Shown here one piece after another: positions 1 through 64,000 of a DNA stretch of 64,000 nt. The stretch covers positions 48,286 through 112,285 of the forward strand of contig CAJBBX010000083.1 of the NCBI GenBank assembly GCA_903951425.1. Reading direction: 5' to 3'. The DNA is from an uncultured Chthonomonas sp. GTDB taxonomy: Bacteria > Armatimonadota > Chthonomonadetes > Chthonomonadales > CAJBBX01. The notes under the pieces are model-generated. The model saw only the letters and a list, made by a program, of their open reading frames with translations, was not told the DNA's origin and made no database searches. Position numbers and translations under genes: made by a program. The first letter of the stretch is position 1, and the number at the start of each line of letters is the position of its first letter.

Positions 1-2543
1 CGCTCTTTGACCACGCCGATGCCCACGTCATGCACCTCGAACCGGATCTCCGAGGCGTCCTCCGGCGCTTCTGCGGCGCTCACGAGCAGGTCGACGTGGC
101 CCTTCTCGGTGAACTTCAAGGCGTTGCCCACCAGGTTGGTAATGATCTGGCGCATACGGGCCGAATCGCCGCGGAGGCGGACCGGGACATCGGCCTCGAT
201 GCGGGCCGCCACCTCGATGCCCGCCGCCGTGGAGCCCGCCGCCAGAGCCTCGACGGTCTCTTCAACCAGTTCGCGGAGGTCGAAGTCTACTACCTCCAGC
301 TCCAGGCGACCTGCTTCCACCTTTGAGTAGTCCAGGATGTCGTTGATGATCGTGAGCAGCGAATCACCGCTGCTCACGATCATATCGGCGTACTGCCTCT
401 GCTCCGGGGTCAGCGGCGTGTCCACAAGGAGGCCCACCATCCCCAGGACGCCGTTCATGGGTGTGCGGATCTCGTGCGACATGTGGGCCAGGAAGGTGCT
501 CTTGGCCTCGGTAGCCGCCCGGGTCTCCGCCACGGCCCGCGCGAGGTCGTCGTTGGCGGCGGCCAACTGGGTCGTGCGTAGTTCGACGAGCTTCTCAACG
601 GCGGCGCCGCGCACGGAGATCACGCGGATGTAGGCTGTAACCGATCCCGTGAGCAACAGGCCTGCCACCAACACGACCCAGGGGAGCGCACCGGTTCGGT
701 GTGCCAGGTAGGCGGGACTGGCCTTCATGACGACGCGCATCGACCGCCCGGCCAGATCGATATCAACCTCGGACGTGTACTGCTCGGTTTCGAGCCGCAG
801 GTCCGACGTGGTCGGTAGCGAACTGAAGATGGGAGCGGCGGTCCCGGCCAGCGTCACGTCGGTCACCGCCATGGGTAGGCCCGGGTGCTCTAGGTCCTGG
901 GCGATCCGCCGGCAAATGGCGGTGACCGGCATGAAGACGACTACGCAGCCTCGAGCGGCCTCCATGCGCTGAGTCATGGTCTGCGGCAGTGGCCCGGGTC
1001 CGTACACGGGAGCCAGTAGCGGCATGATCTGTTCAGTGATGCCGTCGCGAACTACTGGCATAACAGGTCCGGCCCTGACGGACCCGGTCTCGATACACGT
1101 CCGAGCAACAAGCGCGATAGCCGGATCAGTCAGGAGGTCCGAGCCCAGGTCCAGATAGCTGGTGGAGCGCGGCGCCACGTAGGCCAGGGGGGAGTAGAGT
1201 GCGGCATCGGGCGCCACCGGGGCGGAACCGCCGATGGTATGCCAGACGGTCACCTCGGGGGTTGCCGCGTGGTCCGCCAGGTACCGGGTGATGAAGGCCT
1301 TCCGCTCACGGCCCCGTACGAGCGGAGCCCAGGCTGCGGCCGCGCCGGGCAAATCGAACCGCCAGTGGCCGGCGAGCTCCGAGAAGACGCCGTCGGACAA
1401 CGTCTGCTCGGAATGGACCATGCGCTGGAGGGAGGCCGCCTGCGATATGCCTTCATCAAGCGTCACGTGCACGCGCTCCGCGGACTGCCTGGCGGCCATC
1501 TGGAAGTCGGTACGGGCATCGCGTGCCGCCTCATTCAGGATGCCGTATGTGCCGATGACGGTGGCGGTCGCGCCGAGCCCGGCCACGAGCAACGAGGCAC
1601 GCTTCGTGCCGGCGATATCCTGTTCGAAGCTCCATTCGCCCGGTCTGCGGTTCGGCCGCAGGAAGATGAGCGCGGCGGCGCCCAGCACGACCAGCAGAAT
1701 CAGGCTGGAGAGAAGCGCCTGCGTGCCAACCGAACGGCCCAAGACCACCAGGTCGGTGTCCACATCCGAGCGAACCATCAGGGCGGCTTGGTTCCGCACG
1801 CCCGGCACGAGGCCGTACACATAGCTTCGCCCGCGCACCGTGAGAAGCGTGGATGGGGAGCCGACAGGCCGCTTTGCCAGGGCGGCCTCCTCGGGTGTCA
1901 GGTCCGGCGCGTCGGGGCGCACCACGTCGAAGTCCACATGCGTCTGGCCGCGCAAGGTGCGGAGTAGCTCCTCGTCGAGGAACCGGCCCAGGATCAGGGT
2001 CCCATGGGATGCGCCCCCGCCCATGCTGTTGTGGATCGGCTGCGTCGAGAGGAGGATAGGCCCGTGCTCGGTCATCAAGGAGCCATGGACGGGCTGTCCG
2101 CCGGGCGCCCCCGCCAGAAGCTCCGGCCTTCCCGCCAGCGTGTCGGGCGGCATCTCGCGCATCGTGATGCGCCCGCCGAGGGTGACGCTGTTGACGGAGC
2201 TGAAGACCACGGAGCCATTGGGCCGGCAGATGAAGAGGAGGTCCGCCTGCAGGATCTCGGCAATCGAGCTCGGGTTCAGGTTCGCGGCCCTGAACGTGCT
2301 GTTGCCGTCCGCGGCGAACTGGTAGAGCTCGTCCCAGTTGGCCCAGTCGTGCGACAGGCCGTTGAGGTGGTGGACTTCGCGGGCCAGGGCCTCGATGGCA
2401 CGCCCGTTGTCGGCCAGGGCGGCCTCCCGCTGGAGCCGCTCGAAGGGTGTAAGGACGCTGTTTCGCTGGATGACGAGAATCGTCACAGCGCACAGCGCCA
2501 GTGCCACGAACAATAGAATGATTGCACGGCCGGATCTACTCAA
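1..2543 (-). CDS. Membrane-bound sensor histidine kinase with CHASE4-like and CHASE-like sensor domains; runs off the window edge (3' partial)
   Basis: Not in the ORF track because there is no stop in the window. Manual translation from TTG 2543: TM segment, 'LSHDWANWDELYQF' (CHASE4-like), a second extracytoplasmic domain, H-box [15 protein letters not shown] near 450-495, N-box NLVGNALKFT, G1 box DVGIG at the edge. Confidence 0.88.
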   Translation of the reverse strand, partial: MSRSGRAIILLFVALALCAVTILVIQRNSVLTPFERLQREAALADNGRAIEALAREVHHLNGLSHDWANWDELYQFAADGNSTFRAANLNPSSIAEILQADLLFICRPNGSVVFSSVNSVTLGGRITMREMPPDTLAGRPELLAGAPGGQPVHGSLMTEHGPILLSTQPIHNSMGGGASHGTLILGRFLDEELLRTLRGQTHVDFDVVRPDAPDLTPEEAALAKRPVGSPSTLLTVRGRSYVYGLVPGVRNQAALMVRSDVDTDLVVLGRSVGTQALLSSLILLVVLGAAALIFLRPNRRPGEWSFEQDIAGTKRASLLVAGLGATATVIGTYGILNEAARDARTDFQMAARQSAERVHVTLDEGISQAASLQRMVHSEQTLSDGVFSELAGHWRFDLPGAAAAWAPLVRGRERKAFITRYLADHAATPEVTVWHTIGGSAPVAPDAALYSPLAYVAPRSTSYLDLGSDLLTDPAIALVARTCIETGSVRAGPVMPVVRDGITEQIMPLLAPVYGPGPLPQTMTQRMEAARGCVVVFMPVTAICRRIAQDLEHPGLPMAVTDVTLAGTAAPIFSSLPTTSDLRLETEQYTSEVDIDLAGRSMRVVMKASPAYLAHRTGALPWVVLVAGLLLTGSVTAYIRVISVRGAAVEKLVELRTTQLAAANDDLARAVAETRAATEAKSTFLAHMSHEIRTPMNGVLGMVGLLVDTPLTPEQRQYADMIVSSGDSLLTIINDILDYSKVEAGRLELEVVDFDLRELVEETVEALAAGSTAAGIEVAARIEADVPVRLRGDSARMRQIITNLVGNALKFTEKGHVDLLVSAAEAPEDASEIRFEVHDVGIGVVKE

Positions 2544-2653
2544 AGTCTCGACCTCACACGTCTCCTGACTCCGCCTGCGCCTTGCGCACGGCTAGCCATC
2601 ACTACCATACCGCAGATCGGCAGTCGTTTGCCACACCAACCGCCCTGGGCCGG

Positions 2654-3637
2654 CTACTGCCCGCCGGGATCGGCATAGGCGACCACCGGGATCGCCAGGG
2701 GCCGATGCCCTCCGCCCGGGTCGATCACGATACTGGTCCGCAGGTCGCGCTTCAGCACGGAGCCAGTGTACGTAACGATGAGCCTTGCCGGAGCGCCCTG
2801 TTGCCCGGCCACGATGCGGGCCGAGATGCGGCGGTCGGCGCAGCTGACGCGGCATCGCTCCAGGCCGCCGCCTGCCCGGGTGACGGTGATCTCGCGAACC
2901 ATCGGCGCACGGTCCTGGGGCGAGACCGGGCTGAAGAAGACATTGGGCGGCGTGGCGCAGATACCTCGCTCCAGGATCGCCACGATGCTGACGACCGGTT
3001 GCCGGGCGGAGGTTGTGTTCAGCGTCACCACGGCGGCTGTGCGGCCCTGTGGGGTTTCAGCGCCCACGGCCAGATGCACCAGCCACTCGCCGCCCGACGC
3101 GGCGGGCTCCACCGTGGCCTCCAGGTACCGCAAGCTCGAGACGGCCTCCTGGATGCGCGCCACATGGCCCACGAACCGAACGGTCAGGTCGAGCTTCGCC
3201 GGCCCCGCGTCCGGCAGCGCGATCACGGGGAACGGCGAGGGGAGGACCTCCACGGCTCTGCGGACGTCCACCACCAGGCTCAGCGCCACGCGCGGCTGCG
3301 ACGGATCGTTGGTGAGCACCTCCAGCTCCTTCGCGGTGCGGCCGACGAGGCCCGACGTGCTGAGGGTCGTCTCGATCCTCCCCTGGGCGCCGGGAGCCAC
3401 GCGGGCATCCCATCGCGGCGTGGTGCATCCGCAGTTGGCCCGGACCTCCAGCGTGAGCGGGGCGTCGCCGTCATTCCAGACCGTGAAGGCGAAGGGCATC
3501 GGGTCTCCGGCGAGCGCCTGCCCGGCATCGATTGATCGGGCGCTGAAGCGCGCCGCCGGCGCCGCCGACGCCGGAACGCCCGCCAGGGCCACGATCACGA
3601 GCCCGAGGAGGCACCTGGTACGGAAGGGGATCAACAT
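2654..3637 (-). CDS. Secreted DUF1573-type Ig-like domain protein
   Basis: Signal peptide; 'FTVWNDGDAPLTLEVRANCGCT' and 'TNDPSQP' motifs typical of DUF1573. Confidence 0.8.
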   Translation of the reverse strand: MLIPFRTRCLLGLVIVALAGVPASAAPAARFSARSIDAGQALAGDPMPFAFTVWNDGDAPLTLEVRANCGCTTPRWDARVAPGAQGRIETTLSTSGLVGRTAKELEVLTNDPSQPRVALSLVVDVRRAVEVLPSPFPVIALPDAGPAKLDLTVRFVGHVARIQEAVSSLRYLEATVEPAASGGEWLVHLAVGAETPQGRTAAVVTLNTTSARQPVVSIVAILERGICATPPNVFFSPVSPQDRAPMVREITVTRAGGGLERCRVSCADRRISARIVAGQQGAPARLIVTYTGSVLKRDLRTSIVIDPGGGHRPLAIPVVAYADPGGQ

Positions 3638-3643
3638 ACTCTA

Positions 3644-5407
3644 TTATGCGCCATGTGCAGGGACGTCGGCAAGGAGCCGAACCTCCCAGGTTCCGCGCAC
3701 GGCGTTCATGAGCGTGAGGCGTCCCGCGCGCAGCGCCTCGGCCAGGGCGATCGGCCGCTCGCGCAGGACGCCGGCCTCCAGCATGGCGGCTCGCTGGACG
3801 CCCGGCAGCAGTCCGGACGGAACGGGCGGCGTCAGCAACTCGCCGTCGATGCACAGGGCCACGTTGGCGATGGTGGTCTCGGTGATCTCGCCGCGGGCGT
3901 TGGTGAGGAGGACGTCCGGCGCGCCCGGCCTGCTCGCGGCGGCATCGCGGTAGACGTCTCGGCGCGTCGTCTTGTGGTAGAGGTACGGGTCGGCGCTGTC
4001 GATCGGCGCGGCCGCAGGGACGATCCACTCGTAGGGTGGCCCCGGCGGCAGGGGTGCGGCCCCCACCTCCAGGGCGCCCGATCGGTCGCAGAGCAGCCGC
4101 ACGCGGTGCGGCACGGGCGGTAGCGCGGCGCATGCGCGGTCGAGCGCCGCCACGGCCTCGCCCGGCCGGAAGCGGAAGCCCAGTTGCCCTGCCGAGCGGC
4201 CCATGCGGCGCAGGTGGCCCTCCAGCAGCGCCCAGCCGGCCTGCGGATCCCATAGCAGCGTCTCCAGCAGGCGGAAGCGCGGAGGCGCCGGGCGCAGCAC
4301 TCGGGCCTTGGAGAGCGTCTCGCGCCACTCGTCGGCGGGGTCGGAGTCCCAGACGATCCCGCCGCCCACGCCGTACTCCGCGGCGCCGTCGCTCTGATCG
4401 ACCAGCGCCGTGCGGATGGCCACCCCGAACCGGGCGCGGCGCCCCGGCGCGAAGCAGCCCACGGCGCCGGTGTAGACGCGGCGCGGCGTCGCCTCCAGTT
4501 CCCGGATGATCTGCATGGTGCGCCGCCTGGGCGCCCCCGTGATGGAGGCTGCCGGGAAGAGCGCGGCGAAGACGCCCTCCAGCGAGGCGTCGGTCCGGCA
4601 GGCGACCGTGGAGGTGAGCTGCCAGACGCCGGCATGACGCTCCGTGGTGAAGAGGTGCGGCGCGGTCACCGTGCCCACGCGGGCGATGCGGCCCAGGTCG
4701 TTGCGGACCATGTCCACGATCATCAGGTTCTCGGCGCGGTTCTTCTCGGAGTTGCGCAGGTCGCGGGCGCGGCGCACGTCGTCGTCGGGCCAGAGGCCCC
4801 GGTCGGCCGTGCCCTTCATGGGGCGCGAGACCACCAGATCGCCCTCCTGACGGTAGAAGAGCTCCGGCGAGGCCGAGCAGATCGCCCAGCTGCCCGTGTC
4901 GATGTAGGCCGCGTGGGGCGGCTCCGTGGCGGCCATGGCGCGGAAGAGCGCGTAGGGCGCTTGGGCGCCCGTGGCTCGCATCCTGTAGGTGAGGTTGACC
5001 TGGTACGTGTCGCCGGACGCCAGGTACTCGGCCACGCGCCGTACGGCCGACTGGTGCGCTTCGGGGGTGGTCTCGGCGGCCCAGCGTAGCTCGGCTGCGG
5101 GCTCCGCGTGGGGCGGCTCGGGCAGCGGCTCCGGCGGTCCGTAGATGCCGAACCAGGCGGCGGGGAAGCCGGGATCATGGCGCGTCGGCAACGCGGCATC
5201 GAAGGCGGGTGCGGCCTCGTAGGAGACCCAACCCACGGCCCAGAGGCCCTCCTGTGTGGCCTCGGCGGCACGGCGCACGGCCTCGGCGGCGCCGCTCGGC
5301 CCCCCTGCGGCATGGATGCGCAGGGGCGAGCGGAACCGTAGCCACCCATTCGAGGCGCGCAGCAATGCCCATGCCTCGCCGGGTACGCCCGCCAGGCGCT
5401 CATTCAT
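3644..5407 (-). CDS. pabB: Aminodeoxychorismate synthase component I fused to a class IV aminotransferase / ADC lyase domain (PabB-PabC)
   Basis: GDTYQVNLT, SPELF, PMKGT, KNRAENLMIVDMVRNDLG, GGGIVWDS; C-terminal LLETL, HKTTRR, GLLPGVQR. Start placed at ATG 5407. Confidence 0.92.
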   Translation of the reverse strand: MNERLAGVPGEAWALLRASNGWLRFRSPLRIHAAGGPSGAAEAVRRAAEATQEGLWAVGWVSYEAAPAFDAALPTRHDPGFPAAWFGIYGPPEPLPEPPHAEPAAELRWAAETTPEAHQSAVRRVAEYLASGDTYQVNLTYRMRATGAQAPYALFRAMAATEPPHAAYIDTGSWAICSASPELFYRQEGDLVVSRPMKGTADRGLWPDDDVRRARDLRNSEKNRAENLMIVDMVRNDLGRIARVGTVTAPHLFTTERHAGVWQLTSTVACRTDASLEGVFAALFPAASITGAPRRRTMQIIRELEATPRRVYTGAVGCFAPGRRARFGVAIRTALVDQSDGAAEYGVGGGIVWDSDPADEWRETLSKARVLRPAPPRFRLLETLLWDPQAGWALLEGHLRRMGRSAGQLGFRFRPGEAVAALDRACAALPPVPHRVRLLCDRSGALEVGAAPLPPGPPYEWIVPAAAPIDSADPYLYHKTTRRDVYRDAAASRPGAPDVLLTNARGEITETTIANVALCIDGELLTPPVPSGLLPGVQRAAMLEAGVLRERPIALAEALRAGRLTLMNAVRGTWEVRLLADVPAHGA

Positions 5408-5562
5408 CCGCTGGTTCCAGGATCGATCTCCATAGCTCCGCTCCGCCCCGCCCGCTCGCGCAGTCGCGGCTCCATCCAGCCCTACGTACTGATGGCCCAC
5501 CGCCTTGCCCCGGCGGTACAATCCTGTCGCTGCACCCGTGGCCCCGAAGGAGACCTGCGACC

Positions 5563-6696
5563 ATGAGCCGCCGACAGGAAACCGCTGTCCTCGATATCGT
5601 CGATTCCATAGTCCACGGCGACTGCGTGGAGGTGACGGCCGCGATGCCGCCCGCCTGCGTCGACATGGTCTTCGCCGATCCGCCCTACAACCTGCAACTG
5701 AAGCATGCGCTCTACCGGCCCGACATGTCCATGGTCGACGGCGTCGACGACGAGTGGGACCAGTTCGAGAGCTTCGCAGCCTACGATACCTTCACTCGGG
5801 CATGGCTCGCCGCGGTGCGCCGCGTCCTGAAGCCGACGGGGACGCTCTGGGTCATCGGCACCTACCACAACATCCACCGCGTGGGGGTGGCCATGCAGGA
5901 CCTGGGCTTCTGGCTGCTGAACGACGTGACCTGGATCAAGACGAACCCCATGCCCAACTTCGCCGGCGTCCGCATGTGCAACGCGCAGGAGACGTTGATC
6001 TGGGCGGCCATGGGGGAGAAGTCCGGCTACACGTTCAACCACCACACGGCCAAGCGCTACGCCGACGGGAAGCAGCTCCGGAGCGACTGGTACCTGCCGT
6101 TGTGCACCGGAGCGGAGAGGCTGGCCGACGGCGAGGGGAAGGTCCACTCGACCCAGAAGCCCGAGGCGCTGGTGGAGCGCACCATCGCCGTCTGCACGCG
6201 GCCCGGCGACCTGGTGCTGGACCCCTTCGCCGGGAGCGGAACCACGCCCGCCGTGGCGCGGCGTATGGGCAGGCGGTACATCGGCATCGAGCGCGAGGCG
6301 CAGTACCTGGAGGCCGCCCGAGCGCGCGTCGCCGCCGTGGCGCCGGACCCGGCGTCCGGTGCGGTGGACCAGAGCGACATCGACCGCTACCGCCGCCGCG
6401 TGGGCTTTCGGGAGGTTGTCGCCGCGGGGCTGCTGGCGCCGGGCGCGAAGGTCTGGTTCGGCGCGGACTGCCGCCGCGAGGCCGCGGTGACAGCGAAGGG
6501 GCTGTTGGAGCTCGATGGGAAGACCCTGAGCATCCACGGCGCGGGAGCCGCCATCACCGGTGCGCCCTGCAACGGTTGGGTCCACTGGCGGTACTGCGAT
6601 CGTCTCGGCAACCTGTGCCGCCTGGACGACCTGCGGGTCGAGTATGAGGCCCGGCAGGCCGCCGCGGAGGCGCCTAAGGCACCGAAAGAGGGGTGA
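5563..6696 (+). CDS. CcrM/M.HinfI-like beta-class N6-adenine DNA methyltransferase with C-terminal RAMA-like domain
   Basis: [49 protein letters not shown]; C-terminal SIH...CNGWVHW. No cognate endonuclease adjacent. Confidence 0.9.
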
Positions 6697-8758
6697 CGTT
6701 CCTGAGGACGGCGGCCAGGAGTTGCTCGGACTTCACGGGCTTGGCGATGTAGTCGTCCATTCCTGCGTCGATGCAGATCTGCCGGTCCTCCGTCATGGCC
6801 CGGGCCGTCATGGCGATGATGGGGACGTGTCGGCCGGTCCCTTGCTCGCTACCCCTGATGGCGCGCGTGGCGTCGAGGCCGTCCATCTCCGGCATCTGGA
6901 TATCCATGAGGACCAGGTCGTAGATGGCCTTGTGCGTGGCGGTCACCGCGTCGGCCCCGTTGGCCGCAACGTCTACGGTGACGCCCATGCGCTCAAGGGC
7001 CATGCATGCGACCTTCTGGTTCACCACGTTGTCCTCCGCCAGAAGCACGCGGAGCTGGCGGCCCAGCGAACGCAGGTCGCGCGGGGCTTCCTTGACGGGA
7101 GGCTCCGCGGCCACGGGTGCGACGGGCTCGGGCGCCTGCGTGGTCAGTGCCGCGGCGGCGGCTTGCAGCAGCTGAGTGGGCTTGACGGGTTTGGTGGTGT
7201 AGGCGATGTGCGGGCACTCGGGCACGGAGATGGGTTCGTGCGACCCCAGCGGCGAGAGCAGGATGATCGGCATCTCGCGGAGGCCCGGGTCGGCGCCGAT
7301 GCTGCGGGCCAGCGACGCTCCGTCCTTGCCGGGCATCTGGTGGTCGACCACGGCCAGGTCGTAGGCCCTGCCCATCTGCCGGCTCTCCTGCAGGAGCGCG
7401 AAGGCCTCGTCGGCGCCGGTGGCCACGTCGGCGCGGCATCCCCAGCTCGCCAGCAGTTCCACCACGACATCGCGGCCCAGGGCGCTGTCGTCCACGACGA
7501 GGGCGCGCTTGCCGGGCAGGGCGGAGGGGATCTGCGAATCCTGGAGGCGTACCACGCGGGGGATGCGGAGCGTGAACCAGAAGGTCGATCCGCGGCCCAT
7601 GTCGCTCTCGCAGCCGATCTCGCCGCCCATGAGCTTGACCAGCCGCTGGCAGATGGCCAGGCCGAGGCCGGTGGCCGCCAGGCGGCGGGGGCTCTGGTTC
7701 GGCGCGTCGGCCGCGGCGAAGATGCGGCTCAGCCGCTCGGGCGCAATGCCGGGGCCCGTGTCGCGAACGGTGAAACGGAGCGTGATGTCATCGACCGTGG
7801 TCTGCTCGACGGCGATGCGCACGCCGACCTCGCCGCTCTCGGTGAACTTCACGGAGTTGCCGACCAGGTTGACTAGGATCTGCCTGATGCGGACCGGGTC
7901 GCCGTGCAGCATGGGCGGAGTGCCGCGCTCCACCACGCAACCGAACTCCAGCCCCTTGCCCCAGGCGCGCACCGTGAAGATGTCAATCAGCTCTTCCAGC
8001 ACGGCCGAGAGGTGGAAATCGATCTCGTCCAGCTCCAGGTGGCCGGCCTCAATGCGGGAGAGGTCCAGGATATCGTTGACGATCCGCATGAGCGACTCGG
8101 CGGAGACGCGGGCCAGTGTGGCGTATTCGCGCTGCACCGGGTCCAGATGCGTCTCGAGGAGGATGCCGAGCATGCCCAGGACGCCGTTCATGGGCGTCCG
8201 GATCTCCTGGCTCATGGTGGCCAGGAACTCGCTTTTGGCCGCATTGGCCTTTTCGGCCTCGCGGATCCAGCCCTCGGCGCGCTCCTTCTCCTGCTGGAGG
8301 GCGGCGTTGGCGGCTCGGAGGCCTGTGTGCATGGAGCCGAGCTGCTGGACCACGGAGTTGAACGCCGCGGAGAACCCTACGAGGTAGCTGACACGCTGGG
8401 AGAAGTCGCCCTGGGCCACGCGCTGGGTCTGCCATGTCAGGTGCCAAAGGGTGGCCTGGAGGTTCTTCAGCCACTGGGAGGTGGGCAGCCGTCCTTCGAT
8501 GGTGGTATCGATTCGGCCCTCGGACAGGTCGGCGGCGGCGCGGCCGGCGAGGTCGATCTCGACGATCAGGCGGTTCGTCTGCTCGGAGAGCTGGCGAACG
8601 GGACCGTCCGGAAGGTCTGAGACGTCGACGGCCTCGGGCCTTCCGCCAGCCAGCAGGGAGTGGATGGCGGTCGAAATTCGATCGAGTTGCTCGGCTTCTT
8701 GGTGTTCCATTCGCAGCCTTATCACCTCAACCGACACACGTTCAGGTGTACCTCGCAA
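6674..8758 (-). CDS. Cytoplasmic hybrid histidine kinase-like protein (HAMP-like, HisKA lacking His, HATPase, two receiver domains)
   Basis: [36 protein letters not shown]; receivers VDHQMP and MDIQMP. Start may be ATG 8710. Confidence 0.9.
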
Positions 8759-8880
8759 CGCCTGTTGCGGCGAGGGCCACTCTACGTCTGCAAGATACCC
8801 CCGATCGGACGTTCTGGGTATGCGGCTGCACAGGTACTCGTGCGGCCATTAGCGCCTTGACGGACCAAAACATGGCGCTA

Positions 8881-9813
8881 TCAGGCCATCAGGGCCAGCG
8901 CGGCAAGGTCCTGCGCCCTGTCACCCAACTCGGCGGGGACGATGGTGCAGCGTTCCACGGCCCTTGCCCAGGCGCGTTCGGCGACGGTTCGGCGTATGGG
9001 GCCAAGAATCAGTTCGCCGGCGTGGACCGCGATGGTGCCCAGGACGATGCGCTCCGGGTTGATGATCTGGATGAGGTTTGCCAGCCCTATGCCCATGTAG
9101 GTGCCGGCCTCCTCCAGGATGCCCAGGCCGAAGGCGTCGCCCTCGCGCGCGGCCTCGATCACCTGCCGCGCCGTGATGTCGGCCACCTTGCCGCCGGCCA
9201 GTTCGAGTACGCGGCGACCGCGTCCGTACATCACGCTGTCGCGGGCCAGGCGACCAATGGACGGTCCGCTGGCAAGCGCCTCCAGGCAGCCGCGCTTGCC
9301 GCAGCCGCAGAGGGGGCCTTCGGGCAGGATGGTCTGGTGCCCGACCTCGCCTGCCAGGTCGTTGACGCCGCGGTAGAGGCGGCCGTCGAGGATCAGGCCG
9401 CCGCCGATACCCGTGCCCATGGTGAGGAACGCCATGTGCAGCGTGCCGCGTCCTGCGCCCCACCGCCATTCGGCCAGCGCGGTGGCGTTGGCGTCGTTCT
9501 CCAACTCGACCCGAACGCCGGGGAAGGCCCGCTCGAACTCGGCGCGGATCGGCACGGCATCCCAGCCGGGCAGGTTGGGCGGGTTCATGACGATGCCTCG
9601 GGCCGTATCAAGCGGGCCGCCGCAGGAGATGCCCACGCCGGTCAGGTCGCGCCCTTCGGCCACGCCGCGGGCCATCCGCAGCAGGCGGTCCACGATGTCG
9701 CGCCAGCCGGCGTCGGCTTCGGTGGGCATGGCCTCGCGCGCCAGGATCTCACCTTCGCCGGTGCCCAGGATGGCGGCGCATTTGGTGCCGCCGATATCGA
9801 TGCCGAGAATCAT
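8881..9813 (-). CDS. ROK family sugar kinase (glucokinase-like)
   Basis: GIDIGGTK, ENDANA, GTGIGGG, GEVGH, CGCGKRGCLE. Confidence 0.93.
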   Translation of the reverse strand: MILGIDIGGTKCAAILGTGEGEILAREAMPTEADAGWRDIVDRLLRMARGVAEGRDLTGVGISCGGPLDTARGIVMNPPNLPGWDAVPIRAEFERAFPGVRVELENDANATALAEWRWGAGRGTLHMAFLTMGTGIGGGLILDGRLYRGVNDLAGEVGHQTILPEGPLCGCGKRGCLEALASGPSIGRLARDSVMYGRGRRVLELAGGKVADITARQVIEAAREGDAFGLGILEEAGTYMGIGLANLIQIINPERIVLGTIAVHAGELILGPIRRTVAERAWARAVERCTIVPAELGDRAQDLAALALMA

Positions 9814-9844
9814 CGCGGAACTCCTCCCGTGGGGCCCGCCGGGC

Positions 9845-11284
9845 CTATCTGGAGAGCTTGGACTTGAGCTCCAGGAGTAGCGCCTGGGTCTCAGGGCAGG
9901 TCGTCAGGAGCGCCTCTACGCGTGCGATGGAGCGCTGGACCGTGGTGTGCTCGCGGCCGGAGAAGACCTCGCCTATCTGCGCCAGCGTCAGGTTGTCCAG
10001 GTCGCGGGCCAGGTACATCGCCACTTGCCGGGCCGCGGCGATCTTGGCGTCGCGCTTCAGGCTGCGCATGGCCTCTTCGGGAACGCCGGTGCGCTGCGAA
10101 ACGGCGCGGAGGATGGCCGCCATGCTCACGCCCTTGGCCCGCTCGCCGGGAAGGGGCTTGGAGATGAAGAACTCGGCCAGCACGTCGCGGGCCAGCTCCA
10201 GGCAGATGGGCGCTCCCATGACCGAGGAGTAGGCCACCAGCTTGGTGACGGCGCCCTCCAGCGCGCGGCAGTTGGACTGGATCGCGTCGGCCACGTACTC
10301 GAGCACGGGCTGCGGCACTTCCCAGCCCTCGGTATGGCACCGGTGCTGCAGGATCGCCAGGCGGGTCTCGTACTGCGGCGGCGTTACATCGGCCACGAGC
10401 CCGCCCTCGAAGCGGGTGCGGAGGCGCTCGTCCATGGCTCCCAACTCGCGCGGGCTCTTGTCGGCGGCCAGCACGATCTGGCGGCCGGTCTGGAAAAGGG
10501 CATTGTAGGTGTGGAAAAACTCCTCGCAGGTGGCGTGTTTGCCGGCAACCATCTGTGTATCGTCCACAAGCCAAACGTCTACATTTCTGTAGTGCCTCCG
10601 AAAGGCTTCCATTCGGTGTTCGCGTACCGCCGCAACGTACTGCTGCGTAAAGGTATCGCCATCCACCAGGGCTACGTACGTGCCGTCGTTGCGGGATCGG
10701 ATGGCATTGGCGATGGCGTGCAGGAGGTGCGTCTTGCCCAGTCCGCAGTTGCCGTAGAGGAAGAGCGGGTTGTACGATTTGCCCGGTTTCTCCGCCACGG
10801 CGGCGGCGGCGGCCTGCGCCAGGCGGTTGGTGCGGCCCACCACGAACTGGTCGAACGTGAAGCGTTCAACGGGCGGCAGGCAGAAGTCGGCGCGGAAGCC
10901 CTCGCCGTTGCGCCGCTTCGGCGGGGCCTGGCCCTGGACCAGCATGGCCTGGGTCGGAGTGGGCTGTTCCAGCGTCGCGACAGGGGCCCTTTCGGCCGGC
11001 GTGAGCACGCGAAACTCGAGGTTGATCGTGATTCCCAGGTGGACTTCAAGCGTGGAGCGCACTAGGTTGCGGTGGCGCTTGTCCAGCCATTCGCGGGCGA
11101 AGGGGCTGGTGACGCCCAGGATCACGTCGTGCCCGGTCCACGAGAGCGGCCGGATGGGGGCGATGAAGCTCTCGAAAGTCCCCTTGCTAACTCGGCCGGA
11201 GAGGTTTTGAAGGGTGCGGTCCCAAGCCCTGCGTAGCGCTACAGAGCGCTCATCATCTCCAAAGCTCAGTTGATCATCTGCCAT
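9845..11284 (-). CDS. dnaA: Chromosomal replication initiator DnaA homolog with divergent domain IV
   Basis: FTFDQFVVG, YNPLFLYGNCGLGKTHLL, VDDTQ, EEFFHTYN, RLRTRF, NCRALEGA, RQVAMYL, GREHTTV. Confidence 0.93.
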   Translation of the reverse strand: MADDQLSFGDDERSVALRRAWDRTLQNLSGRVSKGTFESFIAPIRPLSWTGHDVILGVTSPFAREWLDKRHRNLVRSTLEVHLGITINLEFRVLTPAERAPVATLEQPTPTQAMLVQGQAPPKRRNGEGFRADFCLPPVERFTFDQFVVGRTNRLAQAAAAAVAEKPGKSYNPLFLYGNCGLGKTHLLHAIANAIRSRNDGTYVALVDGDTFTQQYVAAVREHRMEAFRRHYRNVDVWLVDDTQMVAGKHATCEEFFHTYNALFQTGRQIVLAADKSPRELGAMDERLRTRFEGGLVADVTPPQYETRLAILQHRCHTEGWEVPQPVLEYVADAIQSNCRALEGAVTKLVAYSSVMGAPICLELARDVLAEFFISKPLPGERAKGVSMAAILRAVSQRTGVPEEAMRSLKRDAKIAAARQVAMYLARDLDNLTLAQIGEVFSGREHTTVQRSIARVEALLTTCPETQALLLELKSKLSR

Positions 11285-11307
11285 GTGCCGCCCCCGCTGA
11301 GGTGCTG

Positions 11308-11336
11308 ATTATAGCAGACCGCCGACGCGCAGGCAA
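11308..11336 (-). promoter_or_regulatory. Sigma70-type promoter of dnaA
   Basis: Minus strand TTGCCT (11336-11331), 17-bp spacer, TATAAT (11313-11308) with an extended TGn; ends 23 nt upstream of the ATG. Confidence 0.7.
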
Positions 11337-11562
11337 TGCCGAACATGCGGCGGTAGACAGGCGGTGTACGGCTCGGGTACGCCCGTGTCTTGACCCCGCC
11401 GCGGAGCAACCCAATCCCCTCGTGGCCGCGCCATAATAGACAGACTGAAGTCTACGTCGGTTGGGCAGGGGCGCGCTGCCATTCGGGGTGCAACGGTGCG
11501 CAGGAGCCCCGACGGCGGCGTCCCCGGGGTCCCGGGGTCCCGAGATGCCGCGAATCGGTCCG

Positions 11563-12849
11563 CTACCGCCGCTGCCGTGGTCCGAGCTCGCCGAGGATGA
11601 TGACGCCGGACGGAGCTCCGGGCAGCGTGACGGCCTCGCCGGGCCGCAGGCGAGCGGCGCCTAGTGTCCGCCCTGTGCCGGGATGCACGATGCGGATGCC
11701 TGCGGTTTCGCGCGCTTCCAGCCGGAATGCCGGTGAGTTAACGCCTACCGCGACGCCGACGATCCGGCGCCCCTTGATGCTCCAGACTAGCCGGACGCAG
11801 CCCACGGCGGTCAGCGGCGAACCGGCGTCATGCGAGTCGAACCGCTGCCAGTTGGGCAGGTCGCCGGGAAGGAGCCGAAGGATGCCGGCCAATCCCGCCA
11901 GCCCCGGCGAGTCCTCGAAGCGCGAACGCCCCACCACGCCGGCCTCGCTGTGGTAGACGTACATGGGCAGCCGCGCGGCGAAGGCGAAGGCAGGCGCCAT
12001 CAGCAGCTTCATCTCGTCGGGCTCGGATGCCACCGAGGAGCCGGGTCCCACCGGTTCGTTGCTGCTCACGGGAGGGCAGCCCGCGCGGAGCCCGAGATCC
12101 CAGCAGTCGATGACGGGCTGCCAGCCCTCCGCGGCCCGGCGGTCGCGGCTGAAGTGCCATGTGGCGATGTCGGCCGCGCCGCCACGGTAGAGCGCGTCGA
12201 AGTCGGCCTCGTGGTTCGACGTCGTGGCAACGGGCACCTCGGTCCGGTCGGCCAGGTACCGCGTGAACTCGCGCAGGTCGGCGATGCCCTGGTCGCCGGG
12301 GAAGCCGTTCTGCCACGCCTCGTTGGCCACCTCGAGGAGGATGACCTTCCGCTCGCGTCCGGCCACTACGTCGGCCAGCATCCGCCGCATGTGCTCCAGC
12401 CGAGCGGCCCGTTCGGGCATCATCTGGGCGTCGGCGAAGATCGTGACCTGCGTGCGCATGCCGTACCGGTCGTAGGTCAGGTCGACGAGCTCGGCCAGCC
12501 GCTGCCAGTAGTCGGGCCAGGCCTCGACACGCTTGCCGGTGCGGCTGGTGTAGGCTACCGGGGCGATCTCCAGCCCCTCCCAGGACGGGTGCCAACCCAC
12601 CATGGAGAGGATGCGGGTGTAACGGACGCCGCTCCGGGCGAGCGTGGCCAGGTCGGCCTCCAGCCGCGGGCGGTTGTTCCGGCAGCGCCAGAGGGCCGTG
12701 AAGTATGAGGCGCCGAGGCCGAGGAATGGACCTGAGCCGTCCAGCAGGCAGTGGTCCTCCACGCGGACGAGGCCGCGGGGCGGATGCGCGGCGGGTGTGA
12801 CTGCCAGGGCCGCAGAGAGCGCGGCGACGATGAGCAACTGGGGTCCCAT
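11563..12849 (-). CDS. Secreted hypothetical protein, probable clan GH-A-like TIM-barrel glycoside hydrolase
   Basis: Signal peptide; 'LEVANE' (acid/base-like) and 'SSNEP' (nucleophile-like) motifs. Confidence 0.6.
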   Translation of the reverse strand: MGPQLLIVAALSAALAVTPAAHPPRGLVRVEDHCLLDGSGPFLGLGASYFTALWRCRNNRPRLEADLATLARSGVRYTRILSMVGWHPSWEGLEIAPVAYTSRTGKRVEAWPDYWQRLAELVDLTYDRYGMRTQVTIFADAQMMPERAARLEHMRRMLADVVAGRERKVILLEVANEAWQNGFPGDQGIADLREFTRYLADRTEVPVATTSNHEADFDALYRGGAADIATWHFSRDRRAAEGWQPVIDCWDLGLRAGCPPVSSNEPVGPGSSVASEPDEMKLLMAPAFAFAARLPMYVYHSEAGVVGRSRFEDSPGLAGLAGILRLLPGDLPNWQRFDSHDAGSPLTAVGCVRLVWSIKGRRIVGVAVGVNSPAFRLEARETAGIRIVHPGTGRTLGAARLRPGEAVTLPGAPSGVIILGELGPRQRR

Positions 12850-12994
12850 GCGACCTCCGGTGGGCGGGGCTGCCTGTTCCGATGCAAGTTGGCTATACTT
12901 GGCGTACCGACGTTGCGGCCGTATCCGGGTTCGCGGCCCTGCGCTCTAACGTACCTCGCGCCCGGAGATATTGGAGGCTGCAGTGAGCGTGTCC

Positions 12995-13348
12995 ATGCCG
13001 AAGAGGTCCTTTGACTGGCTACCGGTGGCGGCCGCGGCACTCCTGTTGGTGGGCTGCGCCAAGGCGCCGGACACCAGCGCGGTCGACGCCAAGAAGGACG
13101 CGGCCGGCCGCGAAGCCTACGAGCGCATCGGCTGCGGCCGGTGCCATGGCTCGCTGTCGGGCGGTGGGGGACAGGCCCCGAACCTCAGCAAGGTGGGCGC
13201 CGACCCGCAGCATACGGTCACCTGGCTTGCCGACCACATCCGGACGCCGCAGACGCACACGCCGAACAGCGCCATGACCGCGTACGGCGACCAGATCTCC
13301 GACGCCGACCTGGACGCCCTGTCGGCCATGCTCTCCCGGATGAAGTAA
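12995..13348 (+). CDS. Monoheme cytochrome c lipoprotein
   Basis: Lipobox LVGC, heme motif CGRCH, APNLSKVG, distal Met in PNSAM. Confidence 0.88.
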   Translation: MPKRSFDWLPVAAAALLLVGCAKAPDTSAVDAKKDAAGREAYERIGCGRCHGSLSGGGGQAPNLSKVGADPQHTVTWLADHIRTPQTHTPNSAMTAYGDQISDADLDALSAMLSRMK

Positions 13349-13360
13349 CAGCGCCCGGCG

Positions 13361-14689
13361 CTACCGGGCCGGCTGCTTCGCCCGCACGTCGTAGCAGCGG
13401 AGTGTCTCGTGACTGCGGAGGTAGAGCCTGCCGGCGCAGATCACGGGGTGCGCCCAAACGTCGTCGCGCCGCTCCTGCACCAGCGGGAAGCGGCTGACGA
13501 CCTCGAAGCCCGCCGCCGTGGGCCGGGCCAGCATCATTCCGCCGGACTGGCTGAGCATGTAGAGCCGTCCGTCGGCGTAGGTGAGCGAGCCCATGTCGCG
13601 CTCGGCGCAGTGGGCCACTTCGCGGCCCGTGGCGGCGTCCAGGCAGCCCCACGCGGGCTTCCGGTACCAGGAGCTGTAGAGGCGCCCGCCTACGGCCACC
13701 ACGCCGCCGTGGCAGGTGTCCAGCGTGGTGGACCACGCCTCCTCGGCCGTCACCGTCCCTCCGGCCTCGGCCAGGCGGTAGAGCTTGCCGCCCTCGGAGT
13801 CCGGCCCCGTGACGAAGACGCCGCCGCCGGCAACCGTGGGCGTGATGCCGATGACGTCGAACTGCGTCTTCAGCGGCCGGGTCCAGAGCAGCTTGCCGTC
13901 GTCGGCATCGACGCAGAAGGCGTGGCGAAGGGAGCACTGCACGAGGAGGCGCCGCTTGCCCAGCGTGAGGAGGATCGGCGAGGCGTAGCTGGAGCTGTCC
14001 GGCTTGCCCGCGGGCTCGGCCACGCGGAGGTGCTGGGGCGGGCTCGAGGCGCCGCAGAGGATCGGTTCCGACGCCCAGAGCGTGGAGCCCGTGCGGGCGT
14101 CCAGGGCGGCCATCATCGCCTTCGGGCCGCCCACGGTGACGTAGACGCGGCCCTCGTCCACCAGCAAGCACTCGGAGAGGCCCCAGGTGATCTGCTCCAC
14201 GCCGAAGCGCTCCGCCGTCTCCACGGCCCAGATCTCGCGCCCCGTGGCCGGATCCAGGCAGGCCACGCGGCCGTGGCTGTTCTTGTGGTAGAGCCGTCCT
14301 GCGCGGTAGGCGCAGCTGGAGCGCGATCCAGGGTACGAGCCGGTCCACGCCTTGCCGTTTGCAGCCTGCCAGAGCGGCTTGCCCTGCAGGTCGAAGGCAA
14401 AGATGCGGAGTTCCGGCCCCACGTCGCCGGTGATGAAGAGGCGCGCTCCTGCGATGATGGGGGAGCTATAGCCCCTGCCAAGCCCGCCGGCGAACCAGAG
14501 CTGCTTTGGTCCCTCGGCGGGCCAAGCCTGCAGGAGGCCCTTCTCGTCGCTGACGCCGTCGCGGCGAGGACCGCGCCACTGCGGCCAGCCCTTCTCAGGC
14601 GAGGCCACGAGGGAGGCGCCCGGCGGAGGCGCAGGAGCGGGCAGTGCGGCCAACGCGGCCGCGGCGAGGAGGGCGGAGAGGGCGTTCAT
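13361..14689 (-). CDS. Secreted PQQ-binding-like beta-propeller repeat protein (BamB-like family)
   Basis: Signal peptide from ATG 14689; WPQWRGPRRDG, GYSSP, repeated LDxxTGxxxW, WAHPVI. Confidence 0.88.
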   Translation of the reverse strand: MNALSALLAAAALAALPAPAPPPGASLVASPEKGWPQWRGPRRDGVSDEKGLLQAWPAEGPKQLWFAGGLGRGYSSPIIAGARLFITGDVGPELRIFAFDLQGKPLWQAANGKAWTGSYPGSRSSCAYRAGRLYHKNSHGRVACLDPATGREIWAVETAERFGVEQITWGLSECLLVDEGRVYVTVGGPKAMMAALDARTGSTLWASEPILCGASSPPQHLRVAEPAGKPDSSSYASPILLTLGKRRLLVQCSLRHAFCVDADDGKLLWTRPLKTQFDVIGITPTVAGGGVFVTGPDSEGGKLYRLAEAGGTVTAEEAWSTTLDTCHGGVVAVGGRLYSSWYRKPAWGCLDAATGREVAHCAERDMGSLTYADGRLYMLSQSGGMMLARPTAAGFEVVSRFPLVQERRDDVWAHPVICAGRLYLRSHETLRCYDVRAKQPAR

Positions 14690-14942
14690 GCCTCCATGAT
14701 ACGCGCAGCGGCCGTCTGCCCGCACCCCCGCCGCCACTATTGGCAGCGCTGTCAATGACGTATAGGCCTTGACTTCACTGATCGGGTTGACGAGATTAAC
14801 CGAGCCGGCGGCGTTGAAGTGGAGCCCAAGAGTGGGCCACGGAGGCCTGAGACCCCGCCGTGGCGAGGGTGGGGTCGGGTGCGACAAGCGTGTCGCCATC
14901 CGTCGGTCCGCACGTCGGTGGATGACCTTGTGGCCCGGACGC

Positions 14943-14971
14943 TTGTCGGCCCTGCTCGCGGAGTGTACAAT
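14943..14971 (+). promoter_or_regulatory. Sigma70-type promoter of the downstream lipoprotein gene
   Basis: TTGTCG (14943-14948), 17-bp spacer, TACAAT (14966-14971). Confidence 0.55.
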
Positions 14972-15008
14972 GGGTTTGGCGGTGGTGTTCCGCCACCGGA
15001 GGTCGGCC

Positions 15009-16895
15009 ATGCCACTGAGGGTGTTGCGTCTGCTTGGCGTCGTGTGTTGCTGCCTGGCGCTTGCGGGATGCGGCGGGGGCGGCGGAGGCGAGAGCGGGCG
15101 GGCCATCATCGTCAACTCCGCCGCTGACCCGGCCTCGCCGCCTGCCGGCGTGGTCACGCTGCGGAGCGCCATTGCCGCCGCGCAGCCGGGCGACGCCATC
15201 GTCTTCGCACCGGGCCTCGACGGCGCCGTCATCGAGCTCACGCAGGTGGGCGAGGCCCACAGCGTCCTCCTGGGTGAAGCTTACTCGGGCATGAGCTACC
15301 TCGGTTACCAGGAGCGCGACTACGGCCGCTCGGGCATCTACGCCCGCAAGGACGTCTCGCTGGACGCTTCCACTCTGGCGCACGGCGTCACGATCCGCTG
15401 GGCGGGCGGCGATGCGAACCCCGCGCGCGTGCTGGCGGTCTACGGCGACCTGACGATGCACGGCGTCACCCTCTCCGGCGGGCGCTCCGTCGCCGAGGCC
15501 ACCGGCAGCGCCGACCAGCCCTACACGCTGGCCCGAGGCGGCGGACTGGCCGTCTGGGGGACGGCACGGCTCACTCGCTGCACGGTGGCCGGCAACCGGT
15601 GCGTGGGCGATGCCGTCGCCAGCCGCGACCGGGGCGCCTATGGCGGGGGCGTCTACGCCGACGGGCTGGAGATGACCGATTGCGTCGTCAGCGGCAACAT
15701 CGCCTCGGGCTACGGCGCCGCCGGCGGGGGCGTCTACTCGGTGGGCGGGGCCGCGAACGCCACGGGCCGCGGCAACGACGCCGACCTGACCCGATGCACC
15801 GTCTCCGGCAACCGCGTCACGGCCCAGCATGCCTACGGCGGCGGCATTTTCACGCTCTCGGGGGGACCCAGCAACCTGGCGGCGATGTACCTGACCAACT
15901 GCACCATCGCCCGCAACCTGGTGGAGGACAACCCCGACCTGCCCCAAGCGGGCCAGTACTACTACCGCGGCGGCGGCCTCTACATGGGAGGCGGTTCCCT
16001 GGCGGCCATCAGTTGCACCATCGCCGAGAACGAGGTGAACGGCACGCCGGCCACCTTCTCCGGCAAGCCCAACATGGGCGGCGGGGGCGTGGCCGCCACC
16101 GTGGGCAACGCGCATACCGTGGAGACCGTCTGGGTCCAGCACTCCATCGTGGCCGGCAACCGCATGAACGGCGAGGCGGCCGACTGGTTCGCAGGCTCCC
16201 TGCTGGACTTCGTGAGCCTCGGGTACAACCGGTTCGGCGCGCTCGACTTCAGCCAGATCCTGGCGCCCGTGCCGGACTGGATGATGCTCAGCCGCAAGCA
16301 CTACCCCAAGGTGGGCGACCAGGACGGCGTGGCTGCCGCTGCGGCCCTCGACCTCGCCGGCGCGCAACTGAGCGCCACCGTGACCTCGGCGGGGACCGAC
16401 GCCGGCCGCCCGGCCCTGCTCTGGTACGCGCCGGGTGCGGCATCGGTCGACCAGGCCCCGGCGCACAAGGTCACCGTGCCTCTGGTCTCCGCAGGCTACA
16501 CCGGCTTCGGCGAGCCGACCGACGACTTCCTGAACCACGCCCTCGCCCGTGTCCGCGCGCGCTACTCCGCCACGCTGGGCGACGGCTTCGGCGCGGGCTT
16601 CGGCGACAAGGCCGGCGTCACCTGGTACGGTCCGCGCGTGACGTGGCCCAGCAACCCGCAGAACGCGGCCTGGGTCGCCTTCTGGCGCGACCTGGACGCC
16701 GAGATCGGCGGGAGGCTCGGCTCGGAGGGGCTGAATGACGACTACTGGGCCTCGTTCGCCTCGGGCCCGCTGGGCGAGCATCTGGCCATGACCGTGACCA
16801 CGACCACCCGTACCGTAGACCTGACGGGTTCAGACCAGCTGGGCGTGCGGCGCCCCCGCGGCTCGGCGGGAGACATCGGCGCCATCGAACGATAG
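15009..16895 (+). CDS. Lipoprotein with GGG-rich right-handed beta-helix repeats and a choice-of-anchor-Q-like C-terminus
   Basis: RBS GGAGGT, lipobox LAGC, TLRSAI, repeated CTVxGN...GGG(V/I/L)Y, terminal DQLGVRR...DIGAIE. Confidence 0.8.
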   Translation: MPLRVLRLLGVVCCCLALAGCGGGGGGESGRAIIVNSAADPASPPAGVVTLRSAIAAAQPGDAIVFAPGLDGAVIELTQVGEAHSVLLGEAYSGMSYLGYQERDYGRSGIYARKDVSLDASTLAHGVTIRWAGGDANPARVLAVYGDLTMHGVTLSGGRSVAEATGSADQPYTLARGGGLAVWGTARLTRCTVAGNRCVGDAVASRDRGAYGGGVYADGLEMTDCVVSGNIASGYGAAGGGVYSVGGAANATGRGNDADLTRCTVSGNRVTAQHAYGGGIFTLSGGPSNLAAMYLTNCTIARNLVEDNPDLPQAGQYYYRGGGLYMGGGSLAAISCTIAENEVNGTPATFSGKPNMGGGGVAATVGNAHTVETVWVQHSIVAGNRMNGEAADWFAGSLLDFVSLGYNRFGALDFSQILAPVPDWMMLSRKHYPKVGDQDGVAAAAALDLAGAQLSATVTSAGTDAGRPALLWYAPGAASVDQAPAHKVTVPLVSAGYTGFGEPTDDFLNHALARVRARYSATLGDGFGAGFGDKAGVTWYGPRVTWPSNPQNAAWVAFWRDLDAEIGGRLGSEGLNDDYWASFASGPLGEHLAMTVTTTTRTVDLTGSDQLGVRRPRGSAGDIGAIER

Positions 16896-16929
16896 AGCCG
16901 CCCACGCGGGCGAAGGAGGGAGACCCATC

Positions 16930-17457
16930 ATGTTCATGAAGCATCGACTGGCCTGCGTTGTGGCGCTCCTGGCGTCCGCGGCCTGCTCGGCTCAAGAGAC
17001 GCCGCAGGCCGTACGCAAGGAGGCCGACGCGGCCCTGCGGAAGTGGGGCCGGTCCATGGAGTCTATCGCGCGTACGAAGAGCGCCACCGAGATGAAGGCC
17101 GCCGTAGAGACGCTCTTCACCGCCGACTGCGTCAGCATCTGGGCCGACGGCTCGCCGATTCGCGGCCGCGTGCGCGTTGCCTCCACCTTCCTCGACTGGC
17201 TCAAGGAAGTGGAGACCATGAAGCGCTTCGCGGGCCAGACACAGGATATGTCGCTCCGGCCCGACGGCACGGCCGTCTCCACGGGCAAGTACGAGGTGAC
17301 CTATACCGCCCGCGACGCGGCCACCGGCGCCTCGCACGCCATGGTCGTCACCGGCCGCGAGCGCGACACGTGGGTCAAGACCCCGCAGGGCTGGCGGATC
17401 AAGCGCGCCCAGTGCCTCTGGGAGCGCATCACCCGCGACGGCAAGCTGCAGAAGTAG
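16930..17457 (+). CDS. Secreted NTF2-like (SnoaL/DUF4440) domain protein
   Basis: RBS AAGGAGG, signal peptide, DTWVKTPQGWRI motif. Confidence 0.75.
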   Translation: MFMKHRLACVVALLASAACSAQETPQAVRKEADAALRKWGRSMESIARTKSATEMKAAVETLFTADCVSIWADGSPIRGRVRVASTFLDWLKEVETMKRFAGQTQDMSLRPDGTAVSTGKYEVTYTARDAATGASHAMVVTGRERDTWVKTPQGWRIKRAQCLWERITRDGKLQK

Positions 17458-17472
17458 GGCCCGAGGCGCTTC

Positions 17473-17515
17473 CCGCTCCCTCCTCCTCCCGCATCCCGGC
17501 AAGGGGAGGGAGCGG
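17473..17515. terminator. GC-rich hairpin downstream of the NTF2-like gene
   Basis: CCGCTCCCTCC (17473-17483) pairs perfectly with GGAGGGAGCGG (17505-17515); no U-tract. Confidence 0.4.
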
Positions 17516-17679
17516 ACGGTTGCCCCTCGCCGCGGTCACCGGGCCGTCCGCCGCCGCCGTGTGTGCCACAATGCAGGCGTGAGTATCGCAACACCCATGG
17601 GGATCCTGCACGTGCCGCCGGACCCGACGGAGCTTCGCCCACCGCGGCGAGGCGTTGCTTCGGGCGCTGGAGGCGCGCA

Positions 17680-17997
17680 ATGATCAGCCTGACTGCCGAT
17701 GAACTAGCCAAAGTGCAGGCCATCCTGGCCCGGCTCCTGCCGGACCGAGAGGTCTACGCCTTCGGCTCCAGAGCCACCGGTCGCGCACGCGAGTTCTCCG
17801 ACCTGGACCTGGCCGTCATGGGCGATGAACCCCTGCCGGCGGCGGCCAGGACGGCGTTGCGCGAGGCCTTCGCGGGCTCGACCCTGCCGTTCCGCGTGGA
17901 CATCGTCGACTGGTGCGAGGCCGGCGAGGCCTTCCGCACAGCCGTAGGCGATCGGCTGGAGTGCATCTCCCCGTCCGCGCCCGCCGTCATGGCGTAG
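17680..17997 (+). CDS. Minimal nucleotidyltransferase (MNT antitoxin family), orphan
   Basis: AFGSRATG, SDLDLAV, LPFRVDIVD; RBS GGAGG before ATG 17680. Confidence 0.88.
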   Translation: MISLTADELAKVQAILARLLPDREVYAFGSRATGRAREFSDLDLAVMGDEPLPAAARTALREAFAGSTLPFRVDIVDWCEAGEAFRTAVGDRLECISPSAPAVMA

Positions 17998-18022
17998 CTC
18001 GGAGACGACCGCCTGAGGCCCC

Positions 18023-20173
18023 CTACAGGGGCTTGCTGGTGATGAGCCCGATCCCCCGGCCCTTGTCGCCCACGGCGCAGTAGTAGAGGTACCAGACCCC
18101 GTTCGCCGGATTGCGGACCAGCGAGATCTTGTGCGCGTAGGTCCTGTCCAACCCGCTGGGGTTGCCGCCCGCCTTGTAGAGGGGCTCCGGATCGGCGGTC
18201 CAGTGGAGCAGGTCCCGCGAGTAGGCGGCCATGATGTGCGCGCCGCCCCGTCCCACGCCGAAGTAGAGCATGGTCCAGTGGTCGCCGTCGCGGAAGACCT
18301 TCGGGTCGGAGCAGAAGCCCTCGTCGTATCCTCCCGGCACATTGTGCAGAACCGGGTTTCCGGGCACGCGGCTCCAGTTCAGCAGGTCGCGCGACGCGGC
18401 GATGCCGGTCTGCTCCTGCCCGCCGTCGGCCGCGTTGTAGAAGCTGTAGAACCGTCCTCCGCTCTCCACCACCCAGGGCTGGTAGATGCAGTCCTTCTCC
18501 CAGACCCCGCAATCGGGCTCATGCACGCTCAGCGTGTAGCCCTCCTTGGCCCGGCGCCATGTGCGGCCGTCGTCGGAGCAGGCCACGCCGTTGTAGCCCG
18601 GCCGCAACTCGTAGCCCCCTTGCAGCGGGTAGGCGCCGTAGAGCGACCAGTACTTCCCGTCACGCTTCTTCAGCGTCCGCGGACCCGCCACATCGTAGGA
18701 GACGTAGAGGTAGGCGCCCAGCACGCAGCCGCCGTTGTCGAACTGCCCCTGCGGCCCGAAGCCCATGGCCAGGCGGTAGTCGGACCAGTGGATCAGATCA
18801 TCGCTCGCGGCGGTAAACGAGTTGTAGCCCTTTCCGTCGAACGCGATGAAGCTCATATACCATCGCGGGTCGCCGGGGATCTGGTAGATCGTCGGGCAGT
18901 CGGTGGACTTGAACTCCTCGTGCCCCGGCACCTTGGGCTCGGCGGGGATCACGTGGTCCGGGTGGTGGACCCATCCGCGGTAGGGCGCCGACCAGCGCCG
19001 CACGGTCTCGGGGTTGATGGGCGCCAGCGCCCGGAAGCCCTTGATGCGCTGGAAGGTGAGGTAGTTCGCGTCGTGCTGGTTGTGCGCGCCGCCCAGGCCG
19101 TCATCATACGCCGTGCGCGAGGCGACGATGATGTCGGAGCCCTCGAAGAGCCAGTCGACGTACTGGAAGCCGTGCGTCACCGCGTCGTCGTGCTGCAGCA
19201 CGATGGAGCGCACCTGCCACGCTCGGAGGTCCGGCGAGCAGATCAACGCCAGCGTGTTGCGCGTGCTGGCCGGCGGCCGGTTGCGGTTGCGGACCGGCAC
19301 ATAGTTGGCCAGCGACCAGTAGAGCTTCGTCCGGCCGTCCCAGCGGATGGTGAACTTCTTGGCGCCGCCGGGGAAGGCCGTGAAGCCGGCTTCTGGGTCG
19401 AAGGTGGCCGTCTTGCCGTCCGGGCTGATCTCGACCAGCGCGGCCTGCTCCTCGTGGTCGGGCGTCTGCACCCGCAGGATGTCGAGCATCCGGTCGTCCG
19501 GCGCCACCACGGCGTTGCCCTCCAGCCATCCGCCGAAGCGGCCGTTGAGCCACTTCGTGCTGCTCGCCAAGCGGTTGCTGCTGGTCCAGCTGGAGGCCTT
19601 GAGCAGGTTGGCCCCCTCCGGCGCGGACATCATGAAGGCCCGGAAGGTGGTGCCCCAGGTGCGGCCGCCGGTGTTGTCCTCCATGGCGCGCCAGAGGCGG
19701 CCCTTGTGGCGCAGAACGGGCATGGGCGCGCAGTGGTAGTTGCCCCCGGCGAAGAGGAGGCCCGTGTCGGCGTCGCGCGGCTCCGTCCAGGTGGCGCCGC
19801 CGTCGGTGGACCGCATGATGACCAGTAGGCCGTAGTGCCTGTCCGGCCCCATGAGGTAGGCGGCGCCCTGGTGCACGAAGATGCTGGCCCAGAAGAGCCC
19901 CTTGATGTCGGTGACGTGGCTCCACGTCTTGCCCCGATCGCGGGAGCGGAAGACCTGGGTGGTGGCCTTCTCGAACTCGCCGGAGTTCGGCCCGAAGAGG
20001 TCACTCTTCGCCAGGTAGTCGCCGTTGGGCAGGATGGCGATGCCCGGCGAGCCGACGTAGCGGCCCGTGGAGGCCGGCACATGGGTGATGATCGAGCCGG
20101 GCACGCGGGCATGGTCCGGTGGGGCTTGGCCTGCCGCGGCGGCCGCCGCCGCGATGACTGCGAGCATGTTCAT
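18023..20173 (-). CDS. Secreted two-domain glycosidase: BNR/Asp-box sialidase-like propeller plus five-bladed (GH32/43/130-like) propeller
   Basis: Asp-boxes SRDRGKTW and STDGGATW; second half SDDLIHW, SDDGRTW, SRDLLNW, CSDPKV. Confidence 0.75.
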   Translation of the reverse strand: MNMLAVIAAAAAAAGQAPPDHARVPGSIITHVPASTGRYVGSPGIAILPNGDYLAKSDLFGPNSGEFEKATTQVFRSRDRGKTWSHVTDIKGLFWASIFVHQGAAYLMGPDRHYGLLVIMRSTDGGATWTEPRDADTGLLFAGGNYHCAPMPVLRHKGRLWRAMEDNTGGRTWGTTFRAFMMSAPEGANLLKASSWTSSNRLASSTKWLNGRFGGWLEGNAVVAPDDRMLDILRVQTPDHEEQAALVEISPDGKTATFDPEAGFTAFPGGAKKFTIRWDGRTKLYWSLANYVPVRNRNRPPASTRNTLALICSPDLRAWQVRSIVLQHDDAVTHGFQYVDWLFEGSDIIVASRTAYDDGLGGAHNQHDANYLTFQRIKGFRALAPINPETVRRWSAPYRGWVHHPDHVIPAEPKVPGHEEFKSTDCPTIYQIPGDPRWYMSFIAFDGKGYNSFTAASDDLIHWSDYRLAMGFGPQGQFDNGGCVLGAYLYVSYDVAGPRTLKKRDGKYWSLYGAYPLQGGYELRPGYNGVACSDDGRTWRRAKEGYTLSVHEPDCGVWEKDCIYQPWVVESGGRFYSFYNAADGGQEQTGIAASRDLLNWSRVPGNPVLHNVPGGYDEGFCSDPKVFRDGDHWTMLYFGVGRGGAHIMAAYSRDLLHWTADPEPLYKAGGNPSGLDRTYAHKISLVRNPANGVWYLYYCAVGDKGRGIGLITSKPL

Positions 20174-20442
20174 ACCTACCGCCAGTGGAGTTGAGATACG
20201 CCTATGGTGGCACATCGGGCGGCACGGCAGGGCGGTGGAGCCGCCGGCGTACCGGGCCGTTGCCGTGTCGCGATCGATGGGGCATCGTGACGGTGCACAG
20301 AAACGGCCTTAAGGTCCTGTCCATCAGCTGGGATTGGTGAGATAATAGCAGCAGTGACGTCGTTCCGTCCGTTATGCTCTGTTCCGGCAGCCCCTTCGTA
20401 CCCGAGGGGTTGCCCTGCCGCCAAAGCACCTGAGGGACCTGC

Positions 20443-22195
20443 ATGGGCATCACTTCCGTGTCTGCCGAGCTTCTGCTACGCCTGTTCGGACCGATCGCGT
20501 TGGACGTTGACGGGTCGCCGGCCGCCACCCTTCGTTCGCGCTGCGCCGACCGTGTTCTGGGCTACCTGGTGGTCCAGGGCAGACCCGTTTCACGTTCGTT
20601 GGTGGCCGATACCATCTGGCCGAAGACGAGCAGTTCCGAGTCGCTTCGCCAGAGCATCAGCACGTTGCGCCGGGCGCTGGGCTCGCACGCCTGGCGGCTC
20701 GGATGCAACAACGGTACGTTGAGCTTCGATTCCGCGGGTGCCGACGTGGACCTGGCCGATTTCTACCGGCTATCGGCTGGCGACGATCTGGACGGCATGG
20801 TCAAGGCGCTGGAGATCAGCCGTAGCCCCCTGCTGGACGGCAGCGACGAGCCGTGGGTCCTCAAGGCTCGGTCCGACGTGCGCCGCCGACGGCAGGAGGT
20901 CGCACACCGCGCCGCCCACGCCGCGGCTGCAGCCGGACGGTGCGAACTGGCCCGCGACCTCTTGGCCCAACACATCAGCATGACCCCGGCGCTGGAGCAC
21001 GGCTGGCATGATCTGATGGCCATGTAGTGGAGGAGGGCGACCTCGCCGCGGCCATCGGTCTCTACAACAGGTACTGCGAGTACCGGAAGAGCCATGACGG
21101 CATCGGGCCGTCGCCGGCCATGGTGGAGCTCTTCGACCGGGCCCGCGCCGCGCCGGGCGGCAACGACGAGGCGTCCGCGCCCACGTGGCCCGAGGCCCCC
21201 ACGGTTGGCGGCGCCGTGCCGCTCACCTCGAACCTCTACATTGAGCGGCACGTTGATGCCGTCTTCGCCGAGGCGCTGGCCCGGCGCGAGAGCATCGTCA
21301 GGCTTCAGGGACCACGGCAGACGGGCAAGTCCTCCATCCTCGCCCGCGGCCTTCAGAAGGCTCGCGGGCTCGGCTCCGCCACCTTCGTCGTGGAGTTCGG
21401 CCGGCTGGCCGAGGCGGACCTGGCCTCCATGGACGCGCTCTGCCGCAGGCTTGCGGCCGTCATCGCGGCCCAGCACGAGGAAGAGGTGGACCCCACCGAG
21501 ACCTGGCTGGAGGCTCTCGGCGCCGGGCTGAACCTGGAGCGGTTCGTGCTGCGCCGCGTCGTCGCGCCCCGGACCGAGCCCGTCGTCATCGCCATCGATG
21601 ACGTGGACCGCCTGTTCGGCCGCCCCTTCGCCGACGAGTTCTTTGCCCTGCTGCGGTCGTGGCACGAGTTCCGTGCAAAGGACCCCGTCCGCCCCTGGGA
21701 TCGCCTCACGCTGGCGCTGGTTCTCGCCACCGACGCCCGCCTCTACCTGCGCAACCTCAATCACTCTCCGTTCAACGTGGGGCGTCGCGTGGCCGTTGAG
21801 GACCTGCGCCCCGCCGAGATCGACGAGATAGTGCGGTGCCATGGCGTTGACCTCGGCGGCAGTGAGGACCTGCGGCGATTCCATCAGATGGTCGGCGGAA
21901 GCGCCTACTTCGCGTGCCGGACGCTCCAGGCGATGGCGGAGCAGGGCTGGAGCGTGGAGGAGGTGTGCGCCCACGCCGGTCGCGACGACGGCCCGCTCGC
22001 GGGCCCGTTGCGCGACATCCACGCCAAGCTCGCCGGCGACGCCGAGCTGTCGGGCGCCGTACGGCGCGTCCTGGCCGGCCAGGGCTGCGGCGACGACGAG
22101 CTGTCGCGGCTCCGCTCCGGCGGCGTGCTGCTGGGCGAGCCCGAGAGCCCGCGCTTCCGCAACGCCGCCATACGCCGCTACCTGGAAGACCACCT

Positions 22196-22199
<4 letters not shown>
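20443..22199 (+). pseudogene. SARP/BTAD transcriptional regulator fused to an AAA_35-type NTPase, split by a 1-nt frameshift near 21025 (ORFs 20443-21027 and 21027-22199)
   Basis: LRLFGP...SLRQSISTLRRALG...VDLADF and GWHDLM continue in the shifted frame as EEGDLAAAIGLY...GIGPS (BTAD); then GGAVP, YIER, GPRQTGKSS, IDDVD, SPFNVG. Confidence 0.75.
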
Positions 22200-25759
<3,560 letters not shown>

Positions 25760-25803
25760 GCCGCAGCGACGCGGCCGGAAGCTCAGAGGGAGGTACGGAA
25801 ACC

Positions 25804-26043
25804 ATGCTCTACGTGACCGTGCGGGTGGTGGACCCGTCGGGTCGGCCCAAGGAGTACTCGCGCGTCTCTGTGAAGACGCCGGGCTTCCTCGGCGGATGGA
25901 TGGCGGAGGTGCGGACCGACGCCGATGGAGAGGCCGAGTTCGAGCTCAACATCGGCGCAAGCGATCGCATCGAGGTCTACGCCGACGGCCAGATTCTCTA
26001 CGAGGACTACCCGAAGTCCCGCATCACCGTCACCGTGCGCTGA
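25804..26043 (+). CDS. Small beta-rich hypothetical protein (prealbumin / carboxypeptidase-regulatory-like fold)
   Basis: Strong RBS GGGAGG; VRVVDPSGRP and TDADGEAEF motifs; host-like codon usage. Confidence 0.7.
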   Translation: MLYVTVRVVDPSGRPKEYSRVSVKTPGFLGGWMAEVRTDADGEAEFELNIGASDRIEVYADGQILYEDYPKSRITVTVR

Positions 26044-26065
26044 CAGGCAAGGCGGGCGCCCCCTT

Positions 26066-26881
26066 CTACCCCGGCTTCTGGTAGACCCGAACATAGTCGA
26101 CCTCGAACCGCGCCGGGAATGTGGTGGATGCCGGGTCGCCTCCGTTGGCGCCGCCGATGGCCAGGTTGAGGATGATGTGGTGCGGCCGGGTGAACGGGTT
26201 CGAGCCGTCTGGGTTCAGTGTCGTGGTGAGCAGCGTCTCGTTAAGCAGTTCGCCGTCGACGAAGAGGCGGATGGCCTCCGGCGTCCAGTCCATGCGCCAG
26301 ACGTGGAACCGATCGGACCAGCGCTTGTCCTTGAACTGGGCGATGGGCTTGCTGGCGGCGTCCCACTTCGCCACCCATCGCCGGTCGGTTCCCCACGCCA
26401 CGTTGGCCAGGAGCATGCCCCGGTAGTACTCCATGATGTCGATTTCGCCGCCGGCGGGCCACTCGCCCTGATCGCCCACGGTCCAGAAGGCGGGCCAGAG
26501 CCCCGCGCGCGTGTCGATGCGGGCGCGCGTCTCGAAGCGGCCATAGGTCCACGAGTGGAGCCCGGCGGTCTTCAGGCTGGCGGAGGTGTACTCGGCGAAC
26601 TCGCGTTTGGCCCGCCAGTCGGCCGCTCCGGGTTGGTAGCCGGGGTTCGGCTTCCGCTCTCGGCGCGCCTCGATGATGAGCCGGCCCCCCTCGCACCGGG
26701 CGTTGTCTGCCTGGTACCACTGCGCCTCCTCGTTGCGCACGAAGCCGGTCTCATAGGTCCACTTCGCAGGATCAGGCCGGCCGGCCCGGTTGAAGTCGTC
26801 GGACCAGACCAGCCGATACCCATCCGGCGCACCCCCGGCGCAAACAAGGCAGAGGGCCGCAAGGGCCACGCAGGTGAACAT
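26066..26881 (-). CDS. Glycoside hydrolase family 16 (laminarinase-like), secreted
   Basis: WSDDF, YTSASL, GLWPAFW, catalytic GEIDIME, NLAIGG, VDYVRVYQ. Confidence 0.93.
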   Translation of the reverse strand: MFTCVALAALCLVCAGGAPDGYRLVWSDDFNRAGRPDPAKWTYETGFVRNEEAQWYQADNARCEGGRLIIEARRERKPNPGYQPGAADWRAKREFAEYTSASLKTAGLHSWTYGRFETRARIDTRAGLWPAFWTVGDQGEWPAGGEIDIMEYYRGMLLANVAWGTDRRWVAKWDAASKPIAQFKDKRWSDRFHVWRMDWTPEAIRLFVDGELLNETLLTTTLNPDGSNPFTRPHHIILNLAIGGANGGDPASTTFPARFEVDYVRVYQKPG

Positions 26882-26959
26882 GGCAGGAACCTCCGGAAGG
26901 TCAGGTTTGGCTTTCGGTGGCCTTCGTTGTACCTGTCGCGGTGGAGGTGGAGCGCTAGG

Positions 26960-27065
26960 GGACCTATGCGACCCATGGGACGGATGCGACCGGGCCTGCG
27001 AGCCGCGCCGGGGTTGGAGCCTGCCTTCCCATGCGTCGTATAGGTCCAATCAGTCCCATTCATCG
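26960..27065. repeat. Inverted arrays of degenerate 9-bp repeats (SGACnnATG)
   Basis: GGACCTATG CGACCCATG GGACGGATG CGACCGGGC (26960-26995), a 34-bp spacer, then CATGCGTCG TATAGGTCC AATCAGTCC CATTCATCG (27030-27065). Confidence 0.65.
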
Positions 27066-27138
27066 CTCCTCCTGCCCGCAGCAGGAGCCCGCGCCTGCTG
27101 CGGCGAATCCTACGGCACTACGCGCTCTGGAGGGCAGC

Positions 27139-27975
27139 ATGAGACTGGGTGGACCCATCTTCGCACCGGCGGCCGACCCCGCCGCCTGGGTGGCGGCGCA
27201 CCGCGCCGAGGGCTATACCGCGGCTTTCTGCCCGCTGGGACCCGACGCCGACGATGCCGCCGTGGCCGCCTACGAGCGCGCGGCCAAGGAGGCCGGCATC
27301 GTCATCGCCGAGGTGGGCGCTTGGAGCAACCCCATGAGCCCCGACGAGGCGACGCGCAAGGCCGCCATCGAGAACTGCAAGCGGCAGCTGCACCTGGCCG
27401 ATCGCATCGGCGCGCGCTGCTGCGTCAACATCGCCGGCTCGCTGGGCGAGCAGTGGGACGGGCCGCACCCGGCCAACCTCACGCGGCCCGCCTTCGACCA
27501 GATCGTGCAGACCGTCCGCGGCATCATCGACGCGGTCCACCCGAGCCGCTCGTTCTACACCCTCGAGACGATGCCCTGGATGTACCCCGACTCGCCGGAG
27601 AGCTACGCCGACCTCATCAAGGCCATCGACCGCAAGGCCTTCGCGGTGCATCTGGACCCCGTGAACCTGGTCTGCAGCCCGCAGCGCTACTTCGGCAACG
27701 CGGACCTGCTCCGCACCTGCTTCAAGAAGCTGGGGCCGCACATCCGAAGCTGCCACGCCAAGGACATCATCCTCCGCAGCAACCTGACGACCCACCTGGA
27801 CGAGGTGGTGCCCGGCCAGGGGGGCCTCGACTACGGCGTATACCTAAAGGAGCTGAGCAAGCTGGCGCCGGACATCCCGCTGATGATGGAGCACATGGCC
27901 AAGCCCGAGGAGTACCGCGCCGCAGCCGCGCACATCCGTAAGGTGGCCGCCGGGAAGGGGCTGGGCGCGCTGTGA
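27139..27975 (+). CDS. Sugar phosphate isomerase/epimerase (xylose isomerase-like TIM barrel)
   Basis: LETMPW, HLDPVN, HAKD, MMEH metal-binding pattern. Confidence 0.88.
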   Translation: MRLGGPIFAPAADPAAWVAAHRAEGYTAAFCPLGPDADDAAVAAYERAAKEAGIVIAEVGAWSNPMSPDEATRKAAIENCKRQLHLADRIGARCCVNIAGSLGEQWDGPHPANLTRPAFDQIVQTVRGIIDAVHPSRSFYTLETMPWMYPDSPESYADLIKAIDRKAFAVHLDPVNLVCSPQRYFGNADLLRTCFKKLGPHIRSCHAKDIILRSNLTTHLDEVVPGQGGLDYGVYLKELSKLAPDIPLMMEHMAKPEEYRAAAAHIRKVAAGKGLGAL

Positions 27976-28961
27976 GCGCGGCGCTCCACTCGGTGGCCTT
28001 CACGGCGCACCGAACCGCCGAGATGATGACGCAGCCCGCCGATGAGGCGCCCCCCGGCCCCGGCGAGATTGCCGGACCCACCCTCGCGTCGCTGGTTAGC
28101 CCCGGCACGGAGCTGAACTGGGCCTATCTGGGCCAGGAGTTCCCCTCCTACCCCGGGTACGCCGCAGTCTTCCGCGTGGAGGAGGTGGGGCCGGATGTCT
28201 GCGGCTTCGACGTCGGCGACCGGGCTTTCTGCATGGGCCCGCACCGGAGCCGCCAGCGCACCGTCGCCCGCGACGCCGTCCGCGTGCCGCCGGACCTGGG
28301 CGCCGCGCCGGCCTCCCTCTGCCGCCTGATGAACGTCTCCATGAGCACCCTCACCACCACCACGGCGCGCCCGCCGCAGAGCGTGCTGGTGACGGGCCTG
28401 GGCATCGTGGGCCATCTGGCCGCGCAGGTTTTCGCCTCTTGCGGCTACCAGGTGCTGGCCGTGGACCCCGACGAGCCGCGCCGGGCCCTGGCCCGCGACA
28501 AGGGGCTGGAGGCGGTCTTCGCCCAGACGCCGCTGAAGGACACCGACCTGGCCGGCCGCGTGGCGCTGGCGTTGGAGTGCTCGGGCCACGAGGCCGCGGC
28601 CATCGACTGCTGCCGCATGGTGCGCCAACGCGGCGAGGTGGTGCTGGTGGGCGTGCCGTGGCGCCAGAACACCGAGCAGAGCGCCCATGAACTGCTCCAT
28701 GCGATCTTCCACCAGTACGCCGTGGTTCGCAGCGGATGGGAGTGGGAGGTGCCGCGCCACCCGGCGCCCTTCATGACCGGGAGCCTGCAGGGGAACATGG
28801 CGGCCGCCCTGCGCTGGATCGCCGCTGGGCGGGTCGACGTTTCGGGCCTCTATGAGACCGTCTCGCCGGCCGAGTGCGGCGCCGTCTACGAGGGCCTGCT
28901 GGACCGCAGTTGGCCGGCGCTCTCGGCCATCTACGACTGGGCCGCCCTGAGCGAGGAGTAA
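27972..28961 (+). CDS. Medium-chain (Zn-ADH superfamily) dehydrogenase
   Basis: SLVSPGTE, PGYAAV, Rossmann GLGIVG, ECSG; GTGA overlap with the upstream gene. Confidence 0.85.
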   Translation: MSAALHSVAFTAHRTAEMMTQPADEAPPGPGEIAGPTLASLVSPGTELNWAYLGQEFPSYPGYAAVFRVEEVGPDVCGFDVGDRAFCMGPHRSRQRTVARDAVRVPPDLGAAPASLCRLMNVSMSTLTTTTARPPQSVLVTGLGIVGHLAAQVFASCGYQVLAVDPDEPRRALARDKGLEAVFAQTPLKDTDLAGRVALALECSGHEAAAIDCCRMVRQRGEVVLVGVPWRQNTEQSAHELLHAIFHQYAVVRSGWEWEVPRHPAPFMTGSLQGNMAAALRWIAAGRVDVSGLYETVSPAECGAVYEGLLDRSWPALSAIYDWAALSEE

Positions 28962-28966
28962 CCCAC

Positions 28967-29704
28967 ATGAGCAAGACAGCCGTCGTCACCGGGGCCAGTA
29001 GCGGCATCGGCGAAGCCACCGCGCGGGCGCTGGCCGCCCAGGGCTACCACGTCATCGTCGCAGCGCGCCGCATGGATCGCCTGACGAAGCTGGCCGGCGA
29101 GATCGGCGGGACCGCCGTGGAGCTGGACGTCACCAGTCAGGCTTCGGTGGACGCGCTGGCCGCCGCGCTGCCCTCTGAACTCCAGGTATTGGTGAACAAC
29201 GCCGGCGGCGCGCTGGGCCTCGAGCCCATCGAGGCGGCCGACGAGGCCCACTGGGTGGGTATGTACGCCACCAACGTGCTGGGCCTCATGCGCATGACGC
29301 GTGCGCTGCTCCCGGCGCTCAAGGCCGGGCGAGGGCATATCGTCAACATCACCAGCATCGCTGGGCGCGAGGTCTACGTTAACGGCGCAGGCTACACGGC
29401 CGCCAAGCACGCTGCCGTGGCTGTCACCAAGACGCTCAGGCTTGAGCTGAACGGCCTGCCCGTCCGCGTGACCGACGTGGCGCCGGGGCTCGTGGAGACC
29501 GAGTTCGGCCTGGTGCGCTTCGACGGCGATGCCGACCGCGCCGCCGCGGCCTACAAGGGCATGACGCCGCTGGTGGCCGAAGACATCGCCGAGTGCGTGG
29601 CGTGGGCCGTGAGCCGGCCGTGGCACGTGAACATCGACGAGATCGTCGTGCGGCCCGTGGCCCAGGCCACCGTCAGCCTCGTGGCCCGCGACAAGGGCTT
29701 GTAG
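28967..29704 (+). CDS. SDR family NADP-dependent oxidoreductase (YdfG-like)
   Basis: TGASSGIG, NNAG, YTAAK, PGLVETEF. Confidence 0.93.
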   Translation: MSKTAVVTGASSGIGEATARALAAQGYHVIVAARRMDRLTKLAGEIGGTAVELDVTSQASVDALAAALPSELQVLVNNAGGALGLEPIEAADEAHWVGMYATNVLGLMRMTRALLPALKAGRGHIVNITSIAGREVYVNGAGYTAAKHAAVAVTKTLRLELNGLPVRVTDVAPGLVETEFGLVRFDGDADRAAAAYKGMTPLVAEDIAECVAWAVSRPWHVNIDEIVVRPVAQATVSLVARDKGL

Positions 29705-29727
29705 CGCGCGCCGAAGGGGGCGCTTCC

Positions 29728-32310
29728 ATGAAGAGGGCATGCCTGATGGCGATCACGATGGCGATGGGCGCCGCGTCCCTGGCCGCACCCGGCGCGGATA
29801 GGCGGGCGATCCCGCCGCATGCGGCGTTCCGGCGTTTCGATGCGGCGGCCTTCGCCAAGCCGGAGGCCTTCTTCTGGCCCGGATACATGTGGATATGGAA
29901 CGACAAGCTTGACCCGGCGGCCACCCGCGCCCAGCTGGCCGACATGGCCTCCCACGGCGCCATGGCCCCCATGGCCATACCCGAGCCCAGGGAGTTCCGT
30001 CCCGTCAACATGCCCACGCTCCTGGAGCCCGACTACCTGAGCAGCGGCTTCATGGACCAGGTTCGCGTGGCCGTGGACGAGGCCGCCCGCCTGGGCATGT
30101 GTACCTGGCTCTACGACGAGGGCGGCTGGCCCAGCGGAAGCGCCTGCGGCCGCGTGGTCGCCAAGGACCCAACGGTCGTGCAGAGGCAGGTCCGTTGGAG
30201 CTGGTCCAAGCCGAAGCCCGGCGAGGCGTTCCGCGCGCCCGCCGACTGCCTGGTGGCCTACACGCGCATCGGCAAGGAGCCCTGGCGGCGGCTGGAGCCC
30301 GGCGCTGAGCGCAGCTTCGCCGAGGCGGGCCGCGCCCTCGTCATCACCGCGCCCACGTCCGGTCGCTACCCGGACCTGACCAATGCCAGGGCTACGCGCC
30401 TCTTCATCGAGCTCACGCACGAGGCCTACAAGCGCGCCGTGGGGCACGAGTTCGGCAAGTCGATCCCGCTCATCTTCACCGACGAGCCCGGCTGCGGGGG
30501 CCTGCCCTGGCCCGAGGATGCCGTGGAGGACTTCCGCGCGAAGAAGGGCTACGACTTGCGCGACCGCCTCTTCGCCCTCATCGAGCCCGAGACCGACGCC
30601 GAGCGGCAGGTGCGCGTGGATTACTTCGACTGGTGGTCCGACCGTTTCGCGCAGAACTACCTGGGCCAGATTCAGGAGTGGTGCGGCAGGAACGGCATCC
30701 TCTCCGGCGGCCATCTGAATGGCGAGGACGTCACGCTGGGCTCCCGGATGTACGGCTTTGGCCAGATGCTCCGAGCCCTGCGGCGGCTCGACATCCCCGG
30801 CGTCGACGTCATCTGGCGGCAGCTCTGGCCCGGCCAGGCGAACCACTTCTTCCCCAAGTACGCCTCCACCGTGGCACGGCAGGAGGGCGGCCGCTTCGCC
30901 ATGAGCGAGAGCTTCGCCGTCTTCGGCAACGGCATGACGCCCGAGCAGATGAAGTGGCTCGTCGACTACCAGCTCGTCCGCGGCATCCAGCTTTTCGACC
31001 TGGCCGCCTATCCCTACTCCTCGCGCGACTGGTTCATGGGCGGCGAGCGGCCCCACTTCGGCCCTGCCAACCCGCTCTGGAAGCACATGCCGCGCCTCCA
31101 CGCCTACATCGCCCGCATGGGCCGCCTGATGAGCCTGGGCCGCGCCGACTGCCGCACGCTGCTCTACTTCCCCGTACGCGACATCTGGGCCGGCGCACCC
31201 GATCTGGAGCAGGTGCGGGCCTCGCAGGACGACCTGGCCAACGCCCTGCTCTCGGCCCAGCGCGAATTCGACTTCGTGGATGACGACGCCCTGACGCGCC
31301 CCGCCACCCGCGTCGCCGGCGGCCGCCTCCGCATCGGCGAGATGGAGTACGACAGCGTGCTGGTGAGCCGCGCCTCGTGGATCCCCGAGGCGTCCATGCA
31401 GCGGCTGAAGGCCTTCGCGGCAGCGGGCGGGCGCGTCGTCTGGGTCGATCGTCCGTCAGGCCTCCCGGCTCCCGGCTTCGGTGTGGCGGCCACGCGCAGC
31501 GACGCCGTTGCCATGGTGACCCCCGTGGTGCGCGTCGAAGCGGCCAATGCCGCCATACGGGCCACCGGGCGCCGCTTCACCGGCGGGGCCGCCTACCTCA
31601 TCACCAACGAGGGCGCCGGCCCGACCCGCTGCTCCGTCGTCATCGACCGGCCCCAGCGCCCGCGCCTGCTGGATGCCGAGACCGGGCGCATCCTGCGCAT
31701 TGCTACGGCCCAGCCCTGCGGCGAGGGGTGGCGCGTGGAGCTTGACCTGCCCTTCGGGGGCTCCGCGGCCCTGCTCTGCGGCGGCCAGGGGCGCGCCGAG
31801 GGCGAGGCAGTCCCGGCCATCGCCGAGACCGCCTCCTTCGAAGCGGCATGGACCCTCACACCCCTCCGAGCGTGGAGCTTCGGCGAGCATGACTTCGAGG
31901 AGCGCCCCGGCGACGGCCGCCCGGTGGCCGCGCTCCCGGCCGACTTCTCCGGCGAGGCCGAGTACAGCGCCGCCCTCCCCTTGACCGAGCAGCATGCCCG
32001 CCTCGGCGCCGAGGTCGAGCTGAGCGGCGTCCGCTTTGCCTGCGAGGTGGAGGTCAACGGCAAGGCCGTCGGCTCGCGGCTCTGGGGCCCCTGGCGCTTC
32101 CCGGTGAAGGGCCTGCTCAAGCCTGGCGCCAACATCGTCCGCGTGCGGGTAACCAACACACTGGCCAACCTCTACGTCAACAGCGACGCCCTGAGCCGCT
32201 TCACGGCTAACCAACTGGGTCCCTACCACCCCCGCGCGGTGGCCTTCGAGCGAGAGAGCGTCACCACCGACCTGCTCGGATCGCGGCTACTCCTCCACCT
32301 GACGGATTGA
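29728..32310 (+). CDS. Secreted GH106-like (alpha-L-rhamnosidase-like) glycoside hydrolase
   Basis: WIWN, WLYDEGGWPSG, FTDEP, PGVD, SESFA; C-terminal sugar-binding domain VRVTNTLAN. Confidence 0.8.
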   Translation: MKRACLMAITMAMGAASLAAPGADRRAIPPHAAFRRFDAAAFAKPEAFFWPGYMWIWNDKLDPAATRAQLADMASHGAMAPMAIPEPREFRPVNMPTLLEPDYLSSGFMDQVRVAVDEAARLGMCTWLYDEGGWPSGSACGRVVAKDPTVVQRQVRWSWSKPKPGEAFRAPADCLVAYTRIGKEPWRRLEPGAERSFAEAGRALVITAPTSGRYPDLTNARATRLFIELTHEAYKRAVGHEFGKSIPLIFTDEPGCGGLPWPEDAVEDFRAKKGYDLRDRLFALIEPETDAERQVRVDYFDWWSDRFAQNYLGQIQEWCGRNGILSGGHLNGEDVTLGSRMYGFGQMLRALRRLDIPGVDVIWRQLWPGQANHFFPKYASTVARQEGGRFAMSESFAVFGNGMTPEQMKWLVDYQLVRGIQLFDLAAYPYSSRDWFMGGERPHFGPANPLWKHMPRLHAYIARMGRLMSLGRADCRTLLYFPVRDIWAGAPDLEQVRASQDDLANALLSAQREFDFVDDDALTRPATRVAGGRLRIGEMEYDSVLVSRASWIPEASMQRLKAFAAAGGRVVWVDRPSGLPAPGFGVAATRSDAVAMVTPVVRVEAANAAIRATGRRFTGGAAYLITNEGAGPTRCSVVIDRPQRPRLLDAETGRILRIATAQPCGEGWRVELDLPFGGSAALLCGGQGRAEGEAVPAIAETASFEAAWTLTPLRAWSFGEHDFEERPGDGRPVAALPADFSGEAEYSAALPLTEQHARLGAEVELSGVRFACEVEVNGKAVGSRLWGPWRFPVKGLLKPGANIVRVRVTNTLANLYVNSDALSRFTANQLGPYHPRAVAFERESVTTDLLGSRLLLHLTD

Positions 32311-32484
32311 GCCGGACTCGGGCCCGGTGGTGCGCCGTTGCTGGTTGCCCGGAGTGCGTAGCGCGCCGGGCCGTCGGTTGAGTAGGTCCGCGCCGCCGTT
32401 CGCGCGGACCGTATCGAAACCACGGCGCGACAACTCGGAGGGCAATGACAATCGGCCTGCGTGCAGCTTGATATCGTCCGGGTA

Positions 32485-32493
32485 TGCTATAAT
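32485..32493 (+). promoter_or_regulatory. Extended -10 promoter element of tRNA-Pro
   Basis: TGCTATAAT ends 11 nt before the tRNA; a TTGATA hexamer lies only 14 bp upstream of the -10. Confidence 0.65.
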
Positions 32494-32504
32494 GTCTCCT
32501 GCCT

Positions 32505-32581
32505 CGGGGTGTGGCTCAGCTTGGTAGAGCGCGCGGTTCGGGACTGCGAGGTCGGAGGTTCAAATCCTCTCACCCCGACCA
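32505..32581 (+). tRNA. tRNA-Pro (anticodon CGG), CCA encoded
   Basis: Acceptor CGGGGTG/CACCCCG, D arm GCTC/GAGC, anticodon stem CGCGG/CTGCG with loop TTCGGGA, T loop TTCAAAT, 3' ACCA. Confidence 0.97.
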
Positions 32582-32591
32582 AGGCGAAGAG

Positions 32592-32626
32592 TTCGAGGGC
32601 ACAAACATCTGGTTTGTGCCCTCGAA
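32592..32626. terminator. 15-bp perfect hairpin between the convergent tRNA and CDS
   Basis: TTCGAGGGCACAAAC - ATCTG - GTTTGTGCCCTCGAA. Confidence 0.7.
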
Positions 32627-32690
32627 GTCGTTTGTGCCCTGTTTCAACCCCATCACGTCGCGTACCCACACACCTCCACCGGCATGGCGG

Positions 32691-35033
32691 CTATCTGGGC
32701 GGGTCGCTCCGGATGCCCTTGCCGGTCACGAACGCCAGGTCCTCGAAGATCACTTCGGCGCCCGGTATGCCTGAACAACCGATGTACAGGCCCTCCAGTG
32801 GCGCTCCGGCCCGGGACATCTCCTGCACCGCCGGGTCCAGTGTGGTGGCGTAGCGGCCGAGGTGCGGGAACTCGCCGAAAGGGATATAGTCGGCCAGGGG
32901 GCTGTCGGGCGCGTCGAACCGGCCCTGGAGCTTGATCACCCACGAGCCGCCCGTCAGCCATCGGACCGTCATGTTCATCTGGCTGCAGCCGGAAGGCAGC
33001 AGGAGGCCGGGGAGGCGCGCCAGTCCCCACTTGGCCTCAGGCGCGAGCTTCACCCGGATGCCGCGCGCGGTGGCGGCCACCGTGGCGCCGTTGACGCCCT
33101 GCCAGTTCTCTGCCCGCCGCCAGATCGTGTCGGACCATGGCAGGGGAGCTGTCGTCCGCGTCTCGGCCGGGCGCCCCGCGACGCTGCGGCGCGAGGCCGG
33201 CGCCTGGGCAGCGAGGTGCATCAGCGTGCCGAGGTCCACGATCTCGAACCGCTCGGGGTCCAGCCGCTTCCGCAGCTCCCCCAGCGCCTCGGGCAGGTCG
33301 TTCTGGAGCCCATAGAACTCCAGGAAGGCGGGGAGGCTTCGCTCGGCGTAGGCCTTGTTCAGGTACTCGAGCAGCTTGTCCCAGTCGATGGTCCAGTGGT
33401 TTCCCCCAACCTTGCCCCAGGTCATCATCCAGTAGTAGGCCTCGCCGGCGGACAGCACTGGCGTCCGGTTTGGACCCGCGAAGGAGAGCCAGCCGTACCT
33501 GTGCGCGCCGGAGGGCTTGGGGAGGATGCCGCGAACCCCGGGCAACTCCCGCGCCAGCGCGTCGAACGCGTATTGCTGGTTGCTCCCCCAGAGCGAGACA
33601 TCCCGCACGTTCACCGTTTCCCGGATTACCCGCGCGGTGTTGCGGATGTGCTTGTCGACCAGGCCGGGCGGCATGAAGTCCATGTGGACATAACCGGCTC
33701 CGCTGGGGGCGCAGGCGAAGTGATCGGCCGGCGTCTTGGTCATGAAGTAGTAGTCGAACAGGGCCGGGAAGCGAGCCACGAGCAGCGGGTTCAGGTACCA
33801 GGTCCGGGGCACGTCGCAACGCGGCCGGTGGTCGGACCAGTCGAGCCTGGGCGCCTCGTCGCCGTCGAAGCGGGCTAGGGCATCGTAGACCTGGCTGCCC
33901 GGCCACCCCCACCACTGGAGGTTAGCCTTGAGGCCGAGGGTGTCGCCTTCGTTGCTCGTGAAGGCGATGTAGACCTTCTTCTTTGGCCTGTCGACGCGGG
34001 GGCGATCGTCCTGCCGGAACGGCAGCTTCACCAGGGGCTTGACGGCTGCGTGGAACGAGAGGTTGCCCGCGCCCGGCGTGTGGACCATGGAGTGGCCCCA
34101 ACGGCTCTGGTCGGCCTCGGCGGTGCCCCAACCGTAGCAGATCGCCGGGGCGCGGAGCTTCCGCATAATCGCGGCGAACGTCGCGGCGTCGTCGGGCGAC
34201 CCGGCGAGGCCCGTGCCCTGCGGGTTGGGGCCGCCGGCCACCAGCGTCGATGAAGCCTGGAGGCTGCTGATGTTGTACAGGAACGCCTTCTGGTGGAAGC
34301 CCACATCGGCGCCGATCAGGTAGTCGGGCCACTCGTTGGGTCCCATGAGGTTGTCGGGGAACCTGGCGTCCGGGCAGTATGAGCAGCCGGGGGCGAGCCT
34401 CGGGAGGCAGTTGGCCAGCAGCCAGCCATAGGCGGCGCGGCGCGACGGGAACTGGTTGCGCCCCACGGTCGCCACGATGCGGGCCGCACCGAAGGCGCCC
34501 CGATGCCGGCGGTAGAGGTCGGTCGAGACCGGCACGCAGAAGTTGGCGGAGGCGATGTTGCCCGCCACAAAGTGGTTGTCCGAGTTCGCCGCGTCGTAGA
34601 GGATCAGGCCGTTGAAGTGCGGCACGAGGGTGCGCACGAACGCATCGAAGGACGGCCCCTTGTTGACGAAGCGGAAGCCGTGCTTGTCGCGGTACCAGGC
34701 GCGCCAGACGTACTCGGTCTTGTAGCCGTAGATCGTGTGGTCGAGCCAGACTAGCGGCCCGCTCCGGTTGACCATCCCCTGGATGGCGTAGCGCGTCCAC
34801 TTCTCGTCGAAGAGGGGAAGCAGGCGCGCAGCGGCGCCGGGCGCGAACTGGGGCTCGCCGTGCCAGACGAAGCTCAGGACCTCGCGCGGCTTGAGGCTGA
34901 GGTCGCGGGGCGTGACGCGCCGCGCCGGGAGGCCGTACCAGCCGCGAAGAGGGGCTGCATCGACGCGGCAGGCCGGCGTCACCGTCCCGAGAAGGCCCAG
35001 GACGCAGAGGCCGACGGCGGTCAGTCGGGTCAT
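32691..35033 (-). CDS. Secreted GxGYxYP-like putative glycoside hydrolase
   Basis: Signal peptide; IQGMVNR, NLSFHA, YIAFTSNEGD, APSGAGY motifs. Confidence 0.7.
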   Translation of the reverse strand: MTRLTAVGLCVLGLLGTVTPACRVDAAPLRGWYGLPARRVTPRDLSLKPREVLSFVWHGEPQFAPGAAARLLPLFDEKWTRYAIQGMVNRSGPLVWLDHTIYGYKTEYVWRAWYRDKHGFRFVNKGPSFDAFVRTLVPHFNGLILYDAANSDNHFVAGNIASANFCVPVSTDLYRRHRGAFGAARIVATVGRNQFPSRRAAYGWLLANCLPRLAPGCSYCPDARFPDNLMGPNEWPDYLIGADVGFHQKAFLYNISSLQASSTLVAGGPNPQGTGLAGSPDDAATFAAIMRKLRAPAICYGWGTAEADQSRWGHSMVHTPGAGNLSFHAAVKPLVKLPFRQDDRPRVDRPKKKVYIAFTSNEGDTLGLKANLQWWGWPGSQVYDALARFDGDEAPRLDWSDHRPRCDVPRTWYLNPLLVARFPALFDYYFMTKTPADHFACAPSGAGYVHMDFMPPGLVDKHIRNTARVIRETVNVRDVSLWGSNQQYAFDALARELPGVRGILPKPSGAHRYGWLSFAGPNRTPVLSAGEAYYWMMTWGKVGGNHWTIDWDKLLEYLNKAYAERSLPAFLEFYGLQNDLPEALGELRKRLDPERFEIVDLGTLMHLAAQAPASRRSVAGRPAETRTTAPLPWSDTIWRRAENWQGVNGATVAATARGIRVKLAPEAKWGLARLPGLLLPSGCSQMNMTVRWLTGGSWVIKLQGRFDAPDSPLADYIPFGEFPHLGRYATTLDPAVQEMSRAGAPLEGLYIGCSGIPGAEVIFEDLAFVTGKGIRSDPPR

Positions 35034-35145
35034 GCGGCTCTCCAAGCGCGGGTCCTGCCGGACGCCGGGTTCAGGCGTCCGGCAGGGATCGGGGTCGTCG
35101 TCTTCGCGCCGCCCGGTCCTGCGATGCGAGCAGGACGGCGGTAGC

Positions 35146-35757
35146 TTACTTGACCTTGATGAACTCGTCCTTGGAGCGGGCGCAGACCGGGCAGTCGGTC
35201 GGAGCGCTGCCCTTGTAGGTCGAGCCGCAGACCGGGCAGACGTAGAAGATGGCCTTCGGCTTGGCGGCGGCGAGCTCCTTGAGCGCGGCGGCGTAGAGAA
35301 CCGCGTGCTGGCGCTCGGCCGAGATGGCGTAGGTGAACGAGCGGAGGGCGCCGTCCTGCCCTTCGGCCTCGGCCTCCTTGATCATCTTCGGGTACATCAC
35401 GTCCTTCTCGTACGTCTCGCCCTTGACGGCATCCTGGATGTTGGCCGCGGTGGCGGCCGGCGTTGCGGTGTACTTCCCGGGCTTCGGGTCGGTCACGCCC
35501 AGGTCGACGAGCTCGCTCATATGGTTGGCGGCATGGATCTTCTCGGCCGACGACGCGGCTCGGAAGAGGGTTGCGGCGGCTCCGAAGCCCTCCTGGTCGG
35601 CTTTCTTGGCGTAGGCGGCGTACTTGGCGCACGCCGTGGACTCGCCGATGTAGGCGGCCTTCAGGTTCGCTACGGTCTTCTCCGACTGGGCGGCTGCCGG
35701 CATCGCGATCGCGGAGATCGCGAGCGCTCCCAACGCCGTCCAAAGTCCAACGCGCAT
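35146..35757 (-). CDS. rbr: Rubrerythrin with an N-terminal signal peptide
   Basis: Diiron ligands GES, EKIH, GETYE, ERQH; rubredoxin CPVCG...CPVC; RBS AAAGGAG; leader MRVGLWTALGALAISAIAMPAAA. Confidence 0.92.
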   Translation of the reverse strand: MRVGLWTALGALAISAIAMPAAAQSEKTVANLKAAYIGESTACAKYAAYAKKADQEGFGAAATLFRAASSAEKIHAANHMSELVDLGVTDPKPGKYTATPAATAANIQDAVKGETYEKDVMYPKMIKEAEAEGQDGALRSFTYAISAERQHAVLYAAALKELAAAKPKAIFYVCPVCGSTYKGSAPTDCPVCARSKDEFIKVK

Positions 35758-35884
35758 GGTGGTTCTCCTTTCGGGTGCGCCGCGCGCACCTCAGTTCCGG
35801 ATGCGGGTCGCCCCTCGGCACGGGTTTGCCGTGCCCTGTTGAGTATAGCGACTTGGGGCCGCAAGCCGCATGGAGCCCCCTGTC

Positions 35885-38800
35885 CTATCGCGCCTCCAGC
35901 CGCACGTCCGCCCACTGGGCCCAGTCGCAGAGGTTGGCTCCGCTGCTGTCGGTGACGAGGCTCAGGAGGATGGGCTTGCCGGACCAGGCGCGCAGGTCTA
36001 CGGAGCCCTGCTGCCAGCCAATCGGGTAGGGCATGGGCAGGTTCCAGACCGCCTGGCCGTTCACCTGCACCTGGAAGGCCACGGCATTGCCTCCCTGGCG
36101 CACGCGGGCGCGGAACGTGAGGCGCAGCGGCTGGGCCGGGAGGCGGAGCGGCCAGTCGAGGACCGTGCGACCCTCGTCCGGCGTGTGGCCGTTGATGACG
36201 CGCGTGGGCCTGCCGTCGATCTCCTCCAGCGTTACCTCGCCGCTCCCGAAGACCGACGCCTCGCGCATGATGCCGCCGGATGCGGATCCGACGATAGGCG
36301 GCAGCGCGGCCAGCTCGACGCCGGGCTCCGCGGGGAGGGCGCGGAAGAGGAGCCCGAACGGCTGCGGGCGCGGCAGCTCGACCTCCAGCACTGCGCCGCC
36401 GCCGGGCGTGGGCTTCGTGCCGACGATGCGGCCGGGGCGGTCGGGATCGCCGAAGCAGGCTTCGGTCGTCCCCCCGGGGCTGTAGACGCTGAGCCGCAGG
36501 GGCTGCGCCGAGGCCTCGCCCAGGTTGATGACCCGAGGCTGGCCCCAGACCGCCCAGTCGAAGCTGACGACACCCTTGGGTCCGGGCGATGTGGAGAGGC
36601 GCAGGACGATGGAGCGCCCTTTGAAGGCCGTCAGGTCCGCCTCGCGCCAGACCCACTTCCCGCGCAACACGTGCTCCGAGAAGAGGCGGCGGCCGTCGGC
36701 GGAGACGATGAAGGTCGCTCCGTCGCTCAGCGGCGTCACCTTGTCGTCGGCGGCCTGGCGCGCATCGGTCAGGTCGCCCAGCCCCATGGCGAAGCGGAGA
36801 AGGGTCCGGCCGGACGCCGGGACCGACACCACGTACTCGCCGTAGGTCAAGCCGCCGGCGGTACTGCCCTCATAGGGCGGATGGGCCAGGATGCCCGGAA
36901 GGGCCTCGCCGCCACAGGCCGTCTGGGCCACTTTGAAGGAGGCGCCCGATCCGACGGGCTCCTGCCGCCCGCCGACCAGGATGCCCACGGCCGCCGACGT
37001 GGCGTTCTCCACCAGGTCGGCCACCACGGCGCTCTGGCCCGACAGCACGAAGAGCGCCCGCGCCGGGTTGTCGCGCACCTCCTGCACCACGATGGGGCTG
37101 GAGGCCGATGTCAGGTGGAGGAGCTTGGGGTTCGGCGGATCGGGGCTGATGGCGTAGAGGCGCTCCGGGTCCAGGCCGAAGAGGCGCTTGCCGTCGAAGG
37201 CGCGCCAATCCAGTACGGAGCCCTCTCCCTCGTAGGTGTTCACCTTGCCGAAGAGGGCCCAGGCGGGACGGTCGGGTGCGGATCGCGGGGCCAGGCGGCG
37301 GCCCGGAGGCGTGTCGAAGATGGCGCTGACGCCGCGATCGCCGCGCCAGGAGTAGAGCTCGGCCGGGAAGCGGACCTCCTCCGGAGCGGGGATCAGGCCA
37401 TGCTGCTGGAAGTAGCGCGCCTCGGAGATGACCAGGTTGGTGCCTTCGGCGCGCGGGTTCAGCGCCCCATCGATGCTCAGGGTCGGCCAGGCGCCCATGC
37501 GGTCGAAGAAGTCGTGGTGGTTCAGGAAGCCGGGCAGGGAGCTCTCTTGCGAGGGCATCCCCAGGTGCCCGTAGAGGCCACAGAAGGGAGAGAAGAGGAG
37601 GCCGCGCACCGGGTGCATCTGCACACCGGGCGCCTTGCTGAACCAGAAGGGCTCACCGATCTGGGCGAAGGAGCAGGCCAACAGCGTTTCGTTCAGTCCC
37701 TCGGTGCCCAGGGCCACGCCGGGCAGCGCGGCGCGTAGCTCGTTGAGGTAAACCTCCACGCCCCGGGAGCTGCTCATGCCATCGATGTCGCCCTCCACGG
37801 TGGAGACCAGCGTCGGGAAGTCCAGGTGGATCGCGTCGAACCCGACCTCCTCCCAGGCCTTGCGGAAGCGCTCGATCAGCAGCTCCCGCACCGGCGCGGC
37901 GGCGGGGTTGAGGCAGTATATCTGGCAAGGGTCGCCGGGGCGGTCAAGGTACCAGCCCGCCTGCGTGCCGGATGCGCGGTCGGTCTGGATGTACCGCTCC
38001 ACGCGCGGCAGGTCGGGGCTCTTTGGGCCGATGCCCACCATGTTGCCGTGGACCATCACTCGATAGCCCAGGCCCTGGACCGCCCGGCTCCACTCCACGA
38101 AGCCCTCGCGCGGCGTGTAGTCCGGGTAGAGCACGTCGTAGGGGAGCTTGCGCCACGTGGGAACGTAGATCAGGGTCTGCCGGGCGTCGACCCGTGAGGC
38201 GAGGTCGCGCAATGCCTGCAGCGTCGTGCTGTTGGGATCGGAGACGCGCACCAGAAGGCGTATCTGCCGCGCCCAGGCGGGGTCGCGCAGGGCGATGGGC
38301 TTCCGGCCCCGGCCCCAGGCCATGCGGGCGCGGTAGGCGAGCGCGGGGACCTTCCAGTCGCCCTTGTGGGCCTGGATGCGCCAGACCGGCGACGTCACGC
38401 TCCGTGCGTCGGCCAGGGCCTGGCGGCTCTCGGTTCCGAAGCTGAGGGTCAGCTCCCGGCCGACGCGCCTTATGGCGAGGCTCTTGTAGATGGCTTCGGG
38501 GTCATCAGCCCAGATGGAGAGCCCGCCGCGTGCGCCCTGCAGCGTGACCTGCGCCGCCTGCCAGTTGGAGGGCCAGTTCCAGAGCAGGGAGCCTGGGCCG
38601 CGCATGCCGTCGATGGCCTGCCCGCCCAGGAACGGGGCCACGATGCGGGCGCGCGCCGCGTCGATGCCCGCCACGCCCCAGTGCGCCGAGAACAGGGCCG
38701 CGGCGTCGCGCTTGCCGGTCAGTTGCACGGTGAGGGAGCCATCCGGCTCGGAGCCGAGGTCCAGAGCGAGGAGGGCGCCGGCGTCGCCGGAGAGCCCGCG

Positions 38801-39112
38801 GAGGGTCACGCGGACGCCCGCGCCACGCCGAACGGCCGAAACACGCGTGGTGCGGTCCACCGAGGAGGCGCCCTTGGCGTCGCGCAGTGAGGCGGAGCAG
38901 GCCGACGTCGGCTTCGGCGCGAAGAGGCTGTCGCCGCCCGTCAGGTTCGCCACCGAGACCAGCGCGCCGTCGCGGAACGTGGCCCGCAGCGTCTGCGTGG
39001 TCACTCCGACGGTCCGCTGGTCGGGCGAAACCGTCCAGAATGCGGCCCGGCCCGCAATGGGCAGCACGCCCAGGATAAGAGTCAGCAGCCCCAGCGCGCG
39101 TCGCGATCCCAT
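35885..39112 (-). CDS. Large secreted hypothetical protein: putative glycosidase TIM barrel (DUF6259-like) plus two C-terminal carbohydrate-binding-like repeats
   Basis: Signal peptide; YDVLYPDY, DAIHLD, LGTEG; repeated W..xDLxxxxGxxIxLxL...DWAxW. Confidence 0.65.
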   Translation of the reverse strand: MGSRRALGLLTLILGVLPIAGRAAFWTVSPDQRTVGVTTQTLRATFRDGALVSVANLTGGDSLFAPKPTSACSASLRDAKGASSVDRTTRVSAVRRGAGVRVTLRGLSGDAGALLALDLGSEPDGSLTVQLTGKRDAAALFSAHWGVAGIDAARARIVAPFLGGQAIDGMRGPGSLLWNWPSNWQAAQVTLQGARGGLSIWADDPEAIYKSLAIRRVGRELTLSFGTESRQALADARSVTSPVWRIQAHKGDWKVPALAYRARMAWGRGRKPIALRDPAWARQIRLLVRVSDPNSTTLQALRDLASRVDARQTLIYVPTWRKLPYDVLYPDYTPREGFVEWSRAVQGLGYRVMVHGNMVGIGPKSPDLPRVERYIQTDRASGTQAGWYLDRPGDPCQIYCLNPAAAPVRELLIERFRKAWEEVGFDAIHLDFPTLVSTVEGDIDGMSSSRGVEVYLNELRAALPGVALGTEGLNETLLACSFAQIGEPFWFSKAPGVQMHPVRGLLFSPFCGLYGHLGMPSQESSLPGFLNHHDFFDRMGAWPTLSIDGALNPRAEGTNLVISEARYFQQHGLIPAPEEVRFPAELYSWRGDRGVSAIFDTPPGRRLAPRSAPDRPAWALFGKVNTYEGEGSVLDWRAFDGKRLFGLDPERLYAISPDPPNPKLLHLTSASSPIVVQEVRDNPARALFVLSGQSAVVADLVENATSAAVGILVGGRQEPVGSGASFKVAQTACGGEALPGILAHPPYEGSTAGGLTYGEYVVSVPASGRTLLRFAMGLGDLTDARQAADDKVTPLSDGATFIVSADGRRLFSEHVLRGKWVWREADLTAFKGRSIVLRLSTSPGPKGVVSFDWAVWGQPRVINLGEASAQPLRLSVYSPGGTTEACFGDPDRPGRIVGTKPTPGGGAVLEVELPRPQPFGLLFRALPAEPGVELAALPPIVGSASGGIMREASVFGSGEVTLEEIDGRPTRVINGHTPDEGRTVLDWPLRLPAQPLRLTFRARVRQGGNAVAFQVQVNGQAVWNLPMPYPIGWQQGSVDLRAWSGKPILLSLVTDSSGANLCDWAQWADVRLEAR

Positions 39113-39172
39113 TGGTGGTGTCCCCCTACGCAGGCAGGATACCCAAGGGTGGTTGCGGCCGGGCGGCCGATG

Positions 39173-40768
39173 CTACTCGCGCCGCGAGATCGTCACTGCG
39201 GCTGAGGCCTGCGTGGCGGGGAGGCCGAACGTGACGTAACGGCGCTCGCCGATCCTGTGTACCCTGGATCGCAGAGGGGTCGTTCCCAGTTGAACTTGCG
39301 CCGCCGGCCATGCCGCCGGGAGGAGCATGCGCACCCTCGCTGCACACCGTAGCGGAGTGTCGATGCGGAGGGTGCGCGGCCCGATTGCGGCCGGAGCGCC
39401 TACTCTCACCCGAAGCGGATGCTCGCCGATCCGGCATGCGATTTCGCCGGAGCCTTCCAGCGACGGTTCGATGCACAACATCCGCGCGGGGGCGTCGTAG
39501 CGGATACCGAACAGCCCCTCAACGAGCGCCTGAATGTAGGACGACGAGGCGCCCGCGTAGTGGAAGGCGCCCTTGCGCGAACCGACGGCGTCGTCCTCGT
39601 AGTACTCCGCGAAGCCGCCGTCGCGGCCGGCCACCTCGGCCTGGGCGCGGAGCATCCGCCGCGCGAGGGCCGGATACCCCAGCCGGTAGAGGGCGATGGG
39701 GTACTTGTTGGAGAACCAGGTCCAGACGTCGCCGTTGTGGTAGCCCCCGCCGTCGAAGATGCCGTTGCGGCAGAAGAAGCCGTCAGGATAGGGTGGTGCG
39801 ACCATCCGGCCCCAGACCTTCAGGCCCTATTCGCTCTTCGCGATCGACTGCATGAGCCGCCCTGCGCGCGTCGCGCTGTCCGGTATCTCGTAGACCAGCG
39901 CCATCATGTTGTCGACTACCGGGAAGCGCGTGTCGCTCCGGACGGCGCAGGCCTGCATGGCGGCATCCGTGGTCACCGGGGTGCGCAGGATGGCAGGCTC
40001 ATAGCGCCCCCTTGCCTTGATCCAGAGATGCCGGTTGATGGCCCCGCGCAGTTCGGCGGACCTGGCCCGGCAGCTCCGGGCCTCCGCGTTCGCGCCGAGG
40101 TCGGCCTCCAGCTCCGATGCCTCCCGGTACGCCGCCACATACAGGATGTTGAAGTAGACGTGCGCCGTGGTGCGCGGCACGGCATGGTCGATGCTCACGT
40201 CGCTGTTGGGAGGTCCGTATGTCGCGAGGATGAGGCCGGTCCCGGCATCGCGCCGAACCTCCAGCGATGCCAGCGCCCTGCGGACGGCGGGAAGCTGCTG
40301 CACCACGAAGCTACGGTCTGCGTAGCACTTCCAGAGCACATGGCAGGCGTGCGTGAAGGTGTAGGCGCTTTCCATGTCGCGGTTCTGCTTGCGGTCCTGC
40401 GCCAGATCGTACCGGACACCGAAGTCCGGCACGCCCTCCTTGCCCCAGAAGGCCATGGGTATATTGCCGTCCGGCTCTTGGGCTGCGGCGAACTTCGTCA
40501 CGACGGCGCGCAGGCGGTCCCGGCAGTCGGCGCCCGTATACCTGTAGGCGTCCGCCGTGAAGACACTGTCCGTAAGCCAGATGCCGTCGTAGTGGCCGAC
40601 CGAGTCCGGCACGAATGCCGGCCCGCTCCGGCAGGCATCGATATCCCGCACCGCGATGGAGGCGGCGCGGCTCAACGCGGGCTCAACGGTGACCGAGAAG
40701 TCGCTCGCGGAATCGGGCAGCGCCGCGCAAGCAAGGGTCGCGATCGCAAGAGCACAGAGCGTGAGCAC
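39173..40768 (-). pseudogene. Secreted (alpha/alpha)6-barrel glycoside hydrolase-like gene interrupted by an in-frame TAG at 39829-39827
   Basis: ORFs 39827-40846 and 39173-39805 share a frame: AKSE*GLKVWGRMVAPPYPD; motifs YDGIWLTD, YHNGDVW, FAEYY, LVEGLFGI. GTG start at 40768 after GGGAG. Confidence 0.72.
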
Positions 40769-40872
40769 CGGGTGCGCTCCCTTCCGGGCGTGGCCGAACC
40801 GCCGCGCCTTCGGCAGAGTATAGCCAACGGGGACGTCGGTCGACACGAGGGGCAGACGCGGTCCGGCCGAAT

Positions 40873-41139
40873 CTACTCCCTGACCCTCCGCAGCACCGGC
40901 ACGGTGGCCAGGCCGAAGGCGTCACGGCCGTCGACCGGGAGCCGCGCGCCCTTCTCGGCGAACCGGTAGGTGCGGCCGGTCAGCGGCCCGTCCACGGTCA
41001 GGGCGGTGGCGCCGATGTACTCAAACTCGACCGCAGACGACACGTCCAGGCTCGCCGGACGCACGGTCGCCCGGACGCTTGGGGTTCCTACGGAGACGGC
41101 GCGGCGGGCTTCACCGCAGCATGGCCTATTGCTTCCCAT
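40873..41139 (-). CDS. Small hypothetical protein with an N-terminal CCG motif
   Basis: MGSNRPCCG...FEYIGATALTVDGPLTGRTYRF...VDGRDA; overlaps the upstream gene by 14 bp. Confidence 0.75.
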   Translation of the reverse strand: MGSNRPCCGEARRAVSVGTPSVRATVRPASLDVSSAVEFEYIGATALTVDGPLTGRTYRFAEKGARLPVDGRDAFGLATVPVLRRVRE

Positions 41140-41464
41140 CGGGGGGATCCTCGGTGTAGGTGATCGGCGGCGACACGGCCTCGTCGCGCGACGTGACCCG
41201 TTCCAGCAGGATGGCGCCGGCCGAGAACGCGAGCCACAGGAGGCCGCGCATGAGCCGATCGCGCCCGATGATGAGCGCGAACGGCGCCGATACCCAAAGG
41301 CTCAGGCACTGGAAGCAGTCCATCAACTGCCCCCAGAAGCCTGAGCCCGCGGCCTTGCGTAGTGCGACCAGCACCCGCCCCGGGCCGTCCTCGGCGTTCA
41401 GCAGATGCGTGATCCGCCAAACGCCGAGTATGCCCAGTGTGAGGGCCAGGTAACCCGGCTCCAT
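41126..41464 (-). CDS. DUF1360-like small membrane protein with CxxC
   Basis: WRITHLLNAEDGP and GQLMDCFQCLSLW; three hydrophobic segments. Confidence 0.8.
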   Translation of the reverse strand: MEPGYLALTLGILGVWRITHLLNAEDGPGRVLVALRKAAGSGFWGQLMDCFQCLSLWVSAPFALIIGRDRLMRGLLWLAFSAGAILLERVTSRDEAVSPPITYTEDPPDGKQ

Positions 41465-41475
41465 GTGGCTGACGG

Positions 41476-43674
41476 CTACGCGTCGATCACAGCGAATTTC
41501 CAGTAGTCGTAGCTGTAGACCGGGCTGGGGCAGTCATACTGCCAGTCGGCTGGGCCGAAGCCGCCGTCGCCTCCTGCGGGGCTGAAGGCTCGGCTGTTGA
41601 CCCTCAGCGAGAAGTCGTAGGCGCCCTGCAGGCTTGCGGCGCCCAGAGTGAAGATCGCGGACCGCGTGATGTTGTTGTCGAACGGTCCCGTGTGCCAGTG
41701 GGTGTAGGGGCTCTGCGAGACGCCTGCCACGGACGCCGGAGAGGCCGGGTCCGACCAGGCCGTCGGGGCCAGCTGGTTCAGCGCCCCGCCGCCGCATCCG
41801 GTGCCCCACAGGATCATGTCGCGCAGGTGCAGCGCGGATGCCTGGTAGGTCACCCGGAACTCAAGCCCGACGCCGTGCGGCCGATGGACGATGGCGCACG
41901 TCCTGGATAGGGCCGGATGGCCGTTCCAGCCGGTTTCGCCGGCAGAGCGCCAGCGGATCTCCGCGATCATCGCCGTGGGAGCGGTGTTGTCGACGTAGAG
42001 CCGCACCGGCGACGTCTGCGAGCCCGCGATGAGCGCCTTGCCGGCTGTGGCGAACTCCATCTGGACCTTGTAGACGCCCGGCGCTCCCGAGGGCCAGTTC
42101 AGCAGGAGCCGCGCCGGCATCCACCCGGCGGCCACGGGGAGGATGTCGTACCAGCCGTTGGCGTCCGGAGTGACCGTGAGGCCCTCCAGGTGCCCCGGCG
42201 CTCCGACCCAGCGCCAGAGCGGCCACGTGAGGTCCTTGAAGACGACCGACGCGCTCTCGACCCCGCCCGGCGGCTGGTGCGTGTAGCGCAGGCGGTAGTA
42301 CTTAGCGCTCTCGCGCTCGTTGCATCCGTAGAGCTGGAGGACGCCTGTGAACGGCGCGGTGGAAGCCGTGCCGAGCGGAGGCTCGATCGCGGGATCGGCC
42401 GTCGCGTGCGGCGGGTTCGGCCGCTGGGCGTATCCCGTTCCGTTGTCGATGTAGGGTGCGGCGCTGGGCAGGTTATGCAGCGGGTACAGGCCTGCGAGCA
42501 CGATGGCCGGGGTCTTGCAGGGCACCTCGACCTCGCCGCACATCGGGCTGTCCGCCGGGACCGGCGACGCGATCGCCACCGGAGACGCGATGATCTTCAC
42601 GTCCGGAATGGAGCCGGAGTCCCACCGGACGTCGCCGAACCCTTCGGAGTAGATGGTCTCGAGGTCGCCGTCGCCGTCCACATCCTGGCTCACCTTGATG
42701 GTGATGTCCGGCACGTCCAGGATGCGTTGCCATACCGGCACGATGTGCGTATGGCACCGGATGAACGGGCCGATCCATCGGTTGGCATCGACCTTGCCGA
42801 GAAGGTCGGCGATCTCACCAGCGACCCCGAGCGCCTCGGCGATTGGAGCCGCCGCGCCCTTGATCCGCGTCACGGCCAGCGCGTCGGGCATGGGGGGCGG
42901 TATGGGAGCCGCGAACGCCGGCTGGTCGAGCGTCGATGAACGAACCGCGGCGCGTGTCCCCGCCTTCAGCACCGGCGCCGCACGAAGCCCGGCGACCTGC
43001 TCCCTGCCGAGCAGGGGCTCCAGATGCTGCAGCACCGTCTCGTTGAGGAACGGTAGCGGGTCGGGATCGGGGCCCGGCCATCGGATCGGGGGCCATGGAC
43101 CGGGCTGCGGGATCAGCTCGGGCGGGATCACATGCTCGATGATATCCCAGATCGTCGGCTTGCGGAACATGACCGGGTAGCAGTGGCGAACCGCCCGCCA
43201 TCGGAGCACCCAGTCGATGTCGAACGACGGCACCCAGATGCAGAACCGGCCGCAGGCGTCGGTGGTCGTGGTTCCGATGACCTCGCGGTGGCTCCAGAAG
43301 GGGAAGTGCCAGACCCACGGGTGGCCGGGGGGTGCGAACGCGAGGAAGTGGCAGTCGGTGTCCTCAACCTCGACCGTGGCATGGGGCACGGGGTAATCGA
43401 CCCCGGTGGCCGGGTCCTTCTTGACGACCTGCCCGCAGACGCGTCGGAAACGCAGCAGGTCGGGATCGATGCGCCACTTGAACTTCTCGGCGATCTGCCC
43501 GATCGTGCCCTCTCTGATCTCGGCCACCGGCAACCCGGCCATCGAGGCCAGCCTCGCGGCCTGTGCTTTGGTGATCCTCGTAGAGTCGGGTGAGACTGGA
43601 CTGGTCTGGGCGGTCCCGTTGGCGGCGCCGTCCCTGCCGGCTGCGGAGAGCGCTTTCGTGTCGGTCTTGCTCAT
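41476..43674 (-). CDS. Large Cys/Trp/Pro-rich hypothetical protein with a carboxypeptidase-regulatory-like N-terminal beta domain
   Basis: RBS AGGAGG before ATG 43674; RVCGQV, ATVEVEDTDC, TTDACGRF, PGPDPDP, DVDGDGD; no signal peptide. Confidence 0.8.
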   Translation of the reverse strand: MSKTDTKALSAAGRDGAANGTAQTSPVSPDSTRITKAQAARLASMAGLPVAEIREGTIGQIAEKFKWRIDPDLLRFRRVCGQVVKKDPATGVDYPVPHATVEVEDTDCHFLAFAPPGHPWVWHFPFWSHREVIGTTTTDACGRFCIWVPSFDIDWVLRWRAVRHCYPVMFRKPTIWDIIEHVIPPELIPQPGPWPPIRWPGPDPDPLPFLNETVLQHLEPLLGREQVAGLRAAPVLKAGTRAAVRSSTLDQPAFAAPIPPPMPDALAVTRIKGAAAPIAEALGVAGEIADLLGKVDANRWIGPFIRCHTHIVPVWQRILDVPDITIKVSQDVDGDGDLETIYSEGFGDVRWDSGSIPDVKIIASPVAIASPVPADSPMCGEVEVPCKTPAIVLAGLYPLHNLPSAAPYIDNGTGYAQRPNPPHATADPAIEPPLGTASTAPFTGVLQLYGCNERESAKYYRLRYTHQPPGGVESASVVFKDLTWPLWRWVGAPGHLEGLTVTPDANGWYDILPVAAGWMPARLLLNWPSGAPGVYKVQMEFATAGKALIAGSQTSPVRLYVDNTAPTAMIAEIRWRSAGETGWNGHPALSRTCAIVHRPHGVGLEFRVTYQASALHLRDMILWGTGCGGGALNQLAPTAWSDPASPASVAGVSQSPYTHWHTGPFDNNITRSAIFTLGAASLQGAYDFSLRVNSRAFSPAGGDGGFGPADWQYDCPSPVYSYDYWKFAVIDA

Positions 43675-44086
43675 GGCTCCGAGCCTCCTGTGGGAGGAAT
43701 GGCTGCGCCGGCGGTCTCTGCCGATCGCATCGGTCACAGCCGGGTTGAGGCTGGCGGCCGACGGCAGGCGCCACACGGTGGCAGTGGCTTCCTGTCGTTG
43801 CCGGTCGTCAGGTCGTTCCGTTCCGTACGTGCTGAGGTCAGATGTCCTGCTGATCGAGATCAGAGCGGCTAGAGCGATATGTTGAAACAGCTCAGACCAT
43901 ACTACGCAGTCCGACCGCACGGGAATGGCTACATAAGTCCCCGAATGGGAGTTGGCTAGGTACCGGGGGGCTTGTTGCTGTCGTCTGCCCGGATACGAGC
44001 CGAGCCCTGTGCACGGGTACACACAGGAGATCGGCGGCGGGCGGCGAACCATTGGCTCGAGCCAATCCCCCACGGAGCCACCGCCC

Positions 44087-46108
44087 ATGACCGCCACTGC
44101 CTGCCACGCCGTCCTGACCGCGCTGATGCTTGCGGGCGCCCTCCTCTGTGCCGTGCGGCCGGTGGCCGCTGCGCCGAGGATGGAGCCCAAGTTCTGCAAC
44201 TTGATCTTCGCAGACACGGAATCGGACCAGACCGGGCTGCGGCGCTTCATCGACGGCGCACGGGCGCGCAAGCTGGAGGGGCGCCTTAAGCTGACGCTGT
44301 TGCTCCATTCCGACACCGCCCGGGCCGACAAATCTGGCAGTCGGGCCTTCTACCGAGAGATGGCGGACCAGGGCCACGAGATCGGCGTCTTCTTCGCCGA
44401 TGCCCGGCCCATCGTAGCCGCCTGGCTGGGGCTGCCCGAGGAGCGCATCACGACGGTGGGCTTCCAGCTCTTCGGCGACGTGGACGTCGAGGAGCAGGCT
44501 CGGGCTACGCAGCGAGGGTTCACGGCATCGGTGAACGCATGCATCGAGGGCGACTCGTTCGTGGAGGAGCGCTGGGACATACCGCATAACTGGGAGGGCG
44601 CGCCCTACCTGCCCTACTGGGTGCAGTGGGACGCCGCGAGGCCCGAGACGACGGCCCGCGTGAACCGCGAACTGACGAAGCGGCGGGCCACGCTGGAGTT
44701 GCAGTGGGCCACGCGCACCATGTGGCACAACTACGACCGCATCTGCCTGCCCCAGTGCTTCCACTTCGGCGAGCCCGTGAAGCACAGCCAGTGGCCCATC
44801 CAGCAGCTTTCGCGGCGCGGCGACATCGGATGGTGGAAGGCGGAGGTGGCCGAGCTGGAGGCCAACCTGGCCGCCGGGCGCACGCCGCTGCTCTATCTGA
44901 ACACCGCGTCCGAGGCCAACGTCTTCGTGCCAGGCGGCCCCTGGACGCCTATGCTGGATACCGACGAGGCGCTGGAGTGCGCGCTGGACCTTGCGGAGTA
45001 CCTGATCCAGCGGGGCTGGCAACTTGTGACCGTGCAGCAGTTCGTGGACTGGTTCTCGGCCCGGTGGCCCTGCCCGTCGGCGCCGTCGGCCGCCTACCTG
45101 ATGAAGGACACGCTGGCCGGCCTGGTGGACAAGCAGGGCCTGGCTATCCCGTCGCATGGGCGGTTGCTCCACGCCGAGACGCGCCATTTCCAGGTGATCG
45201 ACCATGAGAACCGCATGTCGCCGGAGATGGTGGTGGCCTACGACCTCGCCACCCCGAACCTGCTGCGCGGCGGGTACACCTTCGGCGACCCGGCGGTACA
45301 CGGTGCGGGCCAGAACCCCGGCCAGTATGCGGCCACTACAGGCAACGCGCTCTTCTGGAGCCCCTCGCCTCCGCTGGCCAACGCCAAGGGCGAGCCCTTC
45401 TACCATGTCAACAAGCCCGCGGCGGCCCGCGACCGCACTTTCACCCTCTACGTCGGCGATGAGTGGGCGCCATACCAGTTCGCGGCGGCCCGCTTCACCC
45501 GGGTGCGACGGATCGGCTCCGAAGTGCGCTGGACCAAGGAGATGGCCCGGCCCGTGGCGGGGTCCGACGTGCGGCTGCGCATGACGCATCGACTGGTGGG
45601 AGAGCAGCATCGGGTGCGCGTGGAGGTGCTGGGCAAGGGCGCCCTGGACAAGCCAGTCCGGCTCCGCCTGAGCCCCATGTTCCATCAGGGCTGGGACCGC
45701 GACTACCGCCGGGAGGCTCCGCCCTCGGACTCTATCGCCGATCCGGCTACGGCCGGCCAGGAGCGCAACGTCTTTGGCCATGCGGCGGGGGTGGAGTTCG
45801 CCTATTCGGAGAGCAACGCGGAGCGCACCGTTCGGCGTGTACCGCTGCCCCGCGGAGCGTGCCGCATCGGCTTGTTCAACCGGAACCCGGGCCACGCGCC
45901 GGGGTCGCCGGGATGGACCGTCGACGACAACCCCGACATGAACCGCGGCGTCACCCTATCCCTTCGCGCCGAGCGGGGAGCCTCCGTGGCGTTCATCGAC
46001 GAGCCGGGCCCGGGCAAGTACGTCACGGTGGAAGTGGAGTTCGGCGCCCATCGCGCGGGACAAGCGTACGAGTTCACGTTCACATACCGGCATGGGGATG
46101 TGAGGTGA
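44087..46108 (+). CDS. Secreted hypothetical protein, weakly polysaccharide-deacetylase-barrel-like
   Basis: Long ORF with host-like codon bias, signal peptide, GHEIG motif. Confidence 0.65.
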   Translation: MTATACHAVLTALMLAGALLCAVRPVAAAPRMEPKFCNLIFADTESDQTGLRRFIDGARARKLEGRLKLTLLLHSDTARADKSGSRAFYREMADQGHEIGVFFADARPIVAAWLGLPEERITTVGFQLFGDVDVEEQARATQRGFTASVNACIEGDSFVEERWDIPHNWEGAPYLPYWVQWDAARPETTARVNRELTKRRATLELQWATRTMWHNYDRICLPQCFHFGEPVKHSQWPIQQLSRRGDIGWWKAEVAELEANLAAGRTPLLYLNTASEANVFVPGGPWTPMLDTDEALECALDLAEYLIQRGWQLVTVQQFVDWFSARWPCPSAPSAAYLMKDTLAGLVDKQGLAIPSHGRLLHAETRHFQVIDHENRMSPEMVVAYDLATPNLLRGGYTFGDPAVHGAGQNPGQYAATTGNALFWSPSPPLANAKGEPFYHVNKPAAARDRTFTLYVGDEWAPYQFAAARFTRVRRIGSEVRWTKEMARPVAGSDVRLRMTHRLVGEQHRVRVEVLGKGALDKPVRLRLSPMFHQGWDRDYRREAPPSDSIADPATAGQERNVFGHAAGVEFAYSESNAERTVRRVPLPRGACRIGLFNRNPGHAPGSPGWTVDDNPDMNRGVTLSLRAERGASVAFIDEPGPGKYVTVEVEFGAHRAGQAYEFTFTYRHGDVR

Positions 46109-46202
46109 GGCGGAGGTGGATGGGCTCACCAACACGGCCCGAGCCGTCCAGCTCGGGTGGGGTACCAGGGCAGGAATCCTACATACCTCATCGGACGCCA
46201 CC

Positions 46203-46519
46203 ATGAAGAAGCTGATGTTCGTCGGGGCCAGCCAGGATGATCTGCGCGACTTCCCTTCGGAGGCGCGGCGCCAGGCCGGGTTCGAGCTGTTCGCGTCCAG
46301 CTGGGCCTCTCGCCGTCGGACTGGAAGCCCATGGATGCAGTCGCGCCTGGCGTCCGCGAACTGCGCCTGCATGTGCTCGGGGAATGGCGTGTGGTCTACG
46401 TTGCGGCGCTTGCCGACGCGGTCTATGTGCTGCACTGCTTCCGCAAGAGGGCTCGAAAGACACCGCAGGCCGAGCTGGAGTTGGCTCGCCGGCGTTACCG
46501 GCAGATAGGGGATCGATGA
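46203..46519 (+). pseudogene. RelE/HigB (Gp49-like) toxin with a 1-nt frameshift near 46295
   Basis: MKKLMFVGASQDDLRDFP...GFELFA continues in the shifted frame as VQLGLSPSDWKPM...GVRELR...VYVLHCFRKRARKT. Confidence 0.85.
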
Positions 46520-46821
46520 TGGACGAACCTATGGTTGAGTCCAGCGGCAACGTGTTTGCGGACCTCGGCTTCGCCCCCGATGAGGCGGCCGTCCTGCAGA
46601 TGAGGGCAGCCCTTATGAGCGACCTCCGCGAGTACCTGAGCGCCACTGGGATGACACACGACCAGGCGGCCTCGGCGTTGCATCTCACCCGATCGCGCGT
46701 CGGCGACCTTGTGGCGGGTCGGTGGGAGAAGTTCAGCCTTGAGTCGCTAGTCTCGCTTGAAGGCCAGGCTCTCAAGGCCCGTAACCCTCCAGTTCGCCTG
46801 ACGTGCATATCCCTACGGTAG
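46516..46821 (+). CDS. XRE-family HTH antitoxin (HigA-like)
   Basis: SSGNVFADLG, AASALHLTRSRVGDL, KFSLESL; ATGA overlap with the toxin stop. Confidence 0.88.
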   Translation: MMDEPMVESSGNVFADLGFAPDEAAVLQMRAALMSDLREYLSATGMTHDQAASALHLTRSRVGDLVAGRWEKFSLESLVSLEGQALKARNPPVRLTCISLR

Positions 46822-46975
46822 CTGTCCGTGATCGGCCGTGCCTGCCCAACGTGGCCGGCCGCGACAGGGCCTGGGCGAGCCGGTTAACCCAGAGAAGACG
46901 ATAGAATCGGTCGTGGGCCGCTACCATGGCGACCGGCAGGTCCCGACAACCGTGTCGTCGGAAGGAGGCGCTCCG

Positions 46976-47307
46976 ATGACCTGCACAATAGACATCACCA
47001 GGGAGCAAGAGGAGGCCGTGCGGCTCAGGGCGTCCCACCTTGGCCTTGACCTGGCAGGCTATCTGGCTCGCTTGATCGATGCCGATACCGGGCGCGCCGG
47101 CGACGAGGCCAGCCGGCAAGCCTGCAGCTGATCCGTCTGTGGCAGGCCGAGGATGACGCCATGCCGGCCCAAGAGGCCGAGCAGGCAGAGGCTGACTGGC
47201 GGGAGCTACAGGCCGGGCTGAACGCGAACCGGGCCGCCACCGGCGAGAGACCCCTGTTCCCGTGGCACGCAGCGTGGTATTGGACACGGGGCCTCTCGGT
47301 CTGGTGA
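46976..47307 (+). pseudogene. Putative antitoxin of a PIN toxin, with a 1-nt frameshift near 47121
   Basis: RBS AAGGAGG; MTCTIDITREQEEAVRLRA... continues in the shifted frame as LQLIRLWQAED...LNANRAATGERPLFP, abutting the PIN start. Confidence 0.65.
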
Positions 47308-47520
47308 CGCAGCGCCGGGGCAAGTCCTACGGCGCAGTTCTGAGCGCAGACACGTGCCTCAGGTCTGCCGACTGCGGCACGGGATGCCCTCGACGCCGAA
47401 ATCATCCTGGCGGCTCAGGTGACGCTGTTGGCCGCTCCCGATGCCGTGGTAGCTACTTCCAACCCGGCTCATCCGGACCGCTTTGTTGACTCTCAGGAGT
47501 GGTCCGACATCGACCCGTAG
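47262..47520 (+). pseudogene. PIN-domain (VapC-like) toxin remnant with an internal deletion and a nonsense codon
   Basis: N-terminus VVLDTGPLGLVT joins out of frame near 47328 to AQF*AQTRASGLPTAARDALDAEIILAAQ...VVATSNPAH..RFV...WSDI; TGA at 47341. Confidence 0.8.
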
Positions 47521-47535
47521 GCCCTCTTCCCCCTC

Positions 47536-49263
47536 CTACTTCGCCACCATCTGGGCCTTGAAGACCTGGATGCCCAGCGTGCGGTCGTCGTTGGCGGTGG
47601 CCGTCTTGCCGGGCACCCAGGCCTTCACGGTGATCTTGAGCTCCGCCTCCGCCTTTCCGGCGGTGAGCGCCTTGGGGATGCGGAACTTCAGTTCCTGCGC
47701 GCCGGCCTTGTCAAGCTTCACGCTCTCGCCGCCCACGATGGCCACGAGGTTGGTCGGGTCGGCCTTGGTGACCGATACCCATAGCGTCAGCTCGTAGTCT
47801 GTATCAGGCAGCACGGGCAGGCGCAGGCCCGCCTGAGCCATACTCCAACGATAGCCCTTGGCGCCGCCGGGGCCGTTCGGCGAAGGCTCGGGGCCGTTCC
47901 ATTGGCCGGTGAGGTACTCGTCGCTGTCACCCAGGCCCAACTCGATGGAGTAGGCCTTTGAGGCGGCCAGCGGCGAGGGGTAGGGTTCGTTGTCGCGGAT
48001 GATGGCCTTCTGAGCCGGGTCCTCGATCAGCACGCCGTTGGAGCCGTTGTTGCCGGTGATGATGGCGTGGCGCACGCCCGCGCCGAGCCGGATGCCCAGC
48101 TTGCCCACGAAACTGCTGCCCTGCACCTGTAGCCGGCCCGAGCGCGCATCAATGGCGGGCAGGCCCTCAGCCTTGGCGTCCCATCCGCTGAAGTAGCACC
48201 CCGTGAAGCCCACGAACGAGCGGCCGCGCAGGTCGGCGACGGTGCGGAAGCTGCCCCAGTAGTTGCAGTTTACCAACCGCACCTGGCCGGTACAGGTCTC
48301 GCTAACCACCAGGCCCCGGGGGTTCGTGCCGTTGAACGAGACGAACTGGCCGTTGGTGATGAGCAGGCCCATGGGCTGCACCTGGTCAACCTGCACCGCC
48401 ACCTGCGATGCGTCGGACCCATTCCCGGTGAACTGGCCGTTGCAGGCGCCCGCCTTCGTCTCGATGAAGCGGTAGCCGATGTTGGTGGGGAAGACGAAGT
48501 TGTTCGTCACGAACTCCCAGTCGGTGCGGCCGAAGACGAAGGCCTCGAGGTTCTTCCACATGAACTCGAAGACAGGTTCCCAGGCGCCGCCCACAGAGGG
48601 GTCTGACCACCAGTGGCAGTGGAACTGAACGTTTTCGACCCGGCCGATATCGCTGCAGGCGTCGATGAAGATGCCGCGCCGGAGAGCGCATCCGTAGACG
48701 CTCCGTATGCGGTGCCGCACGTTGCCCTCAGGCCCAACCCGGATGGCGTTGTAGCTGTTGATCAGCGTGACGTTCTCCACGGTGTTGTCGCCGCCCTGCA
48801 GGTGGAAGGTCCAGGAGTAGGGCCGAATGGCCGTGGGCTTCTGCTCGGGGTAGTAGACCGTGAGGCCCTGAACCGTGGAGCAGTCGCCCATCTCGAAGAG
48901 CGCCGGACCGTCCTCCTTGTCGCGCCCGCCCGTTGCGAGGACCACGCTGCCCAGCAGCGGCTTGATGTAGAGCGGCGCCACCGCGACGCCCACCAGGGCC
49001 ACGCCGGGCTTCACGCTCAGGCTGCCGGACACCAGGTACTTGCCCGCCGCCAGCCGCACCTGTCCGCCCTTCTCGGCGGCCTTGTCGATGGCGGCCTGGA
49101 TGGCCTTGGTGCAGTCGGTGACGCCGTCGGCTTTGGCGCCGAACGCCTCCGCTTCGTAGGTGCCGCCCAGCGCCGGCGGCGCCGGGGCAGGAGGCGCCTG
49201 CTGCGCCGAACACGGCGCGAGCGAGGCGAGTGCGAGTGCGAGGATAAGCACGGTTGCGGTCAT
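47536..49263 (-). CDS. Secreted pectate-lyase-3 / GH28-related beta-helix protein with a C-terminal beta-sandwich
   Basis: FGAKADGVTDCTKAIQAAID, GKYLV, DIGRVENVQF. Confidence 0.8.
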   Translation of the reverse strand: MTATVLILALALASLAPCSAQQAPPAPAPPALGGTYEAEAFGAKADGVTDCTKAIQAAIDKAAEKGGQVRLAAGKYLVSGSLSVKPGVALVGVAVAPLYIKPLLGSVVLATGGRDKEDGPALFEMGDCSTVQGLTVYYPEQKPTAIRPYSWTFHLQGGDNTVENVTLINSYNAIRVGPEGNVRHRIRSVYGCALRRGIFIDACSDIGRVENVQFHCHWWSDPSVGGAWEPVFEFMWKNLEAFVFGRTDWEFVTNNFVFPTNIGYRFIETKAGACNGQFTGNGSDASQVAVQVDQVQPMGLLITNGQFVSFNGTNPRGLVVSETCTGQVRLVNCNYWGSFRTVADLRGRSFVGFTGCYFSGWDAKAEGLPAIDARSGRLQVQGSSFVGKLGIRLGAGVRHAIITGNNGSNGVLIEDPAQKAIIRDNEPYPSPLAASKAYSIELGLGDSDEYLTGQWNGPEPSPNGPGGAKGYRWSMAQAGLRLPVLPDTDYELTLWVSVTKADPTNLVAIVGGESVKLDKAGAQELKFRIPKALTAGKAEAELKITVKAWVPGKTATANDDRTLGIQVFKAQMVAK

Positions 49264-49527
49264 GGCTCCAGCCTCCTTGGGCGGCGACGGCGCGGTCCCG
49301 GGTGGACGAATCTGCCCAGACCATAGGTTCGCCGGAGCTACTCACCCCTCCTGCATGTACCACAAGCAGGACTTTGGTCCACATGACGTCGTGTATCAGG
49401 CTCCTGTGCCCCTACCTCCACGTAGGTGCGAGGCGTAGGATTATCCGGGGTGTGAGTGCCCCACCGCTCGACTGCGGCTTGGCCGCTCATTTCGATCAGG
49501 CGTACATCTGCATTCAGGAGGCTTGTG

Positions 49528-51546
49528 TTGAGCGACACTTTGCGAAAGATGCGAACCACTGTCTTGCTGTGCCTATGCATGGGCGCTCTTGCGGCCCACG
49601 CGTTTGCGGCAGGCGAGGTCAAGGCCTGGGGCGATAACGCCTTCGGCGGCCTTGGCGACGGGTCCACCACGAACCGATCGACACCCGTGGCGACCTCAGG
49701 GCTTACCGACGTGACCGCAGTTGCCGGCGGCGACGGCTTCAGCCTGGCCCTCCGGTACGACAGCACGGTCTGGGCTTGGGGATACAACGCCGACGGCGAG
49801 CTCGGCATCGGCACCAACGTCGGCAAGCTGACGCCCGTGCAGATCCCGAGTCTCTCCAACGTCGTTGCCATCACGTCGTGCAACCACCATAGCCTGGCGC
49901 TAAAGTCCGATGGGACCGTCTGGGCTTGGGGCAAGAACACGTATGGACAGCTGGGCGACGGTACCACCACGGACCGCTGGGCGCCAGTGCAGGTGATCGG
50001 ACTGACCAACGTGCAGTCGATCGCCACCGGCGTCAACCACTCGCTGGCCAGCACGACCGGCGGCCTCGCCTACGCCTGGGGCCGCAACGAAGCCGGGCAG
50101 GTCGGCGACGGCTCCACGACGAACCGCTGGAACGCCGTGCAGGTGGCGACCATCACCAATGTGAAGGCCGTCTCCTCCCATGGCAACCTCCACAGTCACG
50201 CGCTGCTGAACGACGGCACGGTCTGGTCCTGGGGCAACAACTTCAACGGCCAGCTGGGCATCGGGACCACATCCAACCAGTTGACCCCCGCGATGATCCC
50301 TTCGTTCACCAACGTGAAGGCCATCGCCGGCGGGCACATCCACGGACTGGCCCTGAAGAACGACGGCACCGTCTACGGATGGGGCTACAACAACAACGGC
50401 AGCGTCGGCGACGGGACCACCACCAAGCGCCTCTCGCCGGTGCTCGTAGCGGGCATCAGCGGGATCGCCAAGATCGCCACCGGCTTCTACCAGTCGTTCG
50501 GCCTGAAGTCCGACGGCACGCTCTATGGCTGGGGCAAGAACTTCAACTGGCAGTTGGGCGACGGGACCTATGACGACCGCGTCAGTCCCATCGTGGTGCC
50601 GGGCCTCTCCGGCGTGGCCGACGTGGCGGGAGGCTGCGTCCACAGCCTGGCCTGCCTGACCAGCAGCAAGATCAACACGTCCACCTACGTGCCCGACCGC
50701 ACCGGCGTCATCACCACCACCCTCGCGCTGAAGGGCTACCTGAAGCGGCTCTCCGACAACGCCTGGCTCTCGGGCAAGGCGCTGGCGTTCAAGGTGGCGG
50801 GCACTGACGTCGGGTCGGCCAACACCAACGCCTCCGGCGAGGCTACCCTGAACTGGGTGATCACCGCAGGCGCCGCCAGCCGCACCATCCGCGCCGACTT
50901 CGCGGGCGACGCCACCTACAACGCCTCGTTCGGCACGGGCACCCTGACGGCGCAGACGCTGGCCACCAAGATTTACGTCGTCGACCGTACGCAGAAGATC
51001 AAGCAGTATGTCGTGCTGAAGGTCTACCTCTACACCCTGGCCAACGTGATCATCCCCGGCAAGCCCATCACCGTCAAGGTGGACGGCACGACCATTGGCA
51101 CCAGCAACACCAACGCCTCCGGGTACGTGCAGTGGGGCTACACGGTGCCTGAGGGTGCGGGCGCCGGCCTGCGCACCACGAACGGCGCCTTCGCGGGCGA
51201 CGCGGGCTACCTGGCTTCGTCCAACAACGGCAAGCTCACCGTGACCAAGGGCGACCTGTACATCTGGCCCTACATCCGATCGGGCAAGCGTGGCACAAGC
51301 CACCCGCTGAAGGCCTACGTCCGCAGCCTGCCTGACTACGTGATCCAGCCCGGCAAGTCGATCACCTTCAAGGTGAACGGCTCCGCCATCGGCACCACTG
51401 CGGTGGCCGTCGACGGATGGGCCACCGTCAACTGGGCGATCCCGGCCCTGGAGCCCGTCGGCGCCCACACCGGGGCGGCTGAGTTCACGGGTGATGCGTG
51501 GTACTCGGCTGTTACCGCCACCACCTCGTTCAACGTCGTCCTGTAG
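49528..51546 (+). CDS. Secreted RCC1-repeat beta-propeller protein with three C-terminal Ig-like domains
   Basis: Seven WGxNxxGxLGxG...HSLALxxDGTV repeats; AGGAGG 6 nt before TTG 49528 (alternative ATG 49549). Confidence 0.92.
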   Translation: MSDTLRKMRTTVLLCLCMGALAAHAFAAGEVKAWGDNAFGGLGDGSTTNRSTPVATSGLTDVTAVAGGDGFSLALRYDSTVWAWGYNADGELGIGTNVGKLTPVQIPSLSNVVAITSCNHHSLALKSDGTVWAWGKNTYGQLGDGTTTDRWAPVQVIGLTNVQSIATGVNHSLASTTGGLAYAWGRNEAGQVGDGSTTNRWNAVQVATITNVKAVSSHGNLHSHALLNDGTVWSWGNNFNGQLGIGTTSNQLTPAMIPSFTNVKAIAGGHIHGLALKNDGTVYGWGYNNNGSVGDGTTTKRLSPVLVAGISGIAKIATGFYQSFGLKSDGTLYGWGKNFNWQLGDGTYDDRVSPIVVPGLSGVADVAGGCVHSLACLTSSKINTSTYVPDRTGVITTTLALKGYLKRLSDNAWLSGKALAFKVAGTDVGSANTNASGEATLNWVITAGAASRTIRADFAGDATYNASFGTGTLTAQTLATKIYVVDRTQKIKQYVVLKVYLYTLANVIIPGKPITVKVDGTTIGTSNTNASGYVQWGYTVPEGAGAGLRTTNGAFAGDAGYLASSNNGKLTVTKGDLYIWPYIRSGKRGTSHPLKAYVRSLPDYVIQPGKSITFKVNGSAIGTTAVAVDGWATVNWAIPALEPVGAHTGAAEFTGDAWYSAVTATTSFNVVL

Positions 51547-51614
51547 ACCACGGAAACGCCGCTCCCGGTTGGCCCTTAACCGACCGGGGGCGGCGCCCCC
51601 TCTGCCCCGCCGTT

Positions 51615-53219
51615 TTACCCTCCAGGCGGAGCCGGCATCTTGCCTGCTTGGAGCAGCCCCGTCACATCGGTCAGGCCGTAGGGCGCGTTGGCCGTGGAGT
51701 AGTAGCTCCGGTCCGGCAGCAACGGGTAGTGTGCGCCGAAGAGGCGCGTCAGCACCAGCCGGAACGTGTTGACGGGCGAGATCGACGGGTACAGGTACTT
51801 CCGCACAGCCTCGGGAGCCCGATAGGCGTTGAGTATTGAGTAGGGCTCCTGGACGTCGGTTAGCTCGAGGCTCTCCCAGTCGAGGTTCATCCGCGAGCCG
51901 TGGTCGCCCTGGAGGATGATCACAGGGGGCCTTTTCGACTGCCGGATGATCTGGTCGATAGCCTCCAGCGTGCGTTTGTTGATGTACCGTAGCTGGTCGA
52001 TGTAGCCCTGGCGGTACTGCTCTCGCGACAGGCCTTGCAGCAGCCGTGATCCATCGTCGGCCGAGTAACCCCGGTCGGTCTTGACCTCCGAGCCGTCCGG
52101 CATGAAGGTGAACGGCGGGTGCGGCGCCATGATATGCGCGAAGACGAACTTGCGGTAGGGGAGCTTCGCCACGGATTCCAGGTGTTCGAATGCGGCCAGC
52201 ACCATCGCGCGGTGCCGCTCGAAGCCGCCGACGCTCGTGCCGGGCGAGGCGTCCAGTGCGCTCAGTCCCAGCACCTGTCCCTCGAACGACGACACCCCCG
52301 TATCGCTGTCCAGCACGAGGTCGGCCGTTTCGACGCGGGACTGGCCGGCGCCCGTCCAGATGTAGATGTACTTCAGGCCTGCGGCGCGGAGCTCATCGGC
52401 GACGCGGCTTCGGTCGATCATGGCCCGTAGCGGCTCCATGTTCGTGCCGGTCCGCCCCATGCGCTTCGCCAGATCGTCCAGGTACTCCATGTTGACCGCG
52501 CTGGCCAGGCACAGTGGCGTCTGCTCGTAGTTGGCCCGGCTCTCCCGAGTGATGGTGAAGCCGCGCTTCTCCAGTTCCCGCAGGAAGGGCTCGTTGTCAT
52601 AGCCGTAGTAGGCGCGCAGGGCGTCGGCACGACCGTAGGCGTCCAGCACGATGTAGTAGACGTCGGGCTTGACGGCGGCCACAGCTGAGGGAATGGGCCG
52701 TACGCGCCCCATGGGAACCGTGGGGATCGTCCGTGCGTGCTGAGGCGGCCTCGGTGGCGCCGGTCGCGCTCCGGCGCCGATGGCCCAGCACGAGGGTGCC
52801 ACAAGCGCGATCGAGGCCAGGTTCAGGGCCGACGTCAGCGTCGCCATGGACCCTTTGCGCCGCCAGGCCCAGACCGCCAGCGTAGCCATCGCCAGGACAA
52901 AGAGCGGGGCCAGCCAGCTGTGCATTGCCGCGGGAGCGAGGTTGCGCGCGTGGCCGTAAGAGAAGAACGCCAGCGCCGCGCCCGAGGCCACCAGCCCGCC
53001 TTTGTGGCCGCTGCGGGTGAGCAGCCCCACGATCAGCCAGACGGCGCAGGTGGCCGCAAGGGCCAGGGCCAGCGGGCGGATGATCTCGGCCGGGGTGATC
53101 TGGCCGAGGTTTCCGGCGTAGAGCGCCAGGATCGGATAGGCCGCGATGATGGCGGGGTGGATGATCCAGCTTCGGCGACCGCCATGGCTCGGGCCGTCGT
53201 CGCGTGGTTCTGACGACAT
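51615..53219 (-). CDS. Membrane-anchored sulfatase / alkaline-phosphatase-superfamily protein (LTA-synthase-like topology)
   Basis: About five N-terminal TM segments; PDVYYIVLDAY, NYEQT, HIMAPHPPF, LQGDHG. Confidence 0.85.
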   Translation of the reverse strand: MSSEPRDDGPSHGGRRSWIIHPAIIAAYPILALYAGNLGQITPAEIIRPLALALAATCAVWLIVGLLTRSGHKGGLVASGAALAFFSYGHARNLAPAAMHSWLAPLFVLAMATLAVWAWRRKGSMATLTSALNLASIALVAPSCWAIGAGARPAPPRPPQHARTIPTVPMGRVRPIPSAVAAVKPDVYYIVLDAYGRADALRAYYGYDNEPFLRELEKRGFTITRESRANYEQTPLCLASAVNMEYLDDLAKRMGRTGTNMEPLRAMIDRSRVADELRAAGLKYIYIWTGAGQSRVETADLVLDSDTGVSSFEGQVLGLSALDASPGTSVGGFERHRAMVLAAFEHLESVAKLPYRKFVFAHIMAPHPPFTFMPDGSEVKTDRGYSADDGSRLLQGLSREQYRQGYIDQLRYINKRTLEAIDQIIRQSKRPPVIILQGDHGSRMNLDWESLELTDVQEPYSILNAYRAPEAVRKYLYPSISPVNTFRLVLTRLFGAHYPLLPDRSYYSTANAPYGLTDVTGLLQAGKMPAPPGG

Positions 53220-53236
53220 GCCGGCGCCTCCTGTTT

Positions 53237-54670
53237 CTAGTTTAAGTACGGCGCGGGGCCGCTGTCCTCGAGGTGCGCCGCCATGGGCCTGGCCCGCAGC
53301 AGGAACAGCGACCGCTGGGAGCCCGCCACATCGGCCACGCGCACGGTCTCGAAGTGGGGAGCGAGGGCCGCCTCGAAGCCCTCCCGCGTGTATCCATCGA
53401 AGACGTCAGGCCGGCTGGCGAGCAGACGCTGCACCTGCGAGTCGGACTTCGGCACGAACTCGATGATGAGCCACTTGCCTGCGGCCTGCAGGAACCGCGC
53501 CACCGCCGGCAGGGGCACGTTGTTGCCGATCGCCAGGTGATGTACCAGCGCCAGGGCCAGCACGACGTCGGCGGGTCCGCGCTGCAACAGCGAGCGCCGC
53601 TCCGCGGACGCCCAGCCGAGGCCGGGACTGGGGCTGGTGAGGTCCTGCAGCAGCGGCAGGATGCGTGTGGCGCCGGACTTGCGGCACTCCAGGTAGTTGC
53701 GCTCCACGGCCGCGGGGTCCACGTCCCAGGCCACCACGTCGGCGCCGCGCTCGGCGGCCACGCGGCTGAAGGCGCCGGTATTGGCCCCCAGGTCCCATAC
53801 CCCGCGGGGCGCGGGCGACACGGCGTCCAGCATCTCGCCCACCAGCCGCCGCTTGCTCTCCATGGCCGCATCGGTGTAGTTCGTGTGGCCGTAGTAGTCC
53901 GCCCACTCGGTGCCCTCGGGTTGCCAGTTGAGCTTGCGGATCGTTCCCTCGAGGCTGTCTAGCAGGCCCAGGATGGCTGTCCGGCTGACGGTCCGCCCCG
54001 CGGCGTGCCGCTGCGCCTCGCCGTCGCCGCACCGCTTCTGTGCGCCGCCGTGGAGGTGGATGTGCGCCAGCAGGCCCGGGTTGAGCTTGCTGGAGCCCGG
54101 CAGGAGCCGCGCCGCCAGATCGAGCGGGATGCCGTCGACGTAGAGGCGCAGCAACTGCCCCTGACGGATATCGACCCGGCTCATCAGGGCCAGCGGAGCC
54201 AGGAAGTGTCGGCAGAACTGGCCGTAGGCCGCCCATGGCGCGCCCTCTTCGTACCGCTCGAACGAGAGCGTGTCGATGAAGACGGGCCGGCCGGCCACGA
54301 ACTGCACGTTGTATGCGCTGGCATCCTTCAGGCCGAGGCCGAGGCCCAGGGCTGTTTTCTGGATCCGCAGCGTGGCCAGGGCGGCGTCCTTCAACTGGCT
54401 GAAGCACCACTCATACGGGTAGGAGATGAACGGCACAGGCTCGGGCCGCAGGACGCGGTAGGCCCCCGGCGAGACCGCCGCCGCGGCGTCTACCTCGCTG
54501 TGCCGCACCAGCAGTCCGGCGTCCGCGAGGCTATCGTAGAGCCCGGATCCCAGGAGCAGGTCGTAGTCCCGGCTATAGCGGGGCTGCACCTGTCGGTACA
54601 GCACGCCGTCGCGCCGGAAGACGAACCCGCAGGGGTCCCTGAAGGATGCCGGGTCGACGCTCACGCTCAT
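53237..54670 (-). CDS. NoeA-like class I SAM-dependent methyltransferase with a kinase-like N-terminal domain
   Basis: SFRDP, ISYPYEW, LKDASAYN, FIDTLSF, WADYY, DLGANTG, LALVHHL. Confidence 0.88.
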   Translation of the reverse strand: MSVSVDPASFRDPCGFVFRRDGVLYRQVQPRYSRDYDLLLGSGLYDSLADAGLLVRHSEVDAAAAVSPGAYRVLRPEPVPFISYPYEWCFSQLKDAALATLRIQKTALGLGLGLKDASAYNVQFVAGRPVFIDTLSFERYEEGAPWAAYGQFCRHFLAPLALMSRVDIRQGQLLRLYVDGIPLDLAARLLPGSSKLNPGLLAHIHLHGGAQKRCGDGEAQRHAAGRTVSRTAILGLLDSLEGTIRKLNWQPEGTEWADYYGHTNYTDAAMESKRRLVGEMLDAVSPAPRGVWDLGANTGAFSRVAAERGADVVAWDVDPAAVERNYLECRKSGATRILPLLQDLTSPSPGLGWASAERRSLLQRGPADVVLALALVHHLAIGNNVPLPAVARFLQAAGKWLIIEFVPKSDSQVQRLLASRPDVFDGYTREGFEAALAPHFETVRVADVAGSQRSLFLLRARPMAAHLEDSGPAPYLN

Positions 54671-54894
54671 CCCTGGTTGTGCTTCTTCCCATGGCTGTGC
54701 GCTGCGATCATTACCGCTGTGCGCTCTCGCAGGCGGTGCCACTGGGTCTTGAGAGTGAAGAGGGCGGCAAGAATCCCCGCGAGGCCGATCTGCAGCATGT
54801 AGCTTCCGCTACCCGGATCGATGTACGCGTGGGCTGGGGCGCTGCTAATGATGAGCAGACCAATGACAAACGCGATAGGCATGGTAGTACACAT
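54667..54894 (-). CDS. Small membrane protein with AHAYIDPGSGS motif
   Basis: Signal-like segment ending AHA, then YIDPGSGS, a TM helix and a basic tail; ATGA overlap with the methyltransferase. Start may be 54882. Confidence 0.82.
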   Translation of the reverse strand: MCTTMPIAFVIGLLIISSAPAHAYIDPGSGSYMLQIGLAGILAALFTLKTQWHRLRERTAVMIAAHSHGKKHNQG

Positions 54895-55141
54895 CCCTTC
54901 ATTGGGTTGGCCGTTACCGGATGGAGATCCGATCGTGCCGCGTATCTCACAGACGGCAGTTCACCGGTCCGGGAACACCACGCGCCGGCTGCCTGTGCTT
55001 GGATAACCCTGAGTTCCGGTGGCAGGTTTCCAGTTGGCCGGACCGGTCGTCTGTTCACTTGAGGGCTGCAATGGCCTGCCATACTGAGTCGGGCGCCGGT
55101 TCTGCCGCCGCCCTACTTCCGCGCACCCAAGGGAGGTCACG

Positions 55142-56638
55142 TTGACGGCAACCCGCACTTTGTTCGCGGCCGCCCTGGCCCTTGTTGTCGCCGCCGCCCC
55201 GGCCTGCGCCGCGCCGTACCCGGCCGATCCCGTCGCCGCGGCGCTCAAGGCCGCCGGCAGGAACCGCGCCCAGATCCAACGCGTCCTCGCGCACTACGCC
55301 GCCGACGCGCAGAAGCTCGAGGCCGCCCGCAGCCTCCTCTCCAGCATGATCGGCAAGGCGTACAAGGTCGTGACCCAGGTGGACGCCCGCGGCCGCAAGG
55401 TCGACTTCGACTGCCTCCGCTACCCCAACCTCGAGGCGGCAATGCAGGCCTACGAGGCGCTGGAGAAGCAGCACGGCGCCCTGAGCGACCGCCCCACGCC
55501 GACGTTTGACCTGGCAACGCTGAAGGCCGACTTCCTCATCGACCACATCGACCGAGCCTTCGCGGCATGGAAGACGCTGCCCTGGGCCCGCGAGGTGACC
55601 TGGGAGACCTTCCGCGACTACGTGCTGCCCTACCGAGCCGGCAAGGAGCCCGCCGAGGCCTGGCGCGGCGAGCTGATGGCCCGCTATGCCGACCTGCCCG
55701 GCAAGATGAAGGACCCCGCCGACCTGCGCGAGGCCGCGGGCCTCATCAACGGCGACCTGGGCGGCTGGGTGGGCTTCTGGGACCTCTACTACATGCATCC
55801 CACCGAGCAGGGCTTCTCCGAGATGAAGCTGAGCCGCAAGGGCCGGTGCGGCGACCTGAGCAACCTGGCCATGTTCGCCCTCCGCGCCAACGGCATCCCC
55901 TGCGCCACGGACTACACGCCCTACTGGGCCGACGCAGGCAACAACCACGCCTGGCCCGTGACGCTGGATGCCCAGGGGCGCGGCCACGACAGCGTGGGCA
56001 AGGCAGCCAAGATCTACCGCAAGACCTTCGCCAACCACGCCGAGAACCTCTGCTACCAGCGCGGCGCCGCAGAGATCATCCCGGCCTGGCTGGACCGTCC
56101 AGACTATGTCGACGTCACCGCGCAGTACCTGCCCACCACCGACGTGACGCTGGCCCTCAGCGGCCCGCAGGCCCAAGCCGCCCACGCCTACCTCTGCGTT
56201 TTCAACGACGGCGAGTGGCGGCCGATCCAGTGGGGCGCGGCGCAGCAGGGGCGGGTCACCTTCGCTGCCATGGGCCGGAACATCGCCTACCTGCCGGCCA
56301 CGTTCGGCAAGGCAGGTGTGCAGTCCGCGGGCCCGCCCTTCATCCTCACGCCGGAGGGACAGGTTCGCCCGCTGCCGGCCTCTGCCGCGTTGCCGTCGGC
56401 CATCACCGTCGCCGCCACCGGTCGGGGAGCCGAGGGCTACCGGCTGACCACGGGCAAGGCATACGAGCTCTTCGTCTACGAGGCAGGCTGGCGTTCGCTG
56501 GGCAAGCAGACCGCCGAAGGCAAGCCGCTCACCTTCGCCGGCGCCCCCTCCGGCGGCCTCTACTGGCTGGTGGAGGAGGGCTCCCGGCGCGAGGAGCGCA
56601 TCTTCACGGTGGAGGCCGGCAAGCAGGTCTGGTGGTAG
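55142..56638 (+). CDS. Secreted transglutaminase-like domain protein
   Basis: RBS GGGAGG with TTG start; ALKAAGRNR, YVLPYR, GRCGDL (Cys), NHAW (His), KIYRKTF. Confidence 0.82.
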   Translation: MTATRTLFAAALALVVAAAPACAAPYPADPVAAALKAAGRNRAQIQRVLAHYAADAQKLEAARSLLSSMIGKAYKVVTQVDARGRKVDFDCLRYPNLEAAMQAYEALEKQHGALSDRPTPTFDLATLKADFLIDHIDRAFAAWKTLPWAREVTWETFRDYVLPYRAGKEPAEAWRGELMARYADLPGKMKDPADLREAAGLINGDLGGWVGFWDLYYMHPTEQGFSEMKLSRKGRCGDLSNLAMFALRANGIPCATDYTPYWADAGNNHAWPVTLDAQGRGHDSVGKAAKIYRKTFANHAENLCYQRGAAEIIPAWLDRPDYVDVTAQYLPTTDVTLALSGPQAQAAHAYLCVFNDGEWRPIQWGAAQQGRVTFAAMGRNIAYLPATFGKAGVQSAGPPFILTPEGQVRPLPASAALPSAITVAATGRGAEGYRLTTGKAYELFVYEAGWRSLGKQTAEGKPLTFAGAPSGGLYWLVEEGSRREERIFTVEAGKQVWW

Positions 56639-56646
56639 GTGCGGCT

Positions 56647-56709
56647 GTCAACGGCGTCAGGCCTTTGACGCTGTTGACCGTGCTGACCGTGCTGTCGGTG
56701 TGACGGCGG
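56647..56709. repeat. Inverted repeat plus 9-bp-period TGAC tandem repeats
   Basis: GTCAACGGCGTCA pairs with TGACGCTGTTGAC (one G-T); TGAC/TGTC starts at 56666, 56675, 56684, 56693 and 56701. Confidence 0.55.
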
Positions 56710-56725
56710 AGAACTGGAGGCGCGC

Positions 56726-58315
56726 TTGCTGAGCATCCTGCCGGCCCTCGTCATGGCCCTGGCCCCGCCTGCTTCGCCGGGCTTCACCGTGGGCATCGAA
56801 ATGCCCTCGCAGGTCCCTGTGCCGCTACCAGTGGAGCGGGCGCTGAAGGACATGGGCATCGGCTACGCGGGCTTCTATGTGGCCAACACGCCCGCATGGG
56901 AGCCGCCCGAGGCCGGCACGACCGAGGCCATGGTGGCCCTCTGCCGCCGCCTCGGCCTCAAGTTCACGCTCGACTGCCACCACCGCGACCCCTCGGCCGC
57001 GAGCATCCGGACCGCCGCCGCCGAGCCGGGCTTCCTGGGGGTGAAGATTGACGAGCTGACGCACGTCCGCCTCCTCTACCCCGAGTTCGCGCCGCCGGAG
57101 CGCGCCGCCATGCTGGCCGACCCGGCCACGTTCACGAGCCTGGAGCAGGCCAGTGCCGCCGCCGAGGCGGGCCTGGGCGCCCTGCGGACCAAGCTCAACG
57201 CGGTGGGCGCGCCCTCGGTCATCTCCGCCGAGGTCTGGCCTTCGCTGCTCCACGCCGCCGCGCGGGTGGGGATGACGCCCTGCCCCAAGGTCTGCAAGGA
57301 GTTCTACTCGCCCGTCAGTCTGGCTGTCGGCATGGGCGCCGCCCTGCAGTACGGCCGTCCGCTCTGGGTCGATGTGGATATGTGGTACTTCGCCCTGGTG
57401 CCGGGCCACCCCGCCGACGAGGTCCGCGCCAACCTGCAGCTGGCCTACTGGATGGGCGCCGACCTGGCCTACCTCGAGGGGAGCGGTTACAACCTGATAC
57501 CCGCCGGCAAGCAGGGCATCCCCTTCTCCCTGATGACCCAGGTCGACGCCGAACGCTACCAGCTGACCCCGCACGGCGAGATGCTGAAGGAGTTCTGCAC
57601 GAAGTACCTGCCCGCCAACCCGCGGCCCTACACCTTCCGCGACGTGCGGCCCACCATGGCGATCATCCGGTTTGACGACACCGACGTGGGCCAGAAGTCA
57701 TGGGGCGCCGACCGGCTCTACGGCACGACGCGCCTGAAGCCCGACAGCGACACCGCCGCCTGGCTGGGCCTCTGGAACGTGCTGACCCACGGCCGCACCG
57801 GCGCCGACGGCATCGCCTACTTCAAGGCCTCGATCAAGCACACCGGCGATGATCAGCGCTACCACCAGTCCGTGACGCCCTCCTACCTGACGGAGCCCGC
57901 CAGCGCCGAGCACCGCTTCTTCGTGCCGCTGAACGGCGCCGTGGTGTTCGACGAGAGGGTGGAGTACGATCGGCTGCGCGGTATCCCGTTGCTCTTCCTC
58001 ACGGGCAAGTCGGTGAGCCCCGCCACGCTGGCTGCCATCCGGCGATGCGTCAGCGAAGGCGCGCTCTGCGTGGCCTGGGCGCCCCTTGCGCGCTCCAGCG
58101 GTCTTACGCCGCCCGCCGGTCACAGCGCTGTTCGCCGCCTGGGCAAGGGCCGCCTGATCCTCACCGACGACTTCCAGAGCCCCGCGACCGTGACGCACTA
58201 CCGCCGCTTCCTGGGCAAGCCCGACGAGATACGCTACACCTTCGGAGCGCGGAGCGTCGCCCTGAAGCGCGTGACCGACAACACCGTGGATGTGCGCGTG
58301 AGCCCCGCGCGGTGA
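56726..58315 (+). CDS. Secreted hypothetical protein, possible glycosidase TIM barrel
   Basis: RBS GGAGG with TTG start; long ORF with strong GC3 bias; IDE and CKEFY candidate acidic motifs. Confidence 0.65.
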   Translation: MLSILPALVMALAPPASPGFTVGIEMPSQVPVPLPVERALKDMGIGYAGFYVANTPAWEPPEAGTTEAMVALCRRLGLKFTLDCHHRDPSAASIRTAAAEPGFLGVKIDELTHVRLLYPEFAPPERAAMLADPATFTSLEQASAAAEAGLGALRTKLNAVGAPSVISAEVWPSLLHAAARVGMTPCPKVCKEFYSPVSLAVGMGAALQYGRPLWVDVDMWYFALVPGHPADEVRANLQLAYWMGADLAYLEGSGYNLIPAGKQGIPFSLMTQVDAERYQLTPHGEMLKEFCTKYLPANPRPYTFRDVRPTMAIIRFDDTDVGQKSWGADRLYGTTRLKPDSDTAAWLGLWNVLTHGRTGADGIAYFKASIKHTGDDQRYHQSVTPSYLTEPASAEHRFFVPLNGAVVFDERVEYDRLRGIPLLFLTGKSVSPATLAAIRRCVSEGALCVAWAPLARSSGLTPPAGHSAVRRLGKGRLILTDDFQSPATVTHYRRFLGKPDEIRYTFGARSVALKRVTDNTVDVRVSPAR

Positions 58316-58334
58316 TGTGCGGATCGATGCAAAG

Positions 58335-58374
58335 CCCAGCGCCCCCGGAAGCCGAAGCCTCCGGGGGCGCTGGG
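58335..58374 (-). terminator. Strong hairpin with UUCG loop on the minus strand, between convergent genes
   Basis: CCCAGCGCCCCCGGA pairs with TCCGGGGGCGCTGGG; followed by CTTT on the minus strand; degenerate copy near 61705-61742. Confidence 0.7.
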
Positions 58375-58398
58375 TGCGTCTCAGGCTGGAGCGCCGGG

Positions 58399-61300
58399 CT
58401 ACGGCGCGACCGTCAGCGTGCCGCTACCGCTGCCTGCGTTGTAGTCGGTATCTGCCGTGAAGGTCACGGTGAACGGGAAGGCGCCGGCCGAGGCCGGGGT
58501 GACCGAAACCGTGGCTCTGCCCGCCGCATCGGTGGCGACCGTGCTGTCCAGGCTCACGCCGGCGCACACGAACCGGAGTGACTTCCCGCTGACCGGGGTC
58601 AGCGTTCCGTTCTTCTGGTACCAGTAGAAGTAGGCGATCAGCGTGCCCGCCGCGCCCACCTTGCCGGATCGGTTCATCGTGTACACGTAGACGCTCCGCT
58701 TGGCCGCAACGGTCAGCTTGGCCGTGCCGGAGGAAGCGGCGTAGGTGGCGTCGCCGATGAAGCGCGCGTTGATGGTGTAGTCGCCCGCAGTCGCCGGAGC
58801 GGTGACCGCGAGCGTGGCCTTGCCGGTGGCCTCGGTGACCGCCGATGCCGGGGTCCACGCGCCGCCGTTGAACTGGAACTCCATCTGCTTGCCCGCAATG
58901 CCCGCCCTGTTCTGCGTCTGCAGGTAGGCCAGAAGGCTCACCGCGTCGCCGGGGCCTGCCGTGCGGTCCATGACGGCGGTGGTGGTGGCCAGGAGCGATG
59001 TGGTGGTCAGCGTGCCGGAGCCGGAGCCGGCCAGGTAGGTTCCTGCAGCCTCGAACCGGCACGCCAGCGTGTGGACGCCCGCAGCCGGCGCCGTGATGGT
59101 GAGGGTAGCGTAGCCCGTGGCGCTGGTGAGCACCTCCGAGTTGGCCCAGGCGCCGGAATCGATGCTGAACTGGAGGCGCTGGGCGGCGATGCCCGCGCCG
59201 GCGGCGTCGGTGAGCCTGCCGCGGAGGGAGATGCGGGTGCCCTCGGTCACGTTGAGGTCATCCACCGTAACCGTGGTGGGATCGCCGCTCGAGAAGGAGA
59301 ACTTCATCAGGAAGGCATCCCTTCCACCCGCGTTCACGGTCTGGTAGGCGCCGGGGGTAACGGGGAAGGTCGGGATCGGGAACATGGGGCGAATGTCGCC
59401 CATGCCCGCCTGGTCGTCCGCAGGCGGGTCCTTGTCGGTACTGCCGGTCACGTGAACCGCGCCACCGCTGAACGCCACGCCGTACACTGCGTCGTCGTTG
59501 GGGCCGCCCAGGTAGGTGCTGTAGGTCAGCGCCGAGCCGTCGGGGCTCAGGACGGAGAGGAAGCCGTCCTTGTTGCCGGGGCGCGTGGCGAGGAACGCGT
59601 CGGGAGTAACGGGAAAGGCGTCTCCCGCTGCGCCCACCACATAGGCCGATCCATCGGGTCCGAGCGCCAGCCCCTCGCCTTCCTCGGCGCCGGTGCCGGA
59701 ACCGAGGTAGGTGCTGTAGACGAGGGCCGAGCCGGCGGCGTTGAGCTTGGTCACCACGCAGCCGCTGGAGGCCGCGGGCATATAGGCGCCGGGCGTCGTG
59801 GGGAAAGTCGCTGCTTCGCATAGGCCGGTGATGACGGCGCAGCCCGCCGAATCCACCACCACCTCGTAGGGCTCTTCGTAGCCGTTGCCGCCCAGATAGG
59901 TTTCGTAGACCAGCGCGGTGCCCGAGGCGTTCAGCTTGGCGACGAACCAGTCCCAGTCCCCTGCGAGGCCGGGCTGGAAGGCCCCTGGCGTGGTCGGGAG
60001 GTTGGGTGCATCGGTGACGCCCACCACGTAGGCGCAGCCGGCGCCGTCAATCGCCAGGTCGGTCATGCTGTCGGAGAAGTTCGCGCCCAGGTACGTGCTG
60101 TAGATCAGGGCCGAGCCCGCGGGGTTCAGCTTGGTGACGCACCCAACGATGTTGGTGAGGACGGCCTTGCTGGGAATGGAGCCCGGCGTGACCGGGAAGT
60201 CAGTCGAGAGCGTCCACGAACCGACGTAGGCGCACCCGGCAGCGTCCACGGCGAGGCCGTCTATCCCATCGGCGCTCGCGCCGCCCAGGTAGGTGCTGTA
60301 GACCAGGACGGAGCCCGTCGCGTTGAGCTTCATCACGTAGCCGTCCGTGTCGTTGCGGACCTTGTCGAACGCGTCGGCGCTGGTCGGCAGATCGTCGCTA
60401 CTGGTCCCACCCGATGCATACGCGCAGCCCGCGGCGTCGACCGCCACGTCATAGGCATAGTCGGAGCCGGTGCCGCCGAAGTAGGTGCTGTAGACCAGGG
60501 CCGACCCATCGGCGTTGAACTTGGCCAGGAAGCCGTCGTCGTTCTGAGTCGCGTCCGGCGTCGCCTTCACGGCGCCGGCGGTGGTCGGGAAGTCGAGGCA
60601 CTGGGTGCCGCCGAGGACATAGGCGCAGCCCGCCGCGTCGACGGCTACGTCGTTGCCGAAGTCCCTGGTCGTGCCTCCGATCAGCGTGCTGTAGGTGAGC
60701 GTCGGGTCGACCACCAGCGGGCGGCTCGCGTCGTAGCGGGCGATCTGGAAGCCGACGGCGTTGCGCTCCAGCGTGAAGGAGCAGGCCACCTGCTTGCGGA
60801 CGCCGTTCACGGTCTGGTACGCGTAGGGCCGGTTCAGGGTCACGTCGCCGCAAGCGGTCGAAGCGATGAGCTTCCCGCCGACGGTCCGAAGCGACTTCGC
60901 GCCGGAGACGGCCATGCGGATCCTCGACGCATCCGCGCCGGGCTTCACGACGAAGTCATACTCCAGCGTGCGTGACTTGCCTGCGCCGTAGGTGACCAGG
61001 TCGATGCCGGGGTAGACGCCCGCCAGCTTAACGCGCGAGTAGGTCGGGACGTTGGTGCGCCACTTCTTCGCGTCGTTGCCGAGGAAGTAGTTGACGACGC
61101 CGGGCTGTTTGTCGAGGCCCGAGGCCACGGCCCCGGCGTTGGATCCCTGCAGCTTCAGCCGCAGCGCCGTTGCCTTGTCGCCCTTGCGCAGCGACAGGAC
61201 CATCTCGCGGCTCGTCAGGAAGAGCGCGCCGCCACCGCTTCGCGCGACGAACTGCACCTCCTTCGCGTAGCGCCCCGTGTTCTTCTCGAACGTCAGGGGC

Positions 61301-61419
61301 AGGTTCGCGTTGAGCGACCTGGCTGGGCCGGCCGAGGGCGATGCGACGCCCGGCACGGCCGCGATGAGGGCTACCGAGCACGCCGTAGCGCGCAGCAGCC
61401 TGCGAGTGAAGTTGAGCAT
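58399..61419 (-). CDS. Secreted SBBP-repeat beta-propeller protein with three C-terminal Ig-like domains
   Basis: Signal peptide; FEKNTG, NYFLGND, LEYDFVV, PLVVDP; repeats YSTYLGG...AVDAAGCAYV...FPTTxGA. Confidence 0.9.
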   Translation of the reverse strand: MLNFTRRLLRATACSVALIAAVPGVASPSAGPARSLNANLPLTFEKNTGRYAKEVQFVARSGGGALFLTSREMVLSLRKGDKATALRLKLQGSNAGAVASGLDKQPGVVNYFLGNDAKKWRTNVPTYSRVKLAGVYPGIDLVTYGAGKSRTLEYDFVVKPGADASRIRMAVSGAKSLRTVGGKLIASTACGDVTLNRPYAYQTVNGVRKQVACSFTLERNAVGFQIARYDASRPLVVDPTLTYSTLIGGTTRDFGNDVAVDAAGCAYVLGGTQCLDFPTTAGAVKATPDATQNDDGFLAKFNADGSALVYSTYFGGTGSDYAYDVAVDAAGCAYASGGTSSDDLPTSADAFDKVRNDTDGYVMKLNATGSVLVYSTYLGGASADGIDGLAVDAAGCAYVGSWTLSTDFPVTPGSIPSKAVLTNIVGCVTKLNPAGSALIYSTYLGANFSDSMTDLAIDGAGCAYVVGVTDAPNLPTTPGAFQPGLAGDWDWFVAKLNASGTALVYETYLGGNGYEEPYEVVVDSAGCAVITGLCEAATFPTTPGAYMPAASSGCVVTKLNAAGSALVYSTYLGSGTGAEEGEGLALGPDGSAYVVGAAGDAFPVTPDAFLATRPGNKDGFLSVLSPDGSALTYSTYLGGPNDDAVYGVAFSGGAVHVTGSTDKDPPADDQAGMGDIRPMFPIPTFPVTPGAYQTVNAGGRDAFLMKFSFSSGDPTTVTVDDLNVTEGTRISLRGRLTDAAGAGIAAQRLQFSIDSGAWANSEVLTSATGYATLTITAPAAGVHTLACRFEAAGTYLAGSGSGTLTTTSLLATTTAVMDRTAGPGDAVSLLAYLQTQNRAGIAGKQMEFQFNGGAWTPASAVTEATGKATLAVTAPATAGDYTINARFIGDATYAASSGTAKLTVAAKRSVYVYTMNRSGKVGAAGTLIAYFYWYQKNGTLTPVSGKSLRFVCAGVSLDSTVATDAAGRATVSVTPASAGAFPFTVTFTADTDYNAGSGSGTLTVAP

Positions 61420-61619
61420 GATCCGCCTTTCAACGACAGTGGTTATGGCCACCCCGAGTTCGGGGAGTGCGCCCGCTGGTTCTGCACGCTTCTAGCCGGG
61501 CCGCCGATCGTGCAGCGCGCCCTGACGGTGATTGTAACACGTTCGGTGGGAGTACGCAAGCCCTCTCTCATTTCCGAGACAGGTCCGCAGGAGCCATATG
61601 GAGGCGGCGCGCCTGTGCC

Positions 61620-61660
61620 GTCATCCTGAGGAACGAAGGATCCCCGTAGCTCGAGGATGA
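61620..61660. repeat. Short REP-like palindromic element
   Basis: GTCATCCTGAGGAACGAAGGATCC ... CTCGAGGATGA: imperfect terminal inverted repeat in an intergenic region. Confidence 0.5.
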
Positions 61661-61766
61661 GGCCTGCGCTGACCGTGTTGAGGTTGTTGATTGTGCAAAC
61701 GCAGCAGCGCCCCCGTTGGCCGAAGCCTCCGGGGGCGCTGGGTGCGTCTCAGGCTGGAGCGCCGGG

Positions 61767-64000
61767 CTACGGCGCGACTGTCAGCGTGCCGCTACCGCTG
61801 CCGGCGTTGTAGTCGGCGTCCGCCGTGAAGTCCACGGTGAAGGGGAACGCGCCGACGGTGGCCGGGCTCACGGTGAGCGTGGCCTTCCCGGCGGCATCGG
61901 TGGTGACCGTGCTGTCCAGGCTCACGCCGGCGCACTGGAACCGGAGGGACTTGCCGGACACCGGGGTCAGCGTTCCGTTCCTCTGGTACCAGTAGAAGTA
62001 GGCGATCAGCCTGGTGGAGCCGCCGACGGCCACGGAGCGGTTGATCGTGTAGACGTAGACGTTCCGCTTGGCCGCGACGGTGAGGTCTGCCGTGCCGCTC
62101 GATGCGGCGTAGGTGGCATCCCCCGCGAACCGGGTATTGATGGTGTAGGATCCCGCCGCGCCGGGCGCCGTGACGGCGAGGGTCGCCTTGCCGACGGCGT
62201 CGGTGAGGGCCGAGGCCGGGGTCCACGCGCCGCCGTTGAACTGGAACTCCAGCGCTTTGCCCGCGATGCCGGCGCCGATCGACGTCCCGCTCGGGATGCG
62301 GAGGTAGGCGACGAGGCCAAGGGCGTCTCCGGGGCCCGCGCCGATGCTGTTGACCGCCGTGACCGTGGCCAGGAGCGTCGTGGTATCCAGCGTGCCGGGG
62401 CCGTCGGCGGCCGCGTAGCCTTCGGCCGCCTCGAACCTGCATAGCAGCGTGTGGGTGCCCGCGGCCGGCGCCGTGATGGTGAGCGTGGCCACGCCGGCCG
62501 CGCTGGTGAGGATCTCGGAGTTCACCCATGGGCCGGAGTCGATGCTGAACTGGAGGCGCATCCCGGAGATACCGGCGTCTGCGGCGTCCGACAGGCGTCC
62601 GCGGAGCGTGACGCGGCCGCCCTCGGTGGCGCTCAGGCTGTCCACGGCCACCGTGGGCGTCGGCTGGCCGAAGCTGAACTTGGCCACCATGCCGTCGTCG
62701 CCTCCCGTTGACTGGGTCTGGTACGCGTTGGCGGTGCAGGGGAAGCCGGCGCCGCTATAGCCGCCGATGATGGCCGCACCCGTGGCGTCGACGGCGACGC
62801 TGGCGCCCTCATCGGCATACGTGCCACCCAGGTAGCTGCTGTAGGTCAAGCACGTCCCTGAGGGGTCCAGCTGCGTCAGGAAGGCATCGATCTGGCCGCC
62901 GTCCGCCGCGTGGGTGGACTGGGCGGCGCCGGCGGTGACGGGATAGCCCGCGCTCTTGGTGGAGCCCGTGATGAAGGCCCCGCCGACTGCGTCCACGGCG
63001 ATGCCCTTGGCCTTGTCGTCGCCCGCCCCGCCGATAAGGGTGTTGTAGACCAGCCCGGTACCGGTGGGGTCGAGCTTGGTCACGAAGCCGTCATAGCCGC
63101 CCGCGTTGACGGCCTGGTACGCGTTAGGGGTTGTGTAGCTTTCACCGTTGGTGTAGCCGGCCAGGTAGGCCGCCCCCTCGCCGTCGATGGCGATCGCATA
63201 GCCGTAGTCGGAGCCGGACCCGCCCAGGTAGGTGCTGTAGATCAGGGCCGTGCCGCCGGCGTTCAGCTTGGTCACAAAGCCGTTAACGCCGCCCGGCTTG
63301 ATGGTCTGGCATGCGTCCGGCGTGGTTGGGAACCAGTCGTCGCTGTAGCCGCCGATGAAGGCCGCGCCGGTGGAATCGACCGCGATGCCGCGGGCGTAGT
63401 CGTTGCCGGTCCCACCCAGGTAGGTGCTGTAGGTCAGGTACGTCCCTGAGGGGTCCAGCTTCGTTACGGTGGCGTCAATGCCGCCTTCGCGTACGGTCTG
63501 GTAGGCGCCGGCGGTCGTCGGGAAGTCGCCGTCGGTGTAGCCGCCGATGTATGCCGATCCGGCGGTGTCCAGAGCGATGCCGTATGCGGAATCGGCGCCC
63601 GTGCCGCCCAGGAAGGTGCTGTAAGCCAGGGACGCGCCCGATGCGCCCAGCTTCGTTACGAAATTGTCAGTGCCGGCGGAGTCGGCCCCGTGCGTGGTCT
63701 GGAACGCGCCGGTGGTCGTCGGGAAGGCGGCGCTGTTGGTCTCGCCGCAGACGTACGCCGCGCCCGTTGCGTCCACCGCGATGGCCTTCGCCTCGTCGTA
63801 CTCAGCGCCGCCCAGGTAGGTGCTGTAGACCAGCTTTGCGCCCGAAGCGCTCAGCTTCGAGACCACGGCATCGGTGCCGCCCGCGGCGGCCGTCTGGTAG
63901 GCGCCGGTGGTTGTAGGGAACGGCGTGCTGGCCGAGTAGCCACAGACGTACGCCGCACCGGCGGCGTCCACCGCGACTGCCTTGATCTTGTCGGCGCCCG
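61767..64000 (-). CDS. Tandem paralog of the SBBP-repeat protein (5' partial)
   Basis: Same SBBP repeats and a nearly identical C-terminus ending DYNAGSGSGTLTVAP; the frame stays open to the window edge. Confidence 0.9.
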   Translation of the reverse strand, partial: GADKIKAVAVDAAGAAYVCGYSASTPFPTTTGAYQTAAAGGTDAVVSKLSASGAKLVYSTYLGGAEYDEAKAIAVDATGAAYVCGETNSAAFPTTTGAFQTTHGADSAGTDNFVTKLGASGASLAYSTFLGGTGADSAYGIALDTAGSAYIGGYTDGDFPTTAGAYQTVREGGIDATVTKLDPSGTYLTYSTYLGGTGNDYARGIAVDSTGAAFIGGYSDDWFPTTPDACQTIKPGGVNGFVTKLNAGGTALIYSTYLGGSGSDYGYAIAIDGEGAAYLAGYTNGESYTTPNAYQAVNAGGYDGFVTKLDPTGTGLVYNTLIGGAGDDKAKGIAVDAVGGAFITGSTKSAGYPVTAGAAQSTHAADGGQIDAFLTQLDPSGTCLTYSSYLGGTYADEGASVAVDATGAAIIGGYSGAGFPCTANAYQTQSTGGDDGMVAKFSFGQPTPTVAVDSLSATEGGRVTLRGRLSDAADAGISGMRLQFSIDSGPWVNSEILTSAAGVATLTITAPAAGTHTLLCRFEAAEGYAAADGPGTLDTTTLLATVTAVNSIGAGPGDALGLVAYLRIPSGTSIGAGIAGKALEFQFNGGAWTPASALTDAVGKATLAVTAPGAAGSYTINTRFAGDATYAASSGTADLTVAAKRNVYVYTINRSVAVGGSTRLIAYFYWYQRNGTLTPVSGKSLRFQCAGVSLDSTVTTDAAGKATLTVSPATVGAFPFTVDFTADADYNAGSGSGTLTVAP

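Follow-up and report, generated by a model that had tools for sequence, protein, structure and literature searches.

What three tightly coupled genes of an uncultured Chthonomonas sp. do together, and whether they belong together at all, is the question raised by one locus of the window, that is, of the whole 64,000-nt stretch of DNA analyzed here. An earlier note had described them as an operon for three proteins: a large one, a CxxC-bearing membrane protein and a small one with a Cys-Cys motif. The features are located as follows:

41476-43674, minus strand: large gene (P0001), translated ORF of 732 aa
41126-41464, minus strand: membrane gene (P0002), translated ORF of 112 aa
40873-41139, minus strand: small gene (P0003), translated ORF of 88 aa
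43675-43951, minus strand: upstream non-coding region, with the Shine-Dalgarno sequence AGGAGG at 43684-43689

The coupling is as described in the note: read from the sequence, the large and membrane ORFs lie 11 bp apart (41465-41475), the membrane and small ORFs share 14 bp (41126-41139), and the long intergenic region before the large gene is indeed non-coding for at least 277 bp, to the divergent plus-strand ORF at 43952. The ATG at 43674, with AGGAGG 9 nt ahead of it, is the start of the large gene in 24 of 24 aligned homologues, and hence the stretch of the ORF up to 44331 is an upstream extension. No match at E <= 1 was obtained in an Rfam search of positions 43500-44300, where no upstream RNA element was recognized. 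The sole minus-strand sigma-70-like site in 40500-44300 lies within the large gene (41966-41993), and no terminator-like site was found on the minus strand after the small gene. One 408-nt contig from a metatranscriptome run maps into the large gene (42305-42712, one mismatch); as metatranscriptome libraries can contain DNA, it is no demonstration of transcription, and the uncovered parts of the cassette carry no information.

The same gene order is observed in about ten phyla, which makes the arrangement far beyond chance and answers the question of co-occurrence across taxa posed by the earlier note. The claim of a three-gene unit holds in so far as the genes do recur together, but the conserved core is the pair of membrane and small genes rather than the trio. 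In 72 of 80 metagenome loci these two genes lie side by side, and in one clade of the large-protein tree (FastTree; 42 rows) the small gene is found beside the membrane gene in all cases, wherever room allows. The large protein, in turn, is usually encoded upstream of the pair, but is often alone, and its slot is shared with divergent families. Out of 80 genome loci with a relative of the large protein, both small genes adjoin it in 45 and neither does in 25 despite sufficient room, the remaining loci being too short or ambiguous. The stand-alone large genes (25 of 80 loci) keep their cysteines; in five genomes with such a gene, one of them complete, a whole-genome search yielded no convincing membrane gene in any of the five. 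Housekeeping genes make up most of the flanks at 23 stand-alone loci, and no conserved flanking genes were found beyond the trio.

Proteins of ~700 aa that lack a signal peptide occupy the slot ahead of the pair; they fall into at least five highly divergent subfamilies, and the large protein of the window, 16-27% identical to other slot proteins, is a member of one of them. Distant relatives of one superfamily fill the slot in 44 of 58 informative loci, and in 14 of the 58 the pair occurs without a detected large-family gene. The median content is 1.9% Cys and 2.2% Trp in 41 ORFs adjacent to the pair vs. 1.1% and 1.3% in 81 others from the same loci, the enrichment in Cys being modest. Some occupants are poor in Cys: a protein kinase (L149), a protein of 338 aa and 0-1 Cys, and the eCIS_core proteins that take the slot at two loci (L132, L139). 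The neighbor at L134 has the same N-terminal sequence as the L149 kinase.

The membrane protein had been called DUF1360-like, and we agree: among 33 aligned relatives of P0002, 32 hit the PF07098 profile at E <= 0.01, with a best value of 1e-9. As P0002 itself remains under the 21-bit gathering cut-off (17.7 bits, E 0.0036), but its relatives match and it matches phrog_781 at E 7.5e-7, we term it DUF1360-like and consider it a divergent branch. DUF1360 has no known function, and therefore family membership explains nothing. Three TM segments are predicted (about 5-22, 50-67, and 75-89), and the CFQC is at a TM boundary as noted earlier, with C50 and C53 opening the second hydrophobic segment. 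Cysteine conservation, which the earlier note suggested checking, is found in all three proteins, and in the membrane protein it is complete, with CxxC present in 33 of 33 sequences; the invariant residues are W16, R17, E25, G27, P28, C50, C53, W57, and W77. The K+R counts over 113 sequences are 3.42 in loop 1, 3.41 in the C-tail, and 1.28 in loop 2, and this bias, by the positive-inside rule alone, predicts an N-out/C-in topology in which the CxxC would lie where TM2 meets the cytoplasm. Conserved polar residues gather at one membrane face. P0002 shares 50-73% identity with the membrane proteins encoded at the metagenome loci, and at least 554 close relatives were seen in one metagenome scan. 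Judging by the Pfam family match, DUF1360 members lacking a CC-tagged partner retain the CxxC, which suggests that this motif has a function independent of the partner. Prediction of a complex between the membrane and small proteins scored 0.00 in two runs without controls and is evidence neither way.

In the small protein, the reported CCG is found at residues 7-9, as part of an M-x-CCG-x-x-R tag (Cys-Cys-Gly, then Arg; residues 7-12). Over 71 small proteins C8 is invariant, and C7, G9, and R12 are each conserved in at least 90%; basic residues come after the CC, and there is no signal peptide. After the tag come a flexible linker of low complexity, variable and rich in Pro/Ala, and then a compact domain at the C-terminus (36-88). 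In the AF2 model (pLDDT 75; ~90 over residues 40-88) this domain is predicted to have the beta-beta-beta-beta-alpha-beta order, and a fold search with it produced no match above Z 5.0, the best being YqbF. None of the 71 family members matches Pfam, and the family comprises 2,909 clusters at E <= 1e-3 (50% identity; 1.84 billion representative proteins). Further proteins with a CCG tag in the genome of the window are mostly spurious ORFs. No fused forms of the membrane or small protein were found among longer proteins, which is weak evidence. In one 138-aa protein, P0146, the C-terminus of a membrane protein runs directly into a small protein; this is a single-sequence cluster and possibly a gene-calling artifact.

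The large protein has no signal peptide, in agreement with the earlier note, as an N-terminal hydrophobic segment is absent in 120 homologues. The statement that it is rich in Cys and Trp is true for Trp (26 residues, 3.6%), but Cys is near ordinary (12 of 732, 1.6%), its notable point being conservation rather than number. Pro accounts for 77 residues (10.5%), and both the PGPDPDP and DVDGDGD segments are present in the translation. The family has 12 conserved Cys columns, and the commonest Cys total is likewise 12 (94 of 194 sequences). Cysteines are lost in pairs: C108 and C128 jointly in 11 sequences, and also C386 with C451 and C80 with C145. In the AF2 model (pLDDT 74), a basic disordered N-terminus is followed by a short helical domain (36-74), a transthyretin-like beta-sandwich (76-149), helices and a Pro-rich linker, beta domains at 300-440 (with the DVDGDGD loop) and 445-560, and a C-terminal Ig-like sandwich (567-732).

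No characterized family, a match to which was to be checked according to the earlier note, was found for the large protein in family libraries, PDB profile or fold searches. It has 536 homologues at E <= 0.001; a Pfam domain is absent from all of the 120 homologues listed, and none of 24 large-family members matches Pfam. Profile searches of the PDB with this family and three further subfamilies had no hit under E 0.1, bar two chance-level rows (A1), and a distant large-subfamily member reached CarboxypepD_reg at a sub-threshold E of 7.5e-4. The whole model matches generic sandwich folds only (Foldseek, VIA), these searches having scarcely covered residues ~370-560. Residues 76-149 align with 3e8v (Z 9.3, rmsd 2.1, 78 residues) and with the transthyretin-like domain of carboxypeptidase D (Z 8.6), and residues 564-732, with RbmA (Z 8.4) and pilin/adhesin domains (Z 7-8.4). 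In fold, P0001 resembles the carboxypeptidase-regulatory/transthyretin-like domain, a seven-stranded beta-sandwich, over about 80 residues, as well as Ig-like sandwiches, with no profile match; such sandwiches are common folds and imply no function. In the ESM Atlas we observe only unnamed clusters, one related 582-aa cluster having TTR-52 on 30% of its members. Alignment columns distinguishing large proteins in trios from those alone track clades, and no interface emerged.

Nothing in Pfam, NCBIfam, PHROGs or PADLOC matches a characterized system, in line with the earlier statement that no described pathway is recognizable; for the three proteins only the DUF1360 and phrog_781 matches, both weak, were obtained, along with one to SAV_915 that is not significant (E 0.027). 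P0002 is similar to DUF1360 (PF07098)/PHROG 781 proteins in size, hydrophobic segments, and the CxxC at a TM boundary, but its branch differs in being coupled to a CC-tagged small protein and having no phage-record match. DsbB and VKOR have four TM helices, two essential Cys pairs and a periplasmic active site. The cassette might be compared by analogy to DsbB-DsbA and VKOR-thioredoxin, with a membrane CxxC at a helix end, a soluble thiol partner and paired-Cys clients; in contrast to DsbB/VKOR, P0002 has three predicted TM segments, one Cys pair and a CxxC predicted to be cytoplasmic. We reject its identity with DsbB/VKOR by the predicted TM count, the single Cys pair, the predicted side of the CxxC and the lack of a Pfam/NCBIfam match. 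The small protein, unlike DsbA and thioredoxin, has no thioredoxin fold, and no sequence or fold relation was found; a thioredoxin/glutaredoxin-fold carrier is rejected for P0003, given the CC in a disordered N-terminus, the different fold, Pfam matches in 0 of 71 proteins, and the best Z of 5.0. In poxviruses, E10R-A2.5L-G4L form a cytoplasmic relay with a very small Cys-pair adaptor, which oxidizes signal-less structural proteins. The cassette may be likened to it in function only, as it differs from the poxvirus pathway in having neither an Erv/ALR flavin oxidase nor a glutaredoxin.

Judged from sequence, the conserved features point to a thiol-based chemistry at the cytoplasmic face of the membrane, and the thiol-redox, metal or anchoring role proposed in the earlier note is plausible as far as it fits the motifs and the predicted cytoplasm-facing CxxC. 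Our tentative reading, with a probability of about 0.3, is that the cassette may be a thiol relay at the inner face of the cytoplasmic membrane, with the large protein as its client. The DUF1360-type protein, as the catalytic or anchoring partner, would present its invariant CxxC, W-R and E-D-G-P at the cytoplasmic interface. The N-terminal Cys-Cys of the small protein would be offered to this CxxC, and the flexible linker would connect the tag to the C-terminal domain, which would hold the client, i.e., the signal-less, Trp-enriched, and mildly Cys-enriched large protein, whose cysteines behave pairwise. The likeliest chemistry would be thiol-disulfide exchange, forming or reshuffling the Cys pairs of the client, with the membrane protein as the terminal acceptor in the relay. 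We infer that the three proteins would be in physical contact and that the client cysteines may form disulfides, and likewise infer the direction of electron flow and any involvement of a quinone or metal.

The linkage of the pair (72 of 80), four conserved thiols, the predicted cytoplasmic polar face, and the lack of signal peptides in the small and large proteins are counted for the relay, as are the paired Cys loss, the Cys/Trp-rich slot proteins, the portable tag considered below, and the CxxC in partnerless DUF1360 proteins. Counted against it are the occurrence of the large family alone in 25 of 80 loci with its Cys kept, the modest Cys enrichment of the slot proteins and the Cys-poor ones among them, the three injection-cluster loci described below, and the consideration that disulfides formed in the reducing cytoplasm would need protection. 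No thioredoxin fold, flavin or quinone site was recognized in any part of the cassette by family libraries and fold searches, and the paired Cys loss would equally fit metal ligands.

Some features of the locus are also consistent with other explanations. It is possible, if doubtful, that the CxxC and CC make a static link via a shared metal, disulfide or lipid, so that the small protein would be an adaptor holding the large protein or other cargo at the membrane; the metal-shared Cys link of the CD4-Lck zinc clasp is a model for such a tether, and the dual-palmitoylation motif of eukaryotic GAP-43 resembles the CC tag. With its tag, its linker of variable Pro/Ala-rich sequence and its compact domain, the small protein is built like a tether, the basic residues following the CC agree with it, and the loops of the large proteins, rich in Trp and in certain subfamilies extremely so (WCCGWWPWWWW), suggest that these proteins bind at the membrane interface; however, partnerless DUF1360 proteins keep their CxxC, arguing for chemistry of its own, the large family is often found without the pair, and cytoplasmic S-acylation is not known in bacteria. 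The 607-aa eCIS_core protein in the slot (L132, L139) opens with a CCG-x-K-R tag, the tag thus behaving as a portable handle, and at 3 of the 80 metagenome loci a sheath/Pvc16_N contractile-injection cluster begins with the pair. Both observations favor a tether, and the eCIS_core proteins and injection clusters also favor a release or conflict module, in which the large proteins would be signal-less, polymorphic effectors or adhesins of extracellular type, the membrane protein would be a holin-like gate or an immunity protein, and the small protein would have a regulatory role. This we consider unlikely. Contractile injection systems are released by lysis, and class I holins, which have three TM segments in the N-out/C-in orientation and are found with an endolysin in lysis cassettes, and type 10 secretion gates are similar to P0002 in length (~100 aa), three TM segments, the predicted N-out/C-in topology, a charged C-tail and signal-less neighbors; but the strongly conserved polar and Cys residues of P0002, with invariant CxxC, W-R and EDGP, are atypical of holins, and an unsystematic look at the flanks of the pair revealed no cell-wall hydrolase or endolysin. 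The large protein evolves fast (16-27% identity, compared to 50-73% for the membrane proteins), and its Ig-, pilin-, and adhesin-like folds, DxDxDG loop and paired Cys are like those of exported proteins. The spread is patchy, with 2 of 301 genomes of the phylum carrying the cassette, and cultured carriers include Hydrogenophaga taeniospiralis and Mesorhizobium sp. AaZ16 (loci L036, L027); in a sister genome, a Septu defense system stands in place of the cassette, with a HigB/HigA-like pair 2.5 kb away. On the other hand, PADLOC-DB 2.0 yields no family for the three proteins at E <= 0.1, the mostly housekeeping flanks of the 23 stand-alone loci speak against a conflict system, and no relative was found in the viral contigs, phage records, and plasmid records searched, including tblastn of P0002 in 50,697 phage records (no match at E <= 1e-3). 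Moreover, searches with PF04984, PF14065 and PF13699 found no sheath, Pvc16_N or eCIS_core gene in the genome of the window, which marker genes rate as 100% complete; the negative results for PF14065 and PF13699 are weak, since control genomes likewise gave nothing. Of five other trio genomes, two have a Pvc16_N gene elsewhere.

Hand-off of a metal or metalloid, in which the membrane protein with its CxxC and the small protein with its vicinal Cys would pass Cu, Hg, Zn or As across or along the membrane, seems quite improbable. Its models are MerT/MerF and the ArsD chaperone with its Cys12-Cys13 pair. MerT has about 110 aa and three TM segments, and the membrane protein is similar in size and TM count, with a Cys pair at the membrane boundary, but with one Cys pair only; a vicinal CC on a flexible N-terminus of the small protein would suit this role, while mer, ars or cop genes and metal regulators do not recur in the flanks. 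The conserved HWH and His616 of the window's large family speak for such a hand-off, but the HWH is absent from other large subfamilies, and the resemblance of the small-protein domain to the C-terminal domain of As(III) methyltransferase (Z 4.5 and 3.6) is below the level at which fold matches carry meaning. Finally, the large gene and the pair could function independently and share nothing but mobility, as suggested by the 25 of 80 loci where the large protein has no pair beside it and the 14 of 58 where no large-family gene was detected with the pair; this is very improbable given the constant order and strand over about ten phyla, the short gaps or overlaps, and the distant relatives of one superfamily filling the slot in 44 of the 58.

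The membrane and small genes are a widespread gene pair new to description, usually following a gene for a large, fast-evolving Trp/Cys-rich protein, and the membrane, small and ~700-aa slot proteins are all outside characterized families. We know of no dedicated thiol machine on the cytoplasmic side of the membrane in bacteria. If the thiol relay is true, it would bear on the maturation of signal-less Cys-paired proteins and, via the DUF1360 family, could bear on phage particles and injection systems. The cassette may even represent the first cytoplasm-facing bacterial machine for disulfide formation or thiol modification, where a DUF1360 enzyme would oxidize or acylate the Cys-Cys of a swinging-arm adaptor, and the adaptor would mature large Cys/Trp-rich proteins at the inner membrane face, a prospect we regard as distinctly unlikely. 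Within the texts covered by a full-text literature search on DUF1360 and DUF4157/eCIS, no paper on the operon was found. The origin of disulfide-stapled virions is called an open question in a 2026 preprint (10.64898/2026.07.24.740622). If such a cytoplasm-facing machine exists, phage DUF1360 proteins could be the missing catalyst for them. Whether the relay is wrong or not, a defined testable unit remains, with two genes as its core and a large partner that diversifies rapidly.

The three genes form a genuine, uncharacterised cassette with strong conservation, as follows:

41476-43674, minus strand: large gene, ORF of 732 aa (P0001)
41126-41464, minus strand: membrane gene, ORF of 112 aa (P0002)
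40873-41139, minus strand: small gene, ORF of 88 aa (P0003)

The tight coupling described in the earlier note is confirmed, the junctions being an 11-bp gap and a 14-bp overlap. The ATG of 43674, preceded at 9 nt by AGGAGG, is the start of the large gene in 24 out of 24 aligned homologues, and hence the ORF extending to 44331 is an extension of this gene. The G+C content of the window is about 69%, the source genome comprises 6.08 Mb in 188 contigs, and the closest relative (94% identity) bears the label of an Armatimonadota MAG.

Directly downstream of the cassette (39173-40846, minus strand) lies a gene for a six-hairpin glycoside hydrolase with an MGH1-like or rhamnosidase-like match in its first part. 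It starts 27 bp past the small gene, with no terminator-like site in between, and is divided by an in-frame TAG (39827-39829) into ORFs of 339 and 210 aa; two genes, a pseudogene or an error in sequencing would each account for this. Most prominent in the surroundings are large proteins predicted to act on polysaccharides or to sit at the surface (35885-39112, 32691-35381, 47536-49263 and 49456-51546; DUF6259 with NPCBM, GxGYxYP, a pectate-lyase-like protein, RCC1 repeats with Big_3_5), none of which recurs beside the cassette in other taxa. A Gp49/HigB-like toxin ORF (PF05973, E 4e-15) and, behind it, an HTH_37 antitoxin-like ORF (E 3e-9) are located 2.5 kb from the cassette (46331-46821, plus strand), and a tRNA gene (32505-32578, plus strand) is the sole Rfam match at gathering score within the window.

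None of the three proteins matches a PADLOC model. The large and small proteins also have no match in Pfam or NCBIfam; in PHROGs the small protein has none and the large one a single insignificant match (phrog_32619, E 0.038). Judging by sequence, the membrane protein is DUF1360-like, probably a divergent branch of this family of no known function: P0002 scores 17.7 bits (Pfam cut-off 21) and matches phrog_781 with E 7.5e-7, while 32 of its 33 relatives match DUF1360 at E <= 0.01, in line with the earlier assignment. Similar member-by-member Pfam scans yielded no match for the 24 members of the large family and the 71 members of the small one.

Both cysteines of the membrane-protein CxxC, whose conservation had been expected, are invariant in 33 of 33 sequences (C50 and C53), as are W16, R17, E25, G27, P28, W57 and W77. 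The protein has three hydrophobic segments, and loop 1 and the C-terminal tail carry more K+R (means over 113 sequences 3.42 and 3.41) than loop 2 (1.28). Under the positive-inside rule this bias predicts the N-out/C-in orientation, which would place the CxxC, the W-R of TM1, EDGP and E88 at the cytoplasmic interface, the CxxC being predicted to face the cytoplasm. The defining features of DsbB and VKOR are not shared by this protein.

The N-terminal CCG of the small protein also proved to be a family feature, as nearly all homologues open with M-(x)-CCG-x-x-R. C8 is present in all of 71 sequences, and C7, G9, R12, Y41, G43, G51, Y58, F60 and D70 are each retained in at least 90%. A profile search of 1.84 billion representatives yielded 2,909 proteins at E <= 1e-3, and 1,555 when the limit is set to E <= 1e-10; among the 150 listed matches nearly all are 75-110 aa long with the profile beginning at residue 1, and therefore the CC tag is located at the true N-terminus. 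In the AF2 model (pLDDT 75) residues 1-33 have low confidence, and residues 36-88 form a beta-beta-beta-beta-alpha-beta domain (pLDDT about 90), different from the fold of thioredoxin-fold carriers; its best fold matches, YqbF (Z 5.0) and the C-terminal domains of lambda gpFI (Z 4.7) and AS3MT (Z 4.5), are below the meaningful level. In a single metagenome record (P0146, 138 aa) the C-terminus of a membrane homologue reads directly into a small homologue lacking its own Met; the two may be naturally fused, or the gene call may be at fault. Outside the window, the same genome contains an 890-aa ORF (G000:C110:72256-74928, plus strand) with an MRCCGKGR start resembling the small-protein tag and a subsequent hydrophobic segment, retrieved by a pattern scan whose output was mostly spurious ORFs.

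The large protein is rich in Trp (26 residues, 3.6%) and Pro (77, 10.5%), as claimed, but not in Cys (12, 1.6%), although its cysteines are conserved: 12 Cys columns are retained at 92% or more in 194 distinct sequences. P0001 itself departs from two of them (S128, A374), having C379 and C715 in their stead. C108 and C128 are jointly absent in 11 of 194 sequences, C386 and C451 in one, all of C80, C108, C128 and C145 in one, and C128 alone in four, including P0001. A total of 12 Cys is the commonest (94 of 194), but odd numbers are also common (68 of 194; N-terminal extensions are present on some ORFs). Such pairwise loss is the behaviour of disulfide partners, and metal ligand pairs would fit as well.

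A word-indexed search with 8,000 scored candidates yielded 536 homologues of the large protein at E <= 0.001, of 680-740 aa and from many phyla. Among 120 listed homologues none has a Pfam domain, and none an N-terminal hydrophobic segment, in agreement with the proposed absence of a signal peptide. In the AF2 model (24-sequence alignment, pLDDT 74, pTM 0.49) the N-terminus is disordered and leads into a small helical domain (36-74) and a beta-sandwich (76-149); a low-confidence stretch of helices and Pro-rich linker then precedes two beta domains (300-440 and 445-560) and a final sandwich (567-732). Foldseek retrieved only tandem Ig-like matches (query TM-scores 0.09-0.15). A second search, over 48,161 chains and barely covering residues ~370-560, matched residues 76-149 to transthyretin-like domains of 3e8v (Z 9.3, rmsd 2.1, 78 residues) and carboxypeptidase D (Z 8.6), and residues 564-732 to RbmA, pilin and adhesin domains (Z 7-8.4). 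As modelled, these are common folds, and the characterised family that would have counted against the earlier note was not found in Pfam, NCBIfam or PADLOC.

Scanning one genome per species, we identified 135 large-protein relatives, kept 80 loci and ran the profiles of both small genes over all their ORFs; the 80 rows counted include the window's own locus, added, and exclude one locus without a full-length large ORF. Both small genes are present in 40 rows and neither in 25 with at least 1 kb of room; nine have too little room, five contain the membrane gene only and one the small gene only. Of the five loci counted for the membrane gene only, four (Hydrogenophaga) contain a divergent 78-80-aa ORF that has an MSCCQR start and overlaps the membrane-gene stop, and the fifth has just 480 bp of room. 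All three genes co-occur across taxa, the check set by the earlier note: the trio is found in about ten phyla, by printed labels Armatimonadota, Actinomycetota, Pseudomonadota, Acidobacteriota, Planctomycetota, Chloroflexota/Thermomicrobiota, Gemmatimonadota, Chlorobiota, Bacteroidota and Cyanobacteriota, but the large gene also occurs alone. No membrane-gene relative was found in five stand-alone genomes searched whole (one a complete chromosome), the sole match (E 0.004) having an internal stop.

The FastTree tree of the large family, with a midpoint root for drawing only, has two starred main clades. In the first, partners or insufficient room are observed in 42 of 42 rows; the second contains 25 stand-alone loci, seven trios, including the window, and six loci without room. 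The tree departs from taxonomy, with a Chloroflexales row nested in Betaproteobacteria and a Spirosoma row in an unresolved fork with an Armatimonadota pair and a Chloroflexota group. Genes flanking the trio are unrelated between loci, and none is conserved. In six genome loci (L052:4518-5915, L063, L065, L073, L053:4380-5711, L057) the large gene is immediately preceded, in the same orientation, by a gene for a 443-465-aa protein, which in L053 lies between the pair and the large gene; the scanned representative, L052, has no Pfam match. In some lineages this protein may form a fourth cassette component; it is absent from the window. Five ORFs of the large-protein cluster precede the matched large gene in the same orientation and may be tandem paralogues or split genes, a candidate example being L004:3680-5932 (751 aa, no Pfam match).

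Seen from the membrane protein, the picture is different. A metagenome scan yielded at least 554 relatives, the best 80 being 50-73% identical to P0002. The small gene adjoins the membrane gene in 72 of these 80 loci, five of the other eight having too little room, and the window's large protein adjoins the pair in only three (tblastn). In most of the 80 loci having room, a plus-strand ORF of 700-850 aa occupies the slot directly upstream of the pair. Four groups of these ORFs were aligned and compared with the window's large family profile to profile: A7 matches with probability 99.1% (E 1e-18) over the N-terminal ~470 columns, A6 with 87.5% (E 3.6e-6) and A5 with 64.7% (E 6e-5) over the C-terminal half, and A8, at 15.7% (E 1.7e-3), not significantly, with visible common motifs: PDI-x-F-x-V-x-Q...RW and the C-terminal CCY-x-F-x-L...R (GAYDFSLRVNSRAF in P0001). 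Taken together, the five profiles place a superfamily member beside the pair in 44 of the best 80 loci; a further 14 lack one although their room is 2.3 kb or more, and the remaining 22 are of insufficient length. Pairwise identity of slot large proteins to P0001 is 16-27%, and therefore the large partner evolves much faster than the pair. Hence the core of the cassette is formed by the two small genes, and the large partner is a fast-diverging superfamily, also able to stand alone.

No signal peptides are apparent by eye at the N-termini of the slot subfamilies, some of which have extreme Trp/Cys stretches (WCCGWWPWWWW and CFCWCSCPYCFPCWPCWPVWWECWPWWWEF). The enrichment is real but modest: median Cys and Trp contents are 1.9% and 2.2% in 41 ORFs (at least 250 aa) adjoining the pair, compared to 1.1% and 1.3% in 81 other ORFs of the same loci. 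In two loci (L132, 3151-4971; L139, 1885-3702) the slot gene encodes an eCIS_core (PF13699, formerly DUF4157) protein of 605-607 aa, opening with ...CCGSKRMQFR, near-identical to the tag of the local small protein (MCCGAKRVQAR); further upstream in L132 is a second protein with an N-terminal motif DUF4157-like by eye. In three others (L106, 1066-4970; L138, 3-2144; L152, 1509-4667) the pair is divergent from a contractile-injection cluster. The first gene of this cluster is Pvc16_N-like (E 9e-5 to 9gts), and near it are a 218-aa gene without a PDB match and a gene for the contractile sheath (E 1e-128 to 9ezm; Afp2/3 and Pvc2/3 are matched too). No match to sheath, Pvc16_N or eCIS_core was obtained in the genome of the window (for Pvc16_N and eCIS_core, control genomes were equally blank), and two of five other trio genomes have a Pvc16_N gene elsewhere; therefore, the injection-system link is occasional, not obligatory.

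No large-protein relatives were found in IMG/VR contigs or plasmid records, and no membrane-protein relatives in phage records. A sample of 301 genomes from the phylum yielded the small gene in two, the window's own and one of the same genus. In another genome of this genus (G195, 100% complete) the flanks of the cassette site are kept at 86-90% identity, and window 39168-43318 is replaced by 2.46 kb (L172, G195:C88:17500-27000, region 3700-5750) encoding the Septu defence system (PtuA, PADLOC E 2e-155; PtuB, E 5e-62), the large gene being reduced to roughly its first 121 codons. The cassette is thus an accessory element that the ancestor of the genomes carried, and it resides at a variable spot.

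Because all conserved features of the two core proteins are thiols, predicted to lie at a single face of the membrane, and neither protein is exported, we tentatively favour a thiol relay, with a probability of about 0.3. The target of the membrane CxxC would be the small protein's N-terminal CC, and that protein's linker and C-terminal domain would extend to the large client. Against it, the pair is often missing beside the large family, Cys enrichment of slot proteins is modest, the slot can hold Cys-poor proteins or injection-system clusters, and no redox cofactor site is recognisable in the cassette proteins. Somewhat less probable, and on a par with each other, are a static tether via a metal clasp, a disulfide or a lipid, and a module that serves polymorphic extracellular-type proteins in release, immunity or conflict. 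Hand-off of a metal or metalloid seems unlikely, and we consider it very improbable that the large gene and the pair are mere neighbours; the remaining weight falls to explanations outside this list.

In the literature searched, supplements aside, we found no description of an operon of the large, membrane and small genes. A preprint on phage Jabs (2026; 10.64898/2026.07.24.740622) treats as an open question whether virion-wide disulfides form spontaneously or via host or phage oxidoreductases. New relative to the first reading of the cassette are its two-gene core, the fast-diverging large partner with its ability to stand alone, and thiol motifs predicted to face the cytoplasm. The cassette lends itself to direct testing in carriers that are in culture.
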